Shown piece after piece: positions 1-64,000 of a stretch of 64,000 nt of DNA (positions within the stretch are counted from its first letter, which is position 1; every line of letters begins with the position of its first letter). Origin of the DNA: Escherichia coli (GTDB taxonomy: Bacteria; Pseudomonadota; Gammaproteobacteria; Enterobacterales; Enterobacteriaceae). The position numbers were made by a program, and so were the translations under genes. The notes under the pieces are model-generated. The model worked only from the letters and a program-made list of their open reading frames with translations. It was not told the origin of the DNA and did no database searches. The stretch lies in the NCBI RefSeq assembly GCF_003334405.1, contig NZ_QOWM01000018.1; one strand, 5' to 3'.

Positions 1-857
1 ATCGTCTGCAGGAATTCCGCAATATCAATGCAGATGCTCAGGTAGGTGTATCAGCTGTAGCAGCCATGGCAAATGACACTCTGCCGTTTGCCCTTATGGT
101 CAAGTCTTACGGAACTGTCAGCGTAAACGGAAAAGTAAACGATGCAGACCTGGATTATCTGGACAAAGTTGCCAATGGAACAATTACCGACGTCGATAAG
201 AATGCCCTGACCTCACGCGCATTCGGGCGTGCAGCTGTAATTACCGACGTCGGAATTTCATTTGCCAAAGAACTGGAAACGGCCGGACAAAAATGGTCTC
301 TTGGCGTCACACCAAAATATCAGCGTGTGGACCTGTTTAACTACAACGTAACGGTTCGTGATTACGACAAAGACGATTTTGACGGTGACAAGTACCACAA
401 CACGAAAAACGGATTCAACGCCGATATTGGTGCTTATACAGACCTGAATGACAACTGGACTGTCGGTCTTGTTGCCCAGAACATCATTCCACGCAGTATT
501 GATACAAAAGTCGTCAATGGCTTTAAAGAAACCTTCAAAGTTCGTCCACAGGCAACCGCCGGTGTATCCTGGCATAATGACCTGTTTACCACTGCTCTTG
601 ACGTTGATCTGACTCCTGCCAGTGGCTTCACTTCTGACAGCAAACGTCAGTTTGCAAGTGTTGGTGCTGAATTTAACGCATGGAAATGGGCGCAATTGCG
701 TGCCGGTTATCGTCAGAACATGGCATCAAACTCCGGAAGCGCCTTCACCGCTGGCGTTGGTATCTCTCCATTTGACGTCGTACATATCGATGTTTCCGGC
801 CTGGTAGGAACTGACCACGATTACGGTGCAATGGCACAACTTCAGTTCACTTTCTGA
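1..857 (+). CDS. traF: Conjugal transfer protein, 5'-truncated by window edge; beta-barrel-like C-terminus ending QFTF (TraF position)
   Basis: Reading frame is open from position 3 upstream of the first ATG at 66; C-terminal aromatic residue typical of outer-membrane proteins; position upstream of traG-traH in R64-type order. Confidence 0.4.
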   Translation, partial: RLQEFRNINADAQVGVSAVAAMANDTLPFALMVKSYGTVSVNGKVNDADLDYLDKVANGTITDVDKNALTSRAFGRAAVITDVGISFAKELETAGQKWSLGVTPKYQRVDLFNYNVTVRDYDKDDFDGDKYHNTKNGFNADIGAYTDLNDNWTVGLVAQNIIPRSIDTKVVNGFKETFKVRPQATAGVSWHNDLFTTALDVDLTPASGFTSDSKRQFASVGAEFNAWKWAQLRAGYRQNMASNSGSAFTAGVGISPFDVVHIDVSGLVGTDHDYGAMAQLQFTF

Positions 858-916
858 TTACTGTCCCCGCCCCCGGCACTAAACCCGGGGGTATTTTTAT
901 ATTCAGTTTAAATAAC

Positions 917-1501
917 ATGATGAAACCACGTTCCTCTTATTCAAAGACAGCATTCATTCTTTTATTTTCTGTTTTCCTGGTAGCTGCAGTGACAAAAGCA
1001 AAAAGCTCGCTTCCCGATATCACCCTGGAACAGGCAAAAGAAATTAATGCTGATAACACCGTTATTTTCCTTTTCCGCCATGGAGAACGTTGCGACCGTT
1101 CAGATATGCCCTGCTATTCGGATAAGAGCGGAATCACTATTACCGGTACAGAGAAAGCACAGCAGGAAGGTATTAAGTTCGCAACAATCTTCAGTAAATA
1201 TGATATTTACTCCAGCAATGCAGTAAGAACCATACAAACTGCAAAATTCTTCTCCGGTAAAGAACCCGTCGTTATGGACAGTTTATCAGACTGCAATAAT
1301 GATCTTTATAAGACGCTTGAATCAATCGCAAGAGAATCTCATAAAAGGAACATAGTAATAATGACACATAATCATTGTTTATCATTTCTGGCCAGAGACA
1401 GGCTCGGCAAGAAATTCAAACCGGCGTACCTTGATGCCCTGATCATGCATTACGATGGTACCCGGCTCATACTTGACGGAAAATACAACAAAGAGGCATA
1501 G
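917..1501 (+). CDS. traG: Secreted histidine-phosphatase-superfamily protein (RHGE motif), TraG position
   Basis: N-terminal signal peptide (AFILLFSVFLVAAVTKA); LFRHGERCDRSD matches the RHG[EQ] catalytic signature of the histidine phosphatase/PGM superfamily; lower GC than neighbouring genes. Confidence 0.45.
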   Translation: MMKPRSSYSKTAFILLFSVFLVAAVTKAKSSLPDITLEQAKEINADNTVIFLFRHGERCDRSDMPCYSDKSGITITGTEKAQQEGIKFATIFSKYDIYSSNAVRTIQTAKFFSGKEPVVMDSLSDCNNDLYKTLESIARESHKRNIVIMTHNHCLSFLARDRLGKKFKPAYLDALIMHYDGTRLILDGKYNKEA

Positions 1502-1657
1502 AGGATATTTGAATTTACATAAATTCTGATATACTCAGTAAGATACAAGAGTGTACGGGCACATGTGCCTGTCTGAATTGCAGGTTATCCGGACGAGGGC
1601 CGGGAACTGTTTCAGGGACAAGCGCCGGTACATTCGATTCATAAATCGTCGAGTCAT

Positions 1658-1690
1658 CCATCATGGATCGATTCGGCGCGGAGCGTTAAA
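1658..1690. repeat. ~30-bp repeat, copy 1 (second copy at 63466-63500)
   Basis: CATCATGGATCGATTCGGCGCGGAGCGTTAAAG versus CATCATGCCTGGATCGCTTCGGCGCGGAGCGTTAAG. Confidence 0.4.
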
Positions 1691-1895
1691 GATTACGCTC
1701 ATATTCGTTTTATGTCTGACGACACATCAACCAGCCAGTATCAGGAATAATCACCTTCAGTAAACTATGAGGCTATTTACCTGGCCACACTGGCATTTAT
1801 TTCCGGTAACGCAAGTATAGCCGGAAACAAACATCATCCTGTCTGTACCGGAGCACCGGTATATCCCATTCTGATTTAACTGCTCAGGAATTATT

Positions 1896-2354
1896 ATGAA
1901 CCGTATTATACCTGCGGGGTGTCTTGCCGCCCTTTTTCTGGCTGGCTGCAACTCCCCTTCTCAGCATACTCCTGTTCCGCGTAACTACGGTGCTGCCTCT
2001 GATGTGGCGGTTACCCGGCACACTCAGTACACATTATGGGACAAAGGTGTGTTTTCCGGTCAACTTCCGGTTTCAACGGGGTCTCATCTTCTGACAGCTA
2101 ACAGCGATCGCCTTTCCTTTGACTGGGAAGGTGATGCGATTGAATTACTGAACGAACTGGCCAGAGTCAGGGGGATGCAGTTTAACTACAATGGTGTCCG
2201 CCTGCCGTTACCAGTCAACCTTCACGTCCGGGATATGACGTTTTCCAATACGTTGAGACTTATTGAAGCCCAGACAGCCTGGAGAGCAACAATCCATCAA
2301 TATCCGGGCCTGTTACAGGTCAGCTTCATGCAGCCGGAGAACCGGAAAAAATGA
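1896..2354 (+). CDS. traH: T4BSS lipoprotein TraH (DotD-like)
   Basis: Lipobox LFLAGC; 152 aa; stop/start overlap with traI; gene order. Confidence 0.65.
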   Translation: MNRIIPAGCLAALFLAGCNSPSQHTPVPRNYGAASDVAVTRHTQYTLWDKGVFSGQLPVSTGSHLLTANSDRLSFDWEGDAIELLNELARVRGMQFNYNGVRLPLPVNLHVRDMTFSNTLRLIEAQTAWRATIHQYPGLLQVSFMQPENRKK

Positions 2355-3169
2355 AAGCACTCACCTCTCTCATTTTGCCAGTAATACTGCTTACTGGTTG
2401 TTCTTCTTCCCCCACCATCTCGCCAGGTGGTGTCAATACGCCACCACCTGACATTAATGCATGGCTTAAACCACGAAGTGAAAAGCCGGATAGTCTGTCA
2501 GAAACCCGCTGGAAAATGCTGACCGACGCGGGTAAAACGCTTGGATTTCGTGGTGGCAAGGCTCAGCGTTCATGGGAGCTGATTCAGGCACTCAACGCCC
2601 GGGAAAGCACACTTAATGCCTTATACGATTTCCGGCCACTGATTAGCCCGGAAGGCTGGCTACCACCGGTTATTGATGAAGCACAGGACGTTGCTCATAT
2701 CACGCCAGATCAAATCCGGACCTCTTCCCGGGTCTGGACCATCATTCGCCCTGAACGCTTTGTCAGCAATCCACCGGGCTGGCGTGACTGGCTTCTCCGG
2801 GGGCTTTCAACAACAGCCACTCCGGGTACAGAAGGCAGCGTCGTTCCAGAAGACAGCGTGCAACGAAAAGTGTGGGAAACCGCATTACGGCAGGGATGGC
2901 AGGAAGGAAGACAAAACGCCGACCTGACGCTTGAAGCCAACCAGAAAACCCTCACCCGTGATTACCGGGGCATGATGCTGTACTCACTTCTCTGGCGTCA
3001 GGGCATGATCACCCGTCCGGATGTTTCTGATCAAATGCAAACCGTTACAGGTGACGGGAAAAAACTGGTCACTGGAGATCGTGTTCGTCGCCTTAAAAAT
3101 CATGCGGAATTCAATCTTCAGAAATCTCACTGGCGTCCGCTTATAGGCACTGAAGGAGGCTCCCGATGA
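2351..3169 (+). CDS. traI: T4BSS lipoprotein TraI (DotC-like)
   Basis: Lipobox LLTGCSS; 272 aa; overlaps traH stop and traJ start. Confidence 0.65.
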   Translation: MKALTSLILPVILLTGCSSSPTISPGGVNTPPPDINAWLKPRSEKPDSLSETRWKMLTDAGKTLGFRGGKAQRSWELIQALNARESTLNALYDFRPLISPEGWLPPVIDEAQDVAHITPDQIRTSSRVWTIIRPERFVSNPPGWRDWLLRGLSTTATPGTEGSVVPEDSVQRKVWETALRQGWQEGRQNADLTLEANQKTLTRDYRGMMLYSLLWRQGMITRPDVSDQMQTVTGDGKKLVTGDRVRRLKNHAEFNLQKSHWRPLIGTEGGSR

Positions 3170-4314
3170 ATACTCCTGATGAGTTTGGTCTTTTTCCGTT
3201 TCAGCGTTTCACTGCAGATGAACTACGGCATTTCTTTGTCTGGTGTGCCGCACATAAAGTCAGTGATGTGGATCTGACCGGTGGGTCGCCCGTATCTGTC
3301 AGTCGCTTTGGCCGACGGGTGCGTTGTTCCAGTGCAACGTTACCAACCACACTCATGTCCTCCCTGATTGATGAACTGTTCGGTCGGGAAGTCATTCCCC
3401 GCGTTCTGGCAGGCAATCCGGTTGACAGGACGATACAGATTAACGGGGATGCATCCGGGCGCTATGGTCTTAAACGCGGAGAACGCATCCGGTTACGCTC
3501 TCACCTCATTCAGGGCACATCTGGTGCGGAGGAGAAAGCAATCTCAATAACCATGCGTGTCATCCCGACAGAAATACCGGACATTCTCTCCATGAATATT
3601 GAACCAGACCTGCTTGAAGCAATGGTCTGCAAAAGCGGTCTGGGATTTGTATGTGGTGAAACCGGGTCAGGAAAATCAACGCTGTGTTCAGCACTGTACC
3701 GTTACATTATGGACAATTTCCCCGACGCCAAAATCGTGACATATGAAGACCCGGTGGAATATATCCTGGGAAATGAAAACGATCTGCTCCCACCGCATCA
3801 GGCAGAAATCGGGCGTGATGTGGTCAGTTTTGCTGCCGGACTGCGTTCTGCTGTACGACGTAATCCCGAAATTATCGGTGTTGGTGAGATCAGGGATAAC
3901 GAAACCGCCGACGCAGCGGTACAGGCAGGCAACACCGGGCATTACTGCCTGAGCACCATGCATACGAAATCTCCTGGTGAAACGCTGGCACGTCTTCTTG
4001 GGCTGTTTCCCCCTGTCATCAGGGATTCGATGGCCTGGGCTGTCCTGTCACTGTTGCAGTTCATTCTGGTTCAGGTTCTGGTCAGAACAAATGACGGTGG
4101 TCGTAAAGCCGTCCGGGAATATATCGTCATTAACGATGAGCTTCGCGACAATCTTTCCGGAATGCCACATGCAGAGTGGGGGCATCACATTGATGCCATA
4201 ATCCGGCAGGAGAAGCGCCGTATCCGGGACCAGATTCTGGAAATGTATATCCGGAATGAAGTTGACCGAAGAGAAGCGATTCTTTTTATCCCACCAGGGG
4301 AGTTACGGTCATGA
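3166..4314 (+). CDS. traJ: T4BSS ATPase TraJ (DotB/PilT-like secretion NTPase)
   Basis: Walker A GETGSGKST; 382 aa; PilT/VirB11-like overall pattern. Confidence 0.85.
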   Translation: MNTPDEFGLFPFQRFTADELRHFFVWCAAHKVSDVDLTGGSPVSVSRFGRRVRCSSATLPTTLMSSLIDELFGREVIPRVLAGNPVDRTIQINGDASGRYGLKRGERIRLRSHLIQGTSGAEEKAISITMRVIPTEIPDILSMNIEPDLLEAMVCKSGLGFVCGETGSGKSTLCSALYRYIMDNFPDAKIVTYEDPVEYILGNENDLLPPHQAEIGRDVVSFAAGLRSAVRRNPEIIGVGEIRDNETADAAVQAGNTGHYCLSTMHTKSPGETLARLLGLFPPVIRDSMAWAVLSLLQFILVQVLVRTNDGGRKAVREYIVINDELRDNLSGMPHAEWGHHIDAIIRQEKRRIRDQILEMYIRNEVDRREAILFIPPGELRS

Positions 4315-4601
4315 AAAGAGAAGGTTTCTGGCGATATGCAACACCGCCAGTCAACATCCAGGGCGTACCTCTGCCGTTCACCATGATTTATCTGTTTATA
4401 TGCCCCTTTCCCTCCAAAACAACCTTCTGGATTTGCACCGGCATCATTTTATTTTTCGTTATTCTCGACCGTTCAGGCTGGACTGTCAGGACTATCTGTA
4501 CACGCATTTTCAGCATTCTGAGAGGGGCCATCGCCTCCGGTCGTCCATGGTGGTATCGCCACCATACGGAATCACCACGAGACTGGACTGGCCTCGATTA
4601 A
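4311..4601 (+). CDS. traK: Small integral membrane transfer protein (TraK position)
   Basis: 96 aa, two hydrophobic segments, ATGA overlap with traJ stop. Confidence 0.45.
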   Translation: MKREGFWRYATPPVNIQGVPLPFTMIYLFICPFPSKTTFWICTGIILFFVILDRSGWTVRTICTRIFSILRGAIASGRPWWYRHHTESPRDWTGLD

Positions 4602-4615
4602 ATTCTGGAGTCTTT

Positions 4616-5167
4616 ATGTCAGGTAAAAAAACTATCGTTACTCTGCTCCGGGTATCGCTACTGGCATGCCCGTTACTGTTCACGACACCATCGTTTGCAA
4701 TGATCGACACGCCATCCGTGAAGGTCGGCTTTTCTCCTGAAGGAAGCGCATCCGCTCTGGTGCTTGACACAATCAACAGTGCGGAAAGCTCCATCAGGAT
4801 GATGGCATATTCCTTCACCGACCCGGATGTAATGCATGCGCTGGCAAAAGCGAAAAAACGCGGAGTGGACGTCCGTATTGTTGTTGATGACAAGGGGAAT
4901 ACGAACCGGGCAAGTCAGGAAGCGATGAAATATATCAACCTGCTGGACATTCCTCTGCGGACTGTAGATGCCTTCCCCATCCATCACGACAAAGTCATCA
5001 TTGTTGACGGAAACACGGTTGAAACCGGCTCCTATAACTTCTCTCGTGCTGCTGCACGCAAGAATTCAGAGAATGTCGTTGTGCTCAAGAATATGCCGGA
5101 TGTAGCCGCACAATATCTTGAACACTGGCAGGATCGCTGGAATAAGGGTACAGACTGGAGACCCTGA
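4616..5167 (+). CDS. nuc: Secreted phospholipase-D-family endonuclease (Nuc-like)
   Basis: Start at ATG 4616 with GGAG SD (track ORF 4256..5167 is over-extended); signal peptide; HKD motif HHDKVIIVD followed by GSYNFS. Confidence 0.75.
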   Translation: MSGKKTIVTLLRVSLLACPLLFTTPSFAMIDTPSVKVGFSPEGSASALVLDTINSAESSIRMMAYSFTDPDVMHALAKAKKRGVDVRIVVDDKGNTNRASQEAMKYINLLDIPLRTVDAFPIHHDKVIIVDGNTVETGSYNFSRAAARKNSENVVVLKNMPDVAAQYLEHWQDRWNKGTDWRP

Positions 5168-5256
5168 CAAACATTTCTCCCCCGGTTTTCTATCCCCCCA
5201 GCCACCCCCGGCTTCCGGCGGTGGTTTTTTTCCGTCTTTTTTCAGGAGAAGCACTC

Positions 5257-8200
5257 ATGCCGTCTGTATCCCGCTACCGCACCTGGCTTGCCGTGCCTGC
5301 AGATGAAATAGAAGATCTCAAAAAAGCACATCCCCCGATGAACGGGCACACGCCCGTCATCTGGGACAAGGAGCACAAACTCTGGTTCGCCCGCCCGGGG
5401 GCAGACCTGTCCAGGCTGGACCGCTGGCTGCCCCGGCCACAGGACGTCTCCATGAACGGCAGTGATCCGGTCACCGAGTTTGCCCAGGTTCTGGAGAATG
5501 CCGGACTGGTTCTGAAAGAACTGCCGGTCATGGACGGGAAAATCCACCGTGTCCCGACCGCCGATGACAAAAAAGGACAAAAAAGTGGCGCATATCGCGG
5601 CTTCCTGGACGGCAGACCTGCCGGCTGGTACAGGGATTATCGCAGCGCGGATGATTCGCCGATCACCTGGACCTTCTCCGGCGGAGAACAGACAGATCCC
5701 CGCGCAAGACTCCACCTGAAAGCGCATTCAATGCAACGCAGGGAGGACGCGGAGCGGGAACTGAAAGCACAGTACAACCGACAGGCCGCGTATGCCCGCC
5801 GCTATGTCAACAAATGGCCGCAGGCCACAGCACATGAATACCTGACCCGGAAAGGCATTCAGGCTGCACCGGGGGTGCGGGTAAACAACAAAAATGAACT
5901 GGTTATTCCCTTCAGTAACCGTAACGGCGCGATACGCTCTTACCAGCGTATTCCGGTCACCGGGGGGAAAGATGCCCGCATCCTGATAGATTCGGAGAAA
6001 ACCGGTAACTGGTTTGCGCTGGGCACACCGCGCAACGGTCAGCCGGTACTGTTTGCCGAGGGCTATGCCACTGCGGCCTCCCTGCACGAAGCCACGGGCC
6101 TTCCGGTACTGATGACGGTGGATGGAGGCAACATGATTGCCGTTGCCGAAAATGCCCGGCAAAAGTGGACGCAAAGCCCCTTTATCTTCTGTGCCGACAA
6201 CGATCATGCAATCCGGGTTAACAAAGGTATCGTCAGTGCAACAAAAGCCGCAGAACTGACAGGAGGAACGGTCATCTTTCCTGCGTTCACCGATGCCGAA
6301 AAAGCGCAGGGACTGACCGATTTCAATGACCTGGACGCCAGCCGGGGACGGGCCGCTTTTCAGCATGTCATCAACGCCCAGTTAGAACATATCGGGGTTT
6401 CCACCCCCAACAGTAACACCCCGGAAATCCGGGAGGCACTGGTGATCGGCAACCTCGTTTTTACACCGGTCCACACTGAGGAAAAAACCATGACTCCGAC
6501 AGAATATCCTGAAACATCACCCGATACAGGGCACAGCCATGACCAGGGACCTTCTCTGCCGTCCGCCACGCAGCAGGAACAACCAGCTGCTTCCAGCAGT
6601 AACATTGCTGATGAAACACAGTCATTTACCAGTCACGCCACTGAAAATAACGGCAAAGATGAGCGGCACGCTGATAACGTTCAGGCGCAAACGGAAAGCT
6701 CTGTAGTTCAGGACTCCCCTGCAGAATCACCGGCGTCCCCGGAAAGTACAACGGCGTCTGCCCCTGATGAACCCGCTCATCCGGCGGAACCTCCGGAAAA
6801 AGTTGTCTCGGTGGCCACAGATAAAGACTGGCGTGAATTTGAAGCCGAACTGTCACAACCGGAAAAAAACGAGTCACAACAGGAATCCGGCACTTCACCT
6901 GAAATACCGGCCCCTGCTGCCGCCCCCGCATCCCCTGAAGACAGTCCCTCATCTGAAACCATGAATGAATCAGCCGAGCCATCACCTTCCCCTGATGCAG
7001 TCAAAGAGGAAATGACCGTGATGACGGAGCCTGATGACAAACAAAGCACCGGAATATCCCCGGATACTCCCCGGGAAGAGGCGGTCAGCCATGTAACTGA
7101 AGACATTCCCCTTCAGCCAGAACCGTTCCTTCCTGAGTCAGATGGCCCTGAAGAATACGAAGACTACAGCGCATATCAGGAGCTGATGAACAATGAAAAT
7201 CCTGAGCATCTGCAGGAAAACAGTGATATGCCGTCGCAACCGGACACAGGCCACGTTCAGGCAGATGAGTCAGAACTTCAGACCACAACAGATACTGCAG
7301 AACCGGCTGTCCGGGATGAACCCACTCCGCAGCAACCTGTTCAGAGCACATCACCTTCTGATAATACTTCTTCGTTTCTCGACAAAGCGCGTGGCCTTTT
7401 TACGCGTAAAAAAACGGATTCACAGGCGCATGAGAACAGTGATCCCACGCCCTCACAGGAAACCACGACGACCACACCGACACCTGACAGTATTGTCTAC
7501 GCCCCGGAACGTTCTGATGCACAGATATCGCTCAACATAGACGAAATTCTTAAAGAGCTTGACTGGGAAAAACGAGCAGACAGAACCGTCCTGTACAAAC
7601 TGGATGGCAAACCTGCCTTCATTGACCGGGTAAACCGGCTGGAAATGGTCAACGGTGCCAGCAATGACGATCGCAGCGTTCTGGCCGCACTTGCTGTGGC
7701 CACCAAATTTTATGGGGGCGTCATAGAGCTGACGGGCAGTGATGCCTTTAAGCAAAAAGCAATGCAGTTGATTATCGAGCACAACATCGATGTCCGGATG
7801 AAATTGCCAGATCAACGGGCTGAACTAGAAAAATTACGCAAGGAAATGGCTGTCAGTAAGGATGCTGTTGTCACCCATCAGCCAACACCGGAACTTAACC
7901 GGAATATCCCTGAACAACCGGCTGTCCCTGACCCCGTTCAGGAAAAAGAAGCCACACAATCCCCGGCGTCCCCTGCTGCCCCTGAAGCATCAACCGTCAG
8001 CACCGCTCCTGCATCATCACCGGCTGAACCAGGCAAAACGGCAGATGCAGCACCAGGTGAAGAACCTCCAGGAAAACTTCGCCCGGGAGAGAGCGTGACT
8101 GCCGTACTGCACAATTTTGGTCGTGCTGAATATGCACCCGGCAAAGGAGAAAGTTTCTTTGTTGAGCTTAAAAACCGCAGTGGCAGCAAACTCTACTGGG

Positions 8201-9024
8201 GGGAACAACTGGAAAGTCTGGTCAAAAACCATCAGAAAGGTGACGTGGTGACACTGACACTTCAGAACCGCGAACAATTCATCCTCCCGGGAGAGCAAAA
8301 AGCACGTTTCCGGAATAAGTGGTCCATGGAGTCAGTTACCAACGGGATCTCGGTATCACATGATAATCCGGATAAAGGTCAGCGTATTCAGGCGATTCCG
8401 GTCGAAACCTTTATGAAAGTGGCTGCGCAAATCAGCCAGGGATGGCCGGAAGAGATGAAAGCGTTACGTATGCCAGAAAACGTCGGCTCACATCTGTTTA
8501 TCGGTGAAGACCGACATCCGGTCTCCGCGCCACAGAACGCGAATCAGGTAACAGAAATAACCAGTGCAGCCCCTGACAAGCTGACACCTGTTCTGGGATC
8601 AGTGGATAAGGATACGCGTGAACTCAACCTGTTACTTGTCCAGAGTGCCGATGAACATCTGCAGGGTGTGGTCCGGCTGAACGGCACATTGTATCCGGCA
8701 CTGGCCACCCCATCGGCCGACAACAGTCAGCTGGTTATCAATGCGCTGACCGACAAAGGTTTACGCTTTGCAGGTTATGGTGAAGCGGTAAACCACGATG
8801 CTGACAGCACGAATCGCCCCGCACCGGAGCTTATGCAGTTTCATCTGAAAACCCGGGAAGAACCGCTTTTTGCTGCTGTCTACACGCCGGAAAAACAACC
8901 TGATGCGTTGTACCGGAACCTGGGCTTCGAGCAGACATGGCAGCAGTGGTCCAACAGCCAAAAGCCGGAGGACAGGCAGGAAAAAACTCTGCATCAGGAT
9001 CTCTCCCACAGCCCCGGCCGATGA
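5257..9024 (+). CDS. sogL: Conjugative DNA primase SogL (TOPRIM primase N-domain, ~370-aa acidic P/S/T-rich linker, C-terminal domain)
   Basis: ATG at 5257 preceded by AGGAGA gives 1255 codons; primase-like N-terminus; position between nuc and traL; possible in-frame internal start for SogS near 6490. Confidence 0.8.
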   Translation: MPSVSRYRTWLAVPADEIEDLKKAHPPMNGHTPVIWDKEHKLWFARPGADLSRLDRWLPRPQDVSMNGSDPVTEFAQVLENAGLVLKELPVMDGKIHRVPTADDKKGQKSGAYRGFLDGRPAGWYRDYRSADDSPITWTFSGGEQTDPRARLHLKAHSMQRREDAERELKAQYNRQAAYARRYVNKWPQATAHEYLTRKGIQAAPGVRVNNKNELVIPFSNRNGAIRSYQRIPVTGGKDARILIDSEKTGNWFALGTPRNGQPVLFAEGYATAASLHEATGLPVLMTVDGGNMIAVAENARQKWTQSPFIFCADNDHAIRVNKGIVSATKAAELTGGTVIFPAFTDAEKAQGLTDFNDLDASRGRAAFQHVINAQLEHIGVSTPNSNTPEIREALVIGNLVFTPVHTEEKTMTPTEYPETSPDTGHSHDQGPSLPSATQQEQPAASSSNIADETQSFTSHATENNGKDERHADNVQAQTESSVVQDSPAESPASPESTTASAPDEPAHPAEPPEKVVSVATDKDWREFEAELSQPEKNESQQESGTSPEIPAPAAAPASPEDSPSSETMNESAEPSPSPDAVKEEMTVMTEPDDKQSTGISPDTPREEAVSHVTEDIPLQPEPFLPESDGPEEYEDYSAYQELMNNENPEHLQENSDMPSQPDTGHVQADESELQTTTDTAEPAVRDEPTPQQPVQSTSPSDNTSSFLDKARGLFTRKKTDSQAHENSDPTPSQETTTTTPTPDSIVYAPERSDAQISLNIDEILKELDWEKRADRTVLYKLDGKPAFIDRVNRLEMVNGASNDDRSVLAALAVATKFYGGVIELTGSDAFKQKAMQLIIEHNIDVRMKLPDQRAELEKLRKEMAVSKDAVVTHQPTPELNRNIPEQPAVPDPVQEKEATQSPASPAAPEASTVSTAPASSPAEPGKTADAAPGEEPPGKLRPGESVTAVLHNFGRAEYAPGKGESFFVELKNRSGSKLYWGEQLESLVKNHQKGDVVTLTLQNREQFILPGEQKARFRNKWSMESVTNGISVSHDNPDKGQRIQAIPVETFMKVAAQISQGWPEEMKALRMPENVGSHLFIGEDRHPVSAPQNANQVTEITSAAPDKLTPVLGSVDKDTRELNLLLVQSADEHLQGVVRLNGTLYPALATPSADNSQLVINALTDKGLRFAGYGEAVNHDADSTNRPAPELMQFHLKTREEPLFAAVYTPEKQPDALYRNLGFEQTWQQWSNSQKPEDRQEKTLHQDLSHSPGR

Positions 9025-9041
9025 GCCGGTAAGGAAGCCAT

Positions 9042-9389
9042 ATGAACATGCATAAGTCTCTGGTTGCCGTGCTCGGCCTTATCCTGATTTCATCCACGGC
9101 AAGTGCTGCAACCTGTCGTGCGGGTAGCGCGGCACAGGCCGGTAGTAATACAGGATATGAGCGAGCACGTGCAGCTGCGGATGCATGGTCACAACGTGAA
9201 AACGATGTTTCCTCATCCCTGCAGTCCTGTCTGTCACGAATCAAAAAAATCAGCATAAACCTCCCCCAGTTCCCCAGCCTTGACGACATTCTGTCGCAGC
9301 TGGAAAACCAGGTCTGCGACGCGGTCGTGGACAAGGTGAATGAAAAGCTGCCGGGGAATATTGATCCCTGGAAGGACTACAACCTATGA
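9042..9389 (+). CDS. traL: Transfer protein TraL (secreted, signal peptide)
   Basis: Signal peptide; gene order and count between sogL and traU fit traL-traT (9 ORFs). Confidence 0.5.
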   Translation: MNMHKSLVAVLGLILISSTASAATCRAGSAAQAGSNTGYERARAAADAWSQRENDVSSSLQSCLSRIKKISINLPQFPSLDDILSQLENQVCDAVVDKVNEKLPGNIDPWKDYNL

Positions 9390-10078
9390 CCGAAAATACC
9401 GAGCCATCCTCGCCATCACATCCGGCACCTGACCCGGAAATACTGAAGAGCACAATCAGGGCTATGAAGCAGTCAGAACAGCGGGCAAATAATGTCCCTG
9501 CGCTGATAAAAGCGCTTTTATGTACGGGCACATGTCTTCTTGTCAGTATTACTGGTAACGCCATTCAGTACTGGCACTCAACGAATGTGGAGCGCGAATA
9601 TTTCGCTACAGACAATGGTCGTCTGGTCAGGCTGGCACCAACAAGTCAGCCAGCATGGAGTCAGAATGATGCAATGGCCTTTGGCAGCCAGGCACTGGCG
9701 ACCGCATTCAACCTGGATTTTGTGCACTATCGTTCACAGATCTCCTCCCTGTCTCCGCGTTTTTCTGACGAAGGTTTTGTCGGATATGTGAATGCATTAC
9801 AGGCATCTAACATTCTGGAGACGATCAAGAAAGAGAAGATGAATCTGACCGCCACGACAGGTGCTGGCGTTCTGGTACGACAGGGACAAATGTCCGACGG
9901 CGTATGGTTCTGGACATTCCAGTATCCTGTCCGTATGCGTCTGGTCGGCCAGACAACCAGCAAGCCAGAACAGTCTTTTGTTTTCGAAATCACCATCCAG
10001 CGTGTTGACCCCAGACTGAAACCATCCGGTATGGAAATCCGGCAGATGATCTCCCGTAACGCCGGACCGAACTCCTGA
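9386..10078 (+). CDS. traM: Transfer protein TraM (membrane anchored)
   Basis: Overlapping start with traL stop; single N-terminal TM segment; gene order. Confidence 0.5.
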   Translation: MTENTEPSSPSHPAPDPEILKSTIRAMKQSEQRANNVPALIKALLCTGTCLLVSITGNAIQYWHSTNVEREYFATDNGRLVRLAPTSQPAWSQNDAMAFGSQALATAFNLDFVHYRSQISSLSPRFSDEGFVGYVNALQASNILETIKKEKMNLTATTGAGVLVRQGQMSDGVWFWTFQYPVRMRLVGQTTSKPEQSFVFEITIQRVDPRLKPSGMEIRQMISRNAGPNS

Positions 10079-10088
10079 GATAAGTAAT

Positions 10089-11072
10089 ATGCAATCACGT
10101 TATTTACTGAGCACACTGCTCCTGGTGTGCAGCGCCGCCACGTCTGCAGATAACGCAGGATGGCAGAACGCACGCACACCACAAACGACAAATTCTGCCA
10201 GCGATCACGTTCAGAACGCCTCCCAAAACACCGGAGGTGTTCCGGCTACACTGGTAAAAGGTGAGCTGCCTGCCCCCGGGCAGGCCAGCCCGCTGGTACA
10301 GGATGCGGCAAGGCTTGATTCTGAGCTCTCCGCCGATGAGATTCGCTCACTACGCAGTCTCATGGCGGATAACGAGCGGGCCATCAATGCGCCCATCACC
10401 AGTGTTGTACCCCGTATCAGCTCTCTGACAGTTAATCTGTCCCCCGGTGCCAGCCTTCCTCTTGTTCGCACAGCCATGAACAACCTGAGCGTGGTGACAT
10501 TTACCGATATCAACGGTTCACCATGGCCACAATCCGATCCTCCTTATAACGCGGCACCAAAACTCTTTGATGTGCAGTACAACGAGAACATGGTGACAAT
10601 CACACCATTGCGGCCATGGGCATCCGGAAACATTTCTGTCTACCTGAAAGGTCTGTCGGTACCGGTCATCCTGAACGTAACCAGTGGCGAAACAGATACG
10701 CCGTCATCCAGTCAGGAAATGGACAGTCGTCTGGATCTGCGAATACCACGGCAGGGACCAACCAGCCCGGTTGTCTCCATCCCGACGGATAAGATCGCCC
10801 TGCATGATGCAACATTACAGGCATTTCTGGATGGTATTCCTCCCCGGGACCCTTCAGTTAAGAGGCTGAAATTCACAGGTAATGTCCCGGATACAACGAT
10901 CTGGCAACACGGCGATGACCTTCTGGTTCGTTCCCGGGCGATATTGCGCGATGAATTTGAACAGACCTTGTCCTCTGCCGACGGAACTCATCTCTGGAAG
11001 CTTCCCGTCACCCCACTACTGACTTTCTCTGTGAATGGCCAGTCCGTTCACGTGACACCAGAACTGGAGTAA
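10089..11072 (+). CDS. traN: Transfer protein TraN (secreted, DotH/IcmK position)
   Basis: Signal peptide LLLVCSAATSA; gene order. Confidence 0.5.
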   Translation: MQSRYLLSTLLLVCSAATSADNAGWQNARTPQTTNSASDHVQNASQNTGGVPATLVKGELPAPGQASPLVQDAARLDSELSADEIRSLRSLMADNERAINAPITSVVPRISSLTVNLSPGASLPLVRTAMNNLSVVTFTDINGSPWPQSDPPYNAAPKLFDVQYNENMVTITPLRPWASGNISVYLKGLSVPVILNVTSGETDTPSSSQEMDSRLDLRIPRQGPTSPVVSIPTDKIALHDATLQAFLDGIPPRDPSVKRLKFTGNVPDTTIWQHGDDLLVRSRAILRDEFEQTLSSADGTHLWKLPVTPLLTFSVNGQSVHVTPELE

Positions 11073-11074
11073 TC

Positions 11075-12364
11075 ATGAGTGCTGAACAGGATGCCGGTAA
11101 ATCCGGAAAGAAACTGGCTGCCCTGCTTGGACTGGGCAGCATCATCTTATTTGGCGGCGGCTATATCGCGTTTTCCAAACTATCAGGGAGTAACAGCGAT
11201 ATGCAGTCAGCCGTGAACATTAACAGTGCAGCAAGCGGCGGAACGCGCAGCGTTACCGAAACGCCTCACTATCGTGAACTGTTAAGAGCGGATAATGAAC
11301 GAGGGGCCGCAGCTGCAGCCCGCAATAATCAGACGTTCATTGCCAGTCTTCCACAGGGGCTTGATATTCCGGACACTCCGGAAAAGCAACAACAGCCTGC
11401 AGCAAAACCGGAAAACTATGCTCATCGCCAGGCTTCCGGCACACCCCAGGAGGATCGAGCAGCCAGTGAAAAACGTATGGAGCGGCTGCAAAAGCTGATT
11501 GTAAGAATAAAAGATCAGCATCCTGCCGGTAGTACACCAACCATAGCAACGACTATGTGGAATAAATCTCCGGCAGAAACAACAGGGCAGAATGGTACGC
11601 AGCAATTCGCATTACAGAATGCCAGCCTGTCCACGCCTGTAGCAGAAAAAGGGATACAACTGATACCTGCTCTGACCCGTATACCGGCATATATTGATAC
11701 TGCAGTGGATTCTGATAACCCGTCATCCAAGGTTATCGCAACCATTCCCGCTGGCCCCTGGGCAGGGGCAACGCTGTTCAGTCCGGGAGTCAAACTGGTG
11801 GGTAACGGCGTGGAGATCCATTTCGACCGGATGAGCTGGAACGGCATGGACCTTAAGGTCAATGCATATGCTCAACGGGAAGACAACCTGATGTCATCCG
11901 TGGCCAGCAATGTGAATACACGCTGGTTTAAACATATCATTCTACCGTCAGTGTTAGGAGGTGTGGGCAGTATTGGCACACTTTATAAAGATGCCAACAC
12001 GCAGGTTATTCAGGGTAACTATGGCACGGTTACCGGACGCGTGGGAATGCCCAGTGGTGAAGCTGTTGCGGGCGTTATTGCCGGTGGTATGGCGGAAAGA
12101 GGAAGTCAGATATTAACCCGCCAGGCAGAAAGTGAGCCCTATAAACAGGTAGAAGTGTATCAGCATGAAGTCGTATCAATTCTGTTTGTTGACCCGGTAA
12201 TGACAAACGACGCCAGGTCATCTTCCCTTTCCAGTGGCATTTCCCCTTCAGTTAATCGTACATCACAGGCGGAACAACGCTCGCAGGCACGAATGCAGAC
12301 AGCCATGGAGCAAAGAAAAGCTGTGATGCAACGTCGGTATGATGAACAACCGGAGACACCATAA
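11075..12364 (+). CDS. traO: Transfer protein TraO (DotG/IcmE position)
   Basis: N-terminal TM segment; tightly packed operon context; gene order. Confidence 0.5.
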   Translation: MSAEQDAGKSGKKLAALLGLGSIILFGGGYIAFSKLSGSNSDMQSAVNINSAASGGTRSVTETPHYRELLRADNERGAAAAARNNQTFIASLPQGLDIPDTPEKQQQPAAKPENYAHRQASGTPQEDRAASEKRMERLQKLIVRIKDQHPAGSTPTIATTMWNKSPAETTGQNGTQQFALQNASLSTPVAEKGIQLIPALTRIPAYIDTAVDSDNPSSKVIATIPAGPWAGATLFSPGVKLVGNGVEIHFDRMSWNGMDLKVNAYAQREDNLMSSVASNVNTRWFKHIILPSVLGGVGSIGTLYKDANTQVIQGNYGTVTGRVGMPSGEAVAGVIAGGMAERGSQILTRQAESEPYKQVEVYQHEVVSILFVDPVMTNDARSSSLSSGISPSVNRTSQAEQRSQARMQTAMEQRKAVMQRRYDEQPETP

Positions 12365-13068
12365 TGAAACCTGAAACAGAAATAGATGAAACCGGCAGCT
12401 TCGGTGAACCCGAAGAGAAACCCGCCCCCTTCTGGAAACGTTCCGTCTGGGGGATATCTGTAGCAACATGGGGGCTATGTGCAGTCGTGTTGCTCGCAGC
12501 CATATGGTATCTGTTCCTGAGAGCGCCATCGGAAACAGGCATGCCTCCGTTTAATGATGCGGATGCTGGCGTACAGACCTGGCAAACCACACAAGAATCA
12601 TCACCTTCCGTTCAGTCCACTGAGACCATGACTGTCCGGACAGGAGAAGATATGAGCCAGCTTGCCCGGGATGTAAAAACAGAGCTGGATAACCGCGATG
12701 AAAAAATTCAGGCAACACTGAATATGCTTCACGACAGCATTAACAAGCTGGGCGAAGCTATAAAAAAGGATGAAGAATACGCACAGGAAACACGCCGTCA
12801 GCTGGATGATATCCGGAGCCGCCTGAACGGAATAATGACACAGAAAAGCGTCACTGAATCCTCTTCCACACCGCATCCAGCAAAGAAAAAAACGTCGTCT
12901 GTACTTAACGGAATGAAAATCATGTCGATGGAAACTGGTATGGCCTGGATTCGCTGGCAGGGTAGTACCTGGGCTGTCAGAGAAGGTCAGACGCTGGGCA
13001 ATGTGGTGATCCAGCGGATTGATCCGACTACCCGGACCATCATCACCAGTGCAGGGACGTTACGCTGA
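12364..13068 (+). CDS. traP: Transfer protein TraP
   Basis: TM segment; ATGA overlaps on both sides; gene order. Confidence 0.45.
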   Translation: MKPETEIDETGSFGEPEEKPAPFWKRSVWGISVATWGLCAVVLLAAIWYLFLRAPSETGMPPFNDADAGVQTWQTTQESSPSVQSTETMTVRTGEDMSQLARDVKTELDNRDEKIQATLNMLHDSINKLGEAIKKDEEYAQETRRQLDDIRSRLNGIMTQKSVTESSSTPHPAKKKTSSVLNGMKIMSMETGMAWIRWQGSTWAVREGQTLGNVVIQRIDPTTRTIITSAGTLR

Positions 13069-13595
13069 TGAACATGGATGCCCTGACCGCCATTGAGAAC
13101 TTTGCCAGCAGTATTTTCAGTGCCGGAATGGATTTCCTGTTTACCTGGGGAGAATTCATCGGGGTGATCAGCATGATTACCCTGTTTGCCCGCGCCCGTT
13201 CAGCCGGTCCGGTAAAAATGTCTCCCGGAAAATTTATTGCGGGGATGTTAACCAGCTGCATGCTCGTATCACTCCCGGCAATGATTAACGCCGGAGGCGT
13301 ACAAATGGGATTCAGGGCTGACTCATTTGGCCCGATTGCATATGTACAACCTCAGACGTTTGGCGCTGCTGCTGGCGCAGCAAATGCAGTTCTGTCGCTG
13401 GCCAAGCTGGCCGGTGTTGGATTTGTAATGAACGGGATATCCATCTGGCGCAAGGCCGGACTCGATGGACATACCGCACTGAGTGCCAGTGAATCCGTCA
13501 GTAAGGGAAACGTCAAATTTATTGCCGGCGTCCTGCTGGTCTTTATCGATCGTGTCCTCAATGCCCTGCTGGCAAGCATTGGAATCGTCTTCTGA
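13068..13595 (+). CDS. traQ: Transfer protein TraQ (integral membrane)
   Basis: Multiple hydrophobic segments; gene order. Confidence 0.45.
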   Translation: MNMDALTAIENFASSIFSAGMDFLFTWGEFIGVISMITLFARARSAGPVKMSPGKFIAGMLTSCMLVSLPAMINAGGVQMGFRADSFGPIAYVQPQTFGAAAGAANAVLSLAKLAGVGFVMNGISIWRKAGLDGHTALSASESVSKGNVKFIAGVLLVFIDRVLNALLASIGIVF

Positions 13596-13645
13596 TTTTT
13601 TTCACCTTCATATAAACCACTGATATATCCATTTAAGGAGAAACT

Positions 13646-14050
13646 ATGTCACGTATTCGTGTCGTAGCGGCCCGTCTGTACGCCGCATTTATCCACGCAC
13701 AACTGTTTGTAATGTCATGCCGGAGCAAACTGACTAAGTTCCTGCTGCTCATTCCCATGATGTTGCTGCCCAAAGCCGTTCTTGCCGATGGAGATCTTGC
13801 CGATATGGTTCGCAATGTCGAACAAGGTGCCAAAACAGCACAGTCATCATCACTGACTATTGCGCAGTTCATCGGCGTAATTCTGTTTCTCGGGGGCCTG
13901 ATTGGCCTGAAAAAAGTTGGGAAACAAGGGGGGATGGGACTGGCTAGTTGCATTGTATCTATCGTCATTGGGGCGGTACTTGTCGCCGGACCTGAAATGA
14001 TGAGTCGCAGCCAGAAACAGTTGGGGATTTCCTCAATTTCCATTGGCTAA
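13646..14050 (+). CDS. traR: Transfer protein TraR (small membrane protein; true start may be internal)
   Basis: Hydrophobic segments; gene order. Confidence 0.4.
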   Translation: MSRIRVVAARLYAAFIHAQLFVMSCRSKLTKFLLLIPMMLLPKAVLADGDLADMVRNVEQGAKTAQSSSLTIAQFIGVILFLGGLIGLKKVGKQGGMGLASCIVSIVIGAVLVAGPEMMSRSQKQLGISSISIG

Positions 14051-14113
14051 TCTTGTCCAGGGCACTGGCATTTATCCGGTGCCCTTCCTATTCGGCAATA
14101 CAAGGAGGCACAT

Positions 14114-14302
14114 ATGTCTGCCTGGAGCCCGGAGCACATAACGTTACGACGAACAGAAAACGGCAATGTGATTGCCCACGACAGTCGGGACAATCAGGAA
14201 TTCATTTTTGCAGAATGCTGTTCCGATGAAATCGCAAACATCATTCTGGAAGCCGTGAAACGTTACACCAGTACGGAGCCTGCTCATGCAACACAGCATT
14301 AA
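14114..14302 (+). CDS. Small transfer-region protein (TraS position)
   Basis: 62-aa ORF in operon context overlapping the next start; gene order only. Confidence 0.3.
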   Translation: MSAWSPEHITLRRTENGNVIAHDSRDNQEFIFAECCSDEIANIILEAVKRYTSTEPAHATQH

Positions 14303-15086
14303 AGACTTGTGGTTGTATCCCTTTCCAGAAATTGATGTGGTTCATACACAGGAGCCACTGTTACCGGAACCGGAATTAACAACGCCCGGTCGATGTATCT
14401 GCTGCCGGCAAAACGTCAGGCACCGTTTCAGACTGGATGACTCATGGCCACTCAGACAGCTTACCGACACAATCAGTGACACACGAGTTCGTCTTAATAA
14501 GGCCACAGAACATCTGGATAAGTTAAAAAAGCGTGGTGAACCAGTCGCAACCGGCGAAAAGGAAAAGTACAACACGGCAGTAAAAGCCGCTGAACGGGCG
14601 CTTGAGCAGGCCCGTCTGTCTGCCAGACGTCTTTCACTCCGCCATGTACAGAAAGCTGAAATCACCAGTACAGAGCCGTTGTCAGAGAAAGAGCAGGAAC
14701 TGTTTCATGAAGACGGCCCGCCTTACAGCTTATGTGCTTTCTGCCACGCCTGGCATTCACTGAATGGTTATGCCGCAGCACAGGGCGTTATGGTATGGCT
14801 ACCCGACCTTCATCCATCCACGGTCGTGGCCCTTAACCGTCGTTCATTACAGGAAGTTTTCAGTAATGATAAGTTCCGGGTCCGGCGGGGACGAGAAGCG
14901 CTCTCTGCACTGATGCAAAACAGACTGGCGGTTGAGGATAAATTCCGCAGTTTCCGCCCGGCCGATTTCGCTGACGTTTTTCGTCGCTATCCACCTTCCG
15001 GTCGTTCGCCCCTGCGTGAAAAAATGAACGGGATTGCCCTGATTCTGACACCAGATTCATTCATCAAAAAAGAATTCGTTGATTGA
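14286..15086 (+). CDS. traT: Transfer protein TraT
   Basis: 266 aa; stop overlaps traU region; gene order. Confidence 0.45.
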   Translation: MQHSIKDLWLYPFPEIDVVHTQEPLLPEPELTTPGRCICCRQNVRHRFRLDDSWPLRQLTDTISDTRVRLNKATEHLDKLKKRGEPVATGEKEKYNTAVKAAERALEQARLSARRLSLRHVQKAEITSTEPLSEKEQELFHEDGPPYSLCAFCHAWHSLNGYAAAQGVMVWLPDLHPSTVVALNRRSLQEVFSNDKFRVRRGREALSALMQNRLAVEDKFRSFRPADFADVFRRYPPSGRSPLREKMNGIALILTPDSFIKKEFVD

Positions 15087-15175
15087 TTTTTCTTCATGCC
15101 ACTCCAGCGCGGGGTGGCATTAAAAAAATCAAACTGCACAAACCTCCCTCCTGTAAGTCCGGAGTTCCCTCACCT

Positions 15176-18100
15176 ATGAACATAAACCGTTTAATCTTCA
15201 CTATCGAAGACTGTCTGAACACGCTATCCCGTTTCTCTGTCGCAAGCAGTTTTGTTGAGTATTGCGATTTGCGTACTGTAATTGGTCTGGACAGACAGGA
15301 TCGTGAACGTCGCCCATGGCTGAATTCGCCCTATATTGCAGCCACAAAGCGTGGAGAATATCTCTCTGTCTTTGAAGTCAGCGGTGCTTTCAGGGAAATG
15401 GATGAAGCATCCGACCAGGCTGGCCCAGGTTCACTGGAATCGCTGATCACCAGCATGAGTGACAGCCTGAATACGGCATATAAAAACAGCGGTCATAAAA
15501 TCAGCTGCGTTTTCGAGCGTGACCCTGAAATGGGGAAAGAGGAAATCGAAGACATGGTCGCCCCACAAAAACGCTCACTGGCTAATACAGGTATCCAGTT
15601 ACAGGATGTGGTCGATGAGAAAGTCACAACACTGTCCCCATGGCTGGTCCGGGAGCGTTGCTGGCTGGCGATCTGGAGTGGACCCGACCTTATCAGCAAC
15701 AGCGATCGCACCGCCCATGATGAGCTTGTCAGAAGACTGGCTGAACGGGTACCGAAAGCACGCTTTGCCCAGTCCCCCTGGCAGTGGACCTTATCTGCAC
15801 TGAAAATCCGCCACGAAGCTTTTCTTGATAATGTGGAACAGGCACTGAGACATTCATCTGATGGCCTGATTCTCCGGCTTCTGGATATACACGAAGTCGG
15901 GCGTGAAATACGTCGTCAGACAGAACGGTACAGCACACCGCGTAACTGGCAACCCCACCTGCCTGAAGATGCCCAGCCAGCAGGATATCGCTGGACTGAC
16001 GATGAATCCGTACTACATGCTCCTTCATTGCATTTGCAGTTATTCAACACGCAGGTGACCACACAGGGCAACCTGGTTCAGGCGGGCGGACTCTGGCACG
16101 GAATGGTATCGATTACTTTACCTCCGCAAAATCTGCAGACGTTTAACGAACTGGTCCGTGCCGTCCCCCGCGCAGTCCCCTGGCGCATCAGAATGGATCT
16201 GATGCCCGGCGGGATGAAGGCTCTTAATCTGAAGAAAACGCTTCTGACTTACAGCAGCTTCATTTCTGCCGTTCGTCCAATGTATGAATCCGTTATGACC
16301 CTGGCGGCAACGGATGAAAAAGAACCTGTCTGCATAATGACCATCATGGCCTCCACGTGGGGAAAAACACGTGAAATATGCGCACGAAACCAGGCCATTC
16401 TGAAATCGGCCATTGAAGGCTGGGGCGTATGTGGCACCACAACAACATTTGGCGATCCCCGACGCGCCTGGGTGAATACCATTCTCGCGGCATCCGGAGG
16501 CTCCGGCCCGGTTCCCCTGTATCCCCCGTTGTCACATGCCATCTCGCTTTTCCCGCTTAACAGGGCAGGCTCTGTCTGGCGAGGCAAAGGGAATCTGATG
16601 TTACATACAGAAGACGGTTCCGCATTTGAGGTTGGTCTGGCGTCATCCCAACAAAATAAACATACAGAACTGGCACCAGGCGATCCGGGGCTGGGTAAAT
16701 CAGTTCTGATTAATACGTTGTCGGAAATACAGATATCATCTGCTCAGAAAAACCTGCCCTTCATTGCCTATATCGATAAAGGATACAGTGCTCAGGGACT
16801 GGTTCAGCTTATTCGCGACAGTCTTCCTCCGGAAAGAAAAGACGAAGCTGTCGGTATTATTCTGAGCAATGATCCGGAATACACCCGTAACCTTTTTGAC
16901 GTGATGTACGGCGCTAAAAAGCCTATTACGCCGGAAAAGAATTTCATGTCATCGGTGCTGTGTGCTCTCTGTGTCGATACCGGTACCGGTCAACCCTGTA
17001 ACCCCGGAGACACCCGACAAATTATCAACCAGCTTATCGAGCTGGCTTTTAAAGAGTACGGTGAAAATAATCCGCGACTTTATCGCGCCTCAACGGAAGA
17101 ACTGGTGGATTCAGCACTGCAGGACTCGGGACTGTATGAAAAACATGATGCAGCCTGGTGGGCCAGATCAACCTGGTTTGAAGTCCGGGATATGCTCCAC
17201 AATGCCGGGTATATCATGGCAGCTCAGCGGGCACATTATCAGGCAATGCCCCAGCTTCCCGAAGTGTCCTCGATGCTGGGCCATACCAGTCTCAGGGATG
17301 TTTTCGGTACTGTTCAGCGTGATGGTTCAAACGAGCTTCTGCTGGACTACATCCGCCGCGCCCTGGAGCAGGGACATAACGACTACCCCATGATATCCGG
17401 GTATACCCGGTTTATGATCAACCCGGAAACCCGGGTCATCGCTGTCGATCTGAATAATGTTGCCGGTGACAAAACGCCTGCAGGCAGGCTTAAAACCGGC
17501 ATCATGTACCTGCTTGCAGGTCAGATCGCCGGTGGTGACTTCACCCTGCCACAATACAGGGATGAAGTGTTAAAGCAGCTTCCACGGGAATACCATGAAA
17601 TCGCTCTTAAACGTATTAACCAACTTGATCAGGAGGTTAAGACAAAAGTTTATGATGAACTGCATAACGCCCGGGGCATTGACTTCATCTGGGAAAATCT
17701 GGATACCCAGGAGCGTGAGCAACGCAAGTTTGCTATCCGCACGGTTCTGAGTACGCAGTATCTGAGGGACTACCCGGAAAGCGTTCTTAAGTCAGCAAAT
17801 ACTCTCTGGTTACTGCGCTACAAACCCGAAGATATCCCCGTACTGAGGGATAACTTCAACGTTCCTGAATTTATGCTGAAACGCTTCCTGAAAATGCCGG
17901 AAGGCCCGGCACCAGATGGTAGTGGTGTTCCTGTTCTGGGAGTATTCAGGGTAAAAAGTGGCACACTTGCGAGAATACTCAAATTTACCGTCGGTCCACT
18001 GGAGCTATGGGCGCTGAACTCATCGCCAAAAGACAGTGCCCTGCGTAAAACACTGACAAATAAGTTAGGTTCAGTTCGGGCACGTAAGATTCTGGCCGAA

Positions 18101-18220
18101 AACTTCCCCAGAGGTTCTGCAACGTCATTAATTGAGCACCGGGCGGGCCAACATAACAGTGACAATGTTATTGAAGATCTGGCCTCGGAGCTCATCCGAA
18201 AACAGGGATACAATCTCTGA
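15176..18220 (+). CDS. traU: T4BSS ATPase TraU (DotO/IcmB-like)
   Basis: ATG at 15176 gives 1014 codons (track ORF starts at an upstream TTG); Walker-A-like GDPGLGKS; size and position. Confidence 0.8.
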   Translation: MNINRLIFTIEDCLNTLSRFSVASSFVEYCDLRTVIGLDRQDRERRPWLNSPYIAATKRGEYLSVFEVSGAFREMDEASDQAGPGSLESLITSMSDSLNTAYKNSGHKISCVFERDPEMGKEEIEDMVAPQKRSLANTGIQLQDVVDEKVTTLSPWLVRERCWLAIWSGPDLISNSDRTAHDELVRRLAERVPKARFAQSPWQWTLSALKIRHEAFLDNVEQALRHSSDGLILRLLDIHEVGREIRRQTERYSTPRNWQPHLPEDAQPAGYRWTDDESVLHAPSLHLQLFNTQVTTQGNLVQAGGLWHGMVSITLPPQNLQTFNELVRAVPRAVPWRIRMDLMPGGMKALNLKKTLLTYSSFISAVRPMYESVMTLAATDEKEPVCIMTIMASTWGKTREICARNQAILKSAIEGWGVCGTTTTFGDPRRAWVNTILAASGGSGPVPLYPPLSHAISLFPLNRAGSVWRGKGNLMLHTEDGSAFEVGLASSQQNKHTELAPGDPGLGKSVLINTLSEIQISSAQKNLPFIAYIDKGYSAQGLVQLIRDSLPPERKDEAVGIILSNDPEYTRNLFDVMYGAKKPITPEKNFMSSVLCALCVDTGTGQPCNPGDTRQIINQLIELAFKEYGENNPRLYRASTEELVDSALQDSGLYEKHDAAWWARSTWFEVRDMLHNAGYIMAAQRAHYQAMPQLPEVSSMLGHTSLRDVFGTVQRDGSNELLLDYIRRALEQGHNDYPMISGYTRFMINPETRVIAVDLNNVAGDKTPAGRLKTGIMYLLAGQIAGGDFTLPQYRDEVLKQLPREYHEIALKRINQLDQEVKTKVYDELHNARGIDFIWENLDTQEREQRKFAIRTVLSTQYLRDYPESVLKSANTLWLLRYKPEDIPVLRDNFNVPEFMLKRFLKMPEGPAPDGSGVPVLGVFRVKSGTLARILKFTVGPLELWALNSSPKDSALRKTLTNKLGSVRARKILAENFPRGSATSLIEHRAGQHNSDNVIEDLASELIRKQGYNL

Positions 18221-18834
18221 TGTGTACAATTCATATCACCCCACGCTGCCGGAGACCTGCCAGAGGGCAGGTATTTCTTAAAAAACTTGAGGTAAAAGGT
18301 GACAGTTTCTCATTCACTCTGCCGTCACGTGTCTTCAGGTTACATCCGGCCCCCAATCCCAGAGTGATATACGCCTCAGATGCCAGAACACAGGGAAAGG
18401 TTACAGGCATGCGGCTGTTGTTGCCGTCCAGCACAGATGAGCTGATAACAACGGCAATATGGCAGGTTTCTGTCCCGGATGAAGCACCATTCGACGTTCA
18501 GCATGTCATCCAGTGGATACTCCCTTCACCGCTGGCTTCGCTGATGTCCGATGATACCTGGTTATGGCCATCCGTTCCCGGAACGCCGGCACTGAGTGCC
18601 GGTGACTGGCCTGTCATGGATACTGACCCGTCCACCTTACGGCGCGTCAGACGTCGTTCTTTCAGCATCATCGATAACCGGAACAGGAAAGGTTATATCA
18701 CCAGGCGATATCAGTGTTTCCCACTGGCCCCACTACCTGAAGACAGAAAATACGACAGCCTTCCTGACCTTGTGCTCCACCCCGAGCAGGAGACAATAAA
18801 ATGCAAAGAAAAACATTACTCGCAGCCCTTATAG
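18220..18834 (+). CDS. traV: Transfer protein TraV
   Basis: ATGA overlap with traU stop; gene order. Confidence 0.45.
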   Translation: MCTIHITPRCRRPARGQVFLKKLEVKGDSFSFTLPSRVFRLHPAPNPRVIYASDARTQGKVTGMRLLLPSSTDELITTAIWQVSVPDEAPFDVQHVIQWILPSPLASLMSDDTWLWPSVPGTPALSAGDWPVMDTDPSTLRRVRRRSFSIIDNRNRKGYITRRYQCFPLAPLPEDRKYDSLPDLVLHPEQETIKCKEKHYSQPL

Positions 18835-20003
18835 CCATCCTGAGTGGAACGGCATGCCAGGCTCATGCTTATTCAGTCACCGTCGTCGCCAGCCGCCCCG
18901 TTGAACAGCAGGTCGTCCCCAGAATGGAGGCCATCAAAGGTGTGCTGAGTGACATACTGAGTACCCAGACAGCCACGGGTACCGCTATCAATCAGAACTC
19001 TGAAAAGCTGGCAAGTGTCATTGCCCAGAACGGACAGGCGACACGTCAGCAGATGATTTTCAGTAATGAAACTCAGCGCCTCGAGGAGGCACGGAAAAGC
19101 TTCACCGTGCCAGACTCCATCTGCAGTGAATCCGCATCAGGGATTGCAACAGAAAGCAAAAGTGCCTCAGCATCCGCAGCCTCAAAACTCAGTAAAGGTG
19201 GCGGTGTGAGCAACCGTAACATCCGCGACCGTCTGGCCAGCGCAGCAAACTCTCCCGTGCGGGAAGCTTATGATGGCGCGGCCATACACGCCAGTTACTG
19301 TACAGAAGCAGAATATGCACGTTTTGGAGGAACCGCCGTTTGTCCTTCTGTGGGCGAAATACCAGGTGGAGACAGTCAGGTACGCTCGATTTATCACGGC
19401 GCAGGTACAGCGGACACACCTGCGGCACTGACATGGGATCAGAAGCAAATAGATGCAGCGACGGCTTACATGAAAAACACTTCCCGCCCCTCTGCCGGTC
19501 GTGCTCTGGGTAAAGGAGAAGTGAATACCCAGAGTGGGCGAACCTACGTCGGACTCCAGAACGAATACAACGGCATCATTGATTCTGCGTCGAATCCCCA
19601 ACTGACGCTGATTGCTGACAGCACGCCTAATGAAACCACACGTAAAGCACTGGCTGAAACACTGCAGTCAGACTCAGCGGCCGCTTACTTCGACCAGGTG
19701 GCTTCACCAGAAGCAAAAGCACGGGGATATATGAGTACCCGTGAGTTTGAAGCTTTTGAGGCTGGCCGGCGCTACGCCAACACAGCATACCTGGTGGATT
19801 TACAGGAAATGCAGGGAGATAACCTGCTCCGTGAACTGGTAAGAATCACTGCGCAAATGAACTGGCAGCTGAACGACCTGAAAGAACAGATCCGCCAGGG
19901 TAATGTCATCTCTGGACAGCAACTGGCTCTGACCGCCCGCCAGTATTATGAAAAACAACTCGGTAGCCTTGAGAAAACAATCAATCAGGCAAACGCACGT
20001 TGA
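18801..20003 (+). CDS. traW: Transfer lipoprotein TraW
   Basis: Signal peptide with lipobox-like LSGTAC; 400 aa; gene order. Confidence 0.5.
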   Translation: MQRKTLLAALIAILSGTACQAHAYSVTVVASRPVEQQVVPRMEAIKGVLSDILSTQTATGTAINQNSEKLASVIAQNGQATRQQMIFSNETQRLEEARKSFTVPDSICSESASGIATESKSASASAASKLSKGGGVSNRNIRDRLASAANSPVREAYDGAAIHASYCTEAEYARFGGTAVCPSVGEIPGGDSQVRSIYHGAGTADTPAALTWDQKQIDAATAYMKNTSRPSAGRALGKGEVNTQSGRTYVGLQNEYNGIIDSASNPQLTLIADSTPNETTRKALAETLQSDSAAAYFDQVASPEAKARGYMSTREFEAFEAGRRYANTAYLVDLQEMQGDNLLRELVRITAQMNWQLNDLKEQIRQGNVISGQQLALTARQYYEKQLGSLEKTINQANAR

Positions 20004-20031
20004 AAGCTGACGTCAGAACAGGACTGAAGAA

Positions 20032-20616
20032 ATGAATAAGTTACCGGAAAATTCAGACCAGACGAAAAACGTCAAAAAATCACCATCCATAACCCGCATA
20101 GCCACCCGGGGAATTATTAACATTTTTGTTCCTCTGATGGAGACTCGCCTGATAACGAATTCTGTACAGCATATGCTGGAACAACAAAGACGCAGGCTGG
20201 ACAGATTTCGTCAGGTAAATAATAAAAAGGCGCAACTCCACCTCACGTGGGAAGAAGCTCTGCAGGCCAGCCATATGTCAGTAGACGATCTGGATCGTCG
20301 TTTCCGCCGGCGCAGAACAGTATGGCGATTCTGTTGCTGGAGTCTGCTGGCCATCGCTTTGTTTCTCAGTGGTATGCTCTTTGCCGCCTCTTCATTACCT
20401 CTTACGACTCTGGTACGCGCCATCAGCACTCTTGTGTTGATACTGTCAGGCGTCGCTCTTTGTGCTTCCAGAGCACTGATTGTTACATACCGCCTCTGGC
20501 AGTTGCATGAACGAAAAGTCAGCGAACCCGAGCAGGGGACTTTCCGTGATTTTCTGAACGACCGCAATGGCTGGCGCAATGCCACATTAATTGCCGTAAC
20601 CAGTAAACAATACTGA
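20032..20616 (+). CDS. traX: Transfer protein TraX (membrane)
   Basis: Two TM segments in C-terminal half; gene order. Confidence 0.45.
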   Translation: MNKLPENSDQTKNVKKSPSITRIATRGIINIFVPLMETRLITNSVQHMLEQQRRRLDRFRQVNNKKAQLHLTWEEALQASHMSVDDLDRRFRRRRTVWRFCCWSLLAIALFLSGMLFAASSLPLTTLVRAISTLVLILSGVALCASRALIVTYRLWQLHERKVSEPEQGTFRDFLNDRNGWRNATLIAVTSKQY

Positions 20617-20643
20617 TCACGTCCAGATGCCAGTACCACTGGC

Positions 20644-22881
20644 ATGTCGCCATCCCCCTTAATTAAATCCTGTGTGGCCTTTGCCCATACGCAATTCTAT
20701 TCCGGAGTTACTGTGAAAATTTTACTTCGCGCACTCTGTGCAGGCCTTGCTATATCCTCACTGCCGGCAATGGCTTCAGTGACCTATCAGGATATTGTGT
20801 CTGCCGCAACCAATCCTGACGATCTGTCCCGTCAGGCGCTGGTCACGATATTCGGTGATGTGGTCACCAATCCACTGTCAACCAGCGCCCCCACCCTAAT
20901 CGGAAGCATGTTCGGGGCGTTCAACAGTATCATCGCCGTACTTGCCGTTGTCTGGTTTATGTTCATTGGTATCCGTCATGTTGTGCGTTCGGGGCATCAG
21001 GGACAGGTATTCAGCACCGGACGCGATATCGTCGGCACACTGAGTGTCGTTGCAGGTTTTCTGATGATCGTTCCAACCGGAAATGGCTGGAGTCTCGCTC
21101 AGCTCATTATGTTATGGGGCGCATCGATAATGGGGGTTGGGTCCGCCAATGTAATGGTGCAACTTGCCGCTGATAATATCGCAAATGGTTATTCAATGAC
21201 TGTACAGCCAGTTCAGGCATCCACACGAACAGCAGCGCGTGGCATTTTTGAAATGGAACTGTGTAAGTATGCGGTTAACGCAGGACTAAATGATTTTAAT
21301 CAGACGGCCAAATCCTCGACTTCACTGATGACAGAATCAGCTAAAACCGCCAGTGGTAATTACACTGTCACAGTATCCAATGGCAGCGGTATCTGTGGTA
21401 CAGCCAGCCTGTCAGTAGAAGGAAACGGAACAACAGATCAATCGACGATTGGAAAATTCTTTAATCCCTTCAGTAAAAACGAATACAGCGGTGTTATCTC
21501 AGCACAACGTGCAGCCATGGATAATATGATTAGCGACATGGACAACGCTGCCAGTGAGTTTGTGACAACATTTCTGGAAAAAAGAAATTCTGGCAACGGA
21601 ACATTGCCGGATATCGAGACACGGATTCAGAGAGCAGCCGACGAGTATGAGCGTGCTGTACAAAAATCGCTACCTATTGATAACGGAGAACAATCCAGGA
21701 AAGAAGCTCTCAAGTCTTATCTCACAACCTATGGATGGGTAACGCTTGGCGCGTGGTATCAGACCTTTGCCACTGCTAACCAGCGTCTGGCAGAGCTGGC
21801 TGACAGAGCTCCAGCTGTAACTTCAATGTCATCACTTGGGGAAGTTGGCGATACTGATTTATTTAGTGCTGTTATGGGGGCATACAAGACTCAATTACAG
21901 AACTCCACATATACTCCAACGATAGGAACGATAACAACTCAAGATGAAAGTAATGCAGCTAATAGCACAGACCCACAAAGTGTGGTCATGAAAAGTATAG
22001 CGCCAACCATATTAAAATGGACAAACCAAGCTGCTACTGAATGGTCAGGAACAGGAACAACCAGCAACCAAGTTAACCCATTAATTAAGATGAAAAACAT
22101 CGGCGATTATACATTGGGTACAACAGAAATTCTCTGGACAGGATATACAACTGTCAGAGTTCTCGCGACAATGGGTGATAATTCTATTTTCGGAAAGGCT
22201 GTTAATTTGTTCTCTGGATTACCTAAAGGATTTGTTGCTCTGCTGGATGCTGCAGCTCCCCCAATATATTTCTTGTTGTTCCTGTTGTTTTGTGCGGGTT
22301 TTTCCTTATCAATTTACCTACCATTTATACCATTCATTTTCTGGATGACAGGCATTGGGAACTGGATAGTAAGCGTATTAATAGGATGCACCGCCGGGCC
22401 TCTGTGGGCAGCAACACATCTAGGAACATCAGAGGACAGAGGAAGTCGAGCAGCTTACGGATATATATACTTAATTGACAGCATGATAAGACCACCTCTC
22501 ATGGTATTCGGTTTCTTTTTTGCCTCTGTCGCCATCATTGCCGTCGGCACAATATTAAACTCACTGTTTGGCGCAGCACTAGTTAACGTACAGGTAAAAT
22601 CATTAACAGGGATATTCAGCCTTGCCGGGTTCCTGCTAATTTACGCCCGTATGTGTACAACGTCTGTAGCTGCAATATTTGCTTTACAAGCATATCTTCC
22701 TGACCATGTTATCAATTTCTTGGGTGGTAGAGATGGTGTAAATACTCTTGGCAACCTCACCTCATCAGTAAAAGATATTTTTGCAGGTTCTAATAGAAAT
22801 ATTAGGCACAGCCCAGGAGTTAGAGAGGACAGACTAAAAAATGTCACAAAGGATGATAATAAAGATGGAATAAAAGGATAA
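20644..22881 (+). CDS. traY: Polytopic inner-membrane transfer protein TraY (DotA-like); 3' third is AT-rich
   Basis: 745 aa, many hydrophobic segments; position before excA; abrupt drop in GC from about 21800 onward. Confidence 0.7.
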   Translation: MSPSPLIKSCVAFAHTQFYSGVTVKILLRALCAGLAISSLPAMASVTYQDIVSAATNPDDLSRQALVTIFGDVVTNPLSTSAPTLIGSMFGAFNSIIAVLAVVWFMFIGIRHVVRSGHQGQVFSTGRDIVGTLSVVAGFLMIVPTGNGWSLAQLIMLWGASIMGVGSANVMVQLAADNIANGYSMTVQPVQASTRTAARGIFEMELCKYAVNAGLNDFNQTAKSSTSLMTESAKTASGNYTVTVSNGSGICGTASLSVEGNGTTDQSTIGKFFNPFSKNEYSGVISAQRAAMDNMISDMDNAASEFVTTFLEKRNSGNGTLPDIETRIQRAADEYERAVQKSLPIDNGEQSRKEALKSYLTTYGWVTLGAWYQTFATANQRLAELADRAPAVTSMSSLGEVGDTDLFSAVMGAYKTQLQNSTYTPTIGTITTQDESNAANSTDPQSVVMKSIAPTILKWTNQAATEWSGTGTTSNQVNPLIKMKNIGDYTLGTTEILWTGYTTVRVLATMGDNSIFGKAVNLFSGLPKGFVALLDAAAPPIYFLLFLLFCAGFSLSIYLPFIPFIFWMTGIGNWIVSVLIGCTAGPLWAATHLGTSEDRGSRAAYGYIYLIDSMIRPPLMVFGFFFASVAIIAVGTILNSLFGAALVNVQVKSLTGIFSLAGFLLIYARMCTTSVAAIFALQAYLPDHVINFLGGRDGVNTLGNLTSSVKDIFAGSNRNIRHSPGVREDRLKNVTKDDNKDGIKG

Positions 22882-22954
22882 TTTCAATAAAACAACCTTG
22901 CCATAAACACTCAATCGCATTAAAATATCGATGAGTGTTTATGGAGGGTTTATT

Positions 22955-23605
22955 ATGCAAATGGTAAAAACAATCAATAGATATCCTGCTTGGTGGACAT
23001 TATATTACGCCCTTAGATTTATATATTTCATAAGCATACCAGTGTTATCCATTTTTATTCTTTTCGGAGTGCTCTCCATTACATCTTCAAGATATGTGAC
23101 GCAAGAAGATTATATTTATACTTGCGTCTGTCTGTTTTTACTAATTGCTCCTGCAATATTGATGTATTCCCGAGCAAGCTCAAGAAAAGACAAAATAAAA
23201 AAAATTGTCGCGGAGATAAAAAACACCGGTTTTTATTCACCTGACAAAGAATATGAGGGACTGTCTTTTACTCAGGGCGTCTATTTTGGCGTGGATACCA
23301 AAAAAGGCACTATGCTGTATGCTCGTGCTTACCCTGGAAATATAATGGATATTATCGGCTTTGACATTGACAACTTCACACGCACTGTGACCGACGCCAA
23401 GACACTAGATATTTATACAAAATACATAAATATACCAATGGTCTCAATTCCGTCAGGATGCATCCATCCCAAAATGATGGCGGATACAATGCATGCAATG
23501 GCAGAAAGAGGATATGATTACCCTGTCGACTTTCCTCGCCTAATTCAGGAGAAGCGTAAGGAGTGGGAGCAGATTGCAGGCATGCCTGTAGCCGAAGTAT
23601 TTTAA
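22955..23605 (+). CDS. excA: Entry-exclusion membrane protein ExcA-like
   Basis: ATG with GGAGGG SD; N-terminal TM hairpin; immediately downstream of traY; AT-rich. Confidence 0.5.
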
Positions 23606-23624
23606 GATAAGCTCCCTCCATAAC

Positions 23625-23653
23625 AGCCGGTTCAAATGAGCCGGCTTTTGTTC
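23625..23653 (+). terminator. Intrinsic terminator after excA
   Basis: Hairpin AGCCGG-N10-CCGGCT followed by TTTTGTT. Confidence 0.5.
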
Positions 23654-23676
23654 ATTACAACAGATAACTTATGCCG

Positions 23677-23892
23677 TTACCGATAAATTCGACCAAGTGC
23701 TTTAATCGCAGCAATTTTTATTTCCATATCATCACTTTGACTCAATCTATGTAATTCACGCGTAATGTTCTCCGCCTGACATCGGCCTTCACCTAATGCA
23801 TAGATCACAGCAAGTGTAACGTCTTTTGATTTACTCTTCATCATTTCAAACAAGAAAGTATTAGCTATCGCAGGAGGCATGCTCATAATCAA
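23677..23892 (-). CDS. Small hypothetical protein
   Basis: 71-aa ORF, AT-rich, convergent with excA; alternative start codon; no recognised domain. Confidence 0.25.
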   Translation of the reverse strand: MIMSMPPAIANTFLFEMMKSKSKDVTLAVIYALGEGRCQAENITRELHRLSQSDDMEIKIAAIKALGRIYR

Positions 23893-24217
23893 TCCTCTTC
23901 ATGAAATAAACAATGGCACTCACTTACAAACAGGAGTCCACTATCGCAAGCGACTCAACTTAGTAATATCTCTCAATTTGAATGAAAAAACCAGATGGCA
24001 TGTGACAGGGAACCGTCCGCATGATGTCCGTGACTATTTAACCCCATAAGCTGATAAAACATGAATACCGGTATCTCAATGCGAAGAAATAATCTCCGTA
24101 GAATCCCCCATGAGAAAAATATCATATGGGAGAAAATCGCAATTATCACAGCCAGTGCATTCATTATTTTCGCTGTGCTCTGGCATTAATTATTTTCAAC
24201 ACAAAAAGGAAAAAACA

Positions 24218-24394
24218 ATGAATCTGGTAGACGCCTTTGTCAAAAAAGTAATATCCGGGCCGTATGAAGAATATGGAAAATGGTGGATAGATGTCGAATA
24301 CATTTCATGGGGTGTTCCCGGGAAAACAAGACTGATGTTTGACTCAAAGGAGCAGGCACTGGAAGTTAAGGAAGGGTACAAATTTTTAACGTGA
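24218..24394 (+). CDS. Small hypothetical protein (58 aa)
   Basis: ATG preceded by AAGGA-like SD; followed by a perfect 9-bp-stem hairpin at 24402-24438; no recognised domain. Confidence 0.25.
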   Translation: MNLVDAFVKKVISGPYEEYGKWWIDVEYISWGVPGKTRLMFDSKEQALEVKEGYKFLT

Positions 24395-24458
24395 GATCTC
24401 TTTTTGTTAAAGGGCAGGAAGCGGTCACCTCCTGCCCTTAGTTACGTTTCCAGGCTTA

Positions 24459-24554
24459 TCAGTCGATAAGTTCCCGGATCAGTTCCAGAACAGCAATCAG
24501 CGCGTTTGCAACGGCAACTACTGCCCTGAGAACGATGATTAACAGATTAATCAT
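24459..24554 (-). CDS. Candidate type I toxin: 31-aa single-helix hydrophobic peptide (DinQ/ZorO/TisB-like class)
   Basis: ATG with GGAG SD 6 nt upstream; MINLLIIVLRAVVAVANALIAVLELIRELID; leader contains a 24-nt element repeated in the divergent sRNA gene. Confidence 0.4.
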   Translation of the reverse strand: MINLLIIVLRAVVAVANALIAVLELIRELID

Positions 24555-24812
24555 CCGCTTCTCCATCACTGGAGGAAATCACCGTTGCTTACTCTTACAT
24601 TGCCTGTCACAACGGCACTTTCAGTGTTAGTTGAAAAGAGACTTCCTCCTGCCAGAGCACTGAACACAGCACCACCTGTTTGTTCAGCCAGGACTTAAAA
24701 TCTTGCATCCATAGTCCCGATGGATATCACGGCAGAAGTGTCGCCAGACAGAGCTAACCTGCGGATTATAAGGATGGTTGCTATCAAATGAACAGCTCGC
24801 TATTATAAGAAC

Positions 24813-24899
24813 GTTAGTTGAAAAGAGATTACCTCCGGTCAGGGCCACCAACTCTGTAACGGAACAGTAAAAAAACCGACCTCACCAGTCGGTTTTTTT
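24813..24899 (+). ncRNA. Candidate trans-acting antitoxin sRNA (~85 nt)
   Basis: Promoter TTGCTA-17-TATTAT at 24778-24806; 5' 24 nt (24814-24837) match 22/24 the + strand at 24626-24649 inside the toxin leader; ends in hairpin ACCGAC-N7-GTCGGT plus T7 (24875-24899). Confidence 0.4.
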
Positions 24900-25052
24900 A
24901 CATCTGTTGTTTCTCAAAATCCGCCCGACATGCCCGTCACACCGGGGAAACTCATGCTCTGAATCAGAACCAACCATCTCAACTTTGCCGTCTCCTGAAA
25001 AAACTGGCACATTCAGTTCGATAACTACCCATAAATACAGAGAGAAAATCCG

Positions 25053-25304
25053 ATGTCAGAAAAGTGGAGTAAAGAATTCGACTCTTGCTTTCAGGTGGGG
25101 AGCATAGAAGAAATTGCCGATGCTCTCGAGAAACGCAGCGGAAGCGAGGAAAATGCGTTAGCCATGCTGGCAATGACAGCCTTCACACTCATGACCCGAC
25201 GTGGTATCTGCGAAATGCAGAACGTGGCCCCCGATGGCAAAGGCATTCGGCTGGAGCTAATGGGCTTCAGGGAAAATGAAACAATACCGGATACGCTTCA
25301 TTGA
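25053..25304 (+). CDS. Hypothetical protein (83 aa)
   Basis: ORF with ATG start; followed by hairpin GGCGGCAG-N6-CTGCCGCC; no recognised domain. Confidence 0.3.
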   Translation: MSEKWSKEFDSCFQVGSIEEIADALEKRSGSEENALAMLAMTAFTLMTRRGICEMQNVAPDGKGIRLELMGFRENETIPDTLH

Positions 25305-25375
25305 AGAAGAAAGGGCGCAATGAGGTCAGCCTTCGCAACAAAGCGGCGGCAGAAAACCTGCCGCCGTGTTGCCCG

Positions 25376-25528
25376 TTAACGTTTAACTTCGTAGGCTAAC
25401 GTTGCCACAAGCACTGTGTTTCCCTGCTGGAGCCGGAGTCCGCAAAGCGAATCCCTCACCATCCAAACAAAACACAGAATCGTCACACAGATGACGATTA
25501 ACATCATTAAAAACGTTCGCTGTGGCAT
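25376..25528 (-). CDS. pndA: Hok-family type I toxin PndA (50 aa)
   Basis: Translates to MPQRTFLMMLIVICVTILCFVWMVRDSLCGLRLQQGNTVLVATLAYEVKR, Hok/Gef pattern; overlapped in another frame by the track ORF 25383..25667 (mok/pndC-like). Confidence 0.85.
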   Translation of the reverse strand: MPQRTFLMMLIVICVTILCFVWMVRDSLCGLRLQQGNTVLVATLAYEVKR

Positions 25529-25819
25529 CATAGCCCCTCCATTGCCTTACGGCGGTTATCGGGCTACTATAATGTTGTCTAGGCATTACAGTAGAGCCCT
25601 TGGTTGATTGATAAAAAAATCTCCAGGGGCTTTCTGCTGTATACCGTCCACAAAACGCTTTCGGCATACAGCCTCAAGCGCCCGCAGCTATTCTAACGAC
25701 TTTCGTATCTGCAACAATCCTTTTATCGCACGGCTAATTCCTCTGGTTAGCTCTTATCGCCTGCAAATAAATTTTTAACCTTTCCGTTTGATTTAAATTC
25801 CAGAAATGGAGACTTTGTC

Positions 25820-27028
25820 ATGTCTTACAATCGACAGCCTGTCGCAGAAGATCCTATGCAGATATGGGGCGCTGTTGGTGTCCTTCTTATCCTGCTGCTA
25901 TTCGTCATATGGTTATTCTTGCCGGAAGTGGTTTACGCCAGCTGCCTGATTCTTCATACCTTATGGGGACTGGTAGACTGGGGACCATTTCATAACTATG
26001 CAGCACCACGATACAACCTGCTTGCCATGACCGGTAACAACGCCGCCCACATAAGCTATAGCCAGTGGGTTAACGTCATGGAGCAGACCATAGGTATTCT
26101 GTGGATGTACCTCTTACCTGTGACACTCTGGTGTTTGTGGGAGTGGTATCAACATCCGGGACAAAGCCGTTTCACCCGCAGACCAGTAGATATTACCCGA
26201 CTGCCACACATCTTTGCTTCGTTGTCCCCTGCTATCGCCCCTGTACTGGCAGATGGTGATCCGGAAAAACTCTTTCATGGTGGCAAACGACCTGAACGGC
26301 GGGTTGCTCTCACCCCGGAAGCATTTGTCGAACAGCATACTCTCATCACCAATATGCAGCTCGATGTTGCAGCTGCAAGACGATGTTTCATGGCTCAGTT
26401 GGGTAAACCTTTAACGTCCTGGAAAGACATGGCACCACATGAAAAAGCGCTCTTTGCCATATTTGGCCTTCAGTATTTCCTGGATGATCGTAAGGCAGCA
26501 TTAAAGCTCATGGATACACTGAACCTCTCATGCAGAATTAAAAGCAAACGAGACAGCGGGAAATTCTGTACCCCTGTTTATTCACTGGCCAAATCAGCTT
26601 TCCAGAGAGTGATTAAAAGCAACGGAGCACAGCAATGGCTGAAACAACATCGCTACGTCCGCAGTGGGCTGGTCTGGCTGTATGCACATGACCTGCGGCT
26701 TACGCCACCCAACTGGATTTGGCTGAAAGGCGTGGACAGAACGCTGTTTTATGCATTACACCGCGCCAATACCACGAAAGGATTTATTGAAGGCGCTGGC
26801 GTGGTGGCCGTTGCACGTGCAGAGGCCGAAGCCATGCGTTTTGGCCTTCCCTGCCCTGAACCCTGTGTTGATGAAGCGGTGGAAGGCTTACGGCGGGATA
26901 TGCTCAGTCTCGGTCTTATCTGGGATGAACCACAACCAGATCGCGACCGGAAACGCCGCATCCTGACCAACTGGTCCCTCACCGACGACATCCTGCCCCG
27001 TACACCTGCTACAGACAACGAATTCTGA
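25820..27028 (+). CDS. trbA: Transfer membrane protein TrbA (DotM/IcmP position)
   Basis: 402 aa with N-terminal TM helices; precedes trbB-trbC. Confidence 0.55.
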   Translation: MSYNRQPVAEDPMQIWGAVGVLLILLLFVIWLFLPEVVYASCLILHTLWGLVDWGPFHNYAAPRYNLLAMTGNNAAHISYSQWVNVMEQTIGILWMYLLPVTLWCLWEWYQHPGQSRFTRRPVDITRLPHIFASLSPAIAPVLADGDPEKLFHGGKRPERRVALTPEAFVEQHTLITNMQLDVAAARRCFMAQLGKPLTSWKDMAPHEKALFAIFGLQYFLDDRKAALKLMDTLNLSCRIKSKRDSGKFCTPVYSLAKSAFQRVIKSNGAQQWLKQHRYVRSGLVWLYAHDLRLTPPNWIWLKGVDRTLFYALHRANTTKGFIEGAGVVAVARAEAEAMRFGLPCPEPCVDEAVEGLRRDMLSLGLIWDEPQPDRDRKRRILTNWSLTDDILPRTPATDNEF

Positions 27029-27046
27029 TTATCCGGAGAACTGAAA

Positions 27047-28117
27047 ATGACAATCGAGTACTTTGCAACACGCATTGCAAAACATATTTCCGTGCAGGCA
27101 ATCTGGCCGGATGGCAGGACAGAAATTATTGCCGTCCTTCCACGGGATGCCCTGTCAGGGCTGGTAACACGAAATAATCAACTGATTCATATAGCCTTTG
27201 ACGCCATGGGCACCCGTAACAGAGAAACCGTCCTGATTGATAAACAGGAGCATAACGCTGACCAGATACTTACAGCTATTGATTCCTGCCTGCGTCTTGA
27301 ATACCTGATGGAACGCCGCTTCAGCAGAACACCTTTGTTCCGTGGCATAATCGCCAGCGTTGTGCTGTTCGTAATGGCAACGATTGGCTTCTCTCTGTTC
27401 CGCTATGTTGATCGTGTATTCTGGGATGATACAACGCCTGAAGCAGTACAGACAGCAGCTGAGCCACGACTGCTTCCCCCTCACCTGAATCACACTGTGC
27501 CATTAAATGAAGGCATTCAACTCCCGGTTCCCCCGAAAAAAGACGTCCAGGTACCGGAGAAAACAATCACAAGCAAAAATCCGGAAGCCGCAGCTGCGCG
27601 ACATAATCTGGCTACTGTTCTGAAGCGGAACGCCGATCGGGGCATGTTTACCATCAACCTGTCATCCGGTCATGAACGAACCCTGTACGCATTTCTCGAT
27701 CCTGCCTGTCCTAACTGCAGACTTCTGGAGCCGGCCTTAAAACGCCTGGCCAGCGACTTCAATGTCGTTATCTACCCGGTTTCAGTTATTGGTGGAGAGG
27801 AATCCACCGACCGTGTGGCACCACTGCTGTGTGAAAAAGATGCTCAGAAACGTGCTGCCGGCTGGCACCGACTGTATTCCGCAGATAACGGAATGATGAC
27901 GCCATCAGAAGAAACAACGCCTGCAGATGAAACATGCCTGAAAGCGGCCAGAGCTGCAATTGATGTAAACAATGTCGCCTTCCGTAAGTTCGGATTTGCC
28001 GGTACCCCATGGGTGCTGTCCGACACCGGCTGGCATCTGCCTACAGGAATTCTGCAGGAAACTGGCACGCTTAATTTATTCCTGAAAACCACCGACAGCG
28101 AGTCTGGCCATGAGTGA
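27047..28117 (+). CDS. trbB: Thiol:disulfide interchange protein TrbB (DsbC-like thioredoxin fold)
   Basis: CPNC active-site motif in C-terminal domain; N-terminal TM anchor. Confidence 0.65.
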   Translation: MTIEYFATRIAKHISVQAIWPDGRTEIIAVLPRDALSGLVTRNNQLIHIAFDAMGTRNRETVLIDKQEHNADQILTAIDSCLRLEYLMERRFSRTPLFRGIIASVVLFVMATIGFSLFRYVDRVFWDDTTPEAVQTAAEPRLLPPHLNHTVPLNEGIQLPVPPKKDVQVPEKTITSKNPEAAAARHNLATVLKRNADRGMFTINLSSGHERTLYAFLDPACPNCRLLEPALKRLASDFNVVIYPVSVIGGEESTDRVAPLLCEKDAQKRAAGWHRLYSADNGMMTPSEETTPADETCLKAARAAIDVNNVAFRKFGFAGTPWVLSDTGWHLPTGILQETGTLNLFLKTTDSESGHE

Positions 28118-30401
28118 ACATCGCGTTAACCCCGAGCTTTTACACCGTACAGCCTGGGGAAATCCTGTCTGGAATGCACTCCAGAGTCTCAATATCTATG
28201 GCTTTTGCCTGGTGGCAAGTCTTGTGGCCAGTTTTATCTGGCCACTTGCATTACCGGCATGTCTGTTGTTCACACTGATAACAATGCTGGTATTTAGTCT
28301 GCAGCGATGGCGCTGCCCTCTTCGTATGCCCATGACGCTGGAATGTGCTGATCCGTCACAGGACAGAATGATTAAAAGAAGTCTTTTCAGCTTCTGGCCA
28401 ACCCTGTTCCAGTATGAGGTCATTCTGGAATCACCGGCCAGCGGCATATTCTATGTTGGTTATCAACGCGTCAGGGATATTGGCAGGGAGTTATGGCTGA
28501 GTATGGACGATCTGACCCGCCATATAATGTTTTTCGCCACCACCGGTGGCGGTAAAACGGAAACCATCTTTGCCTGGGCGATTAACCCACTTTGCTGGGC
28601 AAGAGGATTCACCCTTGTCGATGGCAAGGCACAGAATGATACGGCAAGAACGATCTGGTATCTGGCCAGACGCTTTGGACGTGAAGACGATGTGGAAGTC
28701 ATTAACTTCATGAACGGAGGAAAATCCCGCAGTGAAATCATTCTGAGTGGTGAAAAAACGCGTCCTCAGTCAAATACCTGGAATCCCTTCTGTTACAGCA
28801 CTGAGGCATTCACAGCGGAGACAATGCAGTCAATGCTGCCCCAGAACGTCCAGGGGGGCGAGTGGCAGTCCCGGGCCATTGCCATGAACAAGGCACTGGT
28901 ATTTGGTACTAAATTCTGGTGTGTGCGCGAAGGCAAAACAATGTCGCTGCAGATGCTCCGTGAACATATGACTCTCGAAGGAATGGCCAAACTTTACTGT
29001 CGTGGCCTCGATGATCAGTGGCCGGAAGAAGCTATCGCACCGTTACGTAACTACCTTCAGGACGTTCCCGGCTTCGACCTGTCGCTGGTCAGGACACCAT
29101 CAGCCTGGACGGAAGAACCCAGAAAACAACATGCTTATCTCTCCGGGCAGTTTTCTGAAACTTTCAGCACATTCACGGAAGCATTCGGAGATATTTTTGC
29201 TGAAGATTCCGGTGATATCGATATCCGTGACAGCATTCACAGCGACAGGATTCTGATGGTAATGATCCCCGCTCTGGATACATCAGCGCATACAACGTCT
29301 GCTCTTGGACGAATGTTTATCACCCAGAAAAGTATGATTCTCGCCCGTGATTTGGGCTATCGCCTCGAAGGAACTGATTCCGATGCACTGGAAGTCAAAA
29401 AATATAAGGGGCGTTTCCCTTATCTGTGTTTCCTTGATGAAGTGGGGGCATACTATACGGACCGTATTGCTGTGGAAGCCACTCAGGTGCGTTCACTGGA
29501 TTTTGCTCTGATTTTGATGGCACAGGACCAGGAACGTATAGAAGGACAGACAACAGCCACGAATACGGCAACACTGATGCAGAACACGGGGACAAAATTT
29601 GCCGGCAGGATTGTCAGCGAGGGCAGTACGGCCAGAACGCTGAAAAGCGCCGCCGGTGAAGAAGCCAGGGCGAGGATGAACAACCTGCAGCGTCAGGACG
29701 GCATATTTGGTGAATCATGGATTGACAGCCCACAAATCAGCATCCTGATGGAAAGTAAGATAGATGTTCAGGAGTTGATTGAACTTCATCCTGGCGAGTT
29801 CTTTTCTATTTTCCGGGGAGAAACCGTACCATCAGCATCATTCTTCATCCCTGACAATGAGAAAAGCTGCAGTAGCGATCCCGTTGTTATAAACAGGTAT
29901 ATCAGCGTGGATGTACCTCGCCTGGACCGTCTCCGCCGTCTGGTTCCCCGTACAGCTCAACGTCGAATCCCGTCACCGGAAAATGTCAGTGCCATCATTG
30001 GCGTCCTGACTGCAAAACCCTCCAGAAAAAGACGAAAAATTCGCACAGAGCCGCACACGATCGTGGATACATTCCAGCAACGCATTGCAGGACGTCAGGC
30101 GGCTATGGCAATGCTGGAAGAGTACGACACGGATATCAACGCACGTGAAAGTGCCTTGTGGGAAACAGCGGTGAATACGCTTAAAACGACCACACGGGAA
30201 GAGCGACGAATTCGCTATATCACGCTGAACAGGCCAGAACTACCTGAAACAAAAGAGGAAAATCAGATATCAGTGAGAGCAGAAAGAGCAGGTATAAACC
30301 TGTTAACGCTTCCACAGGACAATACCCCCCCGACAGGGCGTCCTGTAAACGGGTTTCATCATAAAAAAACCAACCGTCCGGACTGGGACGGAATGTACTG
30401 A
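28110..30401 (+). CDS. trbC: Type IV coupling protein TrbC (DotL/IcmO, VirD4-like)
   Basis: N-terminal TM helices; Walker A FFATTGGGKTE; 763 aa. Confidence 0.8.
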   Translation: MSEHRVNPELLHRTAWGNPVWNALQSLNIYGFCLVASLVASFIWPLALPACLLFTLITMLVFSLQRWRCPLRMPMTLECADPSQDRMIKRSLFSFWPTLFQYEVILESPASGIFYVGYQRVRDIGRELWLSMDDLTRHIMFFATTGGGKTETIFAWAINPLCWARGFTLVDGKAQNDTARTIWYLARRFGREDDVEVINFMNGGKSRSEIILSGEKTRPQSNTWNPFCYSTEAFTAETMQSMLPQNVQGGEWQSRAIAMNKALVFGTKFWCVREGKTMSLQMLREHMTLEGMAKLYCRGLDDQWPEEAIAPLRNYLQDVPGFDLSLVRTPSAWTEEPRKQHAYLSGQFSETFSTFTEAFGDIFAEDSGDIDIRDSIHSDRILMVMIPALDTSAHTTSALGRMFITQKSMILARDLGYRLEGTDSDALEVKKYKGRFPYLCFLDEVGAYYTDRIAVEATQVRSLDFALILMAQDQERIEGQTTATNTATLMQNTGTKFAGRIVSEGSTARTLKSAAGEEARARMNNLQRQDGIFGESWIDSPQISILMESKIDVQELIELHPGEFFSIFRGETVPSASFFIPDNEKSCSSDPVVINRYISVDVPRLDRLRRLVPRTAQRRIPSPENVSAIIGVLTAKPSRKRRKIRTEPHTIVDTFQQRIAGRQAAMAMLEEYDTDINARESALWETAVNTLKTTTREERRIRYITLNRPELPETKEENQISVRAERAGINLLTLPQDNTPPTGRPVNGFHHKKTNRPDWDGMY

Positions 30402-30406
30402 ACATA

Positions 30407-30439
30407 GGCCGCGCCGGATTCTGGCGCGGCCTTTTTTTT
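30407..30439. terminator. Bidirectional intrinsic terminator between trbC and nikB
   Basis: GGCCGCGCCGG-attc-TGGCGCGGCC followed by T8. Confidence 0.6.
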
Positions 30440-33137
30440 AACCTGGAGAAGGCGGTTCCCAGCGTTTATCCTGCTCCGGCGGAGGCAGTGATGCGTCATC
30501 GTTGCTGTTCGCCGCGATATAATCGCGGTAGTAGCGTTCACTTCCTTCACGGTGATGATCCACGTCCGGTCGCGTAATCCTGTAGTCTTCGTGACCGGTA
30601 CGGCCTGTCACATTATGCCAGGCAACCATTTCAGCAAAGACCTGGTTAAATTGTTTGTCGTTTCCTTCTGGTTCAAAACCCATGCGTGGATCACGCCCGA
30701 ATAATACCGGTGCAATCAAATCCAGTTTATCTGCCAGCGCATTGCGGTCATGGTGATTACGGAAAACAACCCTGTCACCATAATCCGTACAGACAAACTC
30801 TCCCGTCCGACGGTCACGGAAACGAACACTCCCGTTCTTCTGCAGACGGGCCTCGAGATCACCGGTATTACCGTATACCGGCGTTCCGCCCGGTTCACAA
30901 AGCACGACACAGCGGTCTGTCGTCGTTGTGCGTGACTTGTCTTTACGGCGATCGCGATAATCCCAGCCTCTCAGCTGCGATACAGCAGCCCTGTCTCCCT
31001 GAGCAGCCTGAATTTCGACCCACTGACGGTAAGAGGGTGGATACCACTTCCCGTCAGCAATAAGTTTCTGTCGCTCATCCCTGATGTCTTCTTTCAGTCT
31101 GATCAATGCCTGCATTCGCTGAACTTCTGCAATGTGATAATGCAGCTTACGTAATGCCGGATCATCGTACTGCGCACGAATGTGTGACTTCCGCAGACGG
31201 CATGCCTGATGAATTTCCCGACAACGTTCCCCATAACGCAGATCCGGTTTACGCCATTGTTCACGCCATGCCAGATAGCGGGCACGCAGGTCAGCACGGG
31301 CCTCAGCCCTGGCTTCACGTCGCTGCCGGCGCAGCATTGGATCACGTTTACTGCTGACCCCGTACCTGTCACTGACAGCCAGCTCCGGGTTATAGCGATT
31401 TTCAGGTTGCACCCTGTCAAACAAATCTGCTGGGGCACTCACAAAAGGTCCGGCCTGTGGCTCCGCACGCCCCAGTGTCAGATCAGGATGAATGCTGCTG
31501 GCTTTCACCGGCGTTTGCTCATGATTAAAGGCATCAACGACAACAAGCCCGTGATGTTGTTTCTGTAGCATCAGTCCCTGTTGTGCAAACAGCTCATGAC
31601 AACGCTGCCAGGTAAACTCACCCTGTGTGATCATTTCTTCAATCTGAGGGCTACAATGGCTGATGCTGTATCCCCACAGACTTTCTTTGTCAGAAAACAG
31701 TTCGCGTTTGATAGCCCCCTGCGGCCCCGTACCTGTACGCATACGGTGCCATTCTTTATCGGTCGCAGGACAGCTCTCCATACGACGACCACGGAAGCGT
31801 TCTGTTGGCGTAACCTGGCGAAAAATATCTGTTGGTACAGGCTGCCAGCCACCATCGAGTTGATTCACATTGTCGAGCGTCAGCAGTGACCATACGCTGT
31901 CAGCACGAACGGGAGTCTGGTTATGATCATAACCGTCACAGATAACCAGGTGACCATGCTGAACACGCATCCATAATCCCGCTTCAGCCAGTGTGCGGTG
32001 AATAGCCTGGCAGTTTTCCAGCCGTCCTTCCCGTGCCATTTCCGGCAGACGTTCTCCAAGATGACGACAGGCATACTGCTGCAGACTTTCTGTTTCAGCG
32101 ATTTTTTCCGGGCGAACATCAGCTGCAATGAAGTCCGGATTATAGCGTCCTGGTGCTTCCACCTGGCTGAAAATGTCTTTTGGTACTGGCGTGTAGTCAC
32201 CCATTTTTTTCATGAGTTTTTCTGCACACCAGGAAGGGCCAAACGAGTCAAGCTGTACACCTTCCCTGTTGCGATCCCAGCCATCCATCACCAGAAATTT
32301 TCCGTCCATCTGAGACAGGTACAGACCATCTTCAGCAAGACGACGATGCAGGGATAACCAGTCATGTACAGGTTCACTGCGTAAACCAGCTACCGCTGTC
32401 TGCGCAACATACTCGCGAAAAGTTTGTTTTCTCCCGCGTGTCCACGCGTTCTGGCGATCACGTTCAACGGCGGTTTTGCGAACGATACGATTTCCCGGTG
32501 CATGGACCCAGCAACCGTTATCCGGAGCAAAACCATGCTTCAGTTCAAGCTCACGGCAGGCACGACTGAGTTTTTCCTGACTCCAGGATAACCGGTTCAG
32601 ATAACCCGTTTCAGGGTGTACCCGGTTAACAGCCACATGGGCGTGCAGATTATCTGTATCAGTATGCACGGCAGAGACATACTGATGGTCGGCAAGGCCG
32701 AGTGATTTCAGCGTATGACGTACACTGTCATAAATCTGTTCCGGACGCGGGCTTTCATGTGACTGCCAGGAAAGGATGTAGTGAAAAACAGGATCAGTGT
32801 CATCTTTTGCATAGTGTGCCTGCCGGGCAATGTACTCCATATCTGCAGCGGCAGTTTCAAGAGAAGTACAGTTATGAAAGCAGGTGACACCATAAAAGTT
32901 GACCCATTCGCAGCCGTCCTTCATGACATCAACCAGCGCCACGAATGACTCATTTCGAAGACGTGTCGCATAATCAACAAGGCGACTGAAACGGCTTCGG
33001 TGCGGTTGTTCAGCCTGCGAAGAAGAAGATAAATCCAGTTCCTCATCGGTCATGTCATCCCGGACAGAGACGTAGGATACCAGGTCTTCGAACGAAGACT
33101 TGCCGTCCCTTCTCTTTTTCGGAATGACTGCATTCAC
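30438..33137 (-). CDS. nikB: Relaxase NikB (MOBP-type)
   Basis: 899 aa; conserved relaxase histidine cluster (HAHVAVN-like); immediately downstream of nikA and oriT. Confidence 0.85.
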   Translation of the reverse strand: MNAVIPKKRRDGKSSFEDLVSYVSVRDDMTDEELDLSSSSQAEQPHRSRFSRLVDYATRLRNESFVALVDVMKDGCEWVNFYGVTCFHNCTSLETAAADMEYIARQAHYAKDDTDPVFHYILSWQSHESPRPEQIYDSVRHTLKSLGLADHQYVSAVHTDTDNLHAHVAVNRVHPETGYLNRLSWSQEKLSRACRELELKHGFAPDNGCWVHAPGNRIVRKTAVERDRQNAWTRGRKQTFREYVAQTAVAGLRSEPVHDWLSLHRRLAEDGLYLSQMDGKFLVMDGWDRNREGVQLDSFGPSWCAEKLMKKMGDYTPVPKDIFSQVEAPGRYNPDFIAADVRPEKIAETESLQQYACRHLGERLPEMAREGRLENCQAIHRTLAEAGLWMRVQHGHLVICDGYDHNQTPVRADSVWSLLTLDNVNQLDGGWQPVPTDIFRQVTPTERFRGRRMESCPATDKEWHRMRTGTGPQGAIKRELFSDKESLWGYSISHCSPQIEEMITQGEFTWQRCHELFAQQGLMLQKQHHGLVVVDAFNHEQTPVKASSIHPDLTLGRAEPQAGPFVSAPADLFDRVQPENRYNPELAVSDRYGVSSKRDPMLRRQRREARAEARADLRARYLAWREQWRKPDLRYGERCREIHQACRLRKSHIRAQYDDPALRKLHYHIAEVQRMQALIRLKEDIRDERQKLIADGKWYPPSYRQWVEIQAAQGDRAAVSQLRGWDYRDRRKDKSRTTTTDRCVVLCEPGGTPVYGNTGDLEARLQKNGSVRFRDRRTGEFVCTDYGDRVVFRNHHDRNALADKLDLIAPVLFGRDPRMGFEPEGNDKQFNQVFAEMVAWHNVTGRTGHEDYRITRPDVDHHREGSERYYRDYIAANSNDDASLPPPEQDKRWEPPSPG

Positions 33138-33147
33138 CGGAGAATCC

Positions 33148-33528
33148 TCAACCTTCCATTAACTGTTTACGCAATGTATTTGTAAGTTCGGTTATGGCAA
33201 CAAGCACTTCTGCGTATTCCTTGTCACCGGTTCTTTTTCCCTGAACAAACAGATGCTTCTGCATCCTTCCCAGTCTCATTAACTCCTTCAGAAAAGCATC
33301 ATCTGTACGGGAGTTAATTCGCTTATTCAGTGCTGCATTTCGGATGTAAGCAGATACAGTAAGTCCGGAATCTTCAGCTTTTTTCCTGATGGTTTCATCC
33401 TCAACAGGAGAGAATCTGAGTGTCCTGACAACTGTCTTTTGCCGTACCTCACTTTTCTTTCTTACCGCACTATCACTCACTTCAGGCTCCTTACGGGGTG
33501 TCGGGGCGAAGCCCTGACCAGATGGCAA
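33148..33528 (-). CDS. nikA: Relaxosome accessory protein NikA (ribbon-helix-helix)
   Basis: Small basic protein directly upstream of nikB and adjacent to the oriT inverted repeat; true start may be internal. Confidence 0.75.
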   Translation of the reverse strand: MPSGQGFAPTPRKEPEVSDSAVRKKSEVRQKTVVRTLRFSPVEDETIRKKAEDSGLTVSAYIRNAALNKRINSRTDDAFLKELMRLGRMQKHLFVQGKRTGDKEYAEVLVAITELTNTLRKQLMEG

Positions 33529-33585
33529 TTGTAATAGCGTCGCGTGTGACGGTATTACAATTGCACATCCTGTCCCGTTTTTCAG
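33495..33585. other. oriT: Origin of transfer (oriT), R64 type
   Basis: Imperfect inverted repeat AATTGTAATAGCGTC/GACGGTATTACAATT at 33527-33562 followed by the nick-region sequence TGCACATCCTGTCCCG; lies between nikA and the leading region. Confidence 0.8.
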
Positions 33586-33707
33586 GCCATTATAGCCTGT
33601 TATTTTTGTGCATCATAGTCTTATGCAGACGGCAGAGGCAGGGCGCAGCCCTGCCAGGAGGCAGTTTTTGATGATAAAATCAGACTTCAACATGAAACGG
33701 AGAGAAA

Positions 33708-34049
33708 GTGCCAATGGCTTCTAAAAAATTTTACTCAGATGATGACATCCAGCTGGCAAAAGCTGCCTTATCGGAATTGCCGGACCTCACCGCTCAACGG
33801 AAAACATTGCGTGATTTTCTTGATGCCATTCGTGATGACATCATTGTCCTGGTAAGGACAAAGGGTTATACACTGGCAGATGTTCGTGACACGCTCAAAA
33901 ATGCAGGGTATGAAGTAGGAGAGAAGGCACTTCGTGACATTATTCGGGAAGCAGAATCGAAAAAACCATCCCGCCGTTCTTCCTCTAAAACAGCACCTAA
34001 AAAGACAGATTCAGCCAGGAAAGATGGCATCGATATGAACAACAATTGA
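33708..34049 (+). CDS. Hypothetical basic protein next to oriT
   Basis: 113-aa ORF, lysine/arginine/serine-rich C-terminus; no recognised domain. Confidence 0.3.
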   Translation: MPMASKKFYSDDDIQLAKAALSELPDLTAQRKTLRDFLDAIRDDIIVLVRTKGYTLADVRDTLKNAGYEVGEKALRDIIREAESKKPSRRSSSKTAPKKTDSARKDGIDMNNN

Positions 34050-34134
34050 TGTGACAATGTCACATCATGTTCTGAGATTATGATGATTACAGAAAAAAAA
34101 GCCCCGGTATAAATACCAGGGCTTTTCTGTTTAA

Positions 34135-34986
34135 TCAGACTCGTGGCGGCAATGAACCAGGATAATGCCGTGCAATAATATCATTCAGTTTTTCAACAAG
34201 GTCAGGACGCTTAAAGACAATGTGTACGGTCCCTTTCTGGTAGCCACGCACCGTAAAATATTCCCCTTCTAACAGCTTACCGACATTGTCGCCGTTCCCG
34301 AGAAATTCACCATACTGCGCCCCGATGCTGCTCCGGAAGTCAGGAACGTTGCGCCCCTCCAGCAGATAAAACGGACGTACCAGGTCATCCAGTGCCTCTC
34401 GTCCGCTGCAGTCCAGCGTCACACGCCCGTTACTCCAGCGGTACAGCAGGTTTTCAATAATGATTTTCTTGCCCAGACGGCATGGATTGTTGGTTCTGTA
34501 ATCCCATGACAGTTTCCTGTAGACATCAATCAGTCCCTGTTCAAATGTCTGCATCTTACTGGCATTCAGATGGCGAAAAGTTGCCAGCACATTGTCCAGG
34601 GTGATTTCAGGACAGGTGTCGCTCATCAGCTGGCTGTTCCACTCATCACGCTGGCATGAACTCATGAAGGTGTACATCCCCGTATCCGTCATCAGGCGGT
34701 CCCAGATTTTACGGTCGGCAAGACGGGTGATATTCCTTTTCACTTCTTCCGGTTTATCCATGCACCGAATGGAGTCGGTCACGCAGTCTTCAAAACCGTA
34801 AAGAAAAATATCACCTGACGCATCAAGCAGAATCCTGCGCGCTGTCGCCAGGCATTCCATCGCCTGCATGAACAGTGCAATACCTTCGTTACGCTGCGCG
34901 ATGATGCGGTCGATGGCCACAGACGGAATAACATCTGTCGTGCCGGCAGTATTCAGGTCAGCAGTGGGTAAAGTCTGATTCATCAC
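34135..34986 (-). CDS. Leading-region hypothetical protein (first large gene after oriT)
   Basis: 283-aa ORF immediately downstream of ssi repeat copy A; no recognised domain. Confidence 0.4.
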   Translation of the reverse strand: MMNQTLPTADLNTAGTTDVIPSVAIDRIIAQRNEGIALFMQAMECLATARRILLDASGDIFLYGFEDCVTDSIRCMDKPEEVKRNITRLADRKIWDRLMTDTGMYTFMSSCQRDEWNSQLMSDTCPEITLDNVLATFRHLNASKMQTFEQGLIDVYRKLSWDYRTNNPCRLGKKIIIENLLYRWSNGRVTLDCSGREALDDLVRPFYLLEGRNVPDFRSSIGAQYGEFLGNGDNVGKLLEGEYFTVRGYQKGTVHIVFKRPDLVEKLNDIIARHYPGSLPPRV

Positions 34987-35023
34987 ATTGTCTCCTCATC
35001 GTCACGACTGCCGGGTCAGCCAG

Positions 35024-35440
35024 GTCATCTCCCGGAGGAGCGAAGCTCCTTCTGCCGTCCGGGTCTTCGGGGATTTCCCCGCAGTGGACCTTTCCGACGG
35101 GGGACGCTCACCACGTCACGGGGCAGTTGTCCGGGGGCAGACGCAAAAGTTTTTGACGCCTGCGGCAAAAAGTTTTGTGGCTGGTACATCTCTCCCCTGG
35201 ATGACTGAAACGGGATGTGGTCGTGTATGTACCCCCGGAAAGTCCGTCTGCGGAGAACGGGCCGCAGGGCGGCGGCAGGCAGGCAGAGAGAACTGCGCCA
35301 TCAGGCGCAGTGGCCTTACACACCGTAAGGTGTGCAGGGAGCGCCGCATCCGGCGCGACCGGAGAAAACCGACGGCACAACAACGGCATGCGGTGGTCAC
35401 TGGTACACCACTCCCGCACAGGTGAAAACAGAGAAAACCG
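35024..35440. repeat. Frpo/ssi-like GC-rich repeat, copy A (family 1)
   Basis: Shares a conserved core (CGGAGGAGCGAAGCTCCTTCTGCCGTCC ... CCGCAGTGGACCTTTCCGA ... CGCAAAAGTTTTTG) with copies at 37890 and 44236. Confidence 0.55.
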
Positions 35441-35456
35441 CACGACATCTACAACT

Positions 35457-35550
35457 AAAAAAAGTGAAATTTCTTCACTTTTTTACACTTATTTATTGCG
35501 TTGATTTGGTGATTGTGATGATAAAATAAAGTGAAGTTTTTTCACTTTTT
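35457..35550. promoter_or_regulatory. Two palindromic operator-like sites AAGTGAA-N5-TTCACTT flanking a promoter-like region
   Basis: Palindromes at 35462-35480 and 35529-35547; TTGATT and TGATAA hexamers between; AAGGTG SD before ATG 35563. Confidence 0.4.
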
Positions 35551-35562
35551 CAAAGGTGTTTT

Positions 35563-35814
35563 ATGACCGGCTGGGAACTGCGAATCTGGCGAAAAAGCAT
35601 GCTCTGGTCACGCGAAAAAGCGGCCAGAGAATTTGGCGTGACACAGAGAACATGGCACGCCTGGGAAAATGCGGATCAGGTGGATGTCACCGTCTGGAGG
35701 ACCACCCAGGCACTTTCAGTCCGTGACCTGCTGCCTCACATGCAGGGGATGCGCAAGGCAGATATCATCAGGCGTCTGGAAAATGAACTGGGGGAAACGG
35801 CAGAGGATGTGTGA
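35563..35814 (+). CDS. Small XRE-like helix-turn-helix regulator
   Basis: 83 aa; HTH-like segment SREKAAREFGVTQRTWHAWE. Confidence 0.45.
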   Translation: MTGWELRIWRKSMLWSREKAAREFGVTQRTWHAWENADQVDVTVWRTTQALSVRDLLPHMQGMRKADIIRRLENELGETAEDV

Positions 35815-35844
35815 GCGTGATTCACAGCCTGGCTGAATGCCAGG

Positions 35845-36066
35845 CTACTGCTCATCAGGAAACAGTTTTTTCAGTTCTTCACCGGAAAGTCCGGTCGCCT
35901 CCTGAATCCGTTCCGGCGGCCAGCCCATATCCCGCAGCCGGCAGGCTATTTCCCGCGCCACTTCAAGAGCGCCTTTTTGAATAAGACGTTCTGCAATCGT
36001 CATGCTGTTTGCTCTGCTCCTGCTGGCAAAAAAGCCCGGGATTTTGCCGGGCTTTGCGGTTCTCAT
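35845..36066 (-). CDS. Small protein homologous to the C-terminal tail of the upstream Rpn nuclease
   Basis: Start ATG overlaps Rpn stop (TAATG); MTIAERLIQKG...IACRL...ATGLSGEELKK parallels Rpn tail MTIAERLEQKG...IACQL...ATGLSDDELKK. Confidence 0.5.
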   Translation of the reverse strand: MRTAKPGKIPGFFASRSRANSMTIAERLIQKGALEVAREIACRLRDMGWPPERIQEATGLSGEELKKLFPDEQ

Positions 36067-36980
36067 TAGTGAGTTATTTTCTTCAGTTCGTCATCGGAAA
36101 GTCCGGTAGCCTGCTTAATCTGCTCCGGCGTCATCCCCATTTTCTGAAGCTGGCACGCAATAGCCAGGGCTTTTTCAAGCGCTCCTTCCATGCGTCCTTC
36201 CATCCTGCCTTCCTGGCGACCTTTTTGCTCAAGACGTTCTGCGATAGTCATCAGTTTATCCTCATGCTGCGGCAGACGCTCAGCCAGCGCCCGCATAAAT
36301 TCCGGTGATACAGAGTCCCCTGCGTTAACGATGTAATGAATCAGAACACGCACCTGCTCGTCTGAAATTTCCACCATGACCTGCGGGAGTTTGTCCAGCA
36401 GCTCCATCATGTCACGATGGCGGATATGCTTCATCAGCAGCGTCAGTGCGGCCATCCGGCGATGGTTCATGATTTCATTGTCATCAACGACAGTGATATC
36501 AACCAGCGGAAACGGCTTTGTGTATATTTTAGCCGCAAGTGCCGGATTCTCAAAACAGTCCAGCCAGTTCATGCTGTACGGATACGGGCTGCGCTCACCA
36601 TGATAGAACAGCACCGGAATCACCAGTGGCAACGTTTTGTGCTGCTCCAGATGTCTCTGCATCGCCGCCACACTGTAACGTAACATGCGGAAAGGCATGT
36701 ACAGATTTTCGGTGCTCTGGTGCTCGATGAGCGTATAAACATAGCCATCTTCACCCCCGGTGGTTTTCACGCTCCAGAGGATATCGCTGGCGTACTGATG
36801 CAGGTCCGGCTCAACAAAGGTGGCGGGTTCCAGCTTCAGCGTGGACAGGTCGCACAACTGCCGGTACTCCGCCGGAAGATGCAGTTCCAGAAAATCTCTG
36901 GCGACGTCGGGATTCGCCAGGAACGACCGGAACGCGGCATCGTGCGGCGTGGGCGTTGTGGTGTTTTTCTTCTTACTCAC
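36066..36980 (-). CDS. Rpn family (YhgA-like, PD-(D/E)XK) recombination-promoting nuclease
   Basis: GTG start with AGGAGG SD; N-terminal TPTPHDAAFRSFL motif and overall pattern typical of Rpn/YhgA proteins. Confidence 0.7.
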   Translation of the reverse strand: MSKKKNTTTPTPHDAAFRSFLANPDVARDFLELHLPAEYRQLCDLSTLKLEPATFVEPDLHQYASDILWSVKTTGGEDGYVYTLIEHQSTENLYMPFRMLRYSVAAMQRHLEQHKTLPLVIPVLFYHGERSPYPYSMNWLDCFENPALAAKIYTKPFPLVDITVVDDNEIMNHRRMAALTLLMKHIRHRDMMELLDKLPQVMVEISDEQVRVLIHYIVNAGDSVSPEFMRALAERLPQHEDKLMTIAERLEQKGRQEGRMEGRMEGALEKALAIACQLQKMGMTPEQIKQATGLSDDELKKITH

Positions 36981-37044
36981 GGTTCCTCCTGGTGAGATGT
37001 CTGAACGTATCCTGCCGCCTGCACAGGCAGACGGCAAGGGTTAA

Positions 37045-37311
37045 TCAGTGGCAGACCCGCTCAATTTCAAGCGCGCGGAGCAGGTGGCCCCATTCGCTGA
37101 CTTTCATGGCGGGGATACGCACCCGCTTCTGCTCACTGCAGCGTCTGGCGATATGGCCGCTCATCGCCAGGACGTCCGGGTTAATCTCATCCTGTGCCAG
37201 CTCCTGACGTCTGAAGCGGGTATGGCGGTGCAGGGGTTTATTCTCCCGCAGGCACTCTTCACGCAGACGCTTTACATACTCGGCGGTTGCGAAGATAATT
37301 GATGGTCTCAT
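37045..37311 (-). CDS. Hypothetical protein (88 aa)
   Basis: ORF in the same transcription unit as the upstream 144-aa gene and Rpn; no recognised domain. Confidence 0.3.
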   Translation of the reverse strand: MRPSIIFATAEYVKRLREECLRENKPLHRHTRFRRQELAQDEINPDVLAMSGHIARRCSEQKRVRIPAMKVSEWGHLLRALEIERVCH

Positions 37312-37404
37312 GGCATAATCTCCATAGATAGTGATTGAGATGCCGGACTTCCTGGCGGGGAAGCGCCGGCGGAGAGAGGCAGGGTTTATCGCCCTGCCTC
37401 TTTT

Positions 37405-37839
37405 TCATTTCGGACAGCGACGCAGTGCCAGCGCGAGCGCTTTCATCTTCCAGCCTTCCGGCGTGCGGTACATCACCTTCCAGTAGCCGTCGATGAACAC
37501 ATAATGGAAGCGCACCTCTTCAGTGCTTTCAGTGGCAATAGCTTCCCTGAAAGAACGGTACTCACGCGCCTCACTGTCCATCCGGAAACCACTGTCACGT
37601 CCGTAATAAGCCGTCACACCGTCCACCGGGTTCTGAAGCGTATGCCCGGCGGGTTTGTCGCAACGGGGACCGAGGCAACGGATATCACCGTGTTCAACCA
37701 GGGCTTCGGCCTGCTGACCGGTGGCATAGTGGGTATGCAGGATGCGACCGTTCCAGGTCGGCTCACCGTGCAGGTGGCAGTAAACGGTACGGAACACCCC
37801 GTCGCGGCAAAAAACGGAAATCGTGCTGCTGACAGTCAT
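37405..37839 (-). CDS. Hypothetical Cys/His-rich protein (144 aa), first gene after ssi copy B
   Basis: ORF with SD; no recognised domain. Confidence 0.4.
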   Translation of the reverse strand: MTVSSTISVFCRDGVFRTVYCHLHGEPTWNGRILHTHYATGQQAEALVEHGDIRCLGPRCDKPAGHTLQNPVDGVTAYYGRDSGFRMDSEAREYRSFREAIATESTEEVRFHYVFIDGYWKVMYRTPEGWKMKALALALRRCPK

Positions 37840-37889
37840 GAAAACGTCTCCTTCTGCTGAATCAGGTCGCCGGGCCGACCGGTTGCTCC

Positions 37890-38430
37890 CCGGAGGGGCG
37901 AAAGCCCCTTCTGCCGTCCACTTCTTCGGGGTTTCTCCCCGCAGTGGACCTTTCCGATGGGGCGTCCGTCACCACGTCACGGGGCAGCTGTCCGGGGGCG
38001 GACGCAAAATTTTTTGCCGGGTTTATGGCTAAAAATTTTGTGGACGGTATATCTTCCCCTGGACTGCTGAAACGGGATGTGGTTACTCCAGCCCCCGGAA
38101 AGTCCACAGCGGGAAACAGGCCGCAGGGGTGGCGGCGGAAGGGTTGACTGCGCCATCAGGCGCAGTTGCCTTACACACCGTCAGGTGTGCAGGGAGCGCC
38201 GTTTCCGGCGCGACAGGGGCGGCGCGACCGGAACGGTCGCTGCAAGCCTGGTTTTTCAGACATCGGACCGTAGCGGCAGCCCGAAACCGCGCCAGCGGGT
38301 TCGGCGGAGACTGGCGGGTGCGCCAGCAGCTGCCTGTCGGAGTCGGGCCTGACGACCGGATGCCGCCAGGCAGCCGGGAGCCGAAGGTGTCCCCGCCTCC
38401 GGAAATCAGAACAACAGAAACGACATAACA
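37890..38430. repeat. Frpo/ssi-like GC-rich repeat, copy B (family 1)
   Basis: About 540 bp, near-identical to copy C over most of its length. Confidence 0.55.
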
Positions 38431-38567
38431 GAAAAATGCCTCACACCATGACGGGCAGGAAGGGCAGCGCCGCAGGCGCGGCCCTCCTGCATTTCAGGCA
38501 GGCGTAAGCCTGCCAGGGTTTTCCGGCGGCCTGGCAGGCCATACCCCCGCCGGAGCGGGGGAGTAAA

Positions 38568-39068
38568 TCACCGACGGAACACATGACCGTCAATAAAGGT
38601 GAAGGAGTCCAGGAATAAATCCCGCGCATACGCCTCATAGTCAAAATAGAGCGCCACCGTCTCCGGCACGTCAGCCAGCAGGCCGGTATCACTGGCGAAC
38701 TCAACCGCAAAAGCCTCCTCACTGTCAGCCTCGCCCCACCAGGCATCGCGGAAGGTGTCAAAATCCGTCTCACCGGTATCATCCACCCAGAGACGATAAG
38801 CCTCTTCGCAGCCTTCATCCCGCGCCTGGCGGAAGCCTTCAACCCAGGCCCAGTTGATATGACATTCAGAGGCCATATTCCCCGGGAATCCCTCATAATC
38901 CTGAAACATCAGTTCAGGATCGGCTTCATCCTGGTGAAGAGCACGGCAGGCGGCGAAAAAGTCGCGCTCATCATCAAACGTGGTCAGGTCAAACCAGCGG
39001 CCAGCGATGCTTCCACAGTTGTATTTGTGCCAGGTTCCAACGTATACAGCAGGGGCAACAACAGACAT
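38568..39068 (-). CDS. ardA: Antirestriction protein ArdA (acidic DNA mimic, type I R-M inhibitor)
   Basis: 166 aa from internal Met of track ORF 38568..39473; [34 protein letters not shown] and highly acidic composition. Confidence 0.85.
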
Positions 39069-39096
39069 TCCCGAATCCTCCATAGTCACATGTTCT

Positions 39097-39430
39097 GCGA
39101 CACCGGGCGGTGCCGTGCCTCCATAAAAGCCGGGCGATAAGGCGGGGATGCACAGGGCGCAAGGGAAGCCGCAGCCTGACGCACACGGCTGGCGGGAGTT
39201 GGAGGGTGAGACCGCGAAATCTGAGCGGGTGAACGACCGGAAAATCACGGCAGACGGGAAGGAGGGACCGGGTGACCGCAGCGGCGAAGCGTACCCTTGC
39301 ATCCCTGCCAGCCCGGCTAAGATGGAGGCACGGCACAGCCCGCACACGATACGGCGGCCACAGAGCTGAAAACCCACAAGGCCATGCCCCGCATGGCCGG
39401 GTAAAAGCGGAGCCGCCGGCGACTTCCTTA
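39097..39430. repeat. ~335-bp leader repeat upstream of ardA (family 2), duplicated upstream of klcA
   Basis: Near-identical to 46050-46382. Confidence 0.6.
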
Positions 39431-39530
39431 TTCCGGCGAGTGCAGAGGACACGCCGCATGACCTCCAGACCACCCCTGATATGAAACGATCATGATCGGC
39501 GTGTCCCTGCGTAAAATATACATGCCTGGT

Positions 39531-40160
39531 TCACCGGAGAATATCTGTGATATCCACAAGTTTTCTGTCGCGCAGCCAGTCCTGCGCTTCACGCACCACA
39601 CAACTGTCCGGTTTCACCGCTTTCAGCGATGATGCCAGTCGCTTGATCAACATCACCAGTTCCCGTGTCTGTATGTCCGGCATTGTCTCCGGCGGAGCAG
39701 GGGGACTCTCATTTCCGACGCTCATCCCATGCGCTTCCAGTGTGGCACGGACAAACCAGGCGGCATCGACCAGTTGCTGGCGAATCCAGGCCAGATCGGT
39801 ATTTCTGTCACGGGCTGCCATTCGCTCGCCCGACAGCGCCTTGCTGATATGGCTGCGCACCAGATTATCCAGGAGTGCCTGCGCTTCTTCCGGTGAAAAG
39901 CCACCTGGTATCTCTGTGCGCAACAGCCCTTTCCTGTACAGAAGCTGCAGCAGATCAACCTGCGACCGCACAGCAACTATCAGTACATAACGGACAACAT
40001 TCGCACTGGCAGTGGTTTCTGTATCATTCAGCAGTTCTTCCGAATCGTTCCCCCCGGTGTTGCAGAGCAACGGCAACAGAGGTCGCATCCACGCGGGAAC
40101 CTGGTATTTTTCGTCTGATTTCATCATATTACGTTCTCCAGCTTGTTCGGGATCATCCAC
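39531..40160 (-). CDS. Leading-region hypothetical protein
   Basis: ORF downstream of psiA; no recognised domain. Confidence 0.35.
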   Translation of the reverse strand: MDDPEQAGERNMMKSDEKYQVPAWMRPLLPLLCNTGGNDSEELLNDTETTASANVVRYVLIVAVRSQVDLLQLLYRKGLLRTEIPGGFSPEEAQALLDNLVRSHISKALSGERMAARDRNTDLAWIRQQLVDAAWFVRATLEAHGMSVGNESPPAPPETMPDIQTRELVMLIKRLASSLKAVKPDSCVVREAQDWLRDRKLVDITDILR

Positions 40161-51004: not shown

Positions 51005-52278
51005 TGTTTGCACTGGCTGATATCAACAGTTTCTACGCCTCATGTGAAAAAGTTTTCCGCCCGGACCTTCGCAACGAACCGGTCATCGTACTCAGCAATA
51101 ACGATGGCTGTGTGATCGCGCGCAGCCCGGAGGCAAAAGCCCTTGGCATCAGAATGGGGCAGCCCTGGTTTCAGGTGAGACAAATGCGCCTGGAGAAGAA
51201 AATACATGTATTTTCCAGCAATTATGCGCTGTACCACAGCATGAGCCAACGGGTTATGGCTGTTCTGGAGTCGCTTTCTCCCGCAGTTGAGCCCTACTCA
51301 ATTGATGAAATGTTCATTGATTTGCGGGGGATAAATCATTGCATCTCTCCGGAGTTTTTTGGTCATCAGCTCAGGGAACAGGTAAAGAGCTGGACAGGAC
51401 TCACCATGGGGGTGGGCATTGCGCCTACAAAAACGCTGGCTAAAAGTGCACAGTGGGCAACAAAGCAATGGCCACAGTTTTCCGGAGTGGTCGCGCTGAC
51501 GGCAGAAAACCGTAATCGGATCTTGAAGCTACTGGGGCTGCAGCCAGTTGGTGAGGTCTGGGGAGTAGGACGCAGACTGACGGAAAAGCTGAATGCGCTG
51601 GGTATTAACACAGCACTGCAGCTGGCGCAGGCTAACACGGCATTCATCCGGAAAAACTTCAGCGTCATTCTTGAGCGTACGGTACGCGAACTCAACGGCG
51701 AGTCCTGCATATCCCTGGAAGAAGCACCACCGGCAAAACAGCAGATTGTCTGTAGTCGCAGTTTTGGTGAACGAATCACAGACAAAGATGCCATGCACCA
51801 GGCTGTTGTTCAGTATGCAGAGCGGGCCGCAGAGAAACTACGTGGGGAGCGTCAGTATTGCCGGCAGGTGACGACATTTGTACGGACATCACCCTTTGCA
51901 GTAAAAGAACCCTGTTACAGCAATGCCGCTGTGGAAAAGCTTCCATTGCCCACACAGGACAGCCGGGACATTATTGCCGCCGCATGCAGAGCCTTAAACC
52001 ATGTCTGGCGTGAAGGGTACCGCTATATGAAGGCAGGTGTCATGCTGGCTGATTTCACACCATCGGGTATAGCGCAGCCGGGATTATTTGATGAAATCCA
52101 GCCCCGTAAAAACAGTGAAAAGTTAATGAAAACACTCGATGAACTGAACCAGTCGGGAAAAGGGAAAGTGTGGTTTGCGGGGCGAGGAACCGCCCCTGAA
52201 TGGCAAATGAAACGGGAAATGTTGAGTCAGTGTTATACAACTAAATGGCGAGATATTCCCCTGGCCAGGCTGGGTTAG
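51004..52278 (+). CDS. impB: ImpB (UmuC-like Y-family DNA polymerase subunit)
   Basis: N-terminal MFALADINSFYASCE motif typical of UmuC/DinB; 424 aa. Confidence 0.85.
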   Translation: MFALADINSFYASCEKVFRPDLRNEPVIVLSNNDGCVIARSPEAKALGIRMGQPWFQVRQMRLEKKIHVFSSNYALYHSMSQRVMAVLESLSPAVEPYSIDEMFIDLRGINHCISPEFFGHQLREQVKSWTGLTMGVGIAPTKTLAKSAQWATKQWPQFSGVVALTAENRNRILKLLGLQPVGEVWGVGRRLTEKLNALGINTALQLAQANTAFIRKNFSVILERTVRELNGESCISLEEAPPAKQQIVCSRSFGERITDKDAMHQAVVQYAERAAEKLRGERQYCRQVTTFVRTSPFAVKEPCYSNAAVEKLPLPTQDSRDIIAAACRALNHVWREGYRYMKAGVMLADFTPSGIAQPGLFDEIQPRKNSEKLMKTLDELNQSGKGKVWFAGRGTAPEWQMKREMLSQCYTTKWRDIPLARLG

Positions 52279-52279
52279 T

Positions 52280-52696
52280 TCAGTCATCTCCGAACATATT
52301 TTCAGCGTTTCTTCTGGTCTGGTCTTCACCGTCATTTCTCGACAGACTCTGCTCTGTAAGAGGAGTACTGCAATCCACAGACGTATGGAGACCAGATTGT
52401 TTTTCCAGTAATTCAAGCAATTTCTTTTCAACCGAAAAAGCACCTGGTATTACGCTGGAAATCACCTTATTAATATCATCCAGAGTCGTATTTTCTGTCA
52501 GTAACTCCGATATCAGCAAAGGAAGACGTTTATCTATAGCTGCAAACGCCGCACCAGTAACTAACATCGCGCGCATGAAACGTCCCCGCTCCTTCAGTTT
52601 TTCATTTGCAATGAGCTCATCTGCTATCTTATCTCCTGTCCGTTCATCCGGGAAAAGTTCAAATGAGCAGCGTCTGGATTTATTTTCATCACTCAT
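52280..52696 (-). CDS. ParR/StbB-like partition adaptor
   Basis: Small gene immediately downstream of the ParM-like gene. Confidence 0.5.
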   Translation of the reverse strand: MSDENKSRRCSFELFPDERTGDKIADELIANEKLKERGRFMRAMLVTGAAFAAIDKRLPLLISELLTENTTLDDINKVISSVIPGAFSVEKKLLELLEKQSGLHTSVDCSTPLTEQSLSRNDGEDQTRRNAENMFGDD

Positions 52697-53738
52697 TAGT
52701 CACACCACCTTTCATTTTTATCATTCCCATGACTAAATCAAACTGCGGGGATGAGCTCAGATAAAAGCGCTCATCAGGAACCTTAGTCAGGTTCTTCACA
52801 GCCTCGGCCACAATTTCAGCCCCACCACCAACACACATTACATGTGTATAGTCGGTGAAACGGCTGATGACATCATTAACTCGTTTAATAAGCAACTTCT
52901 GCCGTTCATTGATAACATTAATGATAGACTCACGCTGTTCAGCATTATAAATGCGACGGGAAAGGTAGTCAGGTTCATTACGGTGCACAATGATATTGTC
53001 AGCCTGGAATGAGCTCACTCTTGTATTAGCATGTACAGCCATCTGTTCCTTAACCCCGGATGTAATCAGGGACACGCCGATATTCGGATCACACCAGGTT
53101 TTTGTAATCCCTGTCATTTTGCTACGAACATGCGACACATCAAGAGTTGTACCACCGAGATCTACGATCAAAAGGGATTCATCATCCTCAAGCCCCGCAA
53201 GAACACTGAAACCAGCGGGAATACTTTCAGGAAGAACGGAAACACTGCGAATAACAAATGCATCACTCCCCTGCACCCGTACTTCACGCATCACATTTTT
53301 TTTCTTTCTTTCAATGTTTTGCTTATTTTTCTGATTGTTGGCGTCAAGGTATTCAGAGATCGGCAATGTGACGATGACATCAACAGGCTGCGCTTTCAGG
53401 CCGGTCTGCTGTAGCGCATGCTGAATGGCCACAACATTCACATCACTGTACTGATAGCGTGTTTCAGTCGTTACGACAGCATCAGCACTTAATGGATCAA
53501 ATGAAAACTTCTCGCCGTCGATCTCGTAATTAGCCGGAGCAGCATCATCCAGTAAACTAAAAGACCATTCCGGTTTAAAGCTGTTAGGGCTGATTAACGT
53601 TTTCACGTCACCATCCTCCAACCAGGCAAGTTTAATGTTGGTAGAACCATCATCAATAAAGATTTTCATAACCAGTCTCCGTTGCTCATAAACAAATAGA
53701 AAAAACAAACATACTTCATACATGCAATGTATATTCAA
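52689..53738 (-). CDS. parM: ParM/StbA actin-like partition ATPase
   Basis: N-terminal phosphate-1 motif MKIFIDDGSTNIKLAW and further actin-fold motifs. Confidence 0.8.
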   Translation of the reverse strand: MNIHCMYEVCLFFLFVYEQRRLVMKIFIDDGSTNIKLAWLEDGDVKTLISPNSFKPEWSFSLLDDAAPANYEIDGEKFSFDPLSADAVVTTETRYQYSDVNVVAIQHALQQTGLKAQPVDVIVTLPISEYLDANNQKNKQNIERKKKNVMREVRVQGSDAFVIRSVSVLPESIPAGFSVLAGLEDDESLLIVDLGGTTLDVSHVRSKMTGITKTWCDPNIGVSLITSGVKEQMAVHANTRVSSFQADNIIVHRNEPDYLSRRIYNAEQRESIINVINERQKLLIKRVNDVISRFTDYTHVMCVGGGAEIVAEAVKNLTKVPDERFYLSSSPQFDLVMGMIKMKGGVTNE

Positions 53739-53900
53739 TTATAATGAAAAAACGGTCTTTCTGAAAGGACAAATGCAACATAAAAACACGATAAATTGCA
53801 TGTACATTGTACACACAACTTTAAGACCAGAGGAAATCATAGATACAAAAACATTATGAAGGTTATATGTGATACATAAATGCAATATAAAAACATCGTG
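53720..53900. promoter_or_regulatory. parC-like centromere/promoter region with iterons
   Basis: AAATGCAA(C/T)ATAAAAACA at 53771-53788 and 53878-53895, related copy at 53722-53739; AT-rich; upstream of parM. Confidence 0.45.
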
Positions 53901-54082
53901 AACATCATGGTTCAGGTTAAGGGAAAAGGAATGAAATGGTGAAACTGAGAGGAAAGGAAAGCGGTGACGAATCATGTCACCATAAACAGAAAGATGTCTA
54001 ATGGGGACTCTTTAGGTACGTGAAGAATCCCCATAACGCATTTAAAAGACACACATCAGATACCCTTAAGGTATCCGATAGT

Positions 54083-54391
54083 TTATTGACCTATTGCACC
54101 ATCACGTTCAAGCTTCTCTCTTATAGCCTCAATAATATATGAGCTAAAATCCAGAGATGTTTTACTGGTCGCTTTAAGTTCCGCATGAGCTTCAAAATAC
54201 GACAGCGGTATGGCCTTAAGATTCTTAGCCTTCGTCCTGGCAGCCACGGGACGACCTGAAACTTCCTCTGCACCTTCATTTGGCTGAGACGGGGCTGTTG
54301 CTGTTACGGCAGAAGAAGAAGTTTGTAATCTGGCAGAATCCACCAGGTTTTTCAGTTTTTCAGCCTGTGCACTAAATTTCGCTTTGCTCAT
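54083..54391 (-). CDS. ParG-like centromere-binding protein
   Basis: 102-aa gene immediately downstream of a ParA-type ATPase gene. Confidence 0.45.
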   Translation of the reverse strand: MSKAKFSAQAEKLKNLVDSARLQTSSSAVTATAPSQPNEGAEEVSGRPVAARTKAKNLKAIPLSYFEAHAELKATSKTSLDFSSYIIEAIREKLERDGAIGQ

Positions 54392-54477
54392 GAGATAACC
54401 CAGGATGTTTGTTAGATACTTAAAAGATATCCATTAAAAGCCCAAAGGATACTATATGGATACCCAATAGACACACC

Positions 54478-55122
54478 TTACTGTTTGTTATTTTCAATCA
54501 GATGATTGATTTCTTCGATCAGGGCAATAACTTCCTTACCTCCTGCCGAATAGCGCCCATGAACAGACTCAGTGATTCCCATCCCAGTCTCAATGACATC
54601 CTCAAATTCTGCACGAGCAGAAATGCGGCTCTTCATCAGCTTCAGATGTTTGAACGATGGCAGGATTGCATCAAGCTTAGGGAATTTCTTCTTGTTAGGA
54701 TTAACTTTACAGAGATACAGGTGAGCAGTTATATCGGTCCCCATGATAGAGCTGATTTCGTCCAGTACTCCATCAAAATGCATCAAACCAATACGTTCAG
54801 TCAGGGAGTCTTTTGAAGGAACAATAACGCAGTCTGCAAAGGCAATCGCAGTACGGGTAAGATCTGAGTCAAATCCCCCACAGTCAATAAGTAACGTCTT
54901 ATCGCTGTTCTTGTAGGGAGTCATAATTTCGATTAACTCATCCACTGTTTTGGGTACTTTCACGGAAATTTCTTTTCCTTCAGGTCTCAGCCCCAGAATG
55001 ATAGAAAGCCCGGTATGAGTATCCAGATCAACTGTATCAGACTTCATTTCACCAACAATGTTTACGGATGAAGTTGTCTTACCCACACCACCTTTGGGAT
55101 GCGTATTAGCAATAACAGGCAT
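54478..55122 (-). CDS. ParA/ParF-type partition ATPase
   Basis: Deviant Walker A KGGVGKTT near N-terminus (start at internal MPVIANT; track ORF over-extended to 55188). Confidence 0.8.
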   Translation of the reverse strand: MPVIANTHPKGGVGKTTSSVNIVGEMKSDTVDLDTHTGLSIILGLRPEGKEISVKVPKTVDELIEIMTPYKNSDKTLLIDCGGFDSDLTRTAIAFADCVIVPSKDSLTERIGLMHFDGVLDEISSIMGTDITAHLYLCKVNPNKKKFPKLDAILPSFKHLKLMKSRISARAEFEDVIETGMGITESVHGRYSAGGKEVIALIEEINHLIENNKQ

Positions 55123-55169
55123 AGTGTATCTCCAGAATCCACATGTAATACCCATAAAGACCCCATAAG

Positions 55170-55290
55170 ACACCTTTCGGATATCCAAGAGGTACTCAAT
55201 AGATGTTTTTTTACTCTATACCGGTCCTGCATGTCAACAGAATATGAAATACCGATAATATATCCATGAGATATCCGAAAGGGATTTAAA
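55170..55290. promoter_or_regulatory. Candidate ParG operator/centromere repeats upstream of the ParA-type gene
   Basis: TTCGGATATCC (55177-55187) and inverted copy GATATCCGAAA (55271-55281); related GGATA(T/C)C motifs at 54067-54081 and 54424-54470. Confidence 0.4.
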
Positions 55291-55301
55291 AAAGTCAGAG
55301 C

Positions 55302-56081
55302 TTATGGAATTCTTTTGAGCATAGACACCGCATCGGACTCAGGCATCGAAAACTGCACCCGGTGCCGTGCAGCCACATCCAGTGCAAACACCTTCGTGTA
55401 GACCTCCGTTGAGCTGATGGACTTATGCCCCATCAGGCTCTGCAGGACCTTCAGCGGTATACCGGCATACAGCATGTGCATCGCATAGGAATGGCGAAAC
55501 GTATGTGGCGTGACCGGAACAGAGAATGTCACACCATCAGCGGCAGCGGCGGCAACCGCTTCCCCAATCCAGGTCCTGACCGTTCTGTCCGTCACTTCCC
55601 AGATCCGCGCTTTCTCTGTCCTGCCTGTTCGTTTATTACGCCGTTCCATGGGGATTTTCAGTGTGGCCACCATCGTCTGCAGCTGGCTGACGTACCAGGC
55701 GTCGGAGAGCGGAACCAGCCGGTGAGTCTGCTGACCGGCGGGCATCCTTCCTGCCGTCCTGGCGGCTTTTTCGGTCCGCTGCTTCAGAGTGGCCAGCTGC
55801 ACAAACGGATACGGAGGCGTGAGCGAAAAATCCCCCCGCGTCAGCGCCAGTGCTTCATTAATGCGTGCACCGGTGTTCCACAGTGTGGCCAGCAGCATCT
55901 TGCGGCGCAGATCCGGGACGTAATGGAGCAGGGCGCTCACTTCAGGGGCCAGCAGGTATTTTGGCAGTTCATCATGAACCATCGACATCTGGCGGAGTGC
56001 CAGCGCTGCCGGATAATCGATGGCAACAGGAAGCTGAGCGGCATCCCGGGCATGGTGTATCGGTGCCGGCAGGTGCTGCAT
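55302..56081 (-). CDS. Tyrosine site-specific recombinase (XerD/ResD-like)
   Basis: C-terminal catalytic region HTFRHSYAMHML...GH...TEVYT; probable start at internal Met near 56081. Confidence 0.8.
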   Translation of the reverse strand: MQHLPAPIHHARDAAQLPVAIDYPAALALRQMSMVHDELPKYLLAPEVSALLHYVPDLRRKMLLATLWNTGARINEALALTRGDFSLTPPYPFVQLATLKQRTEKAARTAGRMPAGQQTHRLVPLSDAWYVSQLQTMVATLKIPMERRNKRTGRTEKARIWEVTDRTVRTWIGEAVAAAAADGVTFSVPVTPHTFRHSYAMHMLYAGIPLKVLQSLMGHKSISSTEVYTKVFALDVAARHRVQFSMPESDAVSMLKRIP

Positions 56082-56082
56082 A

Positions 56083-56496
56083 TCAGTGTTCACTCCACGG
56101 GGAAACGTCGGGCAGGTTTTCCACAACACGGTACTTTCCCGGATAACGGAGCTGGTTACCGCCACGCGTCCAGACGGTGACAACAAAACCCCCTCCCTGG
56201 TTGTTTTCGGGGAGCAGGCGATCGCACTGCTCACTCAGCATGTGGATCACGAACGGCGCATCGCTGCCGTCTTCAAATACCAGTTCCAGCGCATCGCGGC
56301 CGTGCAGCGTTCCCTTACTGATGATGACGTACTCAGCTCCCCGCATCTCCCTGAGTAAATGTTTTGCCGCATCCGGGACAAGCAGCCTGGCTGCGCCGGC
56401 ATTCCAGCTGAGGTAGACATATCCGGCCTGCGCCTGTACAGACTGCCAGTAATCCGTTCTGGCGACAGCCTGACCTTCATTCTCAATAAAAAACAT
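56083..56496 (-). CDS. Hypothetical protein upstream of and coupled to the recombinase
   Basis: ATG with AGGAG SD near 56496; stop abuts recombinase start. Confidence 0.35.
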   Translation of the reverse strand: MFFIENEGQAVARTDYWQSVQAQAGYVYLSWNAGAARLLVPDAAKHLLREMRGAEYVIISKGTLHGRDALELVFEDGSDAPFVIHMLSEQCDRLLPENNQGGGFVVTVWTRGGNQLRYPGKYRVVENLPDVSPWSEH

Positions 56497-56932
56497 GGGT
56501 GACTCCTTTTTTCTTTTCCGGGCAGGGACGGTCATGCGATAACGTCATCCATCATCACTGCCCTTACCGTCACGCCGTCTGATAACATCATGCCGTTATC
56601 ATCATCACCATGATAACAAGCATCCATATAACCACGCCGTTAAATTACCGGAGAACCGTTTCCGTCAGATCCGACTTTCCGGAATATCACAACTTTCCGG
56701 AAGTGTACCACGCTGAGGAAATAATCATATCGCTGTTTTCCGCCCCTGCGCGGCGCATCACAGGTCAGGGAAACAACACAACATATAGTGTCATAAGCAG
56801 CTGAATGTGGCACTACATGTTGTATTTACAGGAGGTAGCGTTGTGCGGAGATAGAGGAAGATCCGTGACCGCCGGAAACCGGATCTGCGCGGAAGAAAAG
56901 ACGCAAATGATATGATAATAAAAAACACACAT

Positions 56933-56992
56933 AAAATCATATCAGATATGATTTTCATCATTGATGATGAAACCATATCTGATATTATCAGA
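56933..56992. promoter_or_regulatory. Operator-like perfect palindromes upstream of the 57064 gene pair
   Basis: AAAATCATATC-a-GATATGATTTT at 56933-56955 and TCTGATA-t-TATCAGA at 56978-56992. Confidence 0.35.
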
Positions 56993-57063
56993 AATCAGGA
57001 GCACACAAATCATGCAGGATATTATTTTTACCTGTCAGAACATTATCAGATGGAGCGTGCAGG

Positions 57064-57321
57064 ATGGATGAAGAAAGGGGGTTTTCACTCAGTTATGAAC
57101 AACTGACCCGGTTTGCGGAAAAACGCATCCGGGAATGCAATCTGGACAGCCAGGGCGCGATTTATCTCTGCGAGTCAGCCAAAGCCGGAGCCGTGCTGAT
57201 CTTCTGGCATGAACTGGCCATAAATGGCTATGCCTCAATGAATGCCATAAAGAGACAAGAGATCATTGACGCCGACTTTCAGCGCCTCAGAAACCTCATC
57301 TGGCCGGAGGATGACAGGTAA
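57064..57321 (+). CDS. Hypothetical protein (85 aa)
   Basis: ORF coupled by ATGA overlap to the next gene. Confidence 0.3.
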   Translation: MDEERGFSLSYEQLTRFAEKRIRECNLDSQGAIYLCESAKAGAVLIFWHELAINGYASMNAIKRQEIIDADFQRLRNLIWPEDDR

Positions 57322-57911
57322 TGACCCAGAGCCGCCGACCGTCGCCACTGCAGCGGAGAGTGCTGATTGTGCTGGCTGCCCTTGATGAAAAACGGCCGGG
57401 CCCCGTGCTGACGCGGGACCTGGAACGGGTGCTGGAGCGAAGCGGGGAAGCCCCGGTCTACGGGCCAAACCTGCGCGCCTCCTGCCGTCGTCTGGAGGAT
57501 GCCGGCTGGCTGCGTACCCTGCGCGCCCCGAACCTGCAGCTGGCAGTGGAGCTGACGGACGCCGGCCGGGCCGTGGCACAGCCTCTGCTGCTGGCAGAAC
57601 AGGACCGCATCCGGGCAGAACAGCGTGCGGCAGAAGTCGTCGTACTGCCGCTGGTCCCGGCAGCAGGTCTGCCCGCAGGCGGCACTTCTGCCACTGATCT
57701 GGCGGTGGAGCTGAACGGCATGACGTATCAGGCCTGCCGTGGGGATTTTGTGGTGCGTCTCGACGGCAGCACCTGTCTGCAGTTATGGAATAAAGAAGGC
57801 AGAGTGGTACGCCTGGAGGGCGATCCGCTGGAAGTGGCGCAGTGGCTGCAGGCCTGTCACGATGCCGGAATGGAGGTTCGTGTACAGGTTAATGAAAGCG
57901 TCACCCCGTAA
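57321..57911 (+). CDS. Hypothetical protein with winged-helix-like N-terminus (196 aa)
   Basis: N-terminal RRVLIVLAALDEK...LTRDLERVLERSG segment resembles a DNA-binding wHTH. Confidence 0.35.
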   Translation: MTQSRRPSPLQRRVLIVLAALDEKRPGPVLTRDLERVLERSGEAPVYGPNLRASCRRLEDAGWLRTLRAPNLQLAVELTDAGRAVAQPLLLAEQDRIRAEQRAAEVVVLPLVPAAGLPAGGTSATDLAVELNGMTYQACRGDFVVRLDGSTCLQLWNKEGRVVRLEGDPLEVAQWLQACHDAGMEVRVQVNESVTP

Positions 57912-58387
57912 AAACATGCCAGCACGGTTTACACGTTATCCCATGGTGGCAGCCGGTTAACTTTCCTGCGCCACCAGTGGAAAGAGGCCATGCACAGTTA
58001 AGTCTTGATGTTAATCTGCGGCTGTTTTTTGCAATGGCAATCATTGTCTGTGGTTACGGCTATGTAATTATTTATATTTTTATAAAAAATACGCTCGTCT
58101 ATATTTTAACGTTGCCTGGGCTTACATGTCTCAGTTCTTTATTTTCTTTCATGGCATTTAAAGATAACAATATGTGGGTTGATTCTCCTGATTTGACGTT
58201 ATCAGTAATAACAGGCTCTTTTGCGGCTACAGTTATCTTTTATATGTTCTATTTTTTGAGTTATTCCTTTTATCGGATGGGGACGGATGAATAGAAAGGC
58301 CGATGACCTGCATTTAAGTAAGCGGCTAACCGTATTGATATTTACTGAGAGCTCAGTTCAACTCTCCAGCGATAACAGATCGCGTTC

Positions 58388-58423
58388 CCTTCCATGCCGC
58401 GCCAGCAGCATGGAAGGCGGCAT
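58388..58423. repeat. 29-bp hairpin-containing repeat, copy 1
   Basis: ATGCCGCGCCAGCAGCATGGAAGGCGGCA, also at 60964-60993 with 1 mismatch. Confidence 0.5.
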
Positions 58424-58515
58424 ATTATCAACCATGAAAAATCACCTGGCGGAAAATTTACTAATTTATGGATTGTGATATTATTAAAGAGTAGAACAAG
58501 CCAGCTGAGGTATTT

Positions 58516-59109
58516 ATGGGAAAAAATCAGGAAGAAAGGAAGCCCCCCATCATTGTGGTGAAAAAACGTCGTACTTTTTCGCCACCTTCCTTATCCGAAA
58601 AAACAGATATTATCGCACCTGCATTTACTGAACAGGCGGCAGAATTCCCCCCCGTCGGAATAAATTCATCTGCCGTCGAAAAACATATCCCCGAAGCACC
58701 AGCCCGGAAGAAGAAAAAGAAAAGACATCGTTTCCCACGTCCCGCCCACTGGACCCGTGAGTATACTCACGAGTGCGTGGAAAAAATAAAGACCCTGTTT
58801 CCTCATCTTCGTGCTGAAGGCGGTGGATTTATTCCCCTGAAAATTGGCATCAGCAATGATATTTCGGCATTTCTGGCAGAAAACCCGGATACAGAACTGT
58901 CCATGGACGAATGGTTCTGTGCAGTGTCCTGCATCACCTCCCGCCGCGTATATCTGCAGCGGACCTCTGTCGCCGGCGTCCCTCGTTATGGGCTGGATGG
59001 TCATCCCGATGGGCAGGTCTCAGAAACTGAAGCACAGAGTGCTGTTCAAAGACTGGCGATAATAGAACAACGGTGGCTCAGGATGAAGGAACGGCAGACT
59101 GAGCAATAA
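58516..59109 (+). CDS. ProQ/FinO-domain RNA chaperone (FopA-like)
   Basis: FPHLRAEGGGFIPLKIGI and YL...G..RYGLDGHPDG match ProQ N-domain motifs (FPHCF...PLKIGI; DLDGNP). Confidence 0.75.
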   Translation: MGKNQEERKPPIIVVKKRRTFSPPSLSEKTDIIAPAFTEQAAEFPPVGINSSAVEKHIPEAPARKKKKKRHRFPRPAHWTREYTHECVEKIKTLFPHLRAEGGGFIPLKIGISNDISAFLAENPDTELSMDEWFCAVSCITSRRVYLQRTSVAGVPRYGLDGHPDGQVSETEAQSAVQRLAIIEQRWLRMKERQTEQ

Positions 59110-59390
59110 ACATTTCAGATAACATCATGACATTGTGTATCAGAGTCTGCTTACAGACTCATGGATGCCACCAAAGGCTCATCAGATGTAAGGCAGAAGC
59201 GACGTAACTGCCTTTTGAAAGGAAAAAAGCGACCGCAAGGATGCAATGGATATCTGCCGCATACTGAAATAAAGTAACAAAAAAATCACCACAATCACGG
59301 GGGCTTCCTTCCTGTACTCAGGCCATACCCCCCGCCCGGATAAATTTCTCAATCAACAATACAATAAAACTGTGGATAATATCATCATGA

Positions 59391-60257
59391 TTAACGCATA
59401 ATTACCCGTGATTCTTTCCTGGTAACGTAAGTACAGTTATCCGGAACCTCCTCCATAATAAAAGACATGGCTCCAATTTTTACATTACTGCCTATTTTTA
59501 CGTTAAGCCCGATAATACACGTATGGGCACCTACATCGACATTATCACCAATAACGATATAATTCTCTCTGCTGTCAGATTCCTTTTCGCCAATGGTCGT
59601 ATTCTGCCGTATAATCACATTCTCACCGATCTTTACATTACCGTGAATGACGACACCTGAATGGTGGGGCAGCACGAGTCCTTTACCAATCTGCGCCCCC
59701 AGGCCAATATCACATCCATACTTTGCCATAAGCGCATTTTTTATCTTGATCGCACATTTTCGTTGTTTTTTATTCCCCGATATATACATTTCATTAGCCA
59801 GACGCCACCACAGAAGAAAACCTCTCTGCCTCTGCATACCGTTCCTGATAAGCCGGTGAAAAACAAACTTATCCCGCATGATAACTTCTGCTTTCCAGTA
59901 TTCCAGAAGATGACGTTTTTTTCCTGATAATAAAAATGTACCAATATGGATATAAGAAATAGGATTTTTTATCAGCATACGCAAATTTTCAGAAAACAAT
60001 GAATACAGATGTATTTTATATACACAGATAAAACCGCGCAACAGACATAAATATGACAGTAGCAATGAAAAAGCAGAGAGTGTGGGTGATACAGAAAAGT
60101 AACTGTCAGACATTAAATCTGATGCATCGATAAACAGACGCCCCAGCAGATGCACCTGTAATGCAACGATTTTGCCGTGTCTGCTACAGAAGTAATACAC
60201 AAATTTCCGGGGATTCTGCCTTAGCATTTTGATATATTCAGATACGGTAAATCTCAC
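59391..60257 (-). CDS. Serine O-acetyltransferase-like (CysE/WcaB-type) left-handed beta-helix acyltransferase
   Basis: C-terminal hexapeptide repeats (GLGAQIGKGLVLPHHSGVVIHGNVKIGENVII) preceded by a helical segment arranged as in CysE; AT-rich; start uncertain. Confidence 0.6.
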   Translation of the reverse strand: MRFTVSEYIKMLRQNPRKFVYYFCSRHGKIVALQVHLLGRLFIDASDLMSDSYFSVSPTLSAFSLLLSYLCLLRGFICVYKIHLYSLFSENLRMLIKNPISYIHIGTFLLSGKKRHLLEYWKAEVIMRDKFVFHRLIRNGMQRQRGFLLWWRLANEMYISGNKKQRKCAIKIKNALMAKYGCDIGLGAQIGKGLVLPHHSGVVIHGNVKIGENVIIRQNTTIGEKESDSRENYIVIGDNVDVGAHTCIIGLNVKIGSNVKIGAMSFIMEEVPDNCTYVTRKESRVIMR

Positions 60258-60277
60258 TTTAGATGGACTAAGGACTT

Positions 60278-60619
60278 ATGATATTTACAAAATTTCAATC
60301 TCTGACCCACAAGATAGATACAATGATTATTCATGATATTAAACGGGAGATGCCATTGAAATACGGGTTATACAGGGTGGCCAAATGGTTTTCCTGGCTC
60401 GCCCACACAGGAATTTTTTGTACCTTTATTGTATATATAGGGTTTTCCATCATCACTCAGCACGCCGGCCAGGAACTACCGGAGACGTTTAAACATGGAT
60501 TCGCCTTGACTTTCTGTTCATTTGCAACAGCAGCTCTGGTCAGCCAGTGGATCGGAGGCGGATTACATAGCAAACTGGAAGAAAGAATTAGGATGAAGTG
60601 GCAGAACCACGCTCACTGA
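60278..60619 (+). CDS. Small hypothetical membrane protein
   Basis: 113-aa ORF with two hydrophobic segments; start likely internal. Confidence 0.3.
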   Translation: MIFTKFQSLTHKIDTMIIHDIKREMPLKYGLYRVAKWFSWLAHTGIFCTFIVYIGFSIITQHAGQELPETFKHGFALTFCSFATAALVSQWIGGGLHSKLEERIRMKWQNHAH

Positions 60620-60814
60620 CAGGATCACCCGGTCAGTGCACAGAGGGCGGGTGGCGAAGACTCCGGTGACTGCTCCCCGCCCGCATTGGGCGAGGATTCT
60701 CGGCGGTTCTTCGCTGACTGCACCATACCTCCCAGACAAGACTGTTCGGAACATATCGCTCTTACTGGGGGAGCAGTAAACTAAAAATGAAAAGTATTAT
60801 TCCTGACTGGAATT

Positions 60815-64000: not shown

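Follow-up and report, generated by a model that had tools for sequence, protein, structure and literature searches.

The traG gene of IncI1 plasmids: a predicted Ais/PmrG-family phosphatase in a variable slot at the traF-traH junction

The traG locus and its surroundings

The window, by which we mean the entire 64,000-nucleotide stretch of DNA analysed here, belongs to an IncI1 plasmid; in E. coli and Salmonella, plasmids of this group are major vehicles of ESBL and AmpC genes. Among the best matches listed, plasmids of E. coli, Salmonella and Klebsiella are 99.3-99.7% identical to the segment, and in a search of plasmid DNA most of it is carried by more than 1,300 plasmids. The best-matching plasmid, typed as IncI1/B/O, MOBP and MPF_I, has the gene order rci - traE - traF - traG ORF - traH - traI - traJ - traK - nuc - sog. 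Because near-identical IncI1 plasmids share this order, the ORF between traF and traH can be identified as the IncI1 traG, and the original prediction, made from the sequence of the window, was correct in placing it at the traG position (traE-traF-gene-traH-traI-traJ). The protein, translated from window positions 917..1501, starts MMKPRSSYSKTAFILLFSVFLVAAVTKAKSS...; some GenBank records label the gene 'traG: histidine phosphatase domain protein'. The features of the locus are collected in Table 1.

Table 1. Features of the traF-traH region, in window coordinates
Feature	Position	Strand	Basis and remarks
traF, 3' part (context)	66..857	+	ORF list, plasmid gene order; gene start upstream of the window
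Replaceable slot, traF stop to traH start	858..1900	.	Comparison with locus L009; traG plus a 394-bp downstream spacer
Terminator-like G+C-rich hairpin with T-run	869..902	+	Consensus scan; directly follows the traF stop and leaves 15 nt to the traG start
traG CDS, predicted Ais/PmrG-family histidine phosphatase	917..1501	+	ORF list; ATG start, 194 aa plus stop
Predicted Sec signal peptide or N-terminal signal anchor, residues 1-28	917..1000	+	Sequence features, AlphaFold helix
LFRHGERCD, residues 52-60 (RHG motif; predicted nucleophile H55, also R54, R58, C59)	1070..1096	+	Sequence, alignment
RTIQTA, residues 104-109 (second phosphate-binding arginine, R104, predicted)	1226..1243	+	R104 invariant
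THNHC, residues 150-154 (predicted second catalytic histidine, H151, also C154)	1364..1378	+	Alignment
Second, weaker terminator-like site	1681-1700		Consensus scan
traH, DotD-like lipoprotein (context)	1896..2354	+	ORF list, plasmid gene order

As the original prediction had also observed, traG is richer in AT than the tra genes that flank it. Its G+C content is 0.407, as against a window median of 0.518 and about 51% in the DNA around the gene; this is the 5th percentile of 585-nt windows over the entire stretch and the 4th percentile inside the tra/trb block. The ais gene of E. coli K-12 is AT-rich as well (G+C 0.433), and low G+C is a trait of the Ais family, to which, as set out below, TraG belongs by sequence.

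With respect to expression signals, the hairpin that precedes traG has 8 pairs, 7 of them G-C, and its stem is kept in three alleles of the TraG clade, with variation in the loop and tail. A sigma-70 promoter scan around traG yielded a single, internal match, fewer than in shuffled sequences, so that no traG promoter can be claimed, and inspection of the sequence before the ATG revealed no Shine-Dalgarno sequence. A degenerate search of the window for PmrA boxes gave 31 matches where 32.5 were expected, none of them upstream of traG. A PmrA/BasR box upstream of the gene was rejected because the matches are at chance level and none lies there; traG probably does not share the PmrA/PmrB control of ais and pmrG.

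An Rfam scan of the window returned no match within or adjoining traG. Elsewhere it found a C4 antisense RNA (RF01695, 63697-63784, plus strand), whose 77.6 bits exceed the gathering score of 45; PK-repZ, the pseudoknot element of repZ, lies some 0.85 kb away on the minus strand (62690-62844). An AgrB match (RF02891, 24814-24901, plus strand, 58.5 bits) lies near a sok match (RF01794, 25526-25683, minus strand, 134 bits), which is itself some 0.15 kb ahead of the ORFs that occupy 25820-30401. Given the usual gene order of IncI1 plasmids, we take these ORFs to be trbA-C and the sok match to be the pnd locus.

TraG as a predicted exported member of the Ais/PmrG family

The idea that TraG might be a histidine phosphatase came from its RHGE motif, within LFRHGERCD, and it has held up well. 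In an alignment of 60 homologues, which extends down to about 20% identity, H55, R104, C59, C66, C126 and C154 are invariant, and R54, E57, R58, D60, T150 and H151 are at least 90% conserved. The arginine-histidine pair of the motif is therefore invariant or nearly so, and the second catalytic histidine, whose presence had initially been left as a point to check, is found as H151 of THNHC. The complete putative catalytic set, R54/H55/R104/H151, is present in TraG.

A search of the PDB with the single TraG sequence gave no match at E <= 1. The profile of the 60-sequence alignment reaches fructose-2,6-bisphosphatase and related entries: its 'RHaERCD' aligns with 'CRHGES', its 'RTaQTA' with 'KRTIQTA' and, in a weak second stretch, its 'vTHseC' with 'iCHQ'. 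The matched motifs of fructose-2,6-bisphosphatase contain the phospho-accepting histidine, the second arginine and the second histidine of the superfamily core. The AlphaFold2 model computed on the same alignment has a pLDDT of 94.8 and a pTM of 0.85, and its top 50 listed Foldseek matches in the PDB are all histidine-phosphatase-fold proteins or domains, with probability 1.0 and query-normalised TM scores of 0.45-0.61; among them are RosC, phosphoserine phosphatase, SixA, PGAM5 and PhoE. The predicted structure of TraG is accordingly the alpha/beta fold of this superfamily. In its modelled fold and its Arg-His...Arg...His core TraG resembles the branch-1 histidine phosphatases (SixA, PhoE, PGAM5, the fructose-2,6-bisphosphatase domain and RosC), but these are cytoplasmic or mitochondrial enzymes, whereas TraG is predicted to be exported and is rich in cysteines, and its identity to them is only 10-21%.

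The N-terminus has the character expected of an exported protein. Residues 1-11 carry a net charge of +3 and are followed by a hydrophobic core of 15 residues (11-25; mean Kyte-Doolittle value 2.72), with candidate small-residue cleavage sites at VAA/V (after residue 24) and TKA/K (after residue 28); there is no lipobox. In the AlphaFold model residues 8-28 form one helix ahead of the domain, and a comparable hydrophobic segment lies N-terminal to the RH motif in 54 of the 60 family members. The signal peptide that had been postulated is thus confirmed as a signal-like N-terminus, which is predicted to be either cleaved or retained as an anchor. Since this hydrophobic segment is combined with four invariant cysteines, TraG appears to be a periplasmic enzyme, presumably exported to that compartment and there provided with disulfides.

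The family to which it belongs can be specified more closely. The curated model NF011945 matches TraG with 294.4 bits (cut-off 142, E = 3.7e-88) over residues 1-192 and profile positions 4-200 of 201; with the same cut-off, Ais of E. coli K-12 scores 392 and the Salmonella PmrG encoded beside arnBCA scores 370. Pairwise, TraG is 43% identical to K-12 Ais (b2252) over 164 aa (E = 6e-51) and 38% identical to the arn-adjacent Salmonella PmrG over 190 aa (E = 3e-53). The general Pfam model His_Phos_1 (PF00300) finds only two weak stretches in TraG (E = 3.5e-4 and 0.043), and it is given for TraG homologues in precomputed Pfam annotation. On the narrower model NF052369, the 'PmrG equivalog' (cut-off 170), TraG scores 124. 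We have rejected this shortfall as evidence against a PmrG-like function: E. coli Ais and Salmonella PmrG, both at 146, are also below the cut-off, and a cut-off that the reference proteins themselves fail does not discriminate. By its sequence, then, TraG is a member of the Ais/PmrG family of LPS-core heptose(II)-phosphate phosphatases, an enzymatic family and not a non-enzymatic TraG family. RefSeq, for its part, names E. coli Ais only a 'putative' LPS core heptose(II)-phosphate phosphatase.

This family is small, with 129 cluster representatives at E <= 0.001 among 1.84 billion. Its neighbour-joining tree is star-like. The enterobacterial members fall into several deep branches at roughly equal distances from one another (36-50% identity between branches), and one of these is the TraG clade. 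The likeness to PmrG of Salmonella enterica (STM2297 family) extends to the length of about 200 aa, the export-type N-terminus, the motifs RHxERCDRS, RTIQxA and THNHC, and the four cysteines. The differences are in the genomic setting: traG is borne on a plasmid within a tra block, whereas pmrG adjoins arnBCA, and, unlike the PmrA-activated PmrG, TraG is on a separate deep branch and has no PmrA-box-like site upstream of its gene. Ais of K-12 is of the same length class, has the same motifs and is similarly AT-rich, but its gene is chromosomal and divergent from arnB. Because traG is plasmid-borne and has no PmrA-box-like site upstream, we regard TraG as a paralogue and not an orthologue of these proteins; beside Ais, it would provide the cell with a second, plasmid-controlled copy.

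The family assignment as such is already public, both in RefSeq and in a table of a 2014 paper, and our literature search found no paper on the function of IncI1 TraG. What is added here is the verification of the catalytic residues and the fold, the absence of the gene from conjugative relatives and, as a modest new detail, the slot-like replacement of its alleles.

A probable substrate in the LPS core

Dephosphorylation of heptose II of the LPS core is the reaction attributed to Salmonella PmrG (PMC8129183; PMC4312571). On balance we think it probable that traG encodes an exported accessory phosphatase of the Ais/PmrG family, likely acting on LPS heptose II phosphate, that stands outside the transfer apparatus and is maintained by purifying selection in a variable slot of the plasmid. 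In this scheme the N-terminal signal would send TraG by the Sec route to the periplasmic face of the inner membrane, where the four conserved cysteines would probably form two disulfides. H55 of the RHG motif would attack a phosphomonoester, with R54, R58 and R104 holding the phosphate and H151 completing the catalytic core. Judging from the family assignment, the most likely substrate would be the phosphate that WaaY installs on heptose II, in the inner core of the LPS of the cell carrying the plasmid, and its removal would deprive the host's own surface of a negative charge without the chromosomal control by PmrA/PmrB. If so, gaining the plasmid could shift the sensitivity of the host to metals, cationic peptides and phages specific for the LPS core, and might affect how the pili of other donors recognise it. 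We infer the export, the disulfides, the substrate, the independence from PmrA and any benefit to plasmid or host. The original prediction had envisaged an envelope or a signalling substrate, modified during mating. The first of these fits: since TraG belongs specifically to the Ais/PmrG family, an envelope substrate is to be expected and a signalling one is not; the connection with mating found no support.

At an identity of only 38% the substrate of TraG may nevertheless differ from that of PmrG. Exported TraG could act on another periplasmic phosphomonoester, for example a different phosphate of the core or lipid A, a carrier lipid or sugar that bears a phosphate, or a phosphoprotein, whether of the envelope or of the transfer apparatus. 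We consider this rather unlikely, if the most serious of the alternatives. It would be consistent with the limited identity to PmrG and Ais (38-43%), with a clade that forms a deep branch of its own and so leaves room for shifts of substrate, and with the very different substrates that histidine-phosphatase folds are known to serve; against it, NF011945 covers TraG from end to end at a score well above the cut-off, all of the family-specific features (RHxERCDRS, the four cysteines, THNHC) are shared, and the neighbouring genes suggest no other substrate.

Exchange, selection and transfer at the traF-traH interval

We have compared window positions 858-1900 with the corresponding interval of four other loci (L009:3945-5050, L012:3059-3161, L013:3059-3416 and L014:3052-3646). 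One of these, L009, comes from an IncI1-like plasmid assembly. Its traE, traF, traH-K and nuc are 96-100% identical to those of IncI1 at the protein level (dS 0.015-0.14, dN/dS 0.00-0.29); its traG is only 72% identical, with a dS of 1.06 and a dN/dS of 0.15. Along the DNA, identity to the window drops from at least 96% to 26-92% exactly over ~858-1900 and recovers at traH, with a mildly diverged tail of the tract extending to ~2150. In this sequence comparison the gap between the two genes acts like an exchangeable slot, a detail that is new. Its contents vary: the IncI1 allele, an allele of 72-74% identity, an Ais-family homologue of 39% identity, an unrelated 138-aa ORF, or 103-358 bp without a gene.

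The 39% homologue is found in CP057134 (typed IncK2/Z), and it retains the catalytic residues. TraF and TraH of this plasmid are 86% and 66% identical to those of IncI1, and its backbone genes are all diverged (53-87%). With a star-like family tree and a backbone that has also diverged, the slot genes of IncI1 and CP057134 are compatible with old orthology and with replacement alike, so that independent acquisition is not claimed. In an Enterobacter hormaechei plasmid the slot is filled by the unrelated 138-aa ORF (L014:3160-3576). Over 36 residues this ORF is 36% identical to the signal peptide and first mature residues of TraG (E = 0.002 for the pair); it has no phosphatase domain and may be either a remnant or a chance match.

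In other plasmids there is no gene at all. In a distant DNA search with traF-traG-traH, many related plasmids match traF and traH as two pieces, skipping traG. Plasmid pNDM-T6, likewise typed conjugative, MPF_I and IncK2/Z by its sequence, has traF, then 103 bp, then traH, and another plasmid typed conjugative, MPF_I and IncK2/Z has an empty traF-traH gap of 358 bp. Conversely, copies of the TraG clade occur away from the tra genes: one, in L011, is 87% identical to TraG (dN/dS 0.18) and retains about 125 bp of the 3' end of traF upstream, and another, in L007, is 59% identical and lies among AraC-type and CaiF/GrlA-type regulator genes. Because the slot undergoes replacement and copies exist off the tra block, traG behaves as a self-contained accessory module and not as a co-evolving subunit.

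Is this module still functional, or is it merely AT-rich foreign DNA, tolerated between two operons and decaying there as a hitch-hiker with no current function? Certain alleles do show damage. One carries R54H in the RHG motif (13 contigs) and another has a 6-aa deletion (SDMPCY) that removes the invariant C66 (10 contigs), both among proteins P0001/P0002. Four further alleles (P0009, P0012, P0015 and P0017) run into one foreign frame, GFAPIFPD[T/I]CYHLTHY..., after residues 150, 148, 137 and 121, respectively, which points to one kind of IS element that entered traG several times independently, at different places; we take the frame to be the end of IS2. Such inactivated alleles are signs that constraint has been relaxed in some lineages. 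Together with the low G+C, the dispensability for transfer (see below) and the absence of the gene from related plasmids, they are what a decaying passenger would lead one to expect. However, dN/dS between traG alleles is 0.15-0.18 over a dS of up to ~1.1, every slot allele examined retains its catalytic residues, and the commonest allele, on at least 1000 contigs, is intact, as against 10-13 contigs for each of the R54H and deletion alleles (the window's own allele, E94K, is on 23). At least 80% of TraG is covered in 1392 of 1441 plasmid matches, and the low G+C is shared with K-12 ais. Decay is therefore very improbable, and from the pattern of substitutions traG is kept by purifying selection.

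Conjugation does not seem to depend on traG. We leave aside here that R64 mutants in traE, traF and traG are reportedly still able to transfer. In the Tn-seq analysis of the IncI1 plasmid pESBL, with one K-12 recipient on solid medium, TraG was assigned probabilities of 0.79 for non-essential, 0.21 for maintenance and 0.00 for required for transfer, whereas the products from TraH to TraY, with the exception of Nuc, had transfer probabilities of 0.74-1.00 (PMC4288162). TraG is thus dispensable for transfer, and there is no Dot/Icm or T4SS family among its NCBIfam and Pfam matches. The least probable reading of all gives TraG a working role in the IncI1 mating apparatus under special conditions, for example with particular recipients, in liquid mating or in the gut: traG does lie inside the tra block in the orientation of its neighbours, traE, traF and traG have been grouped as thick-pilus biogenesis genes (PMC7646527), and the Tn-seq covered a single recipient and surface, but its verdict on transfer, the plasmids typed as conjugative with MPF_I that lack traG altogether, the want of similarity to secretion-system families, the clade members outside tra contexts and the terminator-like hairpins that bracket the locus all speak against it. 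The thick-pilus role stated in the literature is not supported for traG, which is an optional passenger in the mating-gene block and not a component of the T4BSS; the original prediction had likewise doubted that it was a structural part of a Dot/Icm-like apparatus. The main use of our analysis is to correct the papers that habitually list traG with the thick-pilus or T4SS genes; it also confirms the automatic annotation.

If TraG is indeed an accessory LPS-core phosphatase, one may go a step further and imagine that the traF-traH junction of the I-complex plasmids is a dedicated, exchangeable slot for a plasmid-controlled enzyme of LPS-core remodelling, with the surface phenotype as the object of selection. 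This is speculative and we would call it doubtful. Were it true, diverged alleles would have been swapped between near-identical backbones because the surface phenotype is under selection, and any cell that the plasmid enters would acquire a different surface charge and a different set of receptors, independently of PmrA/PmrB. Such a change could alter the tolerance of metals and cationic peptides, the adsorption of core-specific phages and the attractiveness of the cell as a recipient for other donors.

A more specific and improbable proposal, that TraG masks the receptor of the PilV thin pilus on donor cells, found no support. In the only relevant data found, which concern the IncI2 plasmid TP114, heptose II phosphate is irrelevant to recognition by PilVA' (PMC10654706), and masking is also disfavoured by the IncK2/Z plasmids, which have a PilV/shufflon system and manage without traG.

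Finally, TraG is not the only member of its subfamily on E. coli plasmids. The plasmid-borne paralogue P0033 (202 bits with NF011945) is 44-46% identical to it but, unlike TraG, has no tra neighbours: at the three loci where we have located it (L004, L005 and L006, at 6001-6582) it lies between an EAL-domain gene, two alpha/beta-hydrolase genes and a gene for a Peptidase_S6 (EspP-type) autotransporter. Predicted LPS-core phosphatase paralogues therefore ride on more than one type of plasmid.

Follow-up and report, generated by a model that had tools for sequence, protein, structure and literature searches.

A sog gene of an IncI1-type conjugative plasmid with two in-frame starts and a long acidic, disordered linker that is probably a flexible tether

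In the 64-kb window (the whole stretch of DNA that was analysed), we found a sog gene flanked by traJ/traK/nuc on one side and traL/traM on the other, in the same order as in pN270, ColIb-P9, and R64. The enclosing ORF spans 5221-9024 (+), and the annotated-type start is ATG 5257 (Table 1). SogL has the same length in R64 and ColIb-P9, from which it differs by 19 aa (98.5% identity) and 36 aa (97.1% identity), respectively, with no indels in either comparison. The gene had been named SogL in an earlier, sequence-only reading of this DNA, and the name is borne out by the gene order, by the DUF5710 and Toprim domains, the latter containing an EGYATA motif (residues 268-273, within Toprim_3), and by the 97-98.5% identity to ColIb-P9/R64. 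In addition, PHROG DNA primase families match residues ~69-389 (E 1e-57), and the N-terminal 399 aa have a pI of 9.1. The cluster that contains SogL at 90% identity has 10,386 members, and at least 80% of the sog gene is covered at 95-99% identity in 1318 plasmid records. Overall, the sog of this window is a textbook IncI1 component, internal start and linker included, and is already known.

Table 1. Features of the sog locus, in coordinates of the window.
Feature	Position	Strand	Extent or evidence
SogL Shine-Dalgarno AGGAG	5244..5248	+	8 nt before ATG 5257; direct sequence reading
sogL CDS	5257..9024	+	1255 aa plus stop
DUF5710 domain (SogL residues 8-59)	5278..5433	+	Pfam PF18974, E 1.1e-8
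Toprim_3 primase catalytic domain (residues 266-365)	6052..6351	+	Pfam PF13362, E 7e-5
Internal Shine-Dalgarno GAGGA	6478..6482	+	7 nt before ATG 6490; same context in R64 and ColIb-P9
sogS CDS (predicted use)	6490..9024	+	In frame from Met412 (codon 412); 844 aa plus stop
Acidic P/S/T-rich region, predicted intrinsically disordered (SogL 412-753, SogS 1-342)	6490..7515	+	Composition; pLDDT <50; dN/dS 0.30-0.43, vs 0.0-0.18 in most comparisons of folded domains
Motif 1, DKDWREFEAEL (residues 522-532), acidic amphipathic helix	6820..6852	+	Predicted helix; counterparts in relatives
Motif 2, EEYEDYSAYQELM (residues 632-644), core Y-x-A-[YM]-[QMA]	7150..7188	+	Recurrence in lineages
Motif 3, SFLDKARGLFTRKK (residues 706-719), only basic patch of the linker	7372..7413	+	Short predicted helix
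Folded LPD7-containing domain (SogL ~756-869)	7522..7863	+	Pfam PF18821, E 4.8e-13, SogS 364-451; pLDDT 94-98
Second disordered linker (SogL ~871-936), shorter, P/A/S-rich, mildly acidic	7867..8064	+	pLDDT 41-46
C-terminal beta-rich domain(s) (SogL ~946-1248)	8092..9000	+	

The sequence-only reading had also pointed to a Shine-Dalgarno-preceded in-frame ATG near 6490 as a candidate start of a SogS-like product. The ATG and its GAGGA, which is formed by the Glu-Glu codons 408-409, are as described, but the start is not a new candidate: ATG 6490 is the published SogS start, and its use in this plasmid is predicted. Published lengths are 1255 aa for SogL and 844 aa for SogS, the latter arising by initiation inside the sog frame (PMC6112013), and the re-annotation of pESBL places the SogS start at the same codon as ATG 6490 (PMC4288162). 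Across the family, Met or Val occupies the column of SogS Met1 in 26 of the 28 full-length representatives at no more than 50% identity, usually in an E-E/x-x-T-M context. Conservation was scored by aligned column rather than by counting every Met up to 75 residues from the junction, which is uninformative because ~78% would be expected by chance. AGGA or GGAG also lies 7-9 nt upstream of the start in the Leclercia, E. albertii, Klebsiella, and Yersinia homologues. It is worth noting that the GTG at codon 396 has a Shine-Dalgarno sequence, GGAGG, at a spacing of 5, a better match than that of ATG 6490, and it could give a minor product.

A search for a sigma-70-like promoter in 5000-9200 found none, and a promoter of its own for SogS was rejected on this ground. 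RNA structure governing the internal start was also rejected, as shuffled versions of 6430-6550 fold equally well (z -0.48). The arrangement that we propose is a single mRNA with two in-frame starts, ATG 5257 leading to SogL and ATG 6490 to SogS. SogL would consist, in order, of DUF5710 and the Toprim primase, the acidic disordered segment of ~340 aa, LPD7, a short P/A-rich linker, and the beta-rich C-terminal domain, and SogS would start where the disordered segment starts, with the N-terminal sequence MTPTEY, and have no primase. The calculated masses are 137.9 kDa for SogL and 92.3 kDa for SogS.

In SogL the acidic region forms the probable tether, and it accounts for the first ~40% of SogS. 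Residues 408-748 contain 73 D+E and 16 K+R, with 13.5% Glu, 12.9% P, 13.2% S, 10.9% T, and a pI of 4.05; over residues ~412-753, P/S/T make up 37% and hydrophobic residues are few. The linker as a whole (337 aa) has a net charge of -56 and a hydrophobic fraction of 0.13, and 41-aa sliding windows between residues ~420 and 690 range from -5 to -12 in net charge and from 0.05 to 0.22 in hydrophobic fraction. Among all 250-aa windows of the ORFs of 250 aa or longer (25 in the 64-kb window), none is more negative than the linker, at net -50; the mean is -4.6 (sd 12), and the next-best gene reaches -28. The same stretch has a P/S/T fraction of 0.34 (mean 0.19) and a hydrophobic fraction of 0.14 (mean 0.31). 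The earlier description of a strongly acidic, P/S/T-rich linker is thus confirmed for what is the most extreme stretch of the window. The linker is indeed long, although the length then given, about 370 residues, was slightly high, since we obtained 337 aa from Met412 to the LPD7 anchor and ~342 aa by pLDDT.

Disorder, which had been suggested as a check, is also predicted. In an AlphaFold2 model based on a 48-sequence alignment, SogS residues 1-342 have pLDDT values of ~35-45, below 50 over the whole range, and include just two short helices. By its low hydrophobicity, high net charge, and low structural confidence in the model, the linker is a predicted intrinsically disordered region. Tandem Repeats Finder and a direct-repeat search gave nothing meaningful in 6300-7600, and a repeat origin of the low complexity was rejected, as the linker is without tandem repeats. 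A search for sequence homologues with solved structures found none, and the PHROG search with SogS gave no match.

The linker shows 8 substitutions relative to R64 and 13 relative to ColIb-P9, with no indels in either. Its length and composition are the same as in the reference Sog proteins, the very finding that the sequence-only reading had said would count against its proposal. Plasmid records that contain the linker DNA at no less than 95% identity number 1340, and 1327 of them carry a near-full 1011-nt segment. In a wider comparison, linker length was taken as the entire Toprim-to-LPD7 gap, because an upstream walk to a hydrophobic window stops at the motifs and underestimates it. This gap is net-negative in all 33 Toprim-LPD7 representatives and spans 104-723 aa; among the IncI1/K/Z/Salmonella variants the linker ranges from 171 to 467 aa, with D+E at 0.18-0.22, K+R at 0.04-0.08, and P/S/T at 0.32-0.40. 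The linkers are essentially unalignable between lineages, in contrast to flanking domains that are 60-80% identical, and their dN/dS is 0.30-0.51, compared with 0.0-0.19 in most comparisons of the folded N- and C-domains. A composition that is conserved while sequence and length diverge is the comparative pattern of a disordered region. The retention of negative charge throughout the family argues for selection on the segment, although it is not direct evidence of mechanism. In two natural IncI1 variants, P0003 (1143 aa) and P0004 (1087 aa), on 68- and 80-kb contigs, the linker is shorter by 112 or 168 aa, and motifs 2 and 3 are among the parts lost.

Three short conserved motifs are found in the linker. 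Motif 1 is the sole helix within the first 290 residues of the SogS model (pLDDT 63, vs ~40 in the flanks) and has counterparts in IncK/Z (DDWSAFAEDL) and in an E. albertii plasmid (AQDWQHFEEEM). Motif 2 occurs in 8 of 10 lineage linkers, vs 0.04 expected from composition-preserving shuffles, for a pattern that was defined post hoc; residue 636 inside it is D here and N in the reference Sog. The helix of motif 3 corresponds to SogS 296-304 in the AlphaFold2 model, and its counterparts are SLFSRLRRFLTG in K/Z and SFMEKARGFFSRR in the Salmonella lineage.

Beyond the linker, the LPD7 region weakly matches the C-terminal end of the NCBIfam TraI/MobA(P) relaxase model, below threshold, and residues 885-950, overlapping the second linker, contain 21% P and 20% A with a net charge of -6. 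In the AlphaFold2 model, Sog ends in a conserved folded domain with a short tail behind it. The fold of this domain matches mainly OB-fold ssDNA binders, an OB assignment that is weak, and the domain shares 45% identity with the C-terminus of a MobQ relaxase of 4-kb plasmids (for example NZ_CP145643.1). This relaxase has the Sog-like domain without an acidic linker, so the linker is dispensable for the use of that domain. TnSeq of pESBL scored the SogS part at 1.00, "required for transfer", and the whole of SogL at 0.26, "non-essential" (PMC4288162); these scores are silent on the linker itself, because insertions in the linker also remove the C-terminus and may have polar effects on traL and the genes after it.

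For ColIb-P9, SogL and SogS are known to be transferred to the recipient in conjugation (PMC8406263; PMC6112013). Sog export is cited as amounting to several hundred copies, independently of DNA (PMC8406263). The known route of both proteins is the Dot/Icm-like I1 transfer machine, and the export determinant more likely lies in the C-terminal modules common to Sog and relaxases. The acidic segment is probably a polyanionic, flexible tether, through which the basic primase head and the C-terminal module remain independent of each other. It may also compete intramolecularly for DNA-binding surfaces, as SSB-type acidic tails do, so that Sog would be soluble and DNA-free in the donor, and the three motifs would be docking sites for partners. 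Taken together, we consider it very probable that this is an ordinary sog of an IncI1-type conjugative plasmid, with two in-frame starts and an acidic segment that probably acts as such a tether.

The linker might, alternatively, be a passive spacer that is only long, soluble, and unfolded, with its acidity a by-product of avoiding aggregation or sticking to DNA and its motifs weakly constrained remnants. The lack of alignment between lineages with 60-80% identical flanks, the length range of 104-723 aa in the family and of 171 to 467 aa among close relatives, the IncL linker made of ten copies of a 45-nt repeat, the natural occurrence of deletion variants, and a dN/dS exceeding that of the folded domains are all consistent with this account. 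However, the dN/dS of 0.3-0.5 is still below 1, the net charge is negative in 33/33 representatives, the Y-x-A-[YM] motif is found in 8/10 lineages vs 0.04 expected, and the length is essentially fixed within IncI1 (near-full 1011 nt in 1327/1340 records), and we regard a purely passive role as rather doubtful. A more active role is also possible, if tentative: the segment might be a polyanionic, ssDNA-like leader of SogS that all Dot/Icm-like plasmid primases have kept, whose acidic-aromatic motifs (W/Y-x-x-F/Y-x-x-(x)-L, twice) and one basic helix would dock to the coupling complex (e.g., TrbA/DotM-like) or to recipient replication proteins, and which would cover the DNA-binding barrels of the C-terminus up to the time of delivery. 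The E-E-x-T-M junction seen across the family would in that case reflect an ancestral, obligatory two-product design, and the primase-less, linker-first form would be the main exported species.

It has also to be considered that the Glu-rich polyanion is itself an export signal recognised by the I1 coupling complex, for instance by TrbA, in the manner of the Legionella E-block. DotM binds low-pI, acidic, Glu-rich peptides, and its R64 homologue, TrbA, is 23% identical to it (PMC5802825); a type IVB system naturally transports Sog protein in high copy (PMC8406263); the linker is 13.5% Glu with a pI of 4.05; and SogS starts exactly with the acidic segment. By contrast, E-blocks lie within the last ~30 residues of effectors, and the Sog segment is internal (SogL 412-753 of 1255) or N-terminal. 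In addition, the Glu-rich-peptide-binding residues of DotM are poorly conserved outside Legionella, and Sog ends in a folded, highly conserved module that also occurs in the mobilisable-plasmid relaxase. The C-terminus is the likelier docking element because it is shared with a relaxase that has no acidic linker, and an export signal in the linker appears improbable. An Ocr- or ArdA-like role as a DNA mimic that counters restriction or other defences of the recipient would fit the high density of negative charge, the entry of Sog into the recipient before gene expression (PMC8406263), and the discussion of Sog, among transferred early-life-cycle components, with the polyvalent proteins of conjugative elements (PMC5512222). 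Known mimics, however, have a rigid fold on which carboxylates reproduce the geometry of B-DNA phosphates, and a linker that is predicted to be disordered, is not conserved in sequence, and matches no solved structure is very unlikely to be one of them. Finally, we give almost no credence to an origin of the composition outside the sog frame, be it an overlapping gene in another frame or strand or an artefact of sequencing or assembly. On both strands, several ORFs do overlap 6360-7540, but they are short (65-119 aa) and unannotated in every related record examined, and the linker shows no drop in dS of the sog frame (0.035-0.10, vs 0.01-0.04 in most flank comparisons); against an artefact, the same linker DNA is found in 1340 independent plasmid records.

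For the window itself the finding is of little importance, because sog is a textbook IncI1 component that does not depart from the references. Its wider interest is that few natural proteins leave through a conjugative type IVB system in hundreds of copies, as Sog does. The comparison offers targets for mutagenesis: the conserved internal start, the negative charge, the three motifs, and the C-terminal module common with small mobilisable-plasmid relaxases. Such targets could show how protein cargo is recruited by IncI-type plasmids, a major vehicle of ESBL genes.

[quoted passage not shown] Other primases of MPF_I (Dot/Icm-like) plasmids, here those of IncK/Z/B/O, IncL/M (Pri, annotated "TraC"), Yersinia pYR4, and Pseudomonas amygdali plasmids, are alike in having a Toprim domain, an acidic disordered gap, LPD7, a second linker, and a beta-rich C-terminus. 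They are also alike in an in-frame Met at the primase/linker junction, and a potential for two products (1070 and 689 aa) has been noted for pCTX-M3 Pri. They differ in the linker, which is unalignable and 104-723 aa long and which in IncL contains 10 x 45 nt tandem repeats, whereas IncI1 has none. The RP4 TraC primase is made as two in-frame products. TraC1/TraC2 of this IncP plasmid resemble Sog as a plasmid Toprim primase that is passed to recipients (PMC7213743; PMC5512222). TraC1 differs in that its Toprim domain is C-terminal and in that it carries a DUF1738/ArdC-like domain.

Legionella E-blocks are likewise Glu-rich, of low pI, unstructured, and part of type IVB substrates, and IncI1 plasmids have a DotM homologue, TrbA. 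However, E-blocks are ~20-30 residues at the extreme C-terminus, and the Sog linker, ~340 residues long, lies in the interior of SogL or at the N-terminus of SogS, outside the last ~30 residues. The linker also differs from Ocr/ArdA-type proteins, as the model predicts disorder in place of a rigid fold. Acidic C-terminal tails or disordered linkers are present in E. coli SSB, T7 gp2.5, and T4 gp32. The likeness to these SSB-type tails would lie in a disordered acidic segment joined to what seem, by a weak assignment from the model, to be OB-like beta-barrels, and the acidic-aromatic motifs of the Sog linker recall the SSB tip. By contrast, SSB-type tails are 10-60 aa long vs ~340 in Sog, and the Sog segment is N-terminal to the barrels rather than a C-terminal tip.

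The gene at 5257-9024 is sog, the primase gene of IncI1 conjugative plasmids (features in the table below). The gene order around it is that annotated in pN270, ColIb-P9 and R64, and the N-terminal 411 aa of its long product, SogL, match DNA primase families from phages and plasmids. Gene order, domain content, the primase match and a length shared with R64 and ColIb-P9 all agree with the assignment to SogL made in an earlier, sequence-only reading. The mechanical ORF call begins 12 codons earlier than the annotated ATG, at a GTG (5221) within a T-rich, terminator-like stretch (5221-5256; stem at 5220-5236, then a T run). The resulting N-terminal extension is probably not translated, since the good Shine-Dalgarno match belongs to ATG 5257.

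Features of sog, its product and its neighbours (nucleotide positions are those of the whole stretch)
Feature	Position	Strand	Detail
sog ORF, longest open frame	5221-9024	+	ORF call
sogL CDS	5257 (ATG) to 9024	+	1255 aa; AGGAG 8 nt upstream of ATG
traJ	3166-4314		upstream of sog, with traK and nuc
traL	9042		downstream of sog
traM	9386		downstream of sog, after traL
DUF5710	SogL residues 8-59		Pfam
Toprim_3	SogL residues 266-365		Pfam
LPD7	SogL residues 775-862		Pfam
Motif 1	SogL residues 522-532		DKDWREFEAEL; sole confident helix in first 290 model residues
Motif 2	SogL residues 632-644		EEYEDYSAYQELM; core Y-x-A-[YM]-[QMA]
Motif 3	SogL residues 706-719		SFLDKARGLFTRKK; sole basic patch of linker; short predicted helix

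From residue 412 to about 753, SogL is acidic and rich in P, S and T. Residues 408-748 contain 73 D+E and 16 K+R, with 12.9% P, 13.2% S and 10.9% T and a pI of 4.05; the pI of the primase part is 9.1. No other 250-aa window in the 25 long ORFs of the 64-kb window is as negative as the one in this linker (net -50 vs. a mean of -4.6 and -28 for the next gene), and the linker is far above average in P/S/T and far below in hydrophobic residues. The composition first noticed from the sequence thus stands, but the linker spans about 340 aa rather than the 370 originally estimated. Its supposed disorder is borne out by an AlphaFold2 model of the short product, SogS (48-sequence alignment), with a pLDDT of about 35-45 over SogS residues 1-342; values exceed 90 in LPD7 and are about 90 in the beta-rich C-terminal region. 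Tandem repeats were ruled out as the cause of the bias in this sog. LPD7 and the C-terminal domain are joined by a second, shorter disordered linker (7867-8064, SogL about 871-936; SogS 460-525, pLDDT about 42), which is P/A/S-rich, only mildly acidic and variable in length, and was found in all relatives examined.

The linker begins at an in-frame ATG (6490-6492, SogL codon 412) that leaves 844 aa and is preceded by GAGGA (6478-6482), a Shine-Dalgarno sequence made by Glu-Glu codons 408-409. The sequence-only reading had proposed a SogS-like start here, and this is the SogS start already published: sog is reported to encode SogL (1255 aa) and SogS (844 aa) by initiation inside the sog frame (PMC6112013), and pESBL has been re-annotated with SogS starting at this codon (PMC4288162). 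The nucleotide context is identical in R64 and ColIb-P9. No sigma-70-like promoter was detected anywhere in 5000-9200, and the RNA around ATG 6490 has no unusual structure; with the Glu-Glu Shine-Dalgarno, this fits the reported internal initiation, and both products are probably made from one sog mRNA. In a MAFFT alignment of 28 full-length family representatives, each at most 50% identical to the others, the column of SogS Met1 holds Met in 23 and Val in three, usually in the context E-E/x-x-T-M. In the homologues for which DNA was available (Leclercia, E. albertii, Klebsiella, Yersinia ruckeri), the aligned start follows AGGA or GGAG at a distance of 7-9 nt; within the IncK/Z lineage the start codon switches between ATG and GTG, and two-product potential has already been remarked for IncM Pri (PMC6112013). 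Sixteen codons before the SogS ATG, an in-frame GTG (6442-6444, SogL codon 396) is preceded by a stronger Shine-Dalgarno match (GGAGG, 6432-6436, spacing 5); this GTG recurs in IncK/Z and E. albertii homologues sharing the N-terminal module, is not kept family-wide, and is possibly a minor alternative start.

Across the family, charge rather than sequence is conserved in the linker. The domains on either side of it are about 60-80% identical between IncI1 and IncK/Z Sog, whereas the linker is essentially unalignable. In IncI1, IncK/Z and Salmonella-lineage variants its length ranges over 171-467 aa at near-constant composition (D+E 0.18-0.22, K+R 0.04-0.08, P/S/T 0.32-0.40, pI 4.05-4.2). Seven remoter Sog-like genes occupy the same place in MPF_I transfer operons of Leclercia, E. 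albertii, Klebsiella, Yersinia, Pseudomonas and IncL plasmids, adjoining traJ/icmT except on a P. amygdali plasmid, which has icmT as the sole upstream gene listed; in each of the seven proteins the gap is acidic and disordered and spans 164-354 aa. Likewise, all 33 Toprim-LPD7 representatives from a 1.8-billion-protein library carry a net negative charge between these two domains (gap median 248 aa, range 104-723). The IncL linker (OW849279.1, 2785-3232) is built from a 45-nt tandem repeat (15 aa, VASAPAAAEPEETAP-like) present in ten near-perfect copies, and several in-frame GTG codons of the repeat are preceded by GGAGG.

Three short motifs recur within this variable segment. Motif 1 has counterparts in IncK/Z (DDWSAFAEDL) and the E. 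albertii plasmid, and motif 3 is kept in the IncI1, IncK/Z and Salmonella lineages. Motif 2 extends to IncL (LEAYAAMMAF), Klebsiella (ESYEAMMAAE) and Yersinia (AEYAAYMQQE); its core occurs in 8/10 lineage linkers vs. 0.04 expected in shuffles, an optimistic statistic because the pattern was set post hoc. Short IncK/Z variants retain motifs 2 and 3 and have lost motif 1. Two singleton natural IncI1 variants, P0003 (1143 aa) and P0004 (1087 aa), have in-frame linker deletions of 112 and 168 aa, respectively, that remove motifs 2 and 3. Roughly 70-aa blocks are frequently gained or lost among IncK/Z proteins of 1150-1405 aa (P0017, P0076 and others; linkers 212-467 aa). The 50-aa deletion in P0002 (1205 aa) lies within the Toprim domain, not the linker.

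Selection on the linker is relaxed but still purifying, with dN/dS of 0.30-0.51 vs. 0.0-0.19 for the primase and C-terminal domains in most comparisons (two N-domain outliers are near 0.5). Compared with this sog (5257-9024), the LPD7 segment of ColIb-P9 has a dS of 0.28 vs. about 0.03 in its flanks, and the N-terminal domain of pN270 0.18 vs. 0.02 for the C-terminus; the protein of E. albertii pEA26_3 is IncI1-like up to the linker start and then diverges. This patchy synonymous divergence and the break at the linker start indicate recombination between sog modules, with the linker as a joint.

With the gene's identity, the position and conservation of its internal start and the disordered acidic segment established, a role for the linker may be proposed. 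It would be a flexible polyanionic tether joining the basic primase head to the C-terminal module; in SogS it makes up the N-terminal 40%. On the model of SSB-type acidic tails, it may compete for DNA-binding surfaces and, in the donor, keep Sog soluble and unbound to DNA, and the three motifs may serve as docking sites. Rigid DNA mimicry is unlikely because the linker is disordered and its sequence not conserved. A less probable alternative is that TrbA, a DotM homologue, recognises the Glu-rich linker itself as an export signal: DotM binds acidic Glu-rich peptides (PMC5802825), although E-block signals as known are short and C-terminal.

More probably, the export determinant lies in C-terminal modules common with relaxases, since a MobQ relaxase uses that domain without the acidic linker. 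The last Sog domain (8092-9000, SogL about 946-1248) is 45% identical to the MobQ C-terminus (E 6e-72), with much higher likeness over the final 130 or so residues, which suggests a common docking or DNA-binding module; LPD7 weakly matches a MobP-type relaxase C-terminus. The matching relaxases are on roughly 4-kb mobilisable E. coli plasmids (e.g., NZ_CP145643.1, 1762-2571), and such plasmids might hitch-hike on IncI transfer systems. In pESBL TnSeq, the SogS part scored 1.00 ("required for transfer") and SogL overall 0.26 ("non-essential") (PMC4288162), as would be expected if the primase head is dispensable and the C-terminal half essential, although insertions also truncate the protein and are possibly polar on downstream genes.

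The sequence-only reading had described the linker as very long. SogL is equal in length to its R64 and ColIb-P9 counterparts, with 19 and 36 substitutions, respectively, and no indels; the linker DNA (6490-7500) occurs at ≥95% identity in 1340 plasmid records, essentially at full length in 1327, and the 90%-identity cluster that includes SogL numbers 10,386 sequences. The linker is therefore that of the reference Sog proteins. The additions made here are modest: internal start, negative charge and the three motifs are conserved across the family, and Sog has a module in common with small-plasmid relaxases. The linker and its internal start are real but ordinary and already known, the SogL/SogS arrangement being unchanged from that of R64 and ColIb-P9.

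What the first reader, a model, noticed from the sequence alone, without database searches (positions are those of the whole stretch)
21800..23605. Compositional break inside traY: AT-rich 3' traY plus excA look like a swapped entry-exclusion module
GC content drops sharply at about 21800 inside traY (DotA-like) and stays low through excA, whereas the 5' two-thirds of traY match the plasmid backbone. In I-complex plasmids the C-terminal part of TraY together with ExcA determines exclusion specificity, so this pattern suggests recombinational replacement of the specificity determinant.
Basis: partly seen in the sequence, partly recalled or inferred. Interest (0 to 1): 0.5.

Follow-up and report, generated by a model that had tools for sequence, protein, structure and literature searches.

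The report
Known IncI1 entry-exclusion allele cassette
The AT-rich second half of traY plus excA is the entry-exclusion specificity cassette of an IncI1 conjugative plasmid, here in a common and already described third allele, and the AT-richness is shared by every allele of the locus, so the finding is real but ordinary.

Summary
The GC drop is real. A change-point falls at 21851 (0.485 to 0.409) and recovery at 25116, and third-codon GC falls from about 0.51 to 0.33. It is not a mark of this plasmid, though. R64, ColIb-P9, R621a, an SL1344-type plasmid, a divergent Salmonella salamae plasmid and an IncK2 plasmid all show the same drop at the same place in traY.

Comparison with other plasmids, not composition, shows the module is a replaced allele. 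The window is 99-100% identical to IncI1 references up to 21896 (versus R621a) or 21603 (versus R64). It is 35-90% identical across 21897-23507, and about 99% identical again from 23508. Synonymous sites are saturated inside the cassette, against dS 0.01-0.03 outside it.

ExcA is 64% identical to R64 and 41% to R621a. This is the third IncI1 type already reported (PMC7066084, PMC8004404), and about 408 PLSDB plasmids carry it. The TraY central segment, the TraY C-terminal segment and ExcA are fully linked.

Verdict: a known polymorphism. Interest is low.

The parts
20032..20616 (+). traX (context; conserved backbone gene upstream of traY)
   Evidence: ORF. Annotated traX at the same place in matching plasmids. 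97-100% identical to R64, pSH1148_107 and pA333; 92-100% to pEc42_2 and 93-100% to R621a.
20644..22881 (+). traY, a DotA/TraY-family polytopic membrane protein of the type IVB conjugation system and the donor-side target of exclusion. The ORF from ATG 20644 gives 745 aa. The PGAP-style GTG start at 20713 gives 722 aa.
   Evidence: NCBIfam TIGR04346 DotA_TraY scores 560.5 bits against a cut-off of 100. Hydropathy shows a signal-like TM at aa 3-21, TMs in aa 61-149, a hydrophilic domain at aa 150-505, a TM cluster at aa 506-658 and a hydrophilic tail at aa 659-722.
20713..21603 (+). traY 5' backbone part, shared by all IncI1 allele types
   Evidence: 4-10 differences from R621a, R64 and pSH1148_107 over about 1 kb. 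dS is 0.014-0.033. GC is about 0.49.
21604..21896 (+). Sub-block that is R621a-like and diverged from R64, ColIb-P9 and pSH1148_107
   Evidence: 0 differences from R621a, against 32 from R64, 31 from ColIb-P9 and 22 from pSH1148_107. The same holds in four other carriers of this allele. dS against R64 is 0.55.
21897..22302 (+). TraY central variable segment (aa 396-530), covering the end of the large hydrophilic domain and the first TM of the cluster. This is a candidate ExcA recognition segment, the one used by R64-type ExcA.
   Evidence: Dense differences from R621a begin at 21897. Identity to R64 and R621a is 50-60% with pS 0.74-0.80. Identity to the S. salamae plasmid is 78-92% at 21900-22079 (60-nt windows from 21900); identity to pSH1148_107 is 85-100% at 22080-22439. 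408 PLSDB records are at least 95% identical.
22303..22752 (+). TraY transmembrane core (aa 531-680). The protein is conserved but silent sites are saturated.
   Evidence: dN is 0.03-0.07 and pS 0.55-0.79, giving dN/dS of 0.02-0.04. TM cluster by hydropathy.
22753..22881 (+). TraY C-terminal variable tail (aa 681-722). This is a candidate ExcA recognition segment, the one used by R621a-type ExcA.
   Evidence: dN is about 0.30 against R64, R621a and pSH1148_107, but 0.05 against the S. salamae plasmid, where dS is 0.65. Alignment.
22931..23605 (+). excA, the recipient-side entry-exclusion protein. It is 224 aa from ATG 22931 or 216 aa from ATG 22955. It has two N-terminal TM helices and a hydrophilic domain of about 140 aa.
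   Evidence: NCBIfam NF033891 surf_exc_IncI1 scores 275.2 bits against a cut-off of 100. Hydropathy. Identity is 64% to R64, 63% to ColIb-P9, 65% to pSH1148_107 and 41% to R621a.
23508..23605 (+). excA conserved 3' end (last 32 codons), which forms the right-hand recombination flank
   Evidence: The last dense difference is at 23507. After that there are 1-2 differences up to the excA stop at 23605, and 5-8 up to 24000, against all IncI1 types. The C-terminal peptide [25 protein letters not shown](M/I)PVAEVF is shared by all types apart from one residue (I in R64).
21851..25115 (.). Low-GC tract (mean about 0.41-0.44), which reaches beyond the variable cassette into the conserved excA-trbA spacer (small ORFs, dqlB, hok/pnd)
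   Evidence: Change-points. The profile runs parallel in five allele types.

Best explanation
Window 21897-23507 is the specificity cassette of the IncI-type entry-exclusion system. It comprises the central and C-terminal variable segments of TraY, the conserved TM core between them, and all of ExcA except its last 32 codons.

How it works (established for R64 and R621a, inferred here). ExcA sits in the inner membrane of a cell that already holds the plasmid. It recognises the cognate variable segment or segments of TraY from an incoming donor. TraY is the DotA/VirB6-like channel protein of the type IVB conjugation machine. Recognition blocks DNA entry. A plasmid with a different TraY/ExcA pair is not recognised and can enter.

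The window carries the third common IncI1 allele: ExcA 64% identical to R64 and 41% to R621a. It is the '12ST00846' variant of PMC8004404, an assignment I made from matching identity values (ExcA about 67% or less, TraY 91% or less), not from a direct sequence comparison. By direct DNA identity it is the type carried by the Norwegian broiler blaCTX-M-1 ST3 plasmids of PMC7066084.

The allele types are old. Silent sites between them are saturated, while the flanking backbone differs by 1-3%. The cassettes are moved among IncI1 backbones as linked units by homologous recombination in the conserved flanks: the traY 5' half on the left, and the excA 3' end plus spacer on the right. The allele is itself a mosaic. 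Its two TraY specificity segments are closest to a divergent S. salamae I-complex plasmid, and the stretch 22080-22439 is closest to the SL1344/pSH1148 type.

The low GC is an ancestral property of this locus across the I-complex and says nothing about a recent import into this plasmid.
For: - Gene identity: TIGR04346 560 bits and NF033891 275 bits. Gene order traW-traX-traY-excA is as in R64, ColIb-P9 and R621a.
- Junctions: against R621a there are 4 differences in 20600-21896, then dense differences from 21897. Against R64 dense differences start at 21604. The last dense difference is at 23507.
- Divergence: dS is 0.014-0.033 in traY aa 1-297, against pS 0.63-0.97 in the cassette. This includes the TM core, where dN/dS is 0.02-0.04.
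- Discrete alleles: for 21900-23500, 407 records are at least 99% identical, 1 is 95-99%, 1 is 80-90% and 1923 are 60-80%.
- Linkage: 408 records are at least 95% identical for the whole cassette, for the TraY central segment and for the TraY C-terminus plus excA.
- Shared junctions: four other carriers of the allele have the same junctions but different flanks.
- GC: the profile is the same in all alleles, in the S. salamae plasmid and in IncK2.
- Trans-lineage relation: window against S. salamae gives dS 0.75 (central) and 0.65 (C-terminal), against 1.48 in the traY 5' backbone; 60-nt mosaic map.
- Literature: the ExcA-TraY mechanism, and central versus C-terminal recognition, are attributed to Sakuma 2013 in PMC12365149, PMC8923210 and PMC11493245. 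Six ExcA and nine TraY variants are listed in PMC8004404. The 64%/38% ExcA type is in PMC7066084, and its plasmids MN419430 and MN419432 appear among the hits that are at least 98.9% identical.
- DotA forms a central VirB6-like protochannel that extends on contact (PMC12501162, PMC12857230).
Against: - No exclusion assay for this third allele was found in the library searched, so its status as a separate exclusion group is inferred from sequence.
- Which TraY segment its ExcA reads is unknown.
- The ExcA body (22980-23507) has no close relative outside the allele class (50-80% to everything), so its source is unresolved.
- The reason the locus is AT-rich in all I-complex alleles is not explained.
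- The Sakuma 2013 paper itself could not be read. Its result is taken from papers that cite it.
Confidence: 0.9

Rival explanations
1. Recent foreign acquisition specific to this plasmid: an AT-rich segment from a low-GC donor replaced the native traY 3' end and excA, and the GC break marks the insertion point.
For: The GC change-point at 21851 lies within 50 nt of the recombination junction at 21897.
Against: R64, ColIb-P9, R621a, pSH1148_107, the S. salamae plasmid and IncK2 pMbl536 show the same GC and GC3 drop at the same gene position. The low-GC tract continues for 1.6 kb into a spacer that is 98-100% identical in all types over 23601-24000. About 408 plasmids share the cassette with identical junctions.
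Confidence: 0.03
2. In-situ rapid divergence: the segment evolved fast in place under diversifying selection for new exclusion specificity, with no recombination.
For: dN is high (0.3-0.6) in the TraY variable segments and in ExcA. Escape from exclusion is a plausible selective force.
Against: Silent sites are saturated even in the TM core, where the protein is 93-97% conserved and dN/dS is 0.02-0.04. The borders are abrupt, going from 0.3% to about 40% difference within a few nucleotides. The cassette is a mosaic whose blocks are each closest to a different lineage. Flanks differ among carriers of the same cassette.
Confidence: 0.04
3. The compositional break is a by-product of protein composition (hydrophobic membrane segments rich in Phe, Ile and Leu) or of chance fluctuation, with no evolutionary meaning.
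For: The 3' half of traY encodes a TM cluster and ExcA has two TM helices. GC1 also falls.
Against: GC3 falls most, from 0.50-0.54 to 0.33-0.38. The tract includes non-coding spacer. Observed LLRs of 14-34 compare with at most 4.7 in block shuffles. A distant MPF_I plasmid with homologous traY-excA has a flat GC of 0.57, so the protein family does not force low GC.
Confidence: 0.03

Closest known systems
Third IncI1 TraY/ExcA variant: '12ST00846' type of PMC8004404 and the ExcA of blaCTX-M-1 IncI1-Iγ ST3 broiler plasmids in PMC7066084 (e.g. MN419430, MN419432; also pE17.16 NC_024975)
   Same: The DNA is 98.9-99.9% identical across the cassette. ExcA is 64% identical to R64 and about 40% to R621a, as published. 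TraY is at most 91% identical to other types. The junctions are the same.
   Different: The match to the '12ST00846' type rests on matching identity values, since no 12ST00846 sequence was aligned here. There are a few SNPs: about 0.6% against most carriers and 0.2% against NZ_LR883001. In the window the traY 5' flank (20601-21603) is slightly nearer R621a, whereas in pE17.16 it is nearer R64 and pSH1148.
R64 / ColIb-P9 (IncI1 reference) TraY-ExcA entry-exclusion system
   Same: Same genes, order, length and topology. The traY 5' half is 99-100% identical and so are the excA 3' end and downstream spacer. The GC profile is the same.
   Different: ExcA is 63-64% identical and TraY 86-87%. The central segment 21901-22300 is 51-61% identical in DNA (100-nt windows), and divergence already begins at 21604. 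A different exclusion specificity is expected but was not tested.
R621a (IncIγ) TraY-ExcA
   Same: traY is identical up to 21896, with 4 differences in 1.3 kb. The right junction is the same.
   Different: ExcA is 41% identical and shorter (204 aa). The TraY central and C-terminal segments are unrelated at silent sites.
S. enterica subsp. salamae plasmid CP053327 (MPF_I, unassigned replicon), a divergent I-complex relative
   Same: The TraY central and C-terminal variable segments and the ExcA N-terminus are 75-92% identical to the window. That is closer than its backbone (about 75-80%; dS 0.65-0.75 against 1.48). It has the same GC break.
   Different: The backbone is a different lineage. The ExcA body is only 50-78% identical, and the TM core is saturated at silent sites.
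IncL versus IncM traX-traY-excA replacement (pOXA-48 versus pCTX-M3)
   Same: Same principle: a divergent TraY/ExcA block in an otherwise similar backbone defines separate exclusion groups, and recombinational exchange has been proposed (PMC4416936, PMC12365149).
   Different: In IncL/M the block also includes traX. Here traX is backbone-like.
TraG-TraS (F) and TraG-Eex (SXT/R391) exclusion pairs
   Same: A recipient inner-membrane exclusion protein reads a variable segment of the donor's VirB6-like channel protein, and the two genes are adjacent (PMC11493245).
   Different: The protein families are unrelated. No membership is claimed.

Membership tests
DotA/TraY family (TIGR04346), IncI-type TraY | Profile HMM score above the curated cut-off | tested here: met
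   560.5 bits against a cut-off of 100, covering aa 38-671 of 722.
DotA/TraY family (TIGR04346), IncI-type TraY | Polytopic membrane protein with a large hydrophilic domain between N-terminal TMs and a C-terminal TM cluster | tested here: met
   Kyte-Doolittle scan shows TMs in aa 3-149, a hydrophilic domain at aa 150-505, a TM cluster at aa 506-658 and a tail at aa 659-722. This is hydropathy only; the orientation was not determined.
DotA/TraY family (TIGR04346), IncI-type TraY | Position in the tra operon between traX and excA | tested here: met
   ORF order. Same order in R64, ColIb-P9 and R621a.
IncI1-type surface/entry exclusion protein ExcA (NF033891) | Profile HMM score above the curated cut-off | tested here: met
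   275.2 bits against a cut-off of 100, with full-length match.
IncI1-type surface/entry exclusion protein ExcA (NF033891) | Membrane anchoring through N-terminal hydrophobic helices, and a gene immediately downstream of traY | tested here: met
   Two hydrophobic segments at aa 16-46 and aa 51-76. excA starts 50-74 nt after the traY stop.
IncI1-type surface/entry exclusion protein ExcA (NF033891) | Reduces plasmid entry when expressed in recipients, specifically for donors with the cognate TraY | not testable with these tools
   This needs mating assays. None were found for this allele in the literature searches.
R64/ColIb-P9 exclusion type | ExcA and TraY variable segments near-identical to R64 or ColIb-P9. 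ExcA identity is 98% between R64 and ColIb-P9, and 93-94% between them and the pSH1148 type. | tested here: not met
   ExcA is 63-64% identical and the TraY central segment is about 50-60% identical in DNA.
R621a (IncIγ) exclusion type | ExcA and the TraY C-terminal segment near-identical to R621a | tested here: not met
   ExcA is 41% identical. The TraY C-terminus has dN 0.30 with silent sites saturated.
Third IncI1 exclusion allele (12ST00846 / ST3 broiler-plasmid type) | ExcA about 64-67% identical to R64 and about 38-41% to R621a; TraY at most 91% identical to other types; DNA near-identical to published carriers | tested here: met
   ExcA is 64% and 41% identical, and TraY 86-91%. Carriers MN419430 and MN419432 are 98.9-99.8% identical. 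Published values are in PMC7066084 and PMC8004404. No 12ST00846 sequence was aligned, so that label rests on the identity values.

The most novel reading that the evidence does not exclude
The most novel reading not excluded has three parts. First, exclusion cassettes are exchanged across deeply diverged I-complex backbones. The window's two TraY specificity segments share more recent ancestry with a S. salamae-type plasmid (dS 0.65-0.75) than the backbones do (dS about 1.5), and they were later re-assorted with an SL1344-type TM segment and a unique ExcA body. Second, the conserved AT-richness of traY 3'-excA in IncI1, IncK2 and the salamae lineage marks a very old, balanced polymorphism comparable to O-antigen or restriction-specificity loci. 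Third, the allele would define an experimentally uncharacterised third exclusion group in which ExcA may read both TraY segments.
Probability: 0.45. Interest if true: 0.3.

Novelty: already known. Interest (0 to 1): 0.15.

Why it matters
Entry-exclusion type decides which IncI1 plasmids can enter a cell that already carries one. The cassette type therefore affects co-residence, recombination between resistance plasmids, and epidemiological typing. This allele is the one carried by widespread blaCTX-M-1 ST3 plasmids (PMC7066084). The allele and the principle are already published. What this analysis adds is base-level junctions, the silent-site evidence for old alleles, the complete linkage of the three variable parts, and the demonstration that the GC break is a locus-wide ancestral feature and so cannot be used to call a swap.

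Tried and rejected
1. I tried using the GC break as evidence of import. I rejected it after finding the same profile in every allele type and in IncK2.
2. I looked for a donor of the cassette among 72,556 PLSDB plasmids with sensitive blastn. Nothing falls between 90% and 99% identity except one record. The only closer-than-background relatives are S. salamae-type plasmids (CP053327, CP053415), and only for the TraY segments and the ExcA N-terminus. No source was found for the ExcA body.
3. I tried to read Sakuma et al. 2013 directly. It is not held, so I relied on citing papers.
4. I searched for exclusion assays on the third allele and found none.
5. I considered in-situ positive selection and rejected it on saturated dS and dN/dS of 0.02-0.04 in the TM core.
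6. Change-point position depends on context. With only 10 kb of flank the first step, at traY+531 (about 21244), is picked instead of 21851. The decline is therefore stepwise, not a single sharp edge.
7. I did not run the large protein-database, structure-prediction or metagenome tools. The question was settled without them.
Full report
**What is there.** The window carries an IncI1-type transfer region. The ORFs are:
- traU, 15083-18220
- traV, 18220-18834
- traW, 18801-20003
- traX, 20032-20616
- traY, 20644-22881 (745 aa from the first ATG; 722 aa from the GTG at 20713 that PGAP uses in matching records)
- excA, 22931-23605 (224 aa; 216 aa from the ATG at 22955)
- trbA, 25820-27028

TraY matches NCBIfam TIGR04346 (DotA/TraY) at 560 bits against a cut-off of 100. 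ExcA matches NF033891 (IncI1-type surface exclusion protein) at 275 bits against a cut-off of 100.

**Checking the observation.** The GC drop is real.
- In 300-nt windows GC goes from 0.48 (21500-21799) to 0.41 (21800-22099). It bottoms at 0.31 (22850-23149) and recovers to 0.52 by about 25100.
- Likelihood-ratio segmentation of 2001-36000 gives change-points at 19942, 21851 (0.485 to 0.409, LLR 14.0) and 25116 (LLR 34.5). The maximum in 30 shuffles of 50-bp blocks was 4.7.
- The effect is at silent sites. GC3 is 0.50-0.54 in traU through traX, 0.456 in the traY 5' half, 0.334 in the traY 3' half, 0.382 in excA and 0.511 in trbA.
The break lies at 52% of traY, not two-thirds. The decline is stepwise, with a first step near 21250 that is the one picked in a 10-kb context. 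The low-GC tract continues about 1.5 kb past excA.

**Is the composition diagnostic of a swap? No.** I extracted the same region from six other plasmids and compared it with the window:
- R64 (NC_005014)
- ColIb-P9 (NC_002122)
- R621a (NC_015965)
- pSH1148_107 (SL1344-type)
- a divergent S. enterica subsp. salamae plasmid (CP053327)
- the IncK2 plasmid pMbl536

The four IncI1 references follow the window's GC profile almost window for window. Their traY 5' half is 0.49, the 3' half 0.40-0.44 and excA 0.39. The salamae plasmid has its change-point at traY+1182, against +1138 in the window. IncK2 drops from 0.56 to 0.49 to 0.43. A more distant MPF_I plasmid, pCRKP-1215_1, is flat at 0.57, so the protein family does not force low GC. 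The AT-rich state is therefore an ancestral property of this locus in the I-complex, present in the reference type as well.

**Is the module nevertheless a replaced allele? Yes, on comparative evidence.**
- Against R621a the window has 4 differences in 20600-21896, then dense differences from 21897.
- Against R64 the dense differences begin at 21604.
- Against all IncI1 types the last dense difference is at 23507. After that only 5-8 differences occur up to 24000.
- Inside the cassette, DNA identity to R64 and R621a is 51-61% at 21901-22300, 74-92% at 22301-22700, and 33-78% from 22701 to 23500.
- Nei-Gojobori estimates give dS of 0.014-0.033 for traY aa 1-297. Silent sites are saturated (pS 0.63-0.97) everywhere in the cassette. 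That includes the TM core (aa 531-680), where the protein is conserved and dN/dS is 0.02-0.04.
- A high dS next to a nearly identical backbone, with abrupt borders, means old alleles placed by recombination, not fast in-place evolution.

**Which allele.**
- ExcA is 64% identical to R64, 63% to ColIb-P9, 65% to pSH1148_107 and 41% to R621a. TraY is 86-91% identical to all of these.
- This matches the ExcA described for blaCTX-M-1 IncI1-Iγ ST3 broiler plasmids, which is 64% identical to R64 and 38% to R621a (PMC7066084).
- By matching identity values, it also fits the '12ST00846' variant, one of six ExcA and nine TraY variants catalogued in PMC8004404 (ExcA at most about 67% and TraY at most 91% to other types). 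No 12ST00846 sequence was aligned here.
- Two of the Norwegian plasmids, MN419430 and MN419432, are among the hits that are 98.9-99.8% identical.
- In PLSDB, 407 records match 21900-23500 at 99% or better. One more is at 95-99%, one at 80-90%, and 1923 are at 60-80%. The allele classes are therefore discrete.
- The TraY central segment alone gives 408 records at 95% or better. The TraY C-terminus plus excA also gives 408. The three variable parts are completely linked.
- Four other carriers (NZ_LR883001, pE17.16, pCTX-M-1.B1, p435354_2) share both junctions and the R621a-like block 21604-21896, but they differ in their flanks. The allele arose once and has since moved among backbones, or the backbones have recombined around it.

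**Internal mosaic.** In 60-nt windows the window is closest to:
- R621a up to 21896
- the salamae plasmid at 21900-22079 (78-92%; other IncI1 types 33-68%)
- pSH1148_107 at 22080-22439 (85-100%)
- roughly all types equally at 22440-22679
- the salamae plasmid again at 22680-22979 (75-87%)

The ExcA body, 22980-23507, has no close relative (50-80% to everything). Window against salamae gives dS of 0.75 in the central segment and 0.65 in the C-terminal segment, against 1.48 in the traY 5' backbone. These specificity segments have therefore crossed between diverged I-complex lineages.

**How it works.** Citing papers report the results of Sakuma et al. 2013, which I could not read directly. ExcA in the recipient interacts with TraY of the donor to block entry (PMC8923210, PMC11493245, PMC4416936). 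R64 ExcA targets the central region of TraY, and R621a ExcA targets the C-terminal region (PMC12365149).

Hydropathy places the window's central variable segment (aa 396-530) at the end of the large hydrophilic domain and the first helix of the TM cluster. It places the C-terminal variable segment (aa 681-722) in the hydrophilic tail. ExcA has two N-terminal hydrophobic helices, a variable hydrophilic domain and a conserved last 32 residues.

TraY's Legionella homologue DotA forms, with IcmX, a pentameric VirB6/VirB5-like protochannel that extends into a trans-envelope conduit on target contact (PMC12501162, PMC12857230). This makes it plausible that donor TraY reaches the recipient membrane where ExcA sits. 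That last step is my inference. That the window allele forms its own exclusion group is also inferred from sequence. I found no assay for it.

**Verdict.** The allele and the principle are published, so the novelty class is 'already known'. The small additions here are the exact junctions (21604, 21897 and 23507/8), the silent-site evidence, the full linkage of the three variable parts, the salamae-like origin of the TraY specificity segments, and the I-complex-wide conservation of the AT-rich state.

Noticed in passing
window 22931-22955: The excA start codon is ambiguous. The ORF from ATG 22931 adds MSVYGGFI in front of the MQMVKT start used in most PGAP records. The diverged S. salamae plasmid keeps [13 protein letters not shown] in frame. 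PGAP itself uses the long form in pE17.16 (675 nt) and the short form elsewhere.
   Followed up: partly
window 23606-25800: The excA-trbA spacer (small HEAT-like ORF, dqlB, hok/pnd) is a mosaic of its own. Positions 24001-24100 are only about 60-62% identical to R64, pSH1148_107 and pEc42_2, and 47% to pA333. Positions 24500-24900 are about 100% identical to R64 but 36-92% to the pSH1148, pEc42 and pA333 types. The window lacks the finQ gene that L001, L003 and R621a carry before trbA.
   Followed up: partly
L001 (NZ_LR883001) about locus 7030-7700, corresponding to window about 23672-23690: The plasmid with the closest traY-excA (99.8%) carries extra sequence of several hundred bases right after excA that the window lacks.
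   Followed up: no
window 36000-60000: The best PLSDB match for the leading/maintenance region (parB-like, umuC, parM, DUF1281 and others) is only 96.7% identical, whereas the tra region is 99-100% identical to many plasmids. The plasmid's parts have different histories.
   Followed up: no
window 37001-50000: A long stretch has GC of 0.55-0.62, well above the tra region at about 0.51. Further low-GC patches (0.41-0.44) occur at 52-55 kb and 58-60 kb.
   Followed up: no
window 18801-19000 (traW 5' end): A short patch of clustered differences (about 91-97% identity in 100-nt windows, 90% against L001) from R64, R621a and most sampled plasmids sits in otherwise 99-100% identical traV/traW. In 18901-19000 the window matches pA333 exactly, which suggests another small recombination patch.
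   Followed up: no

Follow-up and report, generated by a model that had tools for sequence, protein, structure and literature searches.

A probable dqlB/agrB type I toxin-antitoxin module beside pnd in the transfer region of an I-complex plasmid

Introduction

Between excA and trbA, close to the Hok-type pnd locus, a 64,000-nt stretch of Escherichia coli DNA (the window, meaning the whole stretch analysed here) carries a 31-codon open reading frame and, divergent from it, what appears to be a gene for a small RNA. Is this pair a second type I toxin-antitoxin module, and if so, to which family does it belong and how would it work? The original prediction, made from the sequence, placed it in the DinQ/ZorO/TisB class, ascribed the complementarity of sRNA and toxin leader to a direct DNA repeat, and implied that such a module was new to I-complex plasmids.

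Much of the relevant background is published. Kristiansen et al. defined the dinQ-like (dql) genes in 2016, split them into dqlA and dqlB, and described them on chromosomes of Enterobacteriaceae and on natural plasmids, with conserved leader elements (PMC5066626); matching antisense RNAs are predicted for the 2016 dql loci in T1TAdb. Two plasmid copies were characterized in 2025: DqlB-agrB of the IncL plasmid pOXA-48 is toxic, is neutralised by agrB and causes death on plasmid loss (PMC12365149), and the copy of the IncX3 plasmid pOXA-484 is toxic and stabilised a test plasmid (PMC12317039). In the survey that formed part of the pOXA-48 study, 83.2% of IncB/O/K/Z plasmids and 67.4% of those typed IncI1 carried dqlB (PMC12365149), and RefSeq labels the reading frame “dqlB: DinQ-like type I toxin DqlB”, including on IncI plasmids. 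Given the 2016 description, the RefSeq labels and the 2025 survey, the module is known, its presence on I-complex plasmids included, and the implied novelty fails. Our literature search, which included the pESBL Tn-seq, I-complex TraDIS and pOXA-48 papers, found no experiment on an IncI copy.

Results

The toxin gene

Two features define the coding part of the locus:

24459-24554, minus strand: dqlB, a 31-codon ORF plus stop (ORF list, NCBIfam NF041473, RefSeq identity)
24564-24561, minus strand: Shine-Dalgarno (SD) sequence GGAG, 6 nt upstream of the dqlB ATG, aligning with dinQ element 4/SD

Both are present as originally predicted. The product, MINLLIIVLRAVVAVANALIAVLELIRELID, is a putative DinQ-like single-helix membrane toxin; an alternative in-frame GTG start at 24569 would give a product of 36 aa. 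The peptide scores 67.8 bits against the NCBIfam model NF041473 (“DinQ-like type I toxin DqlB”), a 31-position profile with a curated cut-off of 35 bits for the whole-protein score, with residues 1-31 matching profile positions 1-31. It is identical to RefSeq WP_000609148.1, which is labelled DqlB. Against the DinQ model (NCBIfam NF041472) the peptide reaches 20.3 bits, below the cut-off of 30, with a match confined to residues 18-29; BLASTP against DinQ gives 11 identities in 17 positions, in the C-terminal core. DinQ proper is ruled out by this low score together with the missing LexA operator (see below): judged by its sequence, the peptide is a relative of DinQ, not DinQ.

The antitoxin RNA and the direct repeat

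The opposite strand carries the putative antitoxin gene, and the toxin leader carries its target:

24778-24806, plus strand: sRNA promoter TTGCTA-17-TATTAT (consensus promoter scan; aligns with the K-12 agrA and agrB promoters)
24814-24901, plus strand: AgrB-family antitoxin sRNA, ~88 nt (Rfam RF02891, terminator scan, predicted fold)
24867-24901, plus strand: intrinsic terminator, a 14-bp stem followed by a T run (terminator scan)
24626-24658, minus strand: AgrB target site in the dqlB 5′ UTR, mRNA about +101 to +133 (repeat copy; homologous to dinQ G88-A119)

The Rfam AgrB model (RF02891, gathering threshold 40 bits) matches 24814-24901 on the plus strand with 58.5 bits over model positions 1-84 of 84, and this is the sole AgrB match within the 64-kb window. 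The predicted fold divides the RNA into a single-stranded 5′ recognition region, which holds one repeat copy (24813-24845), an internal hairpin and the intrinsic terminator. The divergent sRNA envisaged earlier, with its promoter and terminator, was recovered by the scans as an RNA of ~88 nt. Membership in the OrzO, IstR and OhsC families was rejected: OrzO-P scored 33.3 bits against a gathering threshold of 60, through a 32-nt match to the terminator alone, and the IstR and OhsC models of Rfam gave no match.

The direct repeat spans 33 nt (24626-24658 and 24813-24845) and is 85% identical (28/33); a repeat search of 24300-25100 returned this one direct-repeat family. Its 24-nt core, reported originally as the entire element, is real, but the actual length is 33 nt. 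The 22/24 match reported for that core likewise holds with the second copy at 24813-24836; the start given for that copy, 24814, was one base too high.

Collinearity with dinQ-agrA

The locus aligns end to end with dinQ-agrA of E. coli K-12, at 77% mean column identity; for the sRNA plus promoter, agrB can be aligned as well as agrA. The window and K-12 share the mRNA 5′ end (GUUAGCUCUG), the AgrB site, leader elements 2-4, the SD hairpin, the 3′ hairpin, the sRNA body and the terminator, and the DinQ and DqlB peptides share an ALIA(L/V)LELIR core. They differ as follows: K-12 DinQ has 27 aa and the window DqlB 31 aa; K-12 has both agrA and agrB, whereas the window has one sRNA gene, at the agrA position; and dinQ has a LexA operator over its -10 and +1, which the window dqlB does not.

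Pairing and co-variation

Across the 33-nt repeat, sRNA and leader can form 28 Watson-Crick and 3 G-U pairs with 2 mismatches, including an uninterrupted 5′ run of 18 bp that could serve as the seed. A duplex of -58.8 kcal/mol is predicted between the mRNA and the first 45 nt of the sRNA, compared with -29.5 ± 3.2 kcal/mol for 500 shuffles, the best of which reached -42.8 kcal/mol (z-score about -9).

We extended the comparison to 16 further plasmid loci, from IncI, IncF, IncX3, IncX4, IncX5, IncL/M and IncN plasmids. An Rfam AgrB match adjoins dqlB in 11 of these, and the other five (IncL/M, IncN and others) keep the leader/sRNA repeat and the conserved terminator; the IncL/M and IncN sRNAs have diverged beyond the reach of the Rfam AgrB model, but the window sRNA lies above its gathering threshold. 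Of the first 24 positions of the recognition sequence, 15 are variable among 12 loci, and for each of the 12 sRNAs the cognate target ranks first or joint first. Cognate partners match in 167 of 180 variable-column cells (permuted mean 104.9, maximum 146), a value reached in 0 of 5000 permutations. In every relative examined the repeat co-occurs with the ORF and co-varies with it, and the proposed co-occurrence on related plasmids is borne out. The 33-nt repeat and this co-variation uphold the idea that a direct repeat makes the sRNA complementary to the toxin leader. Together, the family-model scores, the shuffle control and the co-variation reject a chance ORF next to a chance repeat.

Compared over 34 nt, the cognate duplex of the window has 28 Watson-Crick pairs, 3 mismatches and 3 G-U pairs, and at -49.1 kcal/mol it ranks with the weakest that we compared, most plasmid pairs lying between -51 and -63 kcal/mol. 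In energy it is nearer to the inactive agrA:dinQ pair (-44.9 kcal/mol) than to agrB:dinQ (-60.4 kcal/mol), and its uninterrupted run is 18 bp versus 9 for agrA:dinQ.

Transcript, promoter and leader switch

Alignment with dinQ places the following features around the coding region:

24400-24758, minus strand: predicted dqlB transcript, ~355 nt (collinear alignment with the 331-nt dinQ mRNA)
24410-24439, minus strand: dqlB mRNA 3′ hairpin, within the predicted ~355-nt transcript
24765-24770, minus strand: dqlB promoter -10 hexamer TATAAT (read from the sequence; homology)
24649-24640, minus strand: leader element 2 (GGAGGAAGUC), inside the AgrB target site (alignment to dinQ)
24571-24580, minus strand: leader element 3 (GAUUUCCUCC), pairing with element 2 or the SD (alignment to dinQ U167-U178)
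24561-24574, minus strand: SD-sequestering hairpin CUCCA-GUGA-UGGAG, dinQ elements 3:4 (alignment, folding)
24674-24693, no strand assigned: CTG-N10-CAG motif, predicted on pTF2 as a LexA box; mRNA +66 to +85, in stem-loop 2; doubtful as an operator

From homology to the dinQ +1, the dqlB mRNA is predicted to begin at about G24758 with the same GUUAGCUCUG as dinQ. The dinQ +1 itself was placed at L001:1483 from the published dinQ numbering and checked for consistency with the AgrB site (G88-A119) and the SD (G184-G187). Around the predicted start, TATAAT-N6-GTTAGCTCTG aligns with the -10 and +1 of dinQ, where the counterpart is TATGAT-N6-GTTAGCTCTG, and TATAAT-N6/7-GTTAGCTCTG is conserved in two of the plasmid loci (L010 and L014). 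The minus-strand TATAAT noted originally is present at 24770-24765, but the promoter scan made no call there because the -35 is weak, at best 3/6; the assignment of the dqlB promoter to this position is supported by homology.

The leader has counterparts of dinQ elements 2, 3 and 4. The counterpart of element 1 is weaker, at 7 bp, so that 1:2 pairing is partly conserved. The computed energies are -17.4 kcal/mol for the 2:3 duplex and -7.0 kcal/mol for the 3:4 hairpin. Across 16 loci, cognate 2:3 duplexes average -16.9 kcal/mol versus -12.1 kcal/mol for non-cognate ones, a difference that 0 of 5000 permutations equalled, and all of these loci but L016, which folds otherwise, have a predicted equivalent of the SD hairpin (15 of 16). 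With the AgrB site blocked in the folding model, the SD hairpin closes, with a probability of the SD being unpaired of 0.00-0.01. This closing agrees with what SHAPE and in vitro translation showed for dinQ with agrB, for which RNase III cleavage of the duplex was also reported (PMC5066626).

Neither the free mRNA nor its 5′-truncated forms showed a clearly open SD on thermodynamic folding: the unpaired probability of the SD in truncated mRNAs was 0.07-0.26 for most truncations, with a peak of 0.53 at +81. Folding of 5′ truncations was therefore uninformative about activation of the dinQ +1/+44 kind, and since it left the SD mostly paired, we base activation by 5′ trimming wholly on homology to dinQ.

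Distribution and genetic context

A megablast search of PLSDB with the 551-nt region returned 2073 records, and the more sensitive blastn at least 5000, mostly conjugative plasmids annotated with dqlB and hosted mainly by Escherichia, Klebsiella and Salmonella. The window allele recurs at 95-99% identity in ~490 PLSDB records, from which we argue that it works.

Among typed plasmids, the nearest relatives belong to IncI-gamma/K1 and have the gene order traY-excA...dqlB...pnd-trbA, and the window’s repZ pseudoknot fits an I-complex replicon. The Hok-type pnd locus reported nearby is confirmed 0.9 kb from dqlB, with a 134-bit match to the sok model at 25526-25683 and the PndA ORF at 25376-25531. 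Like dqlB/agrB, pnd is a type I addiction module (of the Hok/Sok family) with a small membrane toxin, and it occupies the same excA-trbA interval. It differs in having a cis-encoded antisense RNA that overlaps the leader, a toxin of ~50 aa and translation coupled through a leader ORF, whereas the dqlB/agrB sRNA is trans-encoded and non-overlapping; the sequences of the two modules are unrelated.

Recognition alleles and orphan AgrB copies

The IncI1 plasmid pESBL-EA11 encodes the identical toxin peptide in the same interval next to pnd, with a recognition allele identical to that of the plasmid locus L004. Cross duplexes between the window and pESBL-EA11/L004 are computed at -24.6 and -28.5 kcal/mol; cognate pairs lie between -49 and -62 kcal/mol. 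By this modelling, the two recognition alleles are orthogonal.

Some plasmids carry extra or orphan AgrB copies. Locus L008 has an extra AgrB that matches the window-type target at 24 of 24 positions and does not match its own target. In the IncI-gamma/K1 plasmid NZ_CP098180.1 the corresponding interval contains three AgrB genes, each of a different recognition type, together with a sok remnant, and positions 1-100000 of its 100768 contain no DqlB-like ORF. One of its AgrB RNAs fits the window target (-53.6 kcal/mol) better than the window’s own sRNA does, and one orphan copy scores 41 bits, just above the gathering score. At least 80% of the NZ_CP098180.1 AgrB array is covered in ~317 PLSDB records.

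Could the main selected role of the system then be competition between plasmids rather than simple vertical stabilisation, in which agrB/dqlB recognition alleles diversify so that a competitor is unable to neutralise the killing by the resident plasmid, and toxin-less relatives keep AgrB arrays as immunity? The same peptide in the window and in pESBL-EA11/L004 goes with recognition sequences that do not cross-pair, and the extra AgrB of L008, the three-type array of NZ_CP098180.1 with no DqlB ORF and the ~317 records point the same way. The argument is purely comparative, however, and deletions between repeated terminators could have left the orphan copies behind as decay products; one of them barely scores as AgrB. 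Competition would also add to post-segregational killing rather than replace it. As an account of the main selected role we consider it doubtful, though the orthogonal alleles and the orphan arrays on sibling plasmids hint that incompatible plasmids compete over antitoxin specificity. If so, the role of the orphan arrays would be to neutralise the post-segregational killing that incompatible competitors impose.

SOS control and decay

Chromosomal dinQ is controlled by LexA (PMC5066626), which raises the question of whether the window module is an SOS-inducible stress toxin of the same kind rather than a constitutive addiction system. On the IncI1 plasmid pTF2, a LexA box, ACCTGTTTGTTCAGCCAGGA, with a heterology index of 11.64, has been predicted 119 nt upstream of dqlB (PMC12211044). 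The same 20-mer recurs at 24674-24693 in the window, and CTG-N10-CAG is found at this position in 10 of 15 plasmid loci checked, as well as in the window.

The location of the box speaks against an operator. It lies away from the promoter, inside a stem-loop of the transcribed leader ~75 nt downstream of the -10, which makes it a doubtful regulatory key. While its CTG and CAG ends recur, its inner 10 nt vary freely among loci, so an RNA stem fits better than an operator. The dinQ operator, TACTGTATGATTATCCAGTT, overlaps the -10 and +1; at that position the window has CCTTATAATCCGCAGG, with no CTG-N10-CAG, and the sole such motif lies in the leader, at mRNA +68 to +83. In addition, DqlB was undetected in the pTF2 proteome (PMC12211044), and the IncL and IncX3 homologues are addiction modules that act without DNA damage (PMC12365149, PMC12317039). 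LexA control of the window dqlB is unlikely, and an SOS-inducible stress toxin is a very improbable description of the module; addiction rather than a damage response is what the plasmid context leads us to expect.

That the locus is a decaying, non-functional remnant, its toxin unexpressed or its antitoxin no longer needed, might be read from the degraded cognate pairing relative to sister plasmids (28/33 identity, -49.1 kcal/mol), the weak dqlB -35 and the loss of the toxin from some sibling plasmids, but it is very improbable given an intact ORF, SD, start codon, set of switch elements, pair of -10 boxes and pair of terminators, a peptide identical to the widespread WP_000609148.1, an allele kept at 95-99% identity in ~490 PLSDB records and an 18-bp uninterrupted seed.

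Discussion

We consider it very likely that the locus is a dqlB/agrB type I toxin-antitoxin (addiction) module, carried by plasmids as the counterpart of the chromosomal dinQ/agrB. The original type I reading in the DinQ/ZorO/TisB class is sustained by the DqlB and AgrB family matches and by the collinearity with dinQ-agrA, and the known element that the region matches has the same function as the one proposed. What our analysis itself contributes is family membership for both genes, collinearity with dinQ, complementarity, co-variation (sRNA with target, element 2 with element 3), a predicted switch with conserved dinQ elements and the lack of the dinQ LexA operator. By analogy with the IncL and IncX3 homologues, which are toxic, rescued by agrB and kill, and with the RNA mechanism of dinQ, we infer that the IncI-complex copy in the window would behave alike.

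The mechanism may be pictured as follows. By homology, dqlB would be transcribed from a promoter that has a consensus -10 but lacks a LexA operator, giving an mRNA of ~355 nt whose leader takes up ~204 nt. Translation of the full-length RNA is probably poor, and 5′ trimming would activate it, as in dinQ. In the active form, element 2 (GGAGGAAGUC) would pair with element 3 (GAUUUCCUCC) and keep it off the ribosome-binding site. The 5′ 33 nt of the AgrB-like sRNA would pair with the part of the leader in which element 2 lies; element 3, freed by this pairing, would fold onto the SD (CUCCA-GUGA-UGGAG) and block translation, and the long sRNA:leader duplex would be a likely RNase III substrate. 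On loss of the plasmid the sRNA would no longer be replenished, leftover dqlB mRNA would be translated, and the 31-aa helix would enter the inner membrane and kill or arrest the cell.

Among the known systems, the modules of pOXA-48 (IncL) and pOXA-484 (IncX3) share with the window copy the NCBIfam family, the 31-aa toxin, the divergent AgrB-type sRNA, the conserved terminator and a 33-35-nt repeat in the toxin 5′ UTR. They differ in backbone and recognition sequence, the window copy lying in an IncI-complex transfer region between excA and pnd/trbA. The tisB/istR-1, zorO/orzO and shoB/ohsC systems likewise have a divergent, non-overlapping sRNA and a long toxin 5′ UTR that needs processing, but by sequence the window locus belongs to none of these families.

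Since dqlB/agrB already has a name and models in both NCBIfam and Rfam, and has twice been validated by experiment, the finding is an ordinary one, and its practical value is that of an annotation reminder: in the plasmid records we fetched the sRNA half is unannotated, and several GenBank records have no annotation even for the toxin.

The module may also bear on an observation made with pESBL. This IncI1 plasmid still kills plasmid-free cells once pnd has been deleted, and the study that reported this could name no candidate for another system (PMC7602700). Lying next to pnd on pESBL-EA11, dqlB/agrB is a direct, testable candidate for the missing killer. The wider proposal, that I-complex plasmids carry several mutually orthogonal agrB/dqlB recognition alleles with the toxin peptide unchanged, that orphan AgrB arrays of toxin-less siblings confer anti-addiction immunity and that dqlB/agrB is the second killer of delta-pnd pESBL, is put forward tentatively, as a combination that we think unlikely to hold in all its parts. 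In the pESBL Tn-seq data the antitoxin interval has no score, and the long ORF Hp26, which contains dqlB, is non-essential, as expected for a toxin.

Divergent recognition sequences and additional AgrB-family genes

The DqlB peptide encoded by pESBL-EA11 (L023 8505-8896; NC_018659.1 about 80500-80895) is identical to that of the window locus (24459-24901). The sRNA/target recognition sequence of the pESBL-EA11 allele (GTCAGTTATAGACAGTT...) is nevertheless unlike that of the window, the sRNA and its target having co-varied, and cross-pairing between the two alleles is predicted at -24.6 and -28.5 kcal/mol, near background. Previous work on pESBL found that post-segregational killing partly remains once pnd is deleted, leaving a second system without a candidate (PMC7602700).

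Several plasmids carry AgrB-family sequences other than a single cognate gene, in L002 together with a sok/pnd-leader remnant:

L002 (NZ_CP098180.1, sibling IncI-gamma/K1 plasmid) 2343-2430, 2589-2676 and 2969-3056: three AgrB-family sRNA genes, 53.1, 55.3 and 41.0 bits
L002 2708-2856: truncated second sok/pnd-leader remnant, 70.5 bits
L008 (NZ_CP124821.1, IncI-gamma/K1) 1320-1407: second AgrB-like copy, 37.4 bits, slightly below the gathering score
L012 (NZ_CP007599.1, IncX4) 2003-2085: second AgrB-family gene, 56.8 bits

The three genes of L002 lie inside the excA-trbA interval (about 37400-38130 of the record) and differ from one another in their 5' recognition sequences. The array is matched over at least 80% of its length in about 317 PLSDB records. 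No DqlB-like ORF was found in positions 1-100000 of this 100768 bp plasmid. Judged by sequence, the copies may be orphan antitoxins that confer anti-addiction immunity, or else decay products. The sok/pnd-leader remnant is interspersed with them, on a plasmid that also has the intact pnd locus, an arrangement that suggests past duplication and recombination in the interval.

The 5' 24 nt of the second copy in L008 match a window-type dqlB target perfectly, but not the leader of the plasmid's own dqlB. The second gene of L012, about 0.6 kb beyond the cognate AgrB gene, matches the local dqlB leader poorly across its recognition region (22/36); the two genes resemble the agrA/agrB pair of K-12.

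LexA-like motifs

A LexA box has been predicted for dqlB on the IncI1 plasmid pTF2 (PMC12211044). This box corresponds to window 24674-24693, which falls in the transcribed leader (mRNA +66 to +85, stem-loop 2) rather than the promoter, and the window has no LexA-like motif at the position of the dinQ operator. The diverged dqlB locus of NZ_CP139659.2 (L015) does have a motif at that position:

L015 about 1246-1261: CTG-N10-CAG (CTGACGCAGTATACAG), with the start codon 193 nt away

Some plasmid copies of dqlB may thus have kept SOS control.

Neighbouring variable regions

Comparison of the window with L002 (1685-1894) and L023 (9320-9529) showed that the slot between excA and a conserved 58-aa ORF varies in content, being filled by hha on other IncI plasmids and in the window by:

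23677-23892, - strand: 71-aa ORF, annotated in relatives as a HEAT-repeat protein

Two RNA elements, about 0.9 kb apart, mark the replicon neighbourhood of the window:

62690-62844, - strand: repZ regulatory pseudoknot (RF01087), 134.8 bits
63697-63784, + strand: C4-type antisense RNA (Rfam RF01695), 77.6 bits

Sibling plasmids have a gene annotated as 'ash family protein' in this neighbourhood, which, near the C4 RNA, suggests a phage-type immunity cassette adjoining the replicon.

Follow-up and report, generated by a model that had tools for sequence, protein, structure and literature searches.

The 83-aa protein encoded by a small gene in the leading region of an Escherichia coli conjugative plasmid is probably a dimeric XRE-type repressor, which would bind palindromes upstream of its own gene and thereby regulate itself negatively. 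The gene lies in a 64,000-nucleotide stretch of DNA, referred to here as the window. A first-pass annotation had proposed an autoregulated repressor, a reading that comparison of sequences favors on three grounds: the fixed place of a palindrome just after the −10 element in about 25 diverged loci, islands of conservation in otherwise diverged upstream DNA, and covariation of the palindrome with a helix of the protein. The gene and its predicted control elements are as follows.

35462-35480: predicted distal operator O1, AAGTGAA-ATTTC-TTCACTT, an exact match
35519-35527, plus strand: extended −10 element TGaTAAAAT of the predicted sigma-70 promoter of the helix-turn-helix (HTH) gene, read by eye
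35529-35547: predicted proximal operator O2, AAGTGAA-GTTTT-TTCACTT, an exact match
35552-35558, plus strand: ribosome-binding site (RBS) AAAGGTG, 4 nt ahead of the ATG and kept in locus L002
35563-35814, plus strand: gene for the 83-aa XRE-family HTH protein, identified by its RBS, a Pfam match, and its dN/dS

Two copies of AAGTGAA-N5-TTCACTT had been reported at this place, and both proved to be perfect. With its A/T flanks, O1 extends to an inverted repeat of 10 + 10 bp (about 35459-35483); its center falls at about −63 relative to the predicted transcription start, and the two operators are separated by 67 bp, center to center. O2 begins 2 nt past the −10 hexamer (35522-35527) and spans the predicted +1. 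In dinucleotide-preserving shuffles the motif occurred by chance with a mean of 0.03 matches per window, and two or more matches were seen in none of 100 shuffles. A looser motif scan of the whole 64-kb window gave no further credible operator copy. The promoter-like region placed between the palindromes in the first-pass annotation fared less uniformly: the extended −10 can be read by eye, and it is identical in L002, but a consensus promoter scanner called no plus-strand promoter at the HTH gene, because the −35 element is poor. The transcription start predicted from the −10 element lies at about 35533-35536, inside O2.

The XRE-like HTH gene had been proposed from the open reading frame, and its status as a real gene was upheld by the RBS, by a match to HTH_31, and by a dN/dS of 0.08 relative to a 79%-identical ortholog, indicating strong purifying selection. 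Pfam returned only generic XRE-type matches for the window protein (HTH_31, E value 1.6e-4); among 27 members of the family, HTH_31 was matched by 20 and HTH_3 by 16 (E ≤ 0.001). An early AlphaFold run on a shallow alignment of 7 sequences was poor (pLDDT 64), and a model based on a 27-sequence alignment, with a mean pLDDT of 90.4, was used instead. The model has five helices (residues 3-12, 17-24, 28-35, 42-60, and 65-76), of which helices 2 and 3 form the HTH and residues 28-35 are the predicted recognition helix. The top Foldseek neighbors of this model were all XRE proteins (Aca2, HipB, HigA2, SinR, C.AhdI, and C.BclI), none of them reaching E < 0.1. By sequence, the closest relatives of solved structure are Aca2 (E value 2.4e-6, over residues 1-63) and HipB (E value 1e-4), both of which are DNA-binding repressors.

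A word-indexed search of 5.8 billion proteins retrieved close relatives and frameshifted fragments only, and a HMMER scan of 1.84 billion cluster representatives identified 116 proteins at E ≤ 0.001. The family is compact, at 70 to 110 aa, with an N-terminal signature of MTGxELRLWRK...AAEELGVSLRTYxxYE. It is present in at least 3,785 PLSDB plasmids, those of the pOXA-48 type included, and in some phages; the HTH regulator is carried by about 2,000 IncI-complex plasmids. Its phage counterpart in PHROGs is phrog_6962, to which no function is assigned (E values from 5e-13 to 5e-23). In Erwinia phage PEp14 (L043, 4001-4222), the family gene lies between terS and terL and is by itself on the opposite strand, and in Yersinia phage vB_YpM_44 (L044), where the gene occupies 3501-3773, a perfect AAGTGTC-ATTTT-GACACTT palindrome (3125-3150) lies about 365 bp upstream.

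We compared the upstream regions of 32 loci from a scan with one genome per species, supplemented by contig look-ups and by annotated plasmids. About 20 loci have a palindrome of the type A(A)GTG-NN-N5-NN-CACT(T) whose center lies 22 to 26 bp upstream of the ATG; they come from a dozen genera of Enterobacterales that include Escherichia, Salmonella, Buttiauxella, Erwinia, Citrobacter, Yersinia, Rahnella, Cedecea, Enterobacter, Hafnia, and Providencia; in four other loci the corresponding distance is 34 to 56 bp. The left edge of the proximal operator coincides in ten loci with the end of a −10-like hexamer (TAAAAT, TACAAT, TAGAAT, TATAAT, or similar), 31 to 36 bp upstream of the start codon. 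A second copy of the palindrome occurs 45 to 67 bp further upstream in 12 of 26 homologous loci, and Buttiauxella plasmids carry three copies at intervals of 55 to 56 bp. A further comparison is with the ortholog on the pESI-like Salmonella Infantis megaplasmid, at a dS of ~1.07 and a dN/dS of 0.08, where synonymous sites are saturated. Upstream DNA of the pESI type cannot be aligned with that of the window except at O1, the −10 element, O2, and the RBS, and the interval between O1 and O2 is likewise unalignable; as aligned sequence, these islands are a clean phylogenetic footprint.

The operator also changes with the protein. In a comparison drawn from a small number of independent clades, the two inner bases of the half-site were found to vary with residue 33 of the recognition helix: Ala33, in a helix ending in TWHAWE, is paired with GTGAA or GTGTA; Asp, Ala, Val, or Thr at this position, in a helix ending in YK(D/A/V/T)YE, is paired with GTGCA; and Arg33, in a helix ending in YKRYE, is paired with GTGAC or GTGTC in all four cases, one of them a Yersinia phage. 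In more distant members this place is taken by unrelated palindromes, TACGAAAAATTTTCGTA in Gilliamella and AATGTTCA-N4-TGAACATT upstream of the operon with the pOXA-48 homolog. Taken together, the comparison of loci gives strong indirect support to the proposal that the protein recognizes the palindromes and represses its own promoter, and it defines for the gene a predicted promoter, a putative residue that determines specificity, and a predicted operator, A(A)GTG-N9-CACT(T).

The covariation also bears on the suggestion that the palindromes serve a host factor instead, or act by folding into hairpins, either in RNA or in the transferred single strand, and that their proximity to the HTH gene is incidental. 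Both palindromes do fold as hairpins in single-strand DNA prediction, and GTGA-N7-TCAC has a superficial resemblance to a CRP site, for which the consensus is TGTGA-N6-TCACA. However, the outer AAGTG/CACTT is kept in sequence, beyond what mere pairing would demand, and the inner bases shift with the recognition helix of the protein; the spacing differs by one base from that of the CRP consensus, the stems are weak and rich in AT, and an Rfam scan of 33500-39500 gave no relevant RNA family matches. We regard an incidental placement as highly improbable, and rejected a CRP-like host site and an intrinsic terminator on the grounds of spacing, stem strength, and covariation with the protein.

Several of the compared loci depart from the simple arrangement in the window. 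The homolog on pOXA-48 (IncL; NZ_CP076010.1, L006 6543-8556) is an 82-aa protein with about 40% identity to family members; its gene is not monocistronic, being the second of a same-strand operon in which it is followed by a gene annotated 'restriction endonuclease', and the promoter region of this operon contains a AATGTTCA-N4-TGAACATT palindrome. Plasmids from Yersinia ruckeri (L010, 5184-5849), Rahnella (L019), and Enterobacter (L033) carry a gene pair for a RelE/HigB-like toxin and an HTH antitoxin close upstream of the family gene. This pair has a strong promoter of its own and two TTCGTAC-N3-GTACGAA palindromes, and in the Y. ruckeri and Rahnella plasmids it parts the distal from the proximal operator by about 810 bp.

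Copies of the operator apart from an intact gene were found on two plasmids. In CP088825.1, a near-identical plasmid of type IncK2/Z, a third perfect copy of O2 lies near the replication region (58390-58520; L041, 8390-8520); after it come the RBS, roughly 30 codons from the start of the HTH gene, and then unrelated sequence, and the copy is absent from the window. This truncated duplicate, the only extra operator found elsewhere on that complete plasmid, explains the many fragments of 48 to 55 aa entered in protein databases as 'YgeA'. Because the orphan operators of CP088825.1 and of a Pluralibacter plasmid (L022) both carry the first HTH codons, we rejected them as independent sites; they are remnants, probably left behind when repeated elements recombined.

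The name itself calls for comment, since some database relatives of the HTH protein are called 'ygeA' and others 'XRE family transcriptional regulator'. The ygeA gene of the F plasmid lies downstream of Frpo1 and is important for conjugation (Couturier et al.). We rejected homology with it: F ygeA, of 95 aa, is unrelated and shares its strand with the F leading genes, and a tblastn search of the F plasmid gave no homolog of the HTH protein. Results for F ygeA are therefore not transferable to the HTH gene, and the common name arose by chance, from naming by map position.

From the sites, the gene, its conservation, and the covariation, all of which can be read directly, we infer dimerization and binding, and the following mechanism is proposed. 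A dimer on O2, abutting the −10 element and lying over the transcription start, would exclude RNA polymerase, and occupancy of O2 would keep the output of this promoter at a low set-point, in negative autoregulation. O1, 67 bp upstream, would most likely bind a second dimer, strengthening or sharpening repression; the distal site varies in presence, being missing from about half of the homologous loci, and in spacing (45 to 67 bp), so the role of O1 is uncertain. It could instead be part of a two-state switch of the C-protein or lambda CI type, in which O1 activates at low protein concentration and O2 represses at high, yielding a delayed pulse once the plasmid is double-stranded. O1 is roughly at the position of a class I activator site and the poor −35 element might need help, 12 of 26 loci have a distal site bordering the −35 region on its upstream side, and the C proteins C.AhdI and C.BclI are among the structural neighbors of the model. 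Yet the loss of the distal site in around half of the loci and the spread in spacing are unlike a fixed activator geometry, the extended −10 could make the promoter self-sufficient, and no restriction-modification genes are attached in the window, so that such a switch seems unlikely. Autorepression from O2, the preferred reading, is nevertheless incomplete as regards biological purpose, since self-repression alone has no evident benefit. If the protein represses only itself, the outcome is a routine refinement of annotation.

The setting of the gene gives more reason for interest. The window is an I-complex conjugative plasmid, and the HTH locus is 99.7% identical to plasmids typed IncK2/Z and IncI1/B/O. 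Three features orient the locus with respect to transfer.

30438-33137, minus strand: relaxase gene nikB
33148-33528, minus strand: relaxase gene nikA
34990-35440, plus strand: copy A of an ssi/Frpo-type single-strand promoter element, immediately left of O1, which drives the leftward DUF4942 gene

The origin of transfer (oriT) is directly to the right of nikA, and the leading region runs rightwards from it, with the HTH gene and its operators inside it at about 2 kb from oriT. Leading-region genes (DUF4942, Rpn, ArdA, PsiA/B, a ParB-like gene, and SSB) are on the minus strand, so the transferred strand is the plus strand of the window, and the HTH gene, itself on the plus strand, cannot be transcribed from the incoming single strand. 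The claim that it runs opposite to all of its neighbors is correct for the immediate ones, all of which are on the minus strand (the DUF4942 gene, a small ORF resembling the C terminus of Rpn, and Rpn, with ArdA, PsiB, and SSB further off), but does not extend to a 113-aa gene beside oriT (33708-34049), which is also on the plus strand. This oriT-adjacent gene, annotated MobC in one record, keeps its position beside nikA in nearly all related loci, at 39 to 58% identity.

Copy A of the ssi element has a single-stranded DNA fold with a z score of −8.4, and in the near-identical locus L008 it resembles Frpo1 of F. The ssi1 to ssi3 elements of ColIb-P9 have been described as class 1 single-stranded DNA promoters (PMC12672017). 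There are three Frpo/ssi-type copies in the window, at about 34990-35440 (A), 37860-38440 (B), and 44210-44790 (C), with cores of 60 to 70 nt in common at 82 to 93% identity; B and C extend rightwards into a common segment that copy A lacks, A having unique sequence and then O1. A 300-nt direct repeat of 99% identity (39086-39385 and 46040-46339) has its first copy directly upstream of ardA. This repeat is consistent with the report of class 2 single-strand promoters ahead of ardA and klcA in pESBL (PMC12672017).

With an ordinary duplex promoter and a coding strand complementary to the transferred one, the regulator would be made only after the incoming plasmid had become double-stranded, in contrast to the surrounding leading-region genes, which would be fired from single-strand promoters. 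The gene might on this basis serve as a switch responding to arrival of the double strand: the protein, or the rightward transcription of its gene, arising after complementary-strand synthesis, would close or insulate the early operons with single-strand promoters, perhaps by locking the adjacent hairpin-forming element as a duplex or by collision with read-through transcription. We consider this improbable; if true, it would amount to a dedicated terminator of the establishment program in thousands of resistance plasmids. The leading regions of conjugative plasmids are now viewed as establishment and anti-defense islands fired from single-strand promoters, and the question is how that program is bounded or reset in an established plasmid; among conserved leading-region genes, the HTH regulator belongs to the few that lie on the "wrong" strand. 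Chromosomal or co-resident targets, a role in separating one leading operon from the next, and a delayed pulse like that of C proteins are each conceivable but unsupported.

The position of the gene is conserved: in at least 16 loci it is found at a distance of 2.4 to 5.5 kb from nikA and runs in the opposite direction to nikA, the relaxase gene, and the leading genes. To its left is a hairpin-rich noncoding element of 350 to 550 bp, which in many other plasmids differs from ssi and recurs upstream of the ArdB/KlcA operon; to its right is the 3′ end of the next leading operon, which is convergent. In the window, the two convergent genes are separated by the following element.

35826-35846: GC-rich hairpin with a 7-bp stem, AGCCTGG-N7-CCAGGCT, between the HTH gene and the small ORF related to the C terminus of Rpn

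The hairpin has no T-run on either strand and the scanner called no terminator here, so the convergent transcripts may overlap. The small ORF (73 aa; 35845-36066, minus strand) is just downstream of Rpn (36066-37037, minus strand) and is a diverged duplicate, at 75% nucleotide identity, of the region encoding the Rpn C-terminal tail (repeat 35866-35975/36078-36187).

The first-pass annotation had also suggested that the regulator might gate the Rpn genes or ssi copy A, at the level of expression or of read-through, and as regards Rpn the comparison went against it. Rpn is the right-hand neighbor only in loci of the IncI-complex and pESI types, its place being taken elsewhere by the ArdB/KlcA operon, PsiB, SSB, or a DUF1281-like gene; association with Rpn is thus not a conserved property of the regulator. 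The pairing in the pESI-like megaplasmid is explained by common inheritance of the IncI-type leading region and does not count as independent. No operator was found near the start of the Rpn operon (37040-38440), nor any sequence evidence for an effect of the regulator on ssi copy A or on read-through. The HTH protein was accordingly rejected as a third component of an Rpn module.

A broader form of this idea is that bound protein, or rightward transcription, blocks leftward transcription, either by keeping read-through of the ssiB-driven operon (orf144, orf88, Rpn, and the small Rpn-like ORF) out of DUF4942 and ssi copy A or by repressing a leftward duplex promoter that overlaps O2. It has some appeal: the HTH gene always faces the 3′ end of one leading operon and has the single-strand promoter element of the next at its side, the convergent genes have no canonical terminator between them, and the promoter scanner called in the window a promoter-like site pointing leftward, with O2 serving as its −35 element (GTGAAA-16-TATCAT), which L002 has as well. 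That site, however, is missing in other loci, and in the window and L002 it is inseparable from the rightward −10/O2, on which grounds we rejected a conserved leftward duplex promoter under the operators. The variable right-hand neighbor leaves nothing specific to Rpn; the orphan operators are remnants with the 5′ end of the HTH gene, not sites at other single-strand promoters; and ssi copies B and C have no operator, which also led us to reject the operator as an integral part of the repeated single-strand promoter units. A gating role of either kind is, in our judgment, quite doubtful.

Searches of the literature found no study of the 83-aa HTH gene, which nevertheless appears to be catalogued already. 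Samuel et al. (Nature 635:186, 2024; PMC11541004, Supplementary Table 1) list as family 22 a leading-region HTH transcriptional regulator with 2,333 members, at a median gene position of 2 from oriT and on strand −1, beside RpnE-like (position 3) and RpnB-like (position 4) families, and they flag families on the opposite strand as not transcribable from the incoming strand. The order HTH, RpnE-like, RpnB-like is the gene order of the window, where the 73-aa ORF corresponds to the RpnE-like family, listed next to the RpnB-like one. Family 22 (representative WP_151333485.1) and the window gene agree in annotation, strand, median position, size, and neighboring families, and the apparent identity of the two is drawn from synteny and family size rather than from sequence comparison. 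The entry is a catalogue entry, with no operator, mechanism, or function given there.

Among known systems, the best sequence match of solved structure is Aca2 (PDB 7ezy and 7vjo; Pfam Aca2_YdiL/DUF1870), whose N-terminal HTH aligns with residues 1-63 at 28 to 30% identity, including an MT-x-EL...R-W-WE motif. Aca2 represses its own expression by way of an inverted repeat overlapping its promoter, and is found in early or anti-defense regions of mobile elements. The differences are considerable, however. The HTH protein has 83 aa rather than about 120 and lacks the Aca2 C-terminal domain; the Aca2_YdiL profile (PF08965) gave no match to the window protein at E ≤ 10 and, in the 27 family members, none at E ≤ 0.001 and one at E ≤ 0.1. 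The HTH gene is monocistronic, with no anti-defense gene in its operon, the next gene being convergent and 30 bp past the stop codon. Aca2 also binds a pair of hairpins in the 5′ untranslated region of its mRNA, which the HTH mRNA would lack, given a predicted start inside O2.

XRE antitoxins of the HipB/HigA type, which are neighbors in both sequence and fold, are small dimeric XRE HTH proteins as well, each controlling its own expression from several spaced palindromes, but the HTH gene has no adjacent same-strand toxin gene. Identity with the HipB antitoxin was rejected, as the NCBIfam HipB model (PRK09726) gave 13 bits against a cutoff of 79 and there is no kinase gene nearby. The C proteins C.AhdI and C.BclI resemble the HTH protein in length (about 80 aa), XRE fold, and paired upstream palindromes, and their paired sites time expression after entry into a new host. 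The sites of a C-box form one compact unit, whereas those of the HTH gene are 67 bp apart, and identity as a restriction-modification controller was rejected for the window gene, which shares its transcription unit with no restriction endonuclease or methylase gene. ArdK/ArdR of IncN and IncW plasmids and KorC of IncP-1 are small plasmid repressors that act on palindromic sites in the first-entering region; their operators are several and stand before the leading operons under control, whereas the operators described here were found only at the regulator's own promoter. With the XRE/Cro-C1 superfamily at large, the HTH protein shares the HTH_31/HTH_3 matches and the five-helix model; its operator overlaps the −10/+1 of its own predicted promoter, in a geometry repeated in about 20 loci, and is under selection (the islands at a dS of ~1.07) and covarying with the protein (residue 33). 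By this comparison, the HTH regulator is conventional within the XRE class of repressors, if uncharacterized, and sits in an interesting place; its family appears already to have been surveyed.

Follow-up and report, generated by a model that had tools for sequence, protein, structure and literature searches.

The window analyzed here is a 64,000-nucleotide stretch of Escherichia coli DNA (contig NZ_QOWM01000018.1). The genes of interest lie on its minus strand and comprise rpnP2, an Rpn-family nuclease gene that corresponds to ygdB of IncI1 plasmids, a small gene directly downstream that we name rpnP2Ss, and two short upstream genes, ygcA and ygdA, which stand behind an element resembling class-1 single-strand promoters (Table 1). 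ygcA, ygdA, and rpnP2 are co-oriented with gaps of 93 and 64 nt, and a scan for minus-strand terminator-like sites between 38386 and 36980 returned none. We obtained no NCBIfam or PADLOC match for ygcA and no family match in these two resources for ygdA. The missing PADLOC match is uninformative because PADLOC has no Rpn model. The 3′ part of ygdA falls within the 300 bp used as the "native promoter" region of the published RpnP2 construct.

Table 1 Features of the rpnP2 locus, with positions counted within the window
Feature	Position	Strand	Size	Description and basis
GC-rich inverted repeat GCCTGGC-ATTCA-GCCAGGC	35827..35845	-		At the end of the small gene, common to convergent ygeA; read from sequence
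rpnP2Ss (name given here)	35845..36003	-	52 aa	Stand-alone RpnS-type (HTH_Rpn_C), type F, zero four-residue repeats
N-terminal extension of the 73-codon ORF	36004..36066	-	21 codons	Covers the hairpin; indel-rich
Terminator-like hairpin and T-run (AAAGCCCGG-CAAAATC-CCGGGCTTT+TTT)	36028..36055	-		Follows the rpnP2 stop, precedes the conserved small-gene start; RNA fold
RpnP2S intragenic antitoxin frame	36066..36251	-	61 aa	MTIAERLEQKG + RQEG RMEG RMEG + three-helix tail
rpnP2 (ygdB of IncI1 plasmids)	36066..36980	-	304 aa	RpnP2L nuclease/toxin, PD-(D/E)XK-type; GTG start
ygdA	37045..37311	-	88 aa	ORF; name from pP819-1
ygcA	37405..37839	-	144 aa	First gene behind the ssi element; ORF; name from pP819-1
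Class-1 ssi/Frpo-like single-strand promoter element (ssi copy B)	37893..38386	+		Hairpin in the + (transferred) strand; ssDNA fold and dispersed copies

The 304-codon reading frame of rpnP2, taken from the ORF list and the sequence, opens with its GTG behind a GGAGGAA motif. The predicted protein matches the Pfam family Transposase_31/YhgA-like (PF04754) over residues 11–207 (E = 2e-78) and scores 181.9 bits against the NCBIfam "Rpn family" model TIGR01784 (cut-off 52.1), bearing out the preliminary description of an Rpn nuclease gene at this position. The gene can also be named: the window agrees at 397 of 399 nt with the synthetic RpnP2 fragment gBlock AO591 of Zhong et al., these 399 nt being the readable part of the gBlock, that is, 300 bp of upstream DNA and the first 33 codons. 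In addition, residues 1–133 equal the template of the published active-site mutant save for four engineered changes. The fragment encoding that dead mutant, AO730, carries D14A, D66A, E86A, and Q88K (PMC10400941), and the window protein has the wild-type residues D14, D66, E86, and Q88, leaving its catalytic positions intact. Judged by this sequence match, the window gene is rpnP2, an experimentally tested plasmid toxin–antitoxin and anti-phage gene.

RpnP2 from a plasmid of E. coli ECOR13 comprises a toxic nuclease, RpnP2L, and an antitoxin, RpnP2S, made from an internal start, and it defends against T-even phages (Zhong et al., PNAS 2023, PMC10400941). ECOR13 rpnP2 and the window gene are the same gene, with the internal start and its Shine–Dalgarno sequence present in both. 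Here, the internal start is the ATG at 36251–36249 (Met244), preceded by GAGGA 7 nt upstream, and it aligns with the starts of both the small downstream ORF and RpnA-S. Three four-residue repeats are found in the C-terminal domain. We propose that the window gene likewise makes two proteins, the toxic nuclease RpnP2L and its cognate antitoxin RpnP2S from ATG 36251; RpnP2L toxicity, RpnP2S rescue, and phage defense would apply to it only through sequence identity. The general premise that small proteins derived from the C-terminal domain of Rpn nucleases hold these enzymes in check agrees with the published work (PMC10400941), whereas the idea that this domain had here moved to a separate gene does not hold, as RpnP2 keeps both the domain and the internal start.

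Immediately downstream, the rpnP2 stop codon TAA (36068–36066) overlaps an ATG (36066–36064) that opens a 73-codon ORF ending at 35845. By BLASTP, residues 22–68 of this ORF align with residues 244–302 of RpnP2 at 54% identity (E = 5e-15), which establishes the suspected paralogy with the Rpn C-terminal domain. The lone gap in the alignment spans 12 residues, equal to three four-residue repeats, and at the DNA level the two regions form a direct repeat (35866–35975 and 36078–36187) with 75% identity. The small ORF also gave sub-threshold matches to the final 42 positions of TIGR01784 and to positions 244–288 of the RpnA model. Our Pfam scan of the ORF returned only noise because the library copy lacked PF27070 (HTH_Rpn_C), a family for which precomputed matches exist on close homologues of the small protein. 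An AlphaFold2 model of the small protein is a three-helix bundle (helices 3–25, 30–37, and 41–47; mean pLDDT 76), and its best match in the PDB is the RpnA-S crystal chain, 7TH0, with TM-scores of 0.76 and 0.84, an rmsd of 1.1 Å, a match probability of 1.00, and a Foldseek E-value of 0.085 that is no better because the chain is short. Residues 1–45 of the small protein align with residues 1–45 of the same chain. The small gene thus encodes the same three-helix dimerization module, though one that belongs to another sequence type (F) and has zero repeats against three in the neighboring RpnP2.

Comparison of 14 related plasmid loci clarifies where this gene starts. The MT[IL]AERL start, ATG 36003 in the window, is the sole start kept wherever the small ORF is retained, and an MTIAERL start is common to the small gene, RpnP2 Met244, and YpaA of E. 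coli K-12. In eight loci, the overlapping ATG reads in frame into the conserved core: the window, with TAATG, and seven others, with TGATG at the corresponding place. It is absent from two loci, which read TGAGTAA, and out of frame in the remaining four, which have a distance of 62 or 59 nt as opposed to 63. The 21-codon extension that translation from this ATG would add is most likely non-coding. It covers a terminator-like hairpin kept in the 14 loci, some of which carry a compensatory G:C pair (GGCCCGG...CCGGGCC). A consensus terminator scan missed this hairpin, probably because A/T pairs lengthen the stem so that it reaches into the T-run; folding and the cross-plasmid comparison confirmed it. 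Translational coupling at TAATG, as the preliminary description had it, is therefore not conserved and not confirmed as a real feature. The 73-codon ORF is indeed present in the window, but the conserved gene encodes 52 aa, and we expect the product to be made from ATG 36003 and not from the overlap. A Shine–Dalgarno-like AGGAG lies rather far, 13 nt, from this ATG, and no promoter-like site was found for the small gene. The inverted repeat at the other end of the gene also occurs directly 3′ of a fused rpnP2 in plasmid R621a.

The same comparison bears on a two-gene toxin–antitoxin arrangement, in which the 73-codon ORF, coupled through TAATG, would be the antitoxin for the upstream nuclease. 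Adjacency on one strand, the in-frame TAATG here and TGATG in seven other loci, and the homology of the small protein to the antitoxin domain would all fit such a module, yet 6 of the 14 loci lack the overlapping ATG or have it in another frame, the extension that it would add is the terminator hairpin, RpnP2 has an internal antitoxin start of its own (PMC10400941), and the small ORF differs from its neighbor in both sequence type and repeat number. The published RpnP2LS construct (PMC10400941) truncates the downstream gene that the window carries whole, ending at about codon 14 of the ORF, and it is still non-toxic and protective; the small ORF is therefore not needed to restrain RpnP2L. We regard the two-gene arrangement as very unlikely.

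The repeats bear on the same question of pairing. RpnS proteins act by pairing through a long first helix, and RpnC is inhibited only when its partner has an equal number of repeats, a rule shown for RpnC and not for RpnP2. The small protein is presumably not the antitoxin of its neighbor, since pairing runs through this helix and RpnC needs a matching repeat number. Across plasmids, zero to six copies of an F[DEK][EKQ]G repeat are inserted after residue 11 of the small protein, and the counts per plasmid for RpnP2L and the small protein are (3,0), (5,1), (3,2), (2,3), (0,4), (4,4), (2,5), (2,6), (6,2), and (2,1). The two numbers on one plasmid are unrelated and vary independently. That this variation stays in frame is no proof of selection, as gain or loss of a 12-nt unit by slippage can never shift the frame.

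Other features of the small gene do point to selection. It occurs in ≈2031 PLSDB plasmids and in 1341 of 5426 complete E. coli genomes, nearly always plasmid-borne, on plasmids of the IncI1, I-gamma, K, B/O, and Z types of the IncI complex. Its frame is intact in 13 of the 14 sampled loci, where indels pile up in the flanking non-coding spacer and not in the small ORF. Substitutions across 10 alleles give pS = 0.121 and pN = 0.022, a dN/dS of about 0.19 that is drawn from those 10 alleles and a 156-nt core only, and 9 of 15 variable codons are purely synonymous. On this sequence evidence, the small gene behaves as a maintained gene under purifying selection, and the cross-plasmid conservation that the preliminary description had left to be checked is found in ≈2000 plasmids, in the form of the 52-aa gene.

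These patterns make it unlikely that the small ORF is an inert relic of recombination at the 3′ end of rpnP2, unexpressed and unselected, that persists only because the plasmids are young and closely related. A relic would account for the upstream terminator, the lack of a promoter, the poor Shine–Dalgarno spacing, and the RefSeq flag of K-12 ypaA as a pseudogene; the small gene has moreover been lost by fusion in some plasmids and is therefore dispensable. It would sit poorly, however, with a pN/pS of about 0.19 and mostly synonymous codon variation, with a frame kept across ≈2000 plasmids of these types, with indels confined to the spacer, and with the detection of YpaA protein by tagging (PMC10400941). 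The earlier suggestion of a deletion relic of a tandem rpn copy was partly right on origin, because the small ORF arose by recombination, but the gene shows the behavior of one that is maintained.

Recombinant forms of the locus are found in other plasmids. R621a and many Shigella and E. coli plasmids encode a 307-aa RpnP2 with a type-F C terminus and have no separate small gene, pZ1323HEC0477-2 has a crossover within the C-terminal domain, and three complete plasmids carry the order rpnP2 (type B/C)–hairpin–type A–hairpin–type F, so that a terminator-like hairpin unit precedes every stand-alone cassette in these arrays. The three-cassette array was first seen on a metagenome contig of 1.9x coverage and was held suspect until the complete plasmids confirmed it. 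One protein fusing rpnP2 to the small ORF, P0008, was dropped, as it comes from a draft scaffold that has numerous runs of N and may be misassembled; the rpnP2/type-F fusions are confirmed in complete plasmids independently of it. In a profile search of the whole database with the 52-aa protein as query, no full-length Rpn family came closer than that of the plasmid itself, a result that lends no support to a chromosomal target.

We therefore consider it probable that the locus is rpnP2 of the IncI-complex plasmids accompanied by a stand-alone RpnS-type gene that is non-cognate to its neighbor, a displaced and exchangeable specificity cassette. The small gene would be a displaced C-terminal cassette that has been kept intact, with two likely uses. 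It would serve as a recombination substrate at the common MTIAERL-coding box, swapping the C-terminal specificity domain of RpnP2; stacking, fusion, and hybrid products all occur in other plasmids. It probably also acts as a reserve antitoxin whose presumed partners are those RpnP2L variants that have a type-F domain. Expression of the small protein, which we infer, would come from read-through of the hairpin by rpnP2 transcripts, including ssDNA-promoter transcripts made just after conjugative entry. Counting against this explanation are the upstream terminator-like hairpin, the missing promoter-like site, the 13-nt spacing of AGGAG, and the pseudogene flag of ypaA.

A broader version of the cassette reading is rather doubtful. 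In it, the 3′ end of rpnP2 would function as a recombinational cassette system, in which a conserved ≈20-nt MTIAERL-coding unit and the hairpin/spacer let specificity domains stack, swap, and fuse among IncI-complex plasmids. The stand-alone cassettes would act as orphan antitoxins, expressed from an ssDNA promoter within minutes of transfer, and make the incoming plasmid immune to RpnP2L variants of rival plasmids. If true, it would make the Rpn module a tool of plasmid–plasmid competition in addition to phage defense.

Early expression would depend on the element upstream of ygcA. Folded as ssDNA, the region 37860–38400 reaches -165.6 kcal/mol (z = -9.2 against shuffles), and the window holds three dispersed copies of the element (35099–35362, 37893–38386, and 44237–44736), in line with the preliminary description, which set the locus in the leading region of a plasmid and behind an element resembling ssDNA promoters. 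The hairpin in the + strand would drive minus-strand transcription towards ygcA. In an IncI1 plasmid, ssi1–3 head three of six induced operons (PMC12672017). The window copies are likened to the ssi1–3/Frpo class-1 promoters of ColIb-P9, pESBL, and F (PMC12672017, PMC11541004) by the strong ssDNA fold of the 37860–38400 copy, by the presence of related dispersed copies of ≈250–500 nt, and by position, each directly upstream of a minus-strand leading-region gene block. An ssDNA-promoter operon context for rpnP2 is therefore plausible. Zhong et al. (PMC10400941) present rpnP2 without this leading-region and ssDNA-promoter placement, a context that the present analysis adds.

This context invites a reading of the small protein as an anti-defense decoy, in which the ssDNA promoter would produce it early as an orphan antitoxin that neutralizes type-F RpnP2L, or other Rpn nucleases, already present in the recipient on competing IncI plasmids. 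The locus does lie in a leading region behind a class-1 ssi element, orphan antitoxins are reportedly enriched in leading regions (PMC11541004), and RpnP2L variants with a type-F C terminus exist in nature, as in R621a, so that a target is available. We nonetheless find the decoy quite unlikely, given that a terminator hairpin stands between rpnP2 and the small gene, that the repeat number, which varies widely, would need to equal that of the target, that attack by Rpn nucleases on incoming plasmids is an assumption, and that similar small genes follow chromosomal rpnE and rpnC, outside leading regions.

The basic picture of Rpn systems is unchanged by these findings. rpnP2 is nevertheless carried into a quarter of complete E. 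coli genomes by IncI-type resistance plasmids, and it was studied in the published work through a construct that truncates the small downstream gene. Conservation of that gene, its independent repeat variation, and its exchange with the nuclease C terminus could account for the rapid diversification of Rpn specificity. The position of the locus behind a promoter firing on incoming single-stranded DNA also raises the question of whether a toxic nuclease and a spare antitoxin are made during plasmid establishment.

The finding is real yet mostly known, as descriptions exist of both rpnP2 and this class of small gene. Stand-alone RpnS genes follow rpn genes on chromosomes and plasmids, among them ypaA (rpnESs) after rpnE and rpnCSs after rpnC (PMC10400941), so the window arrangement adds no new type of module; our literature search found no later papers on the plasmid Rpn small genes. 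Like ypaA and rpnCSs, the window gene stands alone directly after rpn on the same strand, starts at the methionine equivalent to the internal RpnS start, and is homologous to its neighbor's C-terminal domain while differing in the number of four-residue repeats. K-12 rpnE–ypaA shows the same anatomy, with YpaA having one more repeat than RpnE, but its genes are separated by a 12-nt spacer with a good Shine–Dalgarno sequence, whereas the window locus has a conserved terminator-like hairpin between the two. The window small protein further differs from these relatives in being only 54% identical to its neighbor's domain and of a distinct sequence type, and up to two stand-alone cassettes are stacked at rpnP2.

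A second comparison is with polymorphic toxins, in which displaced C-terminal modules build up as orphans 3′ of cdiA and rhs genes and have a short box of homology in common with the main gene, through which recombination can swap the specificity region. Those cassettes are toxin tips with immunity genes, whereas the rpnP2 cassette is the antitoxin/oligomerization domain of an intracellular nuclease. The likeness between the two systems is one of evolutionary logic only, with no sequence relationship.

The preliminary description of this DNA called rpnP2 (ygdB of IncI1 plasmids) an Rpn nuclease gene, and that assignment is solid: the product matches the Pfam Transposase_31/YhgA-like family (E=2e-78) and the NCBIfam model TIGR01784, "Rpn family recombination-promoting nuclease" (181.9 bits; cut-off 52.1). 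Genes of this kind encode both RpnL, a toxic nuclease, and RpnS, a small antitoxin that is made from an internal start, consists of the C-terminal domain of the same gene's protein, and has a short transcript of its own; pairing of the two is governed by a long helix with a variable count of four-residue repeats (Zhong et al., PNAS 2023, PMC10400941). The same study describes rpnP2 as a plasmid gene from strain ECOR13 that guards against T-even phages. The start of the published synthetic RpnP2 fragment, taken from the oligonucleotide table of Zhong et al., is identical to window positions 37280-36882 at 397 of 399 nt, and the nuclease is a gene already known and tested. Over the first 133 residues, the published inactive mutant differs from the window protein only by D14A, D66A, E86A, and Q88K; all four residues are intact here, so the active site is wild type. 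Its internal start is also kept (ATG 36251-36249, Met244, with GAGGA 7 nt upstream), so the nuclease carries its own built-in antitoxin; the earlier idea that the antitoxin domain had been relocated to a separate gene was wrong. A sigma-70-like site within rpnP2 (36526-36553, minus strand; TTGAGA-16 nt-TAAAAT, 10/12 matches), ≈275 nt upstream of this start, could be the internal promoter of the short RpnS transcript.

Coordinates of the features discussed (window numbering unless a comparison locus is named)
Feature	Sequence	Position	Strand	Remarks
ssi/Frpo-like element	window	35099-35362		directly upstream of ygfB block (-); ygfB, DUF4942 gene, 34135-34986 (-)
Small ORF	window	end at 35845	-	
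rpnP2 (Rpn gene)	window	36066-36980	-	304 codons, GTG start behind GGAGGAA
ygdA	window	37045-37311	-	
ygcA	window	37405-37839	-	144 aa
ssi/Frpo-like element	window	37893-38386		directly upstream of ygcA-ygdA-rpnP2 block (-)
ssi/Frpo-like element	window	44237-44736		directly upstream of ssb...psiB block (-)
Fused small-ORF type in 307-aa RpnP2	L016 (R621a, NC_015965.1)	859-1782		
Fused small-ORF type in 307-aa RpnP2	L018	859-1782		
Hybrid C-terminal domain	L017	874-1758		crossover mid-domain, ...GMTPE / RIQEATG...; one plasmid
Three-cassette locus	L022 (NZ_CP025846.1)	409-1806		
Three-cassette locus	L023 (CP070395.1)	409-1826		
Three-cassette locus	L024 (NZ_CP097714.1)	412-1851		

The rpnP2 stop codon TAA (36068-36066) overlaps an ATG (36066-36064) that opens a 73-codon frame, the small ORF. 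Both this overlap and the paralogy of the small ORF to the Rpn C terminus hold as first described, with residues 22-68 of the frame 54% identical to Rpn residues 244-302 (E=5e-15, one 12-residue gap) and a DNA trace in the form of a 110-nt direct repeat (75% identical). Translational coupling through the overlap, as had been proposed, is incidental. Among 14 related plasmid loci, a TAATG or TGATG overlap shares the frame of the conserved part in only eight; two carry TGAGTAA without an ATG at the rpnP2 stop, and in four the spacing before the conserved Met is 62 or 59 nt rather than 63. The 21 extra codons traverse a hairpin and T-run (AAAGCCCGG-CAAAATC-CCGGGCTTTTTT, 36028-36055), and because the hairpin is conserved among the 14 loci, with a compensating G:C pair in some, and the region just 5' of it is rich in indels, the extension has the pattern expected of a noncoding terminator rather than a coding segment. 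All loci that retain the small ORF share only one start, the ATG of MT[IL]AERL (36003 in the window), which yields a 52-aa protein.

Several lines of evidence place this protein in the RpnS family. Its residues 1-45 align with residues 1-45 of the RpnA-S crystal chain 7TH0, it matches the extreme C-terminal positions of Rpn family models, and Pfam PF27070 (HTH_Rpn_C) is annotated on its close homologues. AlphaFold predicts a bundle of three helices, the first of them long (mean pLDDT 76), and the best PDB match to this model is RpnA-S (TM 0.76/0.84, rmsd 1.1 Å).

Conservation across related plasmids argues that the small ORF is maintained as a gene. Its product occurs in 2,031 PLSDB plasmids and, among 5,426 complete E. 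coli genomes, in 1,341, where 2,578 places are on plasmids versus 29 on chromosomes, and the nonrepeat core of ten distinct alleles gives pS=0.121 and pN=0.022 (ratio 0.19). Match length changes in 12-nt steps, corresponding to zero to six repeats of F[DEK][EKQ]G after residue 11, which agrees in place and character with the variation reported by Zhong et al. for RpnS proteins. None of these repeats occurs in the window allele; the neighboring RpnP2 has three of another kind (RQEG RMEG RMEG). Decay variants are also seen (L012, NZ_MN419432.1, 497-1782; L011, NZ_CP060750.1; L019, NZ_CP031920.1): one plasmid has both rpnP2 and the small ORF frameshifted, another retains a remnant of the small ORF flanked by IS66-family elements, and a third combines an rpnP2 pseudogene with an intact small ORF.

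The small protein probably does not serve as antitoxin to the adjacent RpnP2, since the repeat numbers of the two are unrelated across ten pairs (RpnP2, small protein: (3,0), (5,1), (3,2), (2,3), (0,4), (4,4), (2,5), (2,6), (6,2), (2,1); Spearman rho -0.45, p=0.19), the small protein and the RpnP2 C-terminal domain are only 54% identical, RpnC is inhibited only by a partner of equal repeat number, and RpnB is not blocked by RpnA-S (PMC10400941).

Comparison of loci instead points to a cassette system at the rpnP2 3' end. R621a and many Shigella sonnei and E. coli plasmids encode a 307-aa RpnP2 with a C-terminal domain of the small-ORF type and no separate small gene; the junction falls inside the MTIAERL-coding box. 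Three complete IncI/K plasmids carry, in succession, an rpnP2 with a third type of C-terminal domain (IQQG-type repeats), a hairpin with a stand-alone domain of the window RpnP2 type, and a hairpin with the small-ORF type. This order is constant, with the small-ORF type always last, and so would fit successive displacement of older C termini downstream, with occasional deletion to two cassettes or one. On these sequence comparisons, the small gene is best read as a specificity cassette that was displaced and kept functional; it would be a substrate for recombination and might also provide a spare antitoxin to those RpnP2L variants that share its type. We infer that it is expressed; the promoter scan of the window sequence found no promoter-like site of its own, its Shine-Dalgarno sequence is poorly spaced, and transcription would need read-through of the hairpin.

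The plasmid is conjugative and of the IncI complex, and the locus lies in its leading region. The 3 kb at 35400-38400 are 95-99% identical to thousands of E. coli, Salmonella, and Shigella plasmids, typed IncI1, I-gamma/K1, and B/O, and annotated relatives share the order nikB-nikA-(oriT)-yggA-ygfB-ygeA-small ORF-ygdB-ygdA-ygcA-ardA-ygaA-psiA-psiB-yfhA-ssb. Of the three related ssi/Frpo-like elements, the one heading the ygcA-ygdA-rpnP2 block forms, as single-stranded DNA, a much more stable fold than its shuffled versions do (z=-9.2), and because no minus-strand terminator-like site was found between it and rpnP2, the ssi-driven operon proposed earlier is plausible, with the limit that rpnP2 is also expressed from 300 bp upstream on ordinary double-stranded plasmids (PMC10400941). 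According to work published in 2025 on an IncI1 plasmid, strong induction sets in within 15 min of transfer for six operons; ssi1-3 stand at the head of three of them, and hairpins of a second class, upstream of ardA and klcA, at the head of two (PMC12672017). A 300-nt direct repeat here (39086-39385 and 46040-46339, 99% identical), one copy just upstream of ardA, probably represents these "class 2" promoters.

In some GenBank records the ygcA product goes under the name "post-segregation killing protein PndC" (window; homologues in comparison loci L005, L009, and L013), which looks like an annotation error because the protein matched no NCBIfam or PADLOC family. Convergent with the small ORF is ygeA (35563-35814, plus strand), an 83-aa helix-turn-helix gene with only a weak PADLOC match (mad1, E=0.003); a GC-rich inverted repeat (35827-35845) is common to both gene ends. 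In newer RefSeq annotation, some of the small ORFs on plasmids are listed as "RpnC/YadD family protein".

The Zhong et al. text and the supplements consulted do not explicitly mention any small gene 3' of rpnP2. Their RpnP2 fragment included "101 bp downstream" (PMC10400941), and its end-defining primer exactly matches codons 7-14 of small ORFs of the window type, so the RpnP2LS construct, nontoxic and phage-protective, lacked an intact small gene. To these known genes we add the correct small-gene start, the finding that repeat number varies independently in the two domains, the existence of stacked, fused, and hybrid forms of the locus, and the placement of the locus behind a putative single-stranded DNA promoter, a moderately interesting follow-up rather than a novel type of system. 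The RpnSs class, to which the small ORF adds a new member, was already described: Zhong et al. named ypaA (rpnESs) after rpnE and rpnCSs after rpnC, detected YpaA by tagging, and noted that such genes can be lost by fusion to an rpn N-terminal domain (PMC10400941). Despite that detection, RefSeq marks ypaA, the K-12 counterpart of the small ORF, as pseudogenic and describes RpnE as "inactive" (L020, E. coli K-12 NC_000913.3, 4905-6002). K-12 ypaA begins MTIAERL 12 nt past the rpnE stop and has one repeat more than the RpnE C terminus; the plasmid pair has the same anatomy but differs in the hairpin terminator in its spacer.
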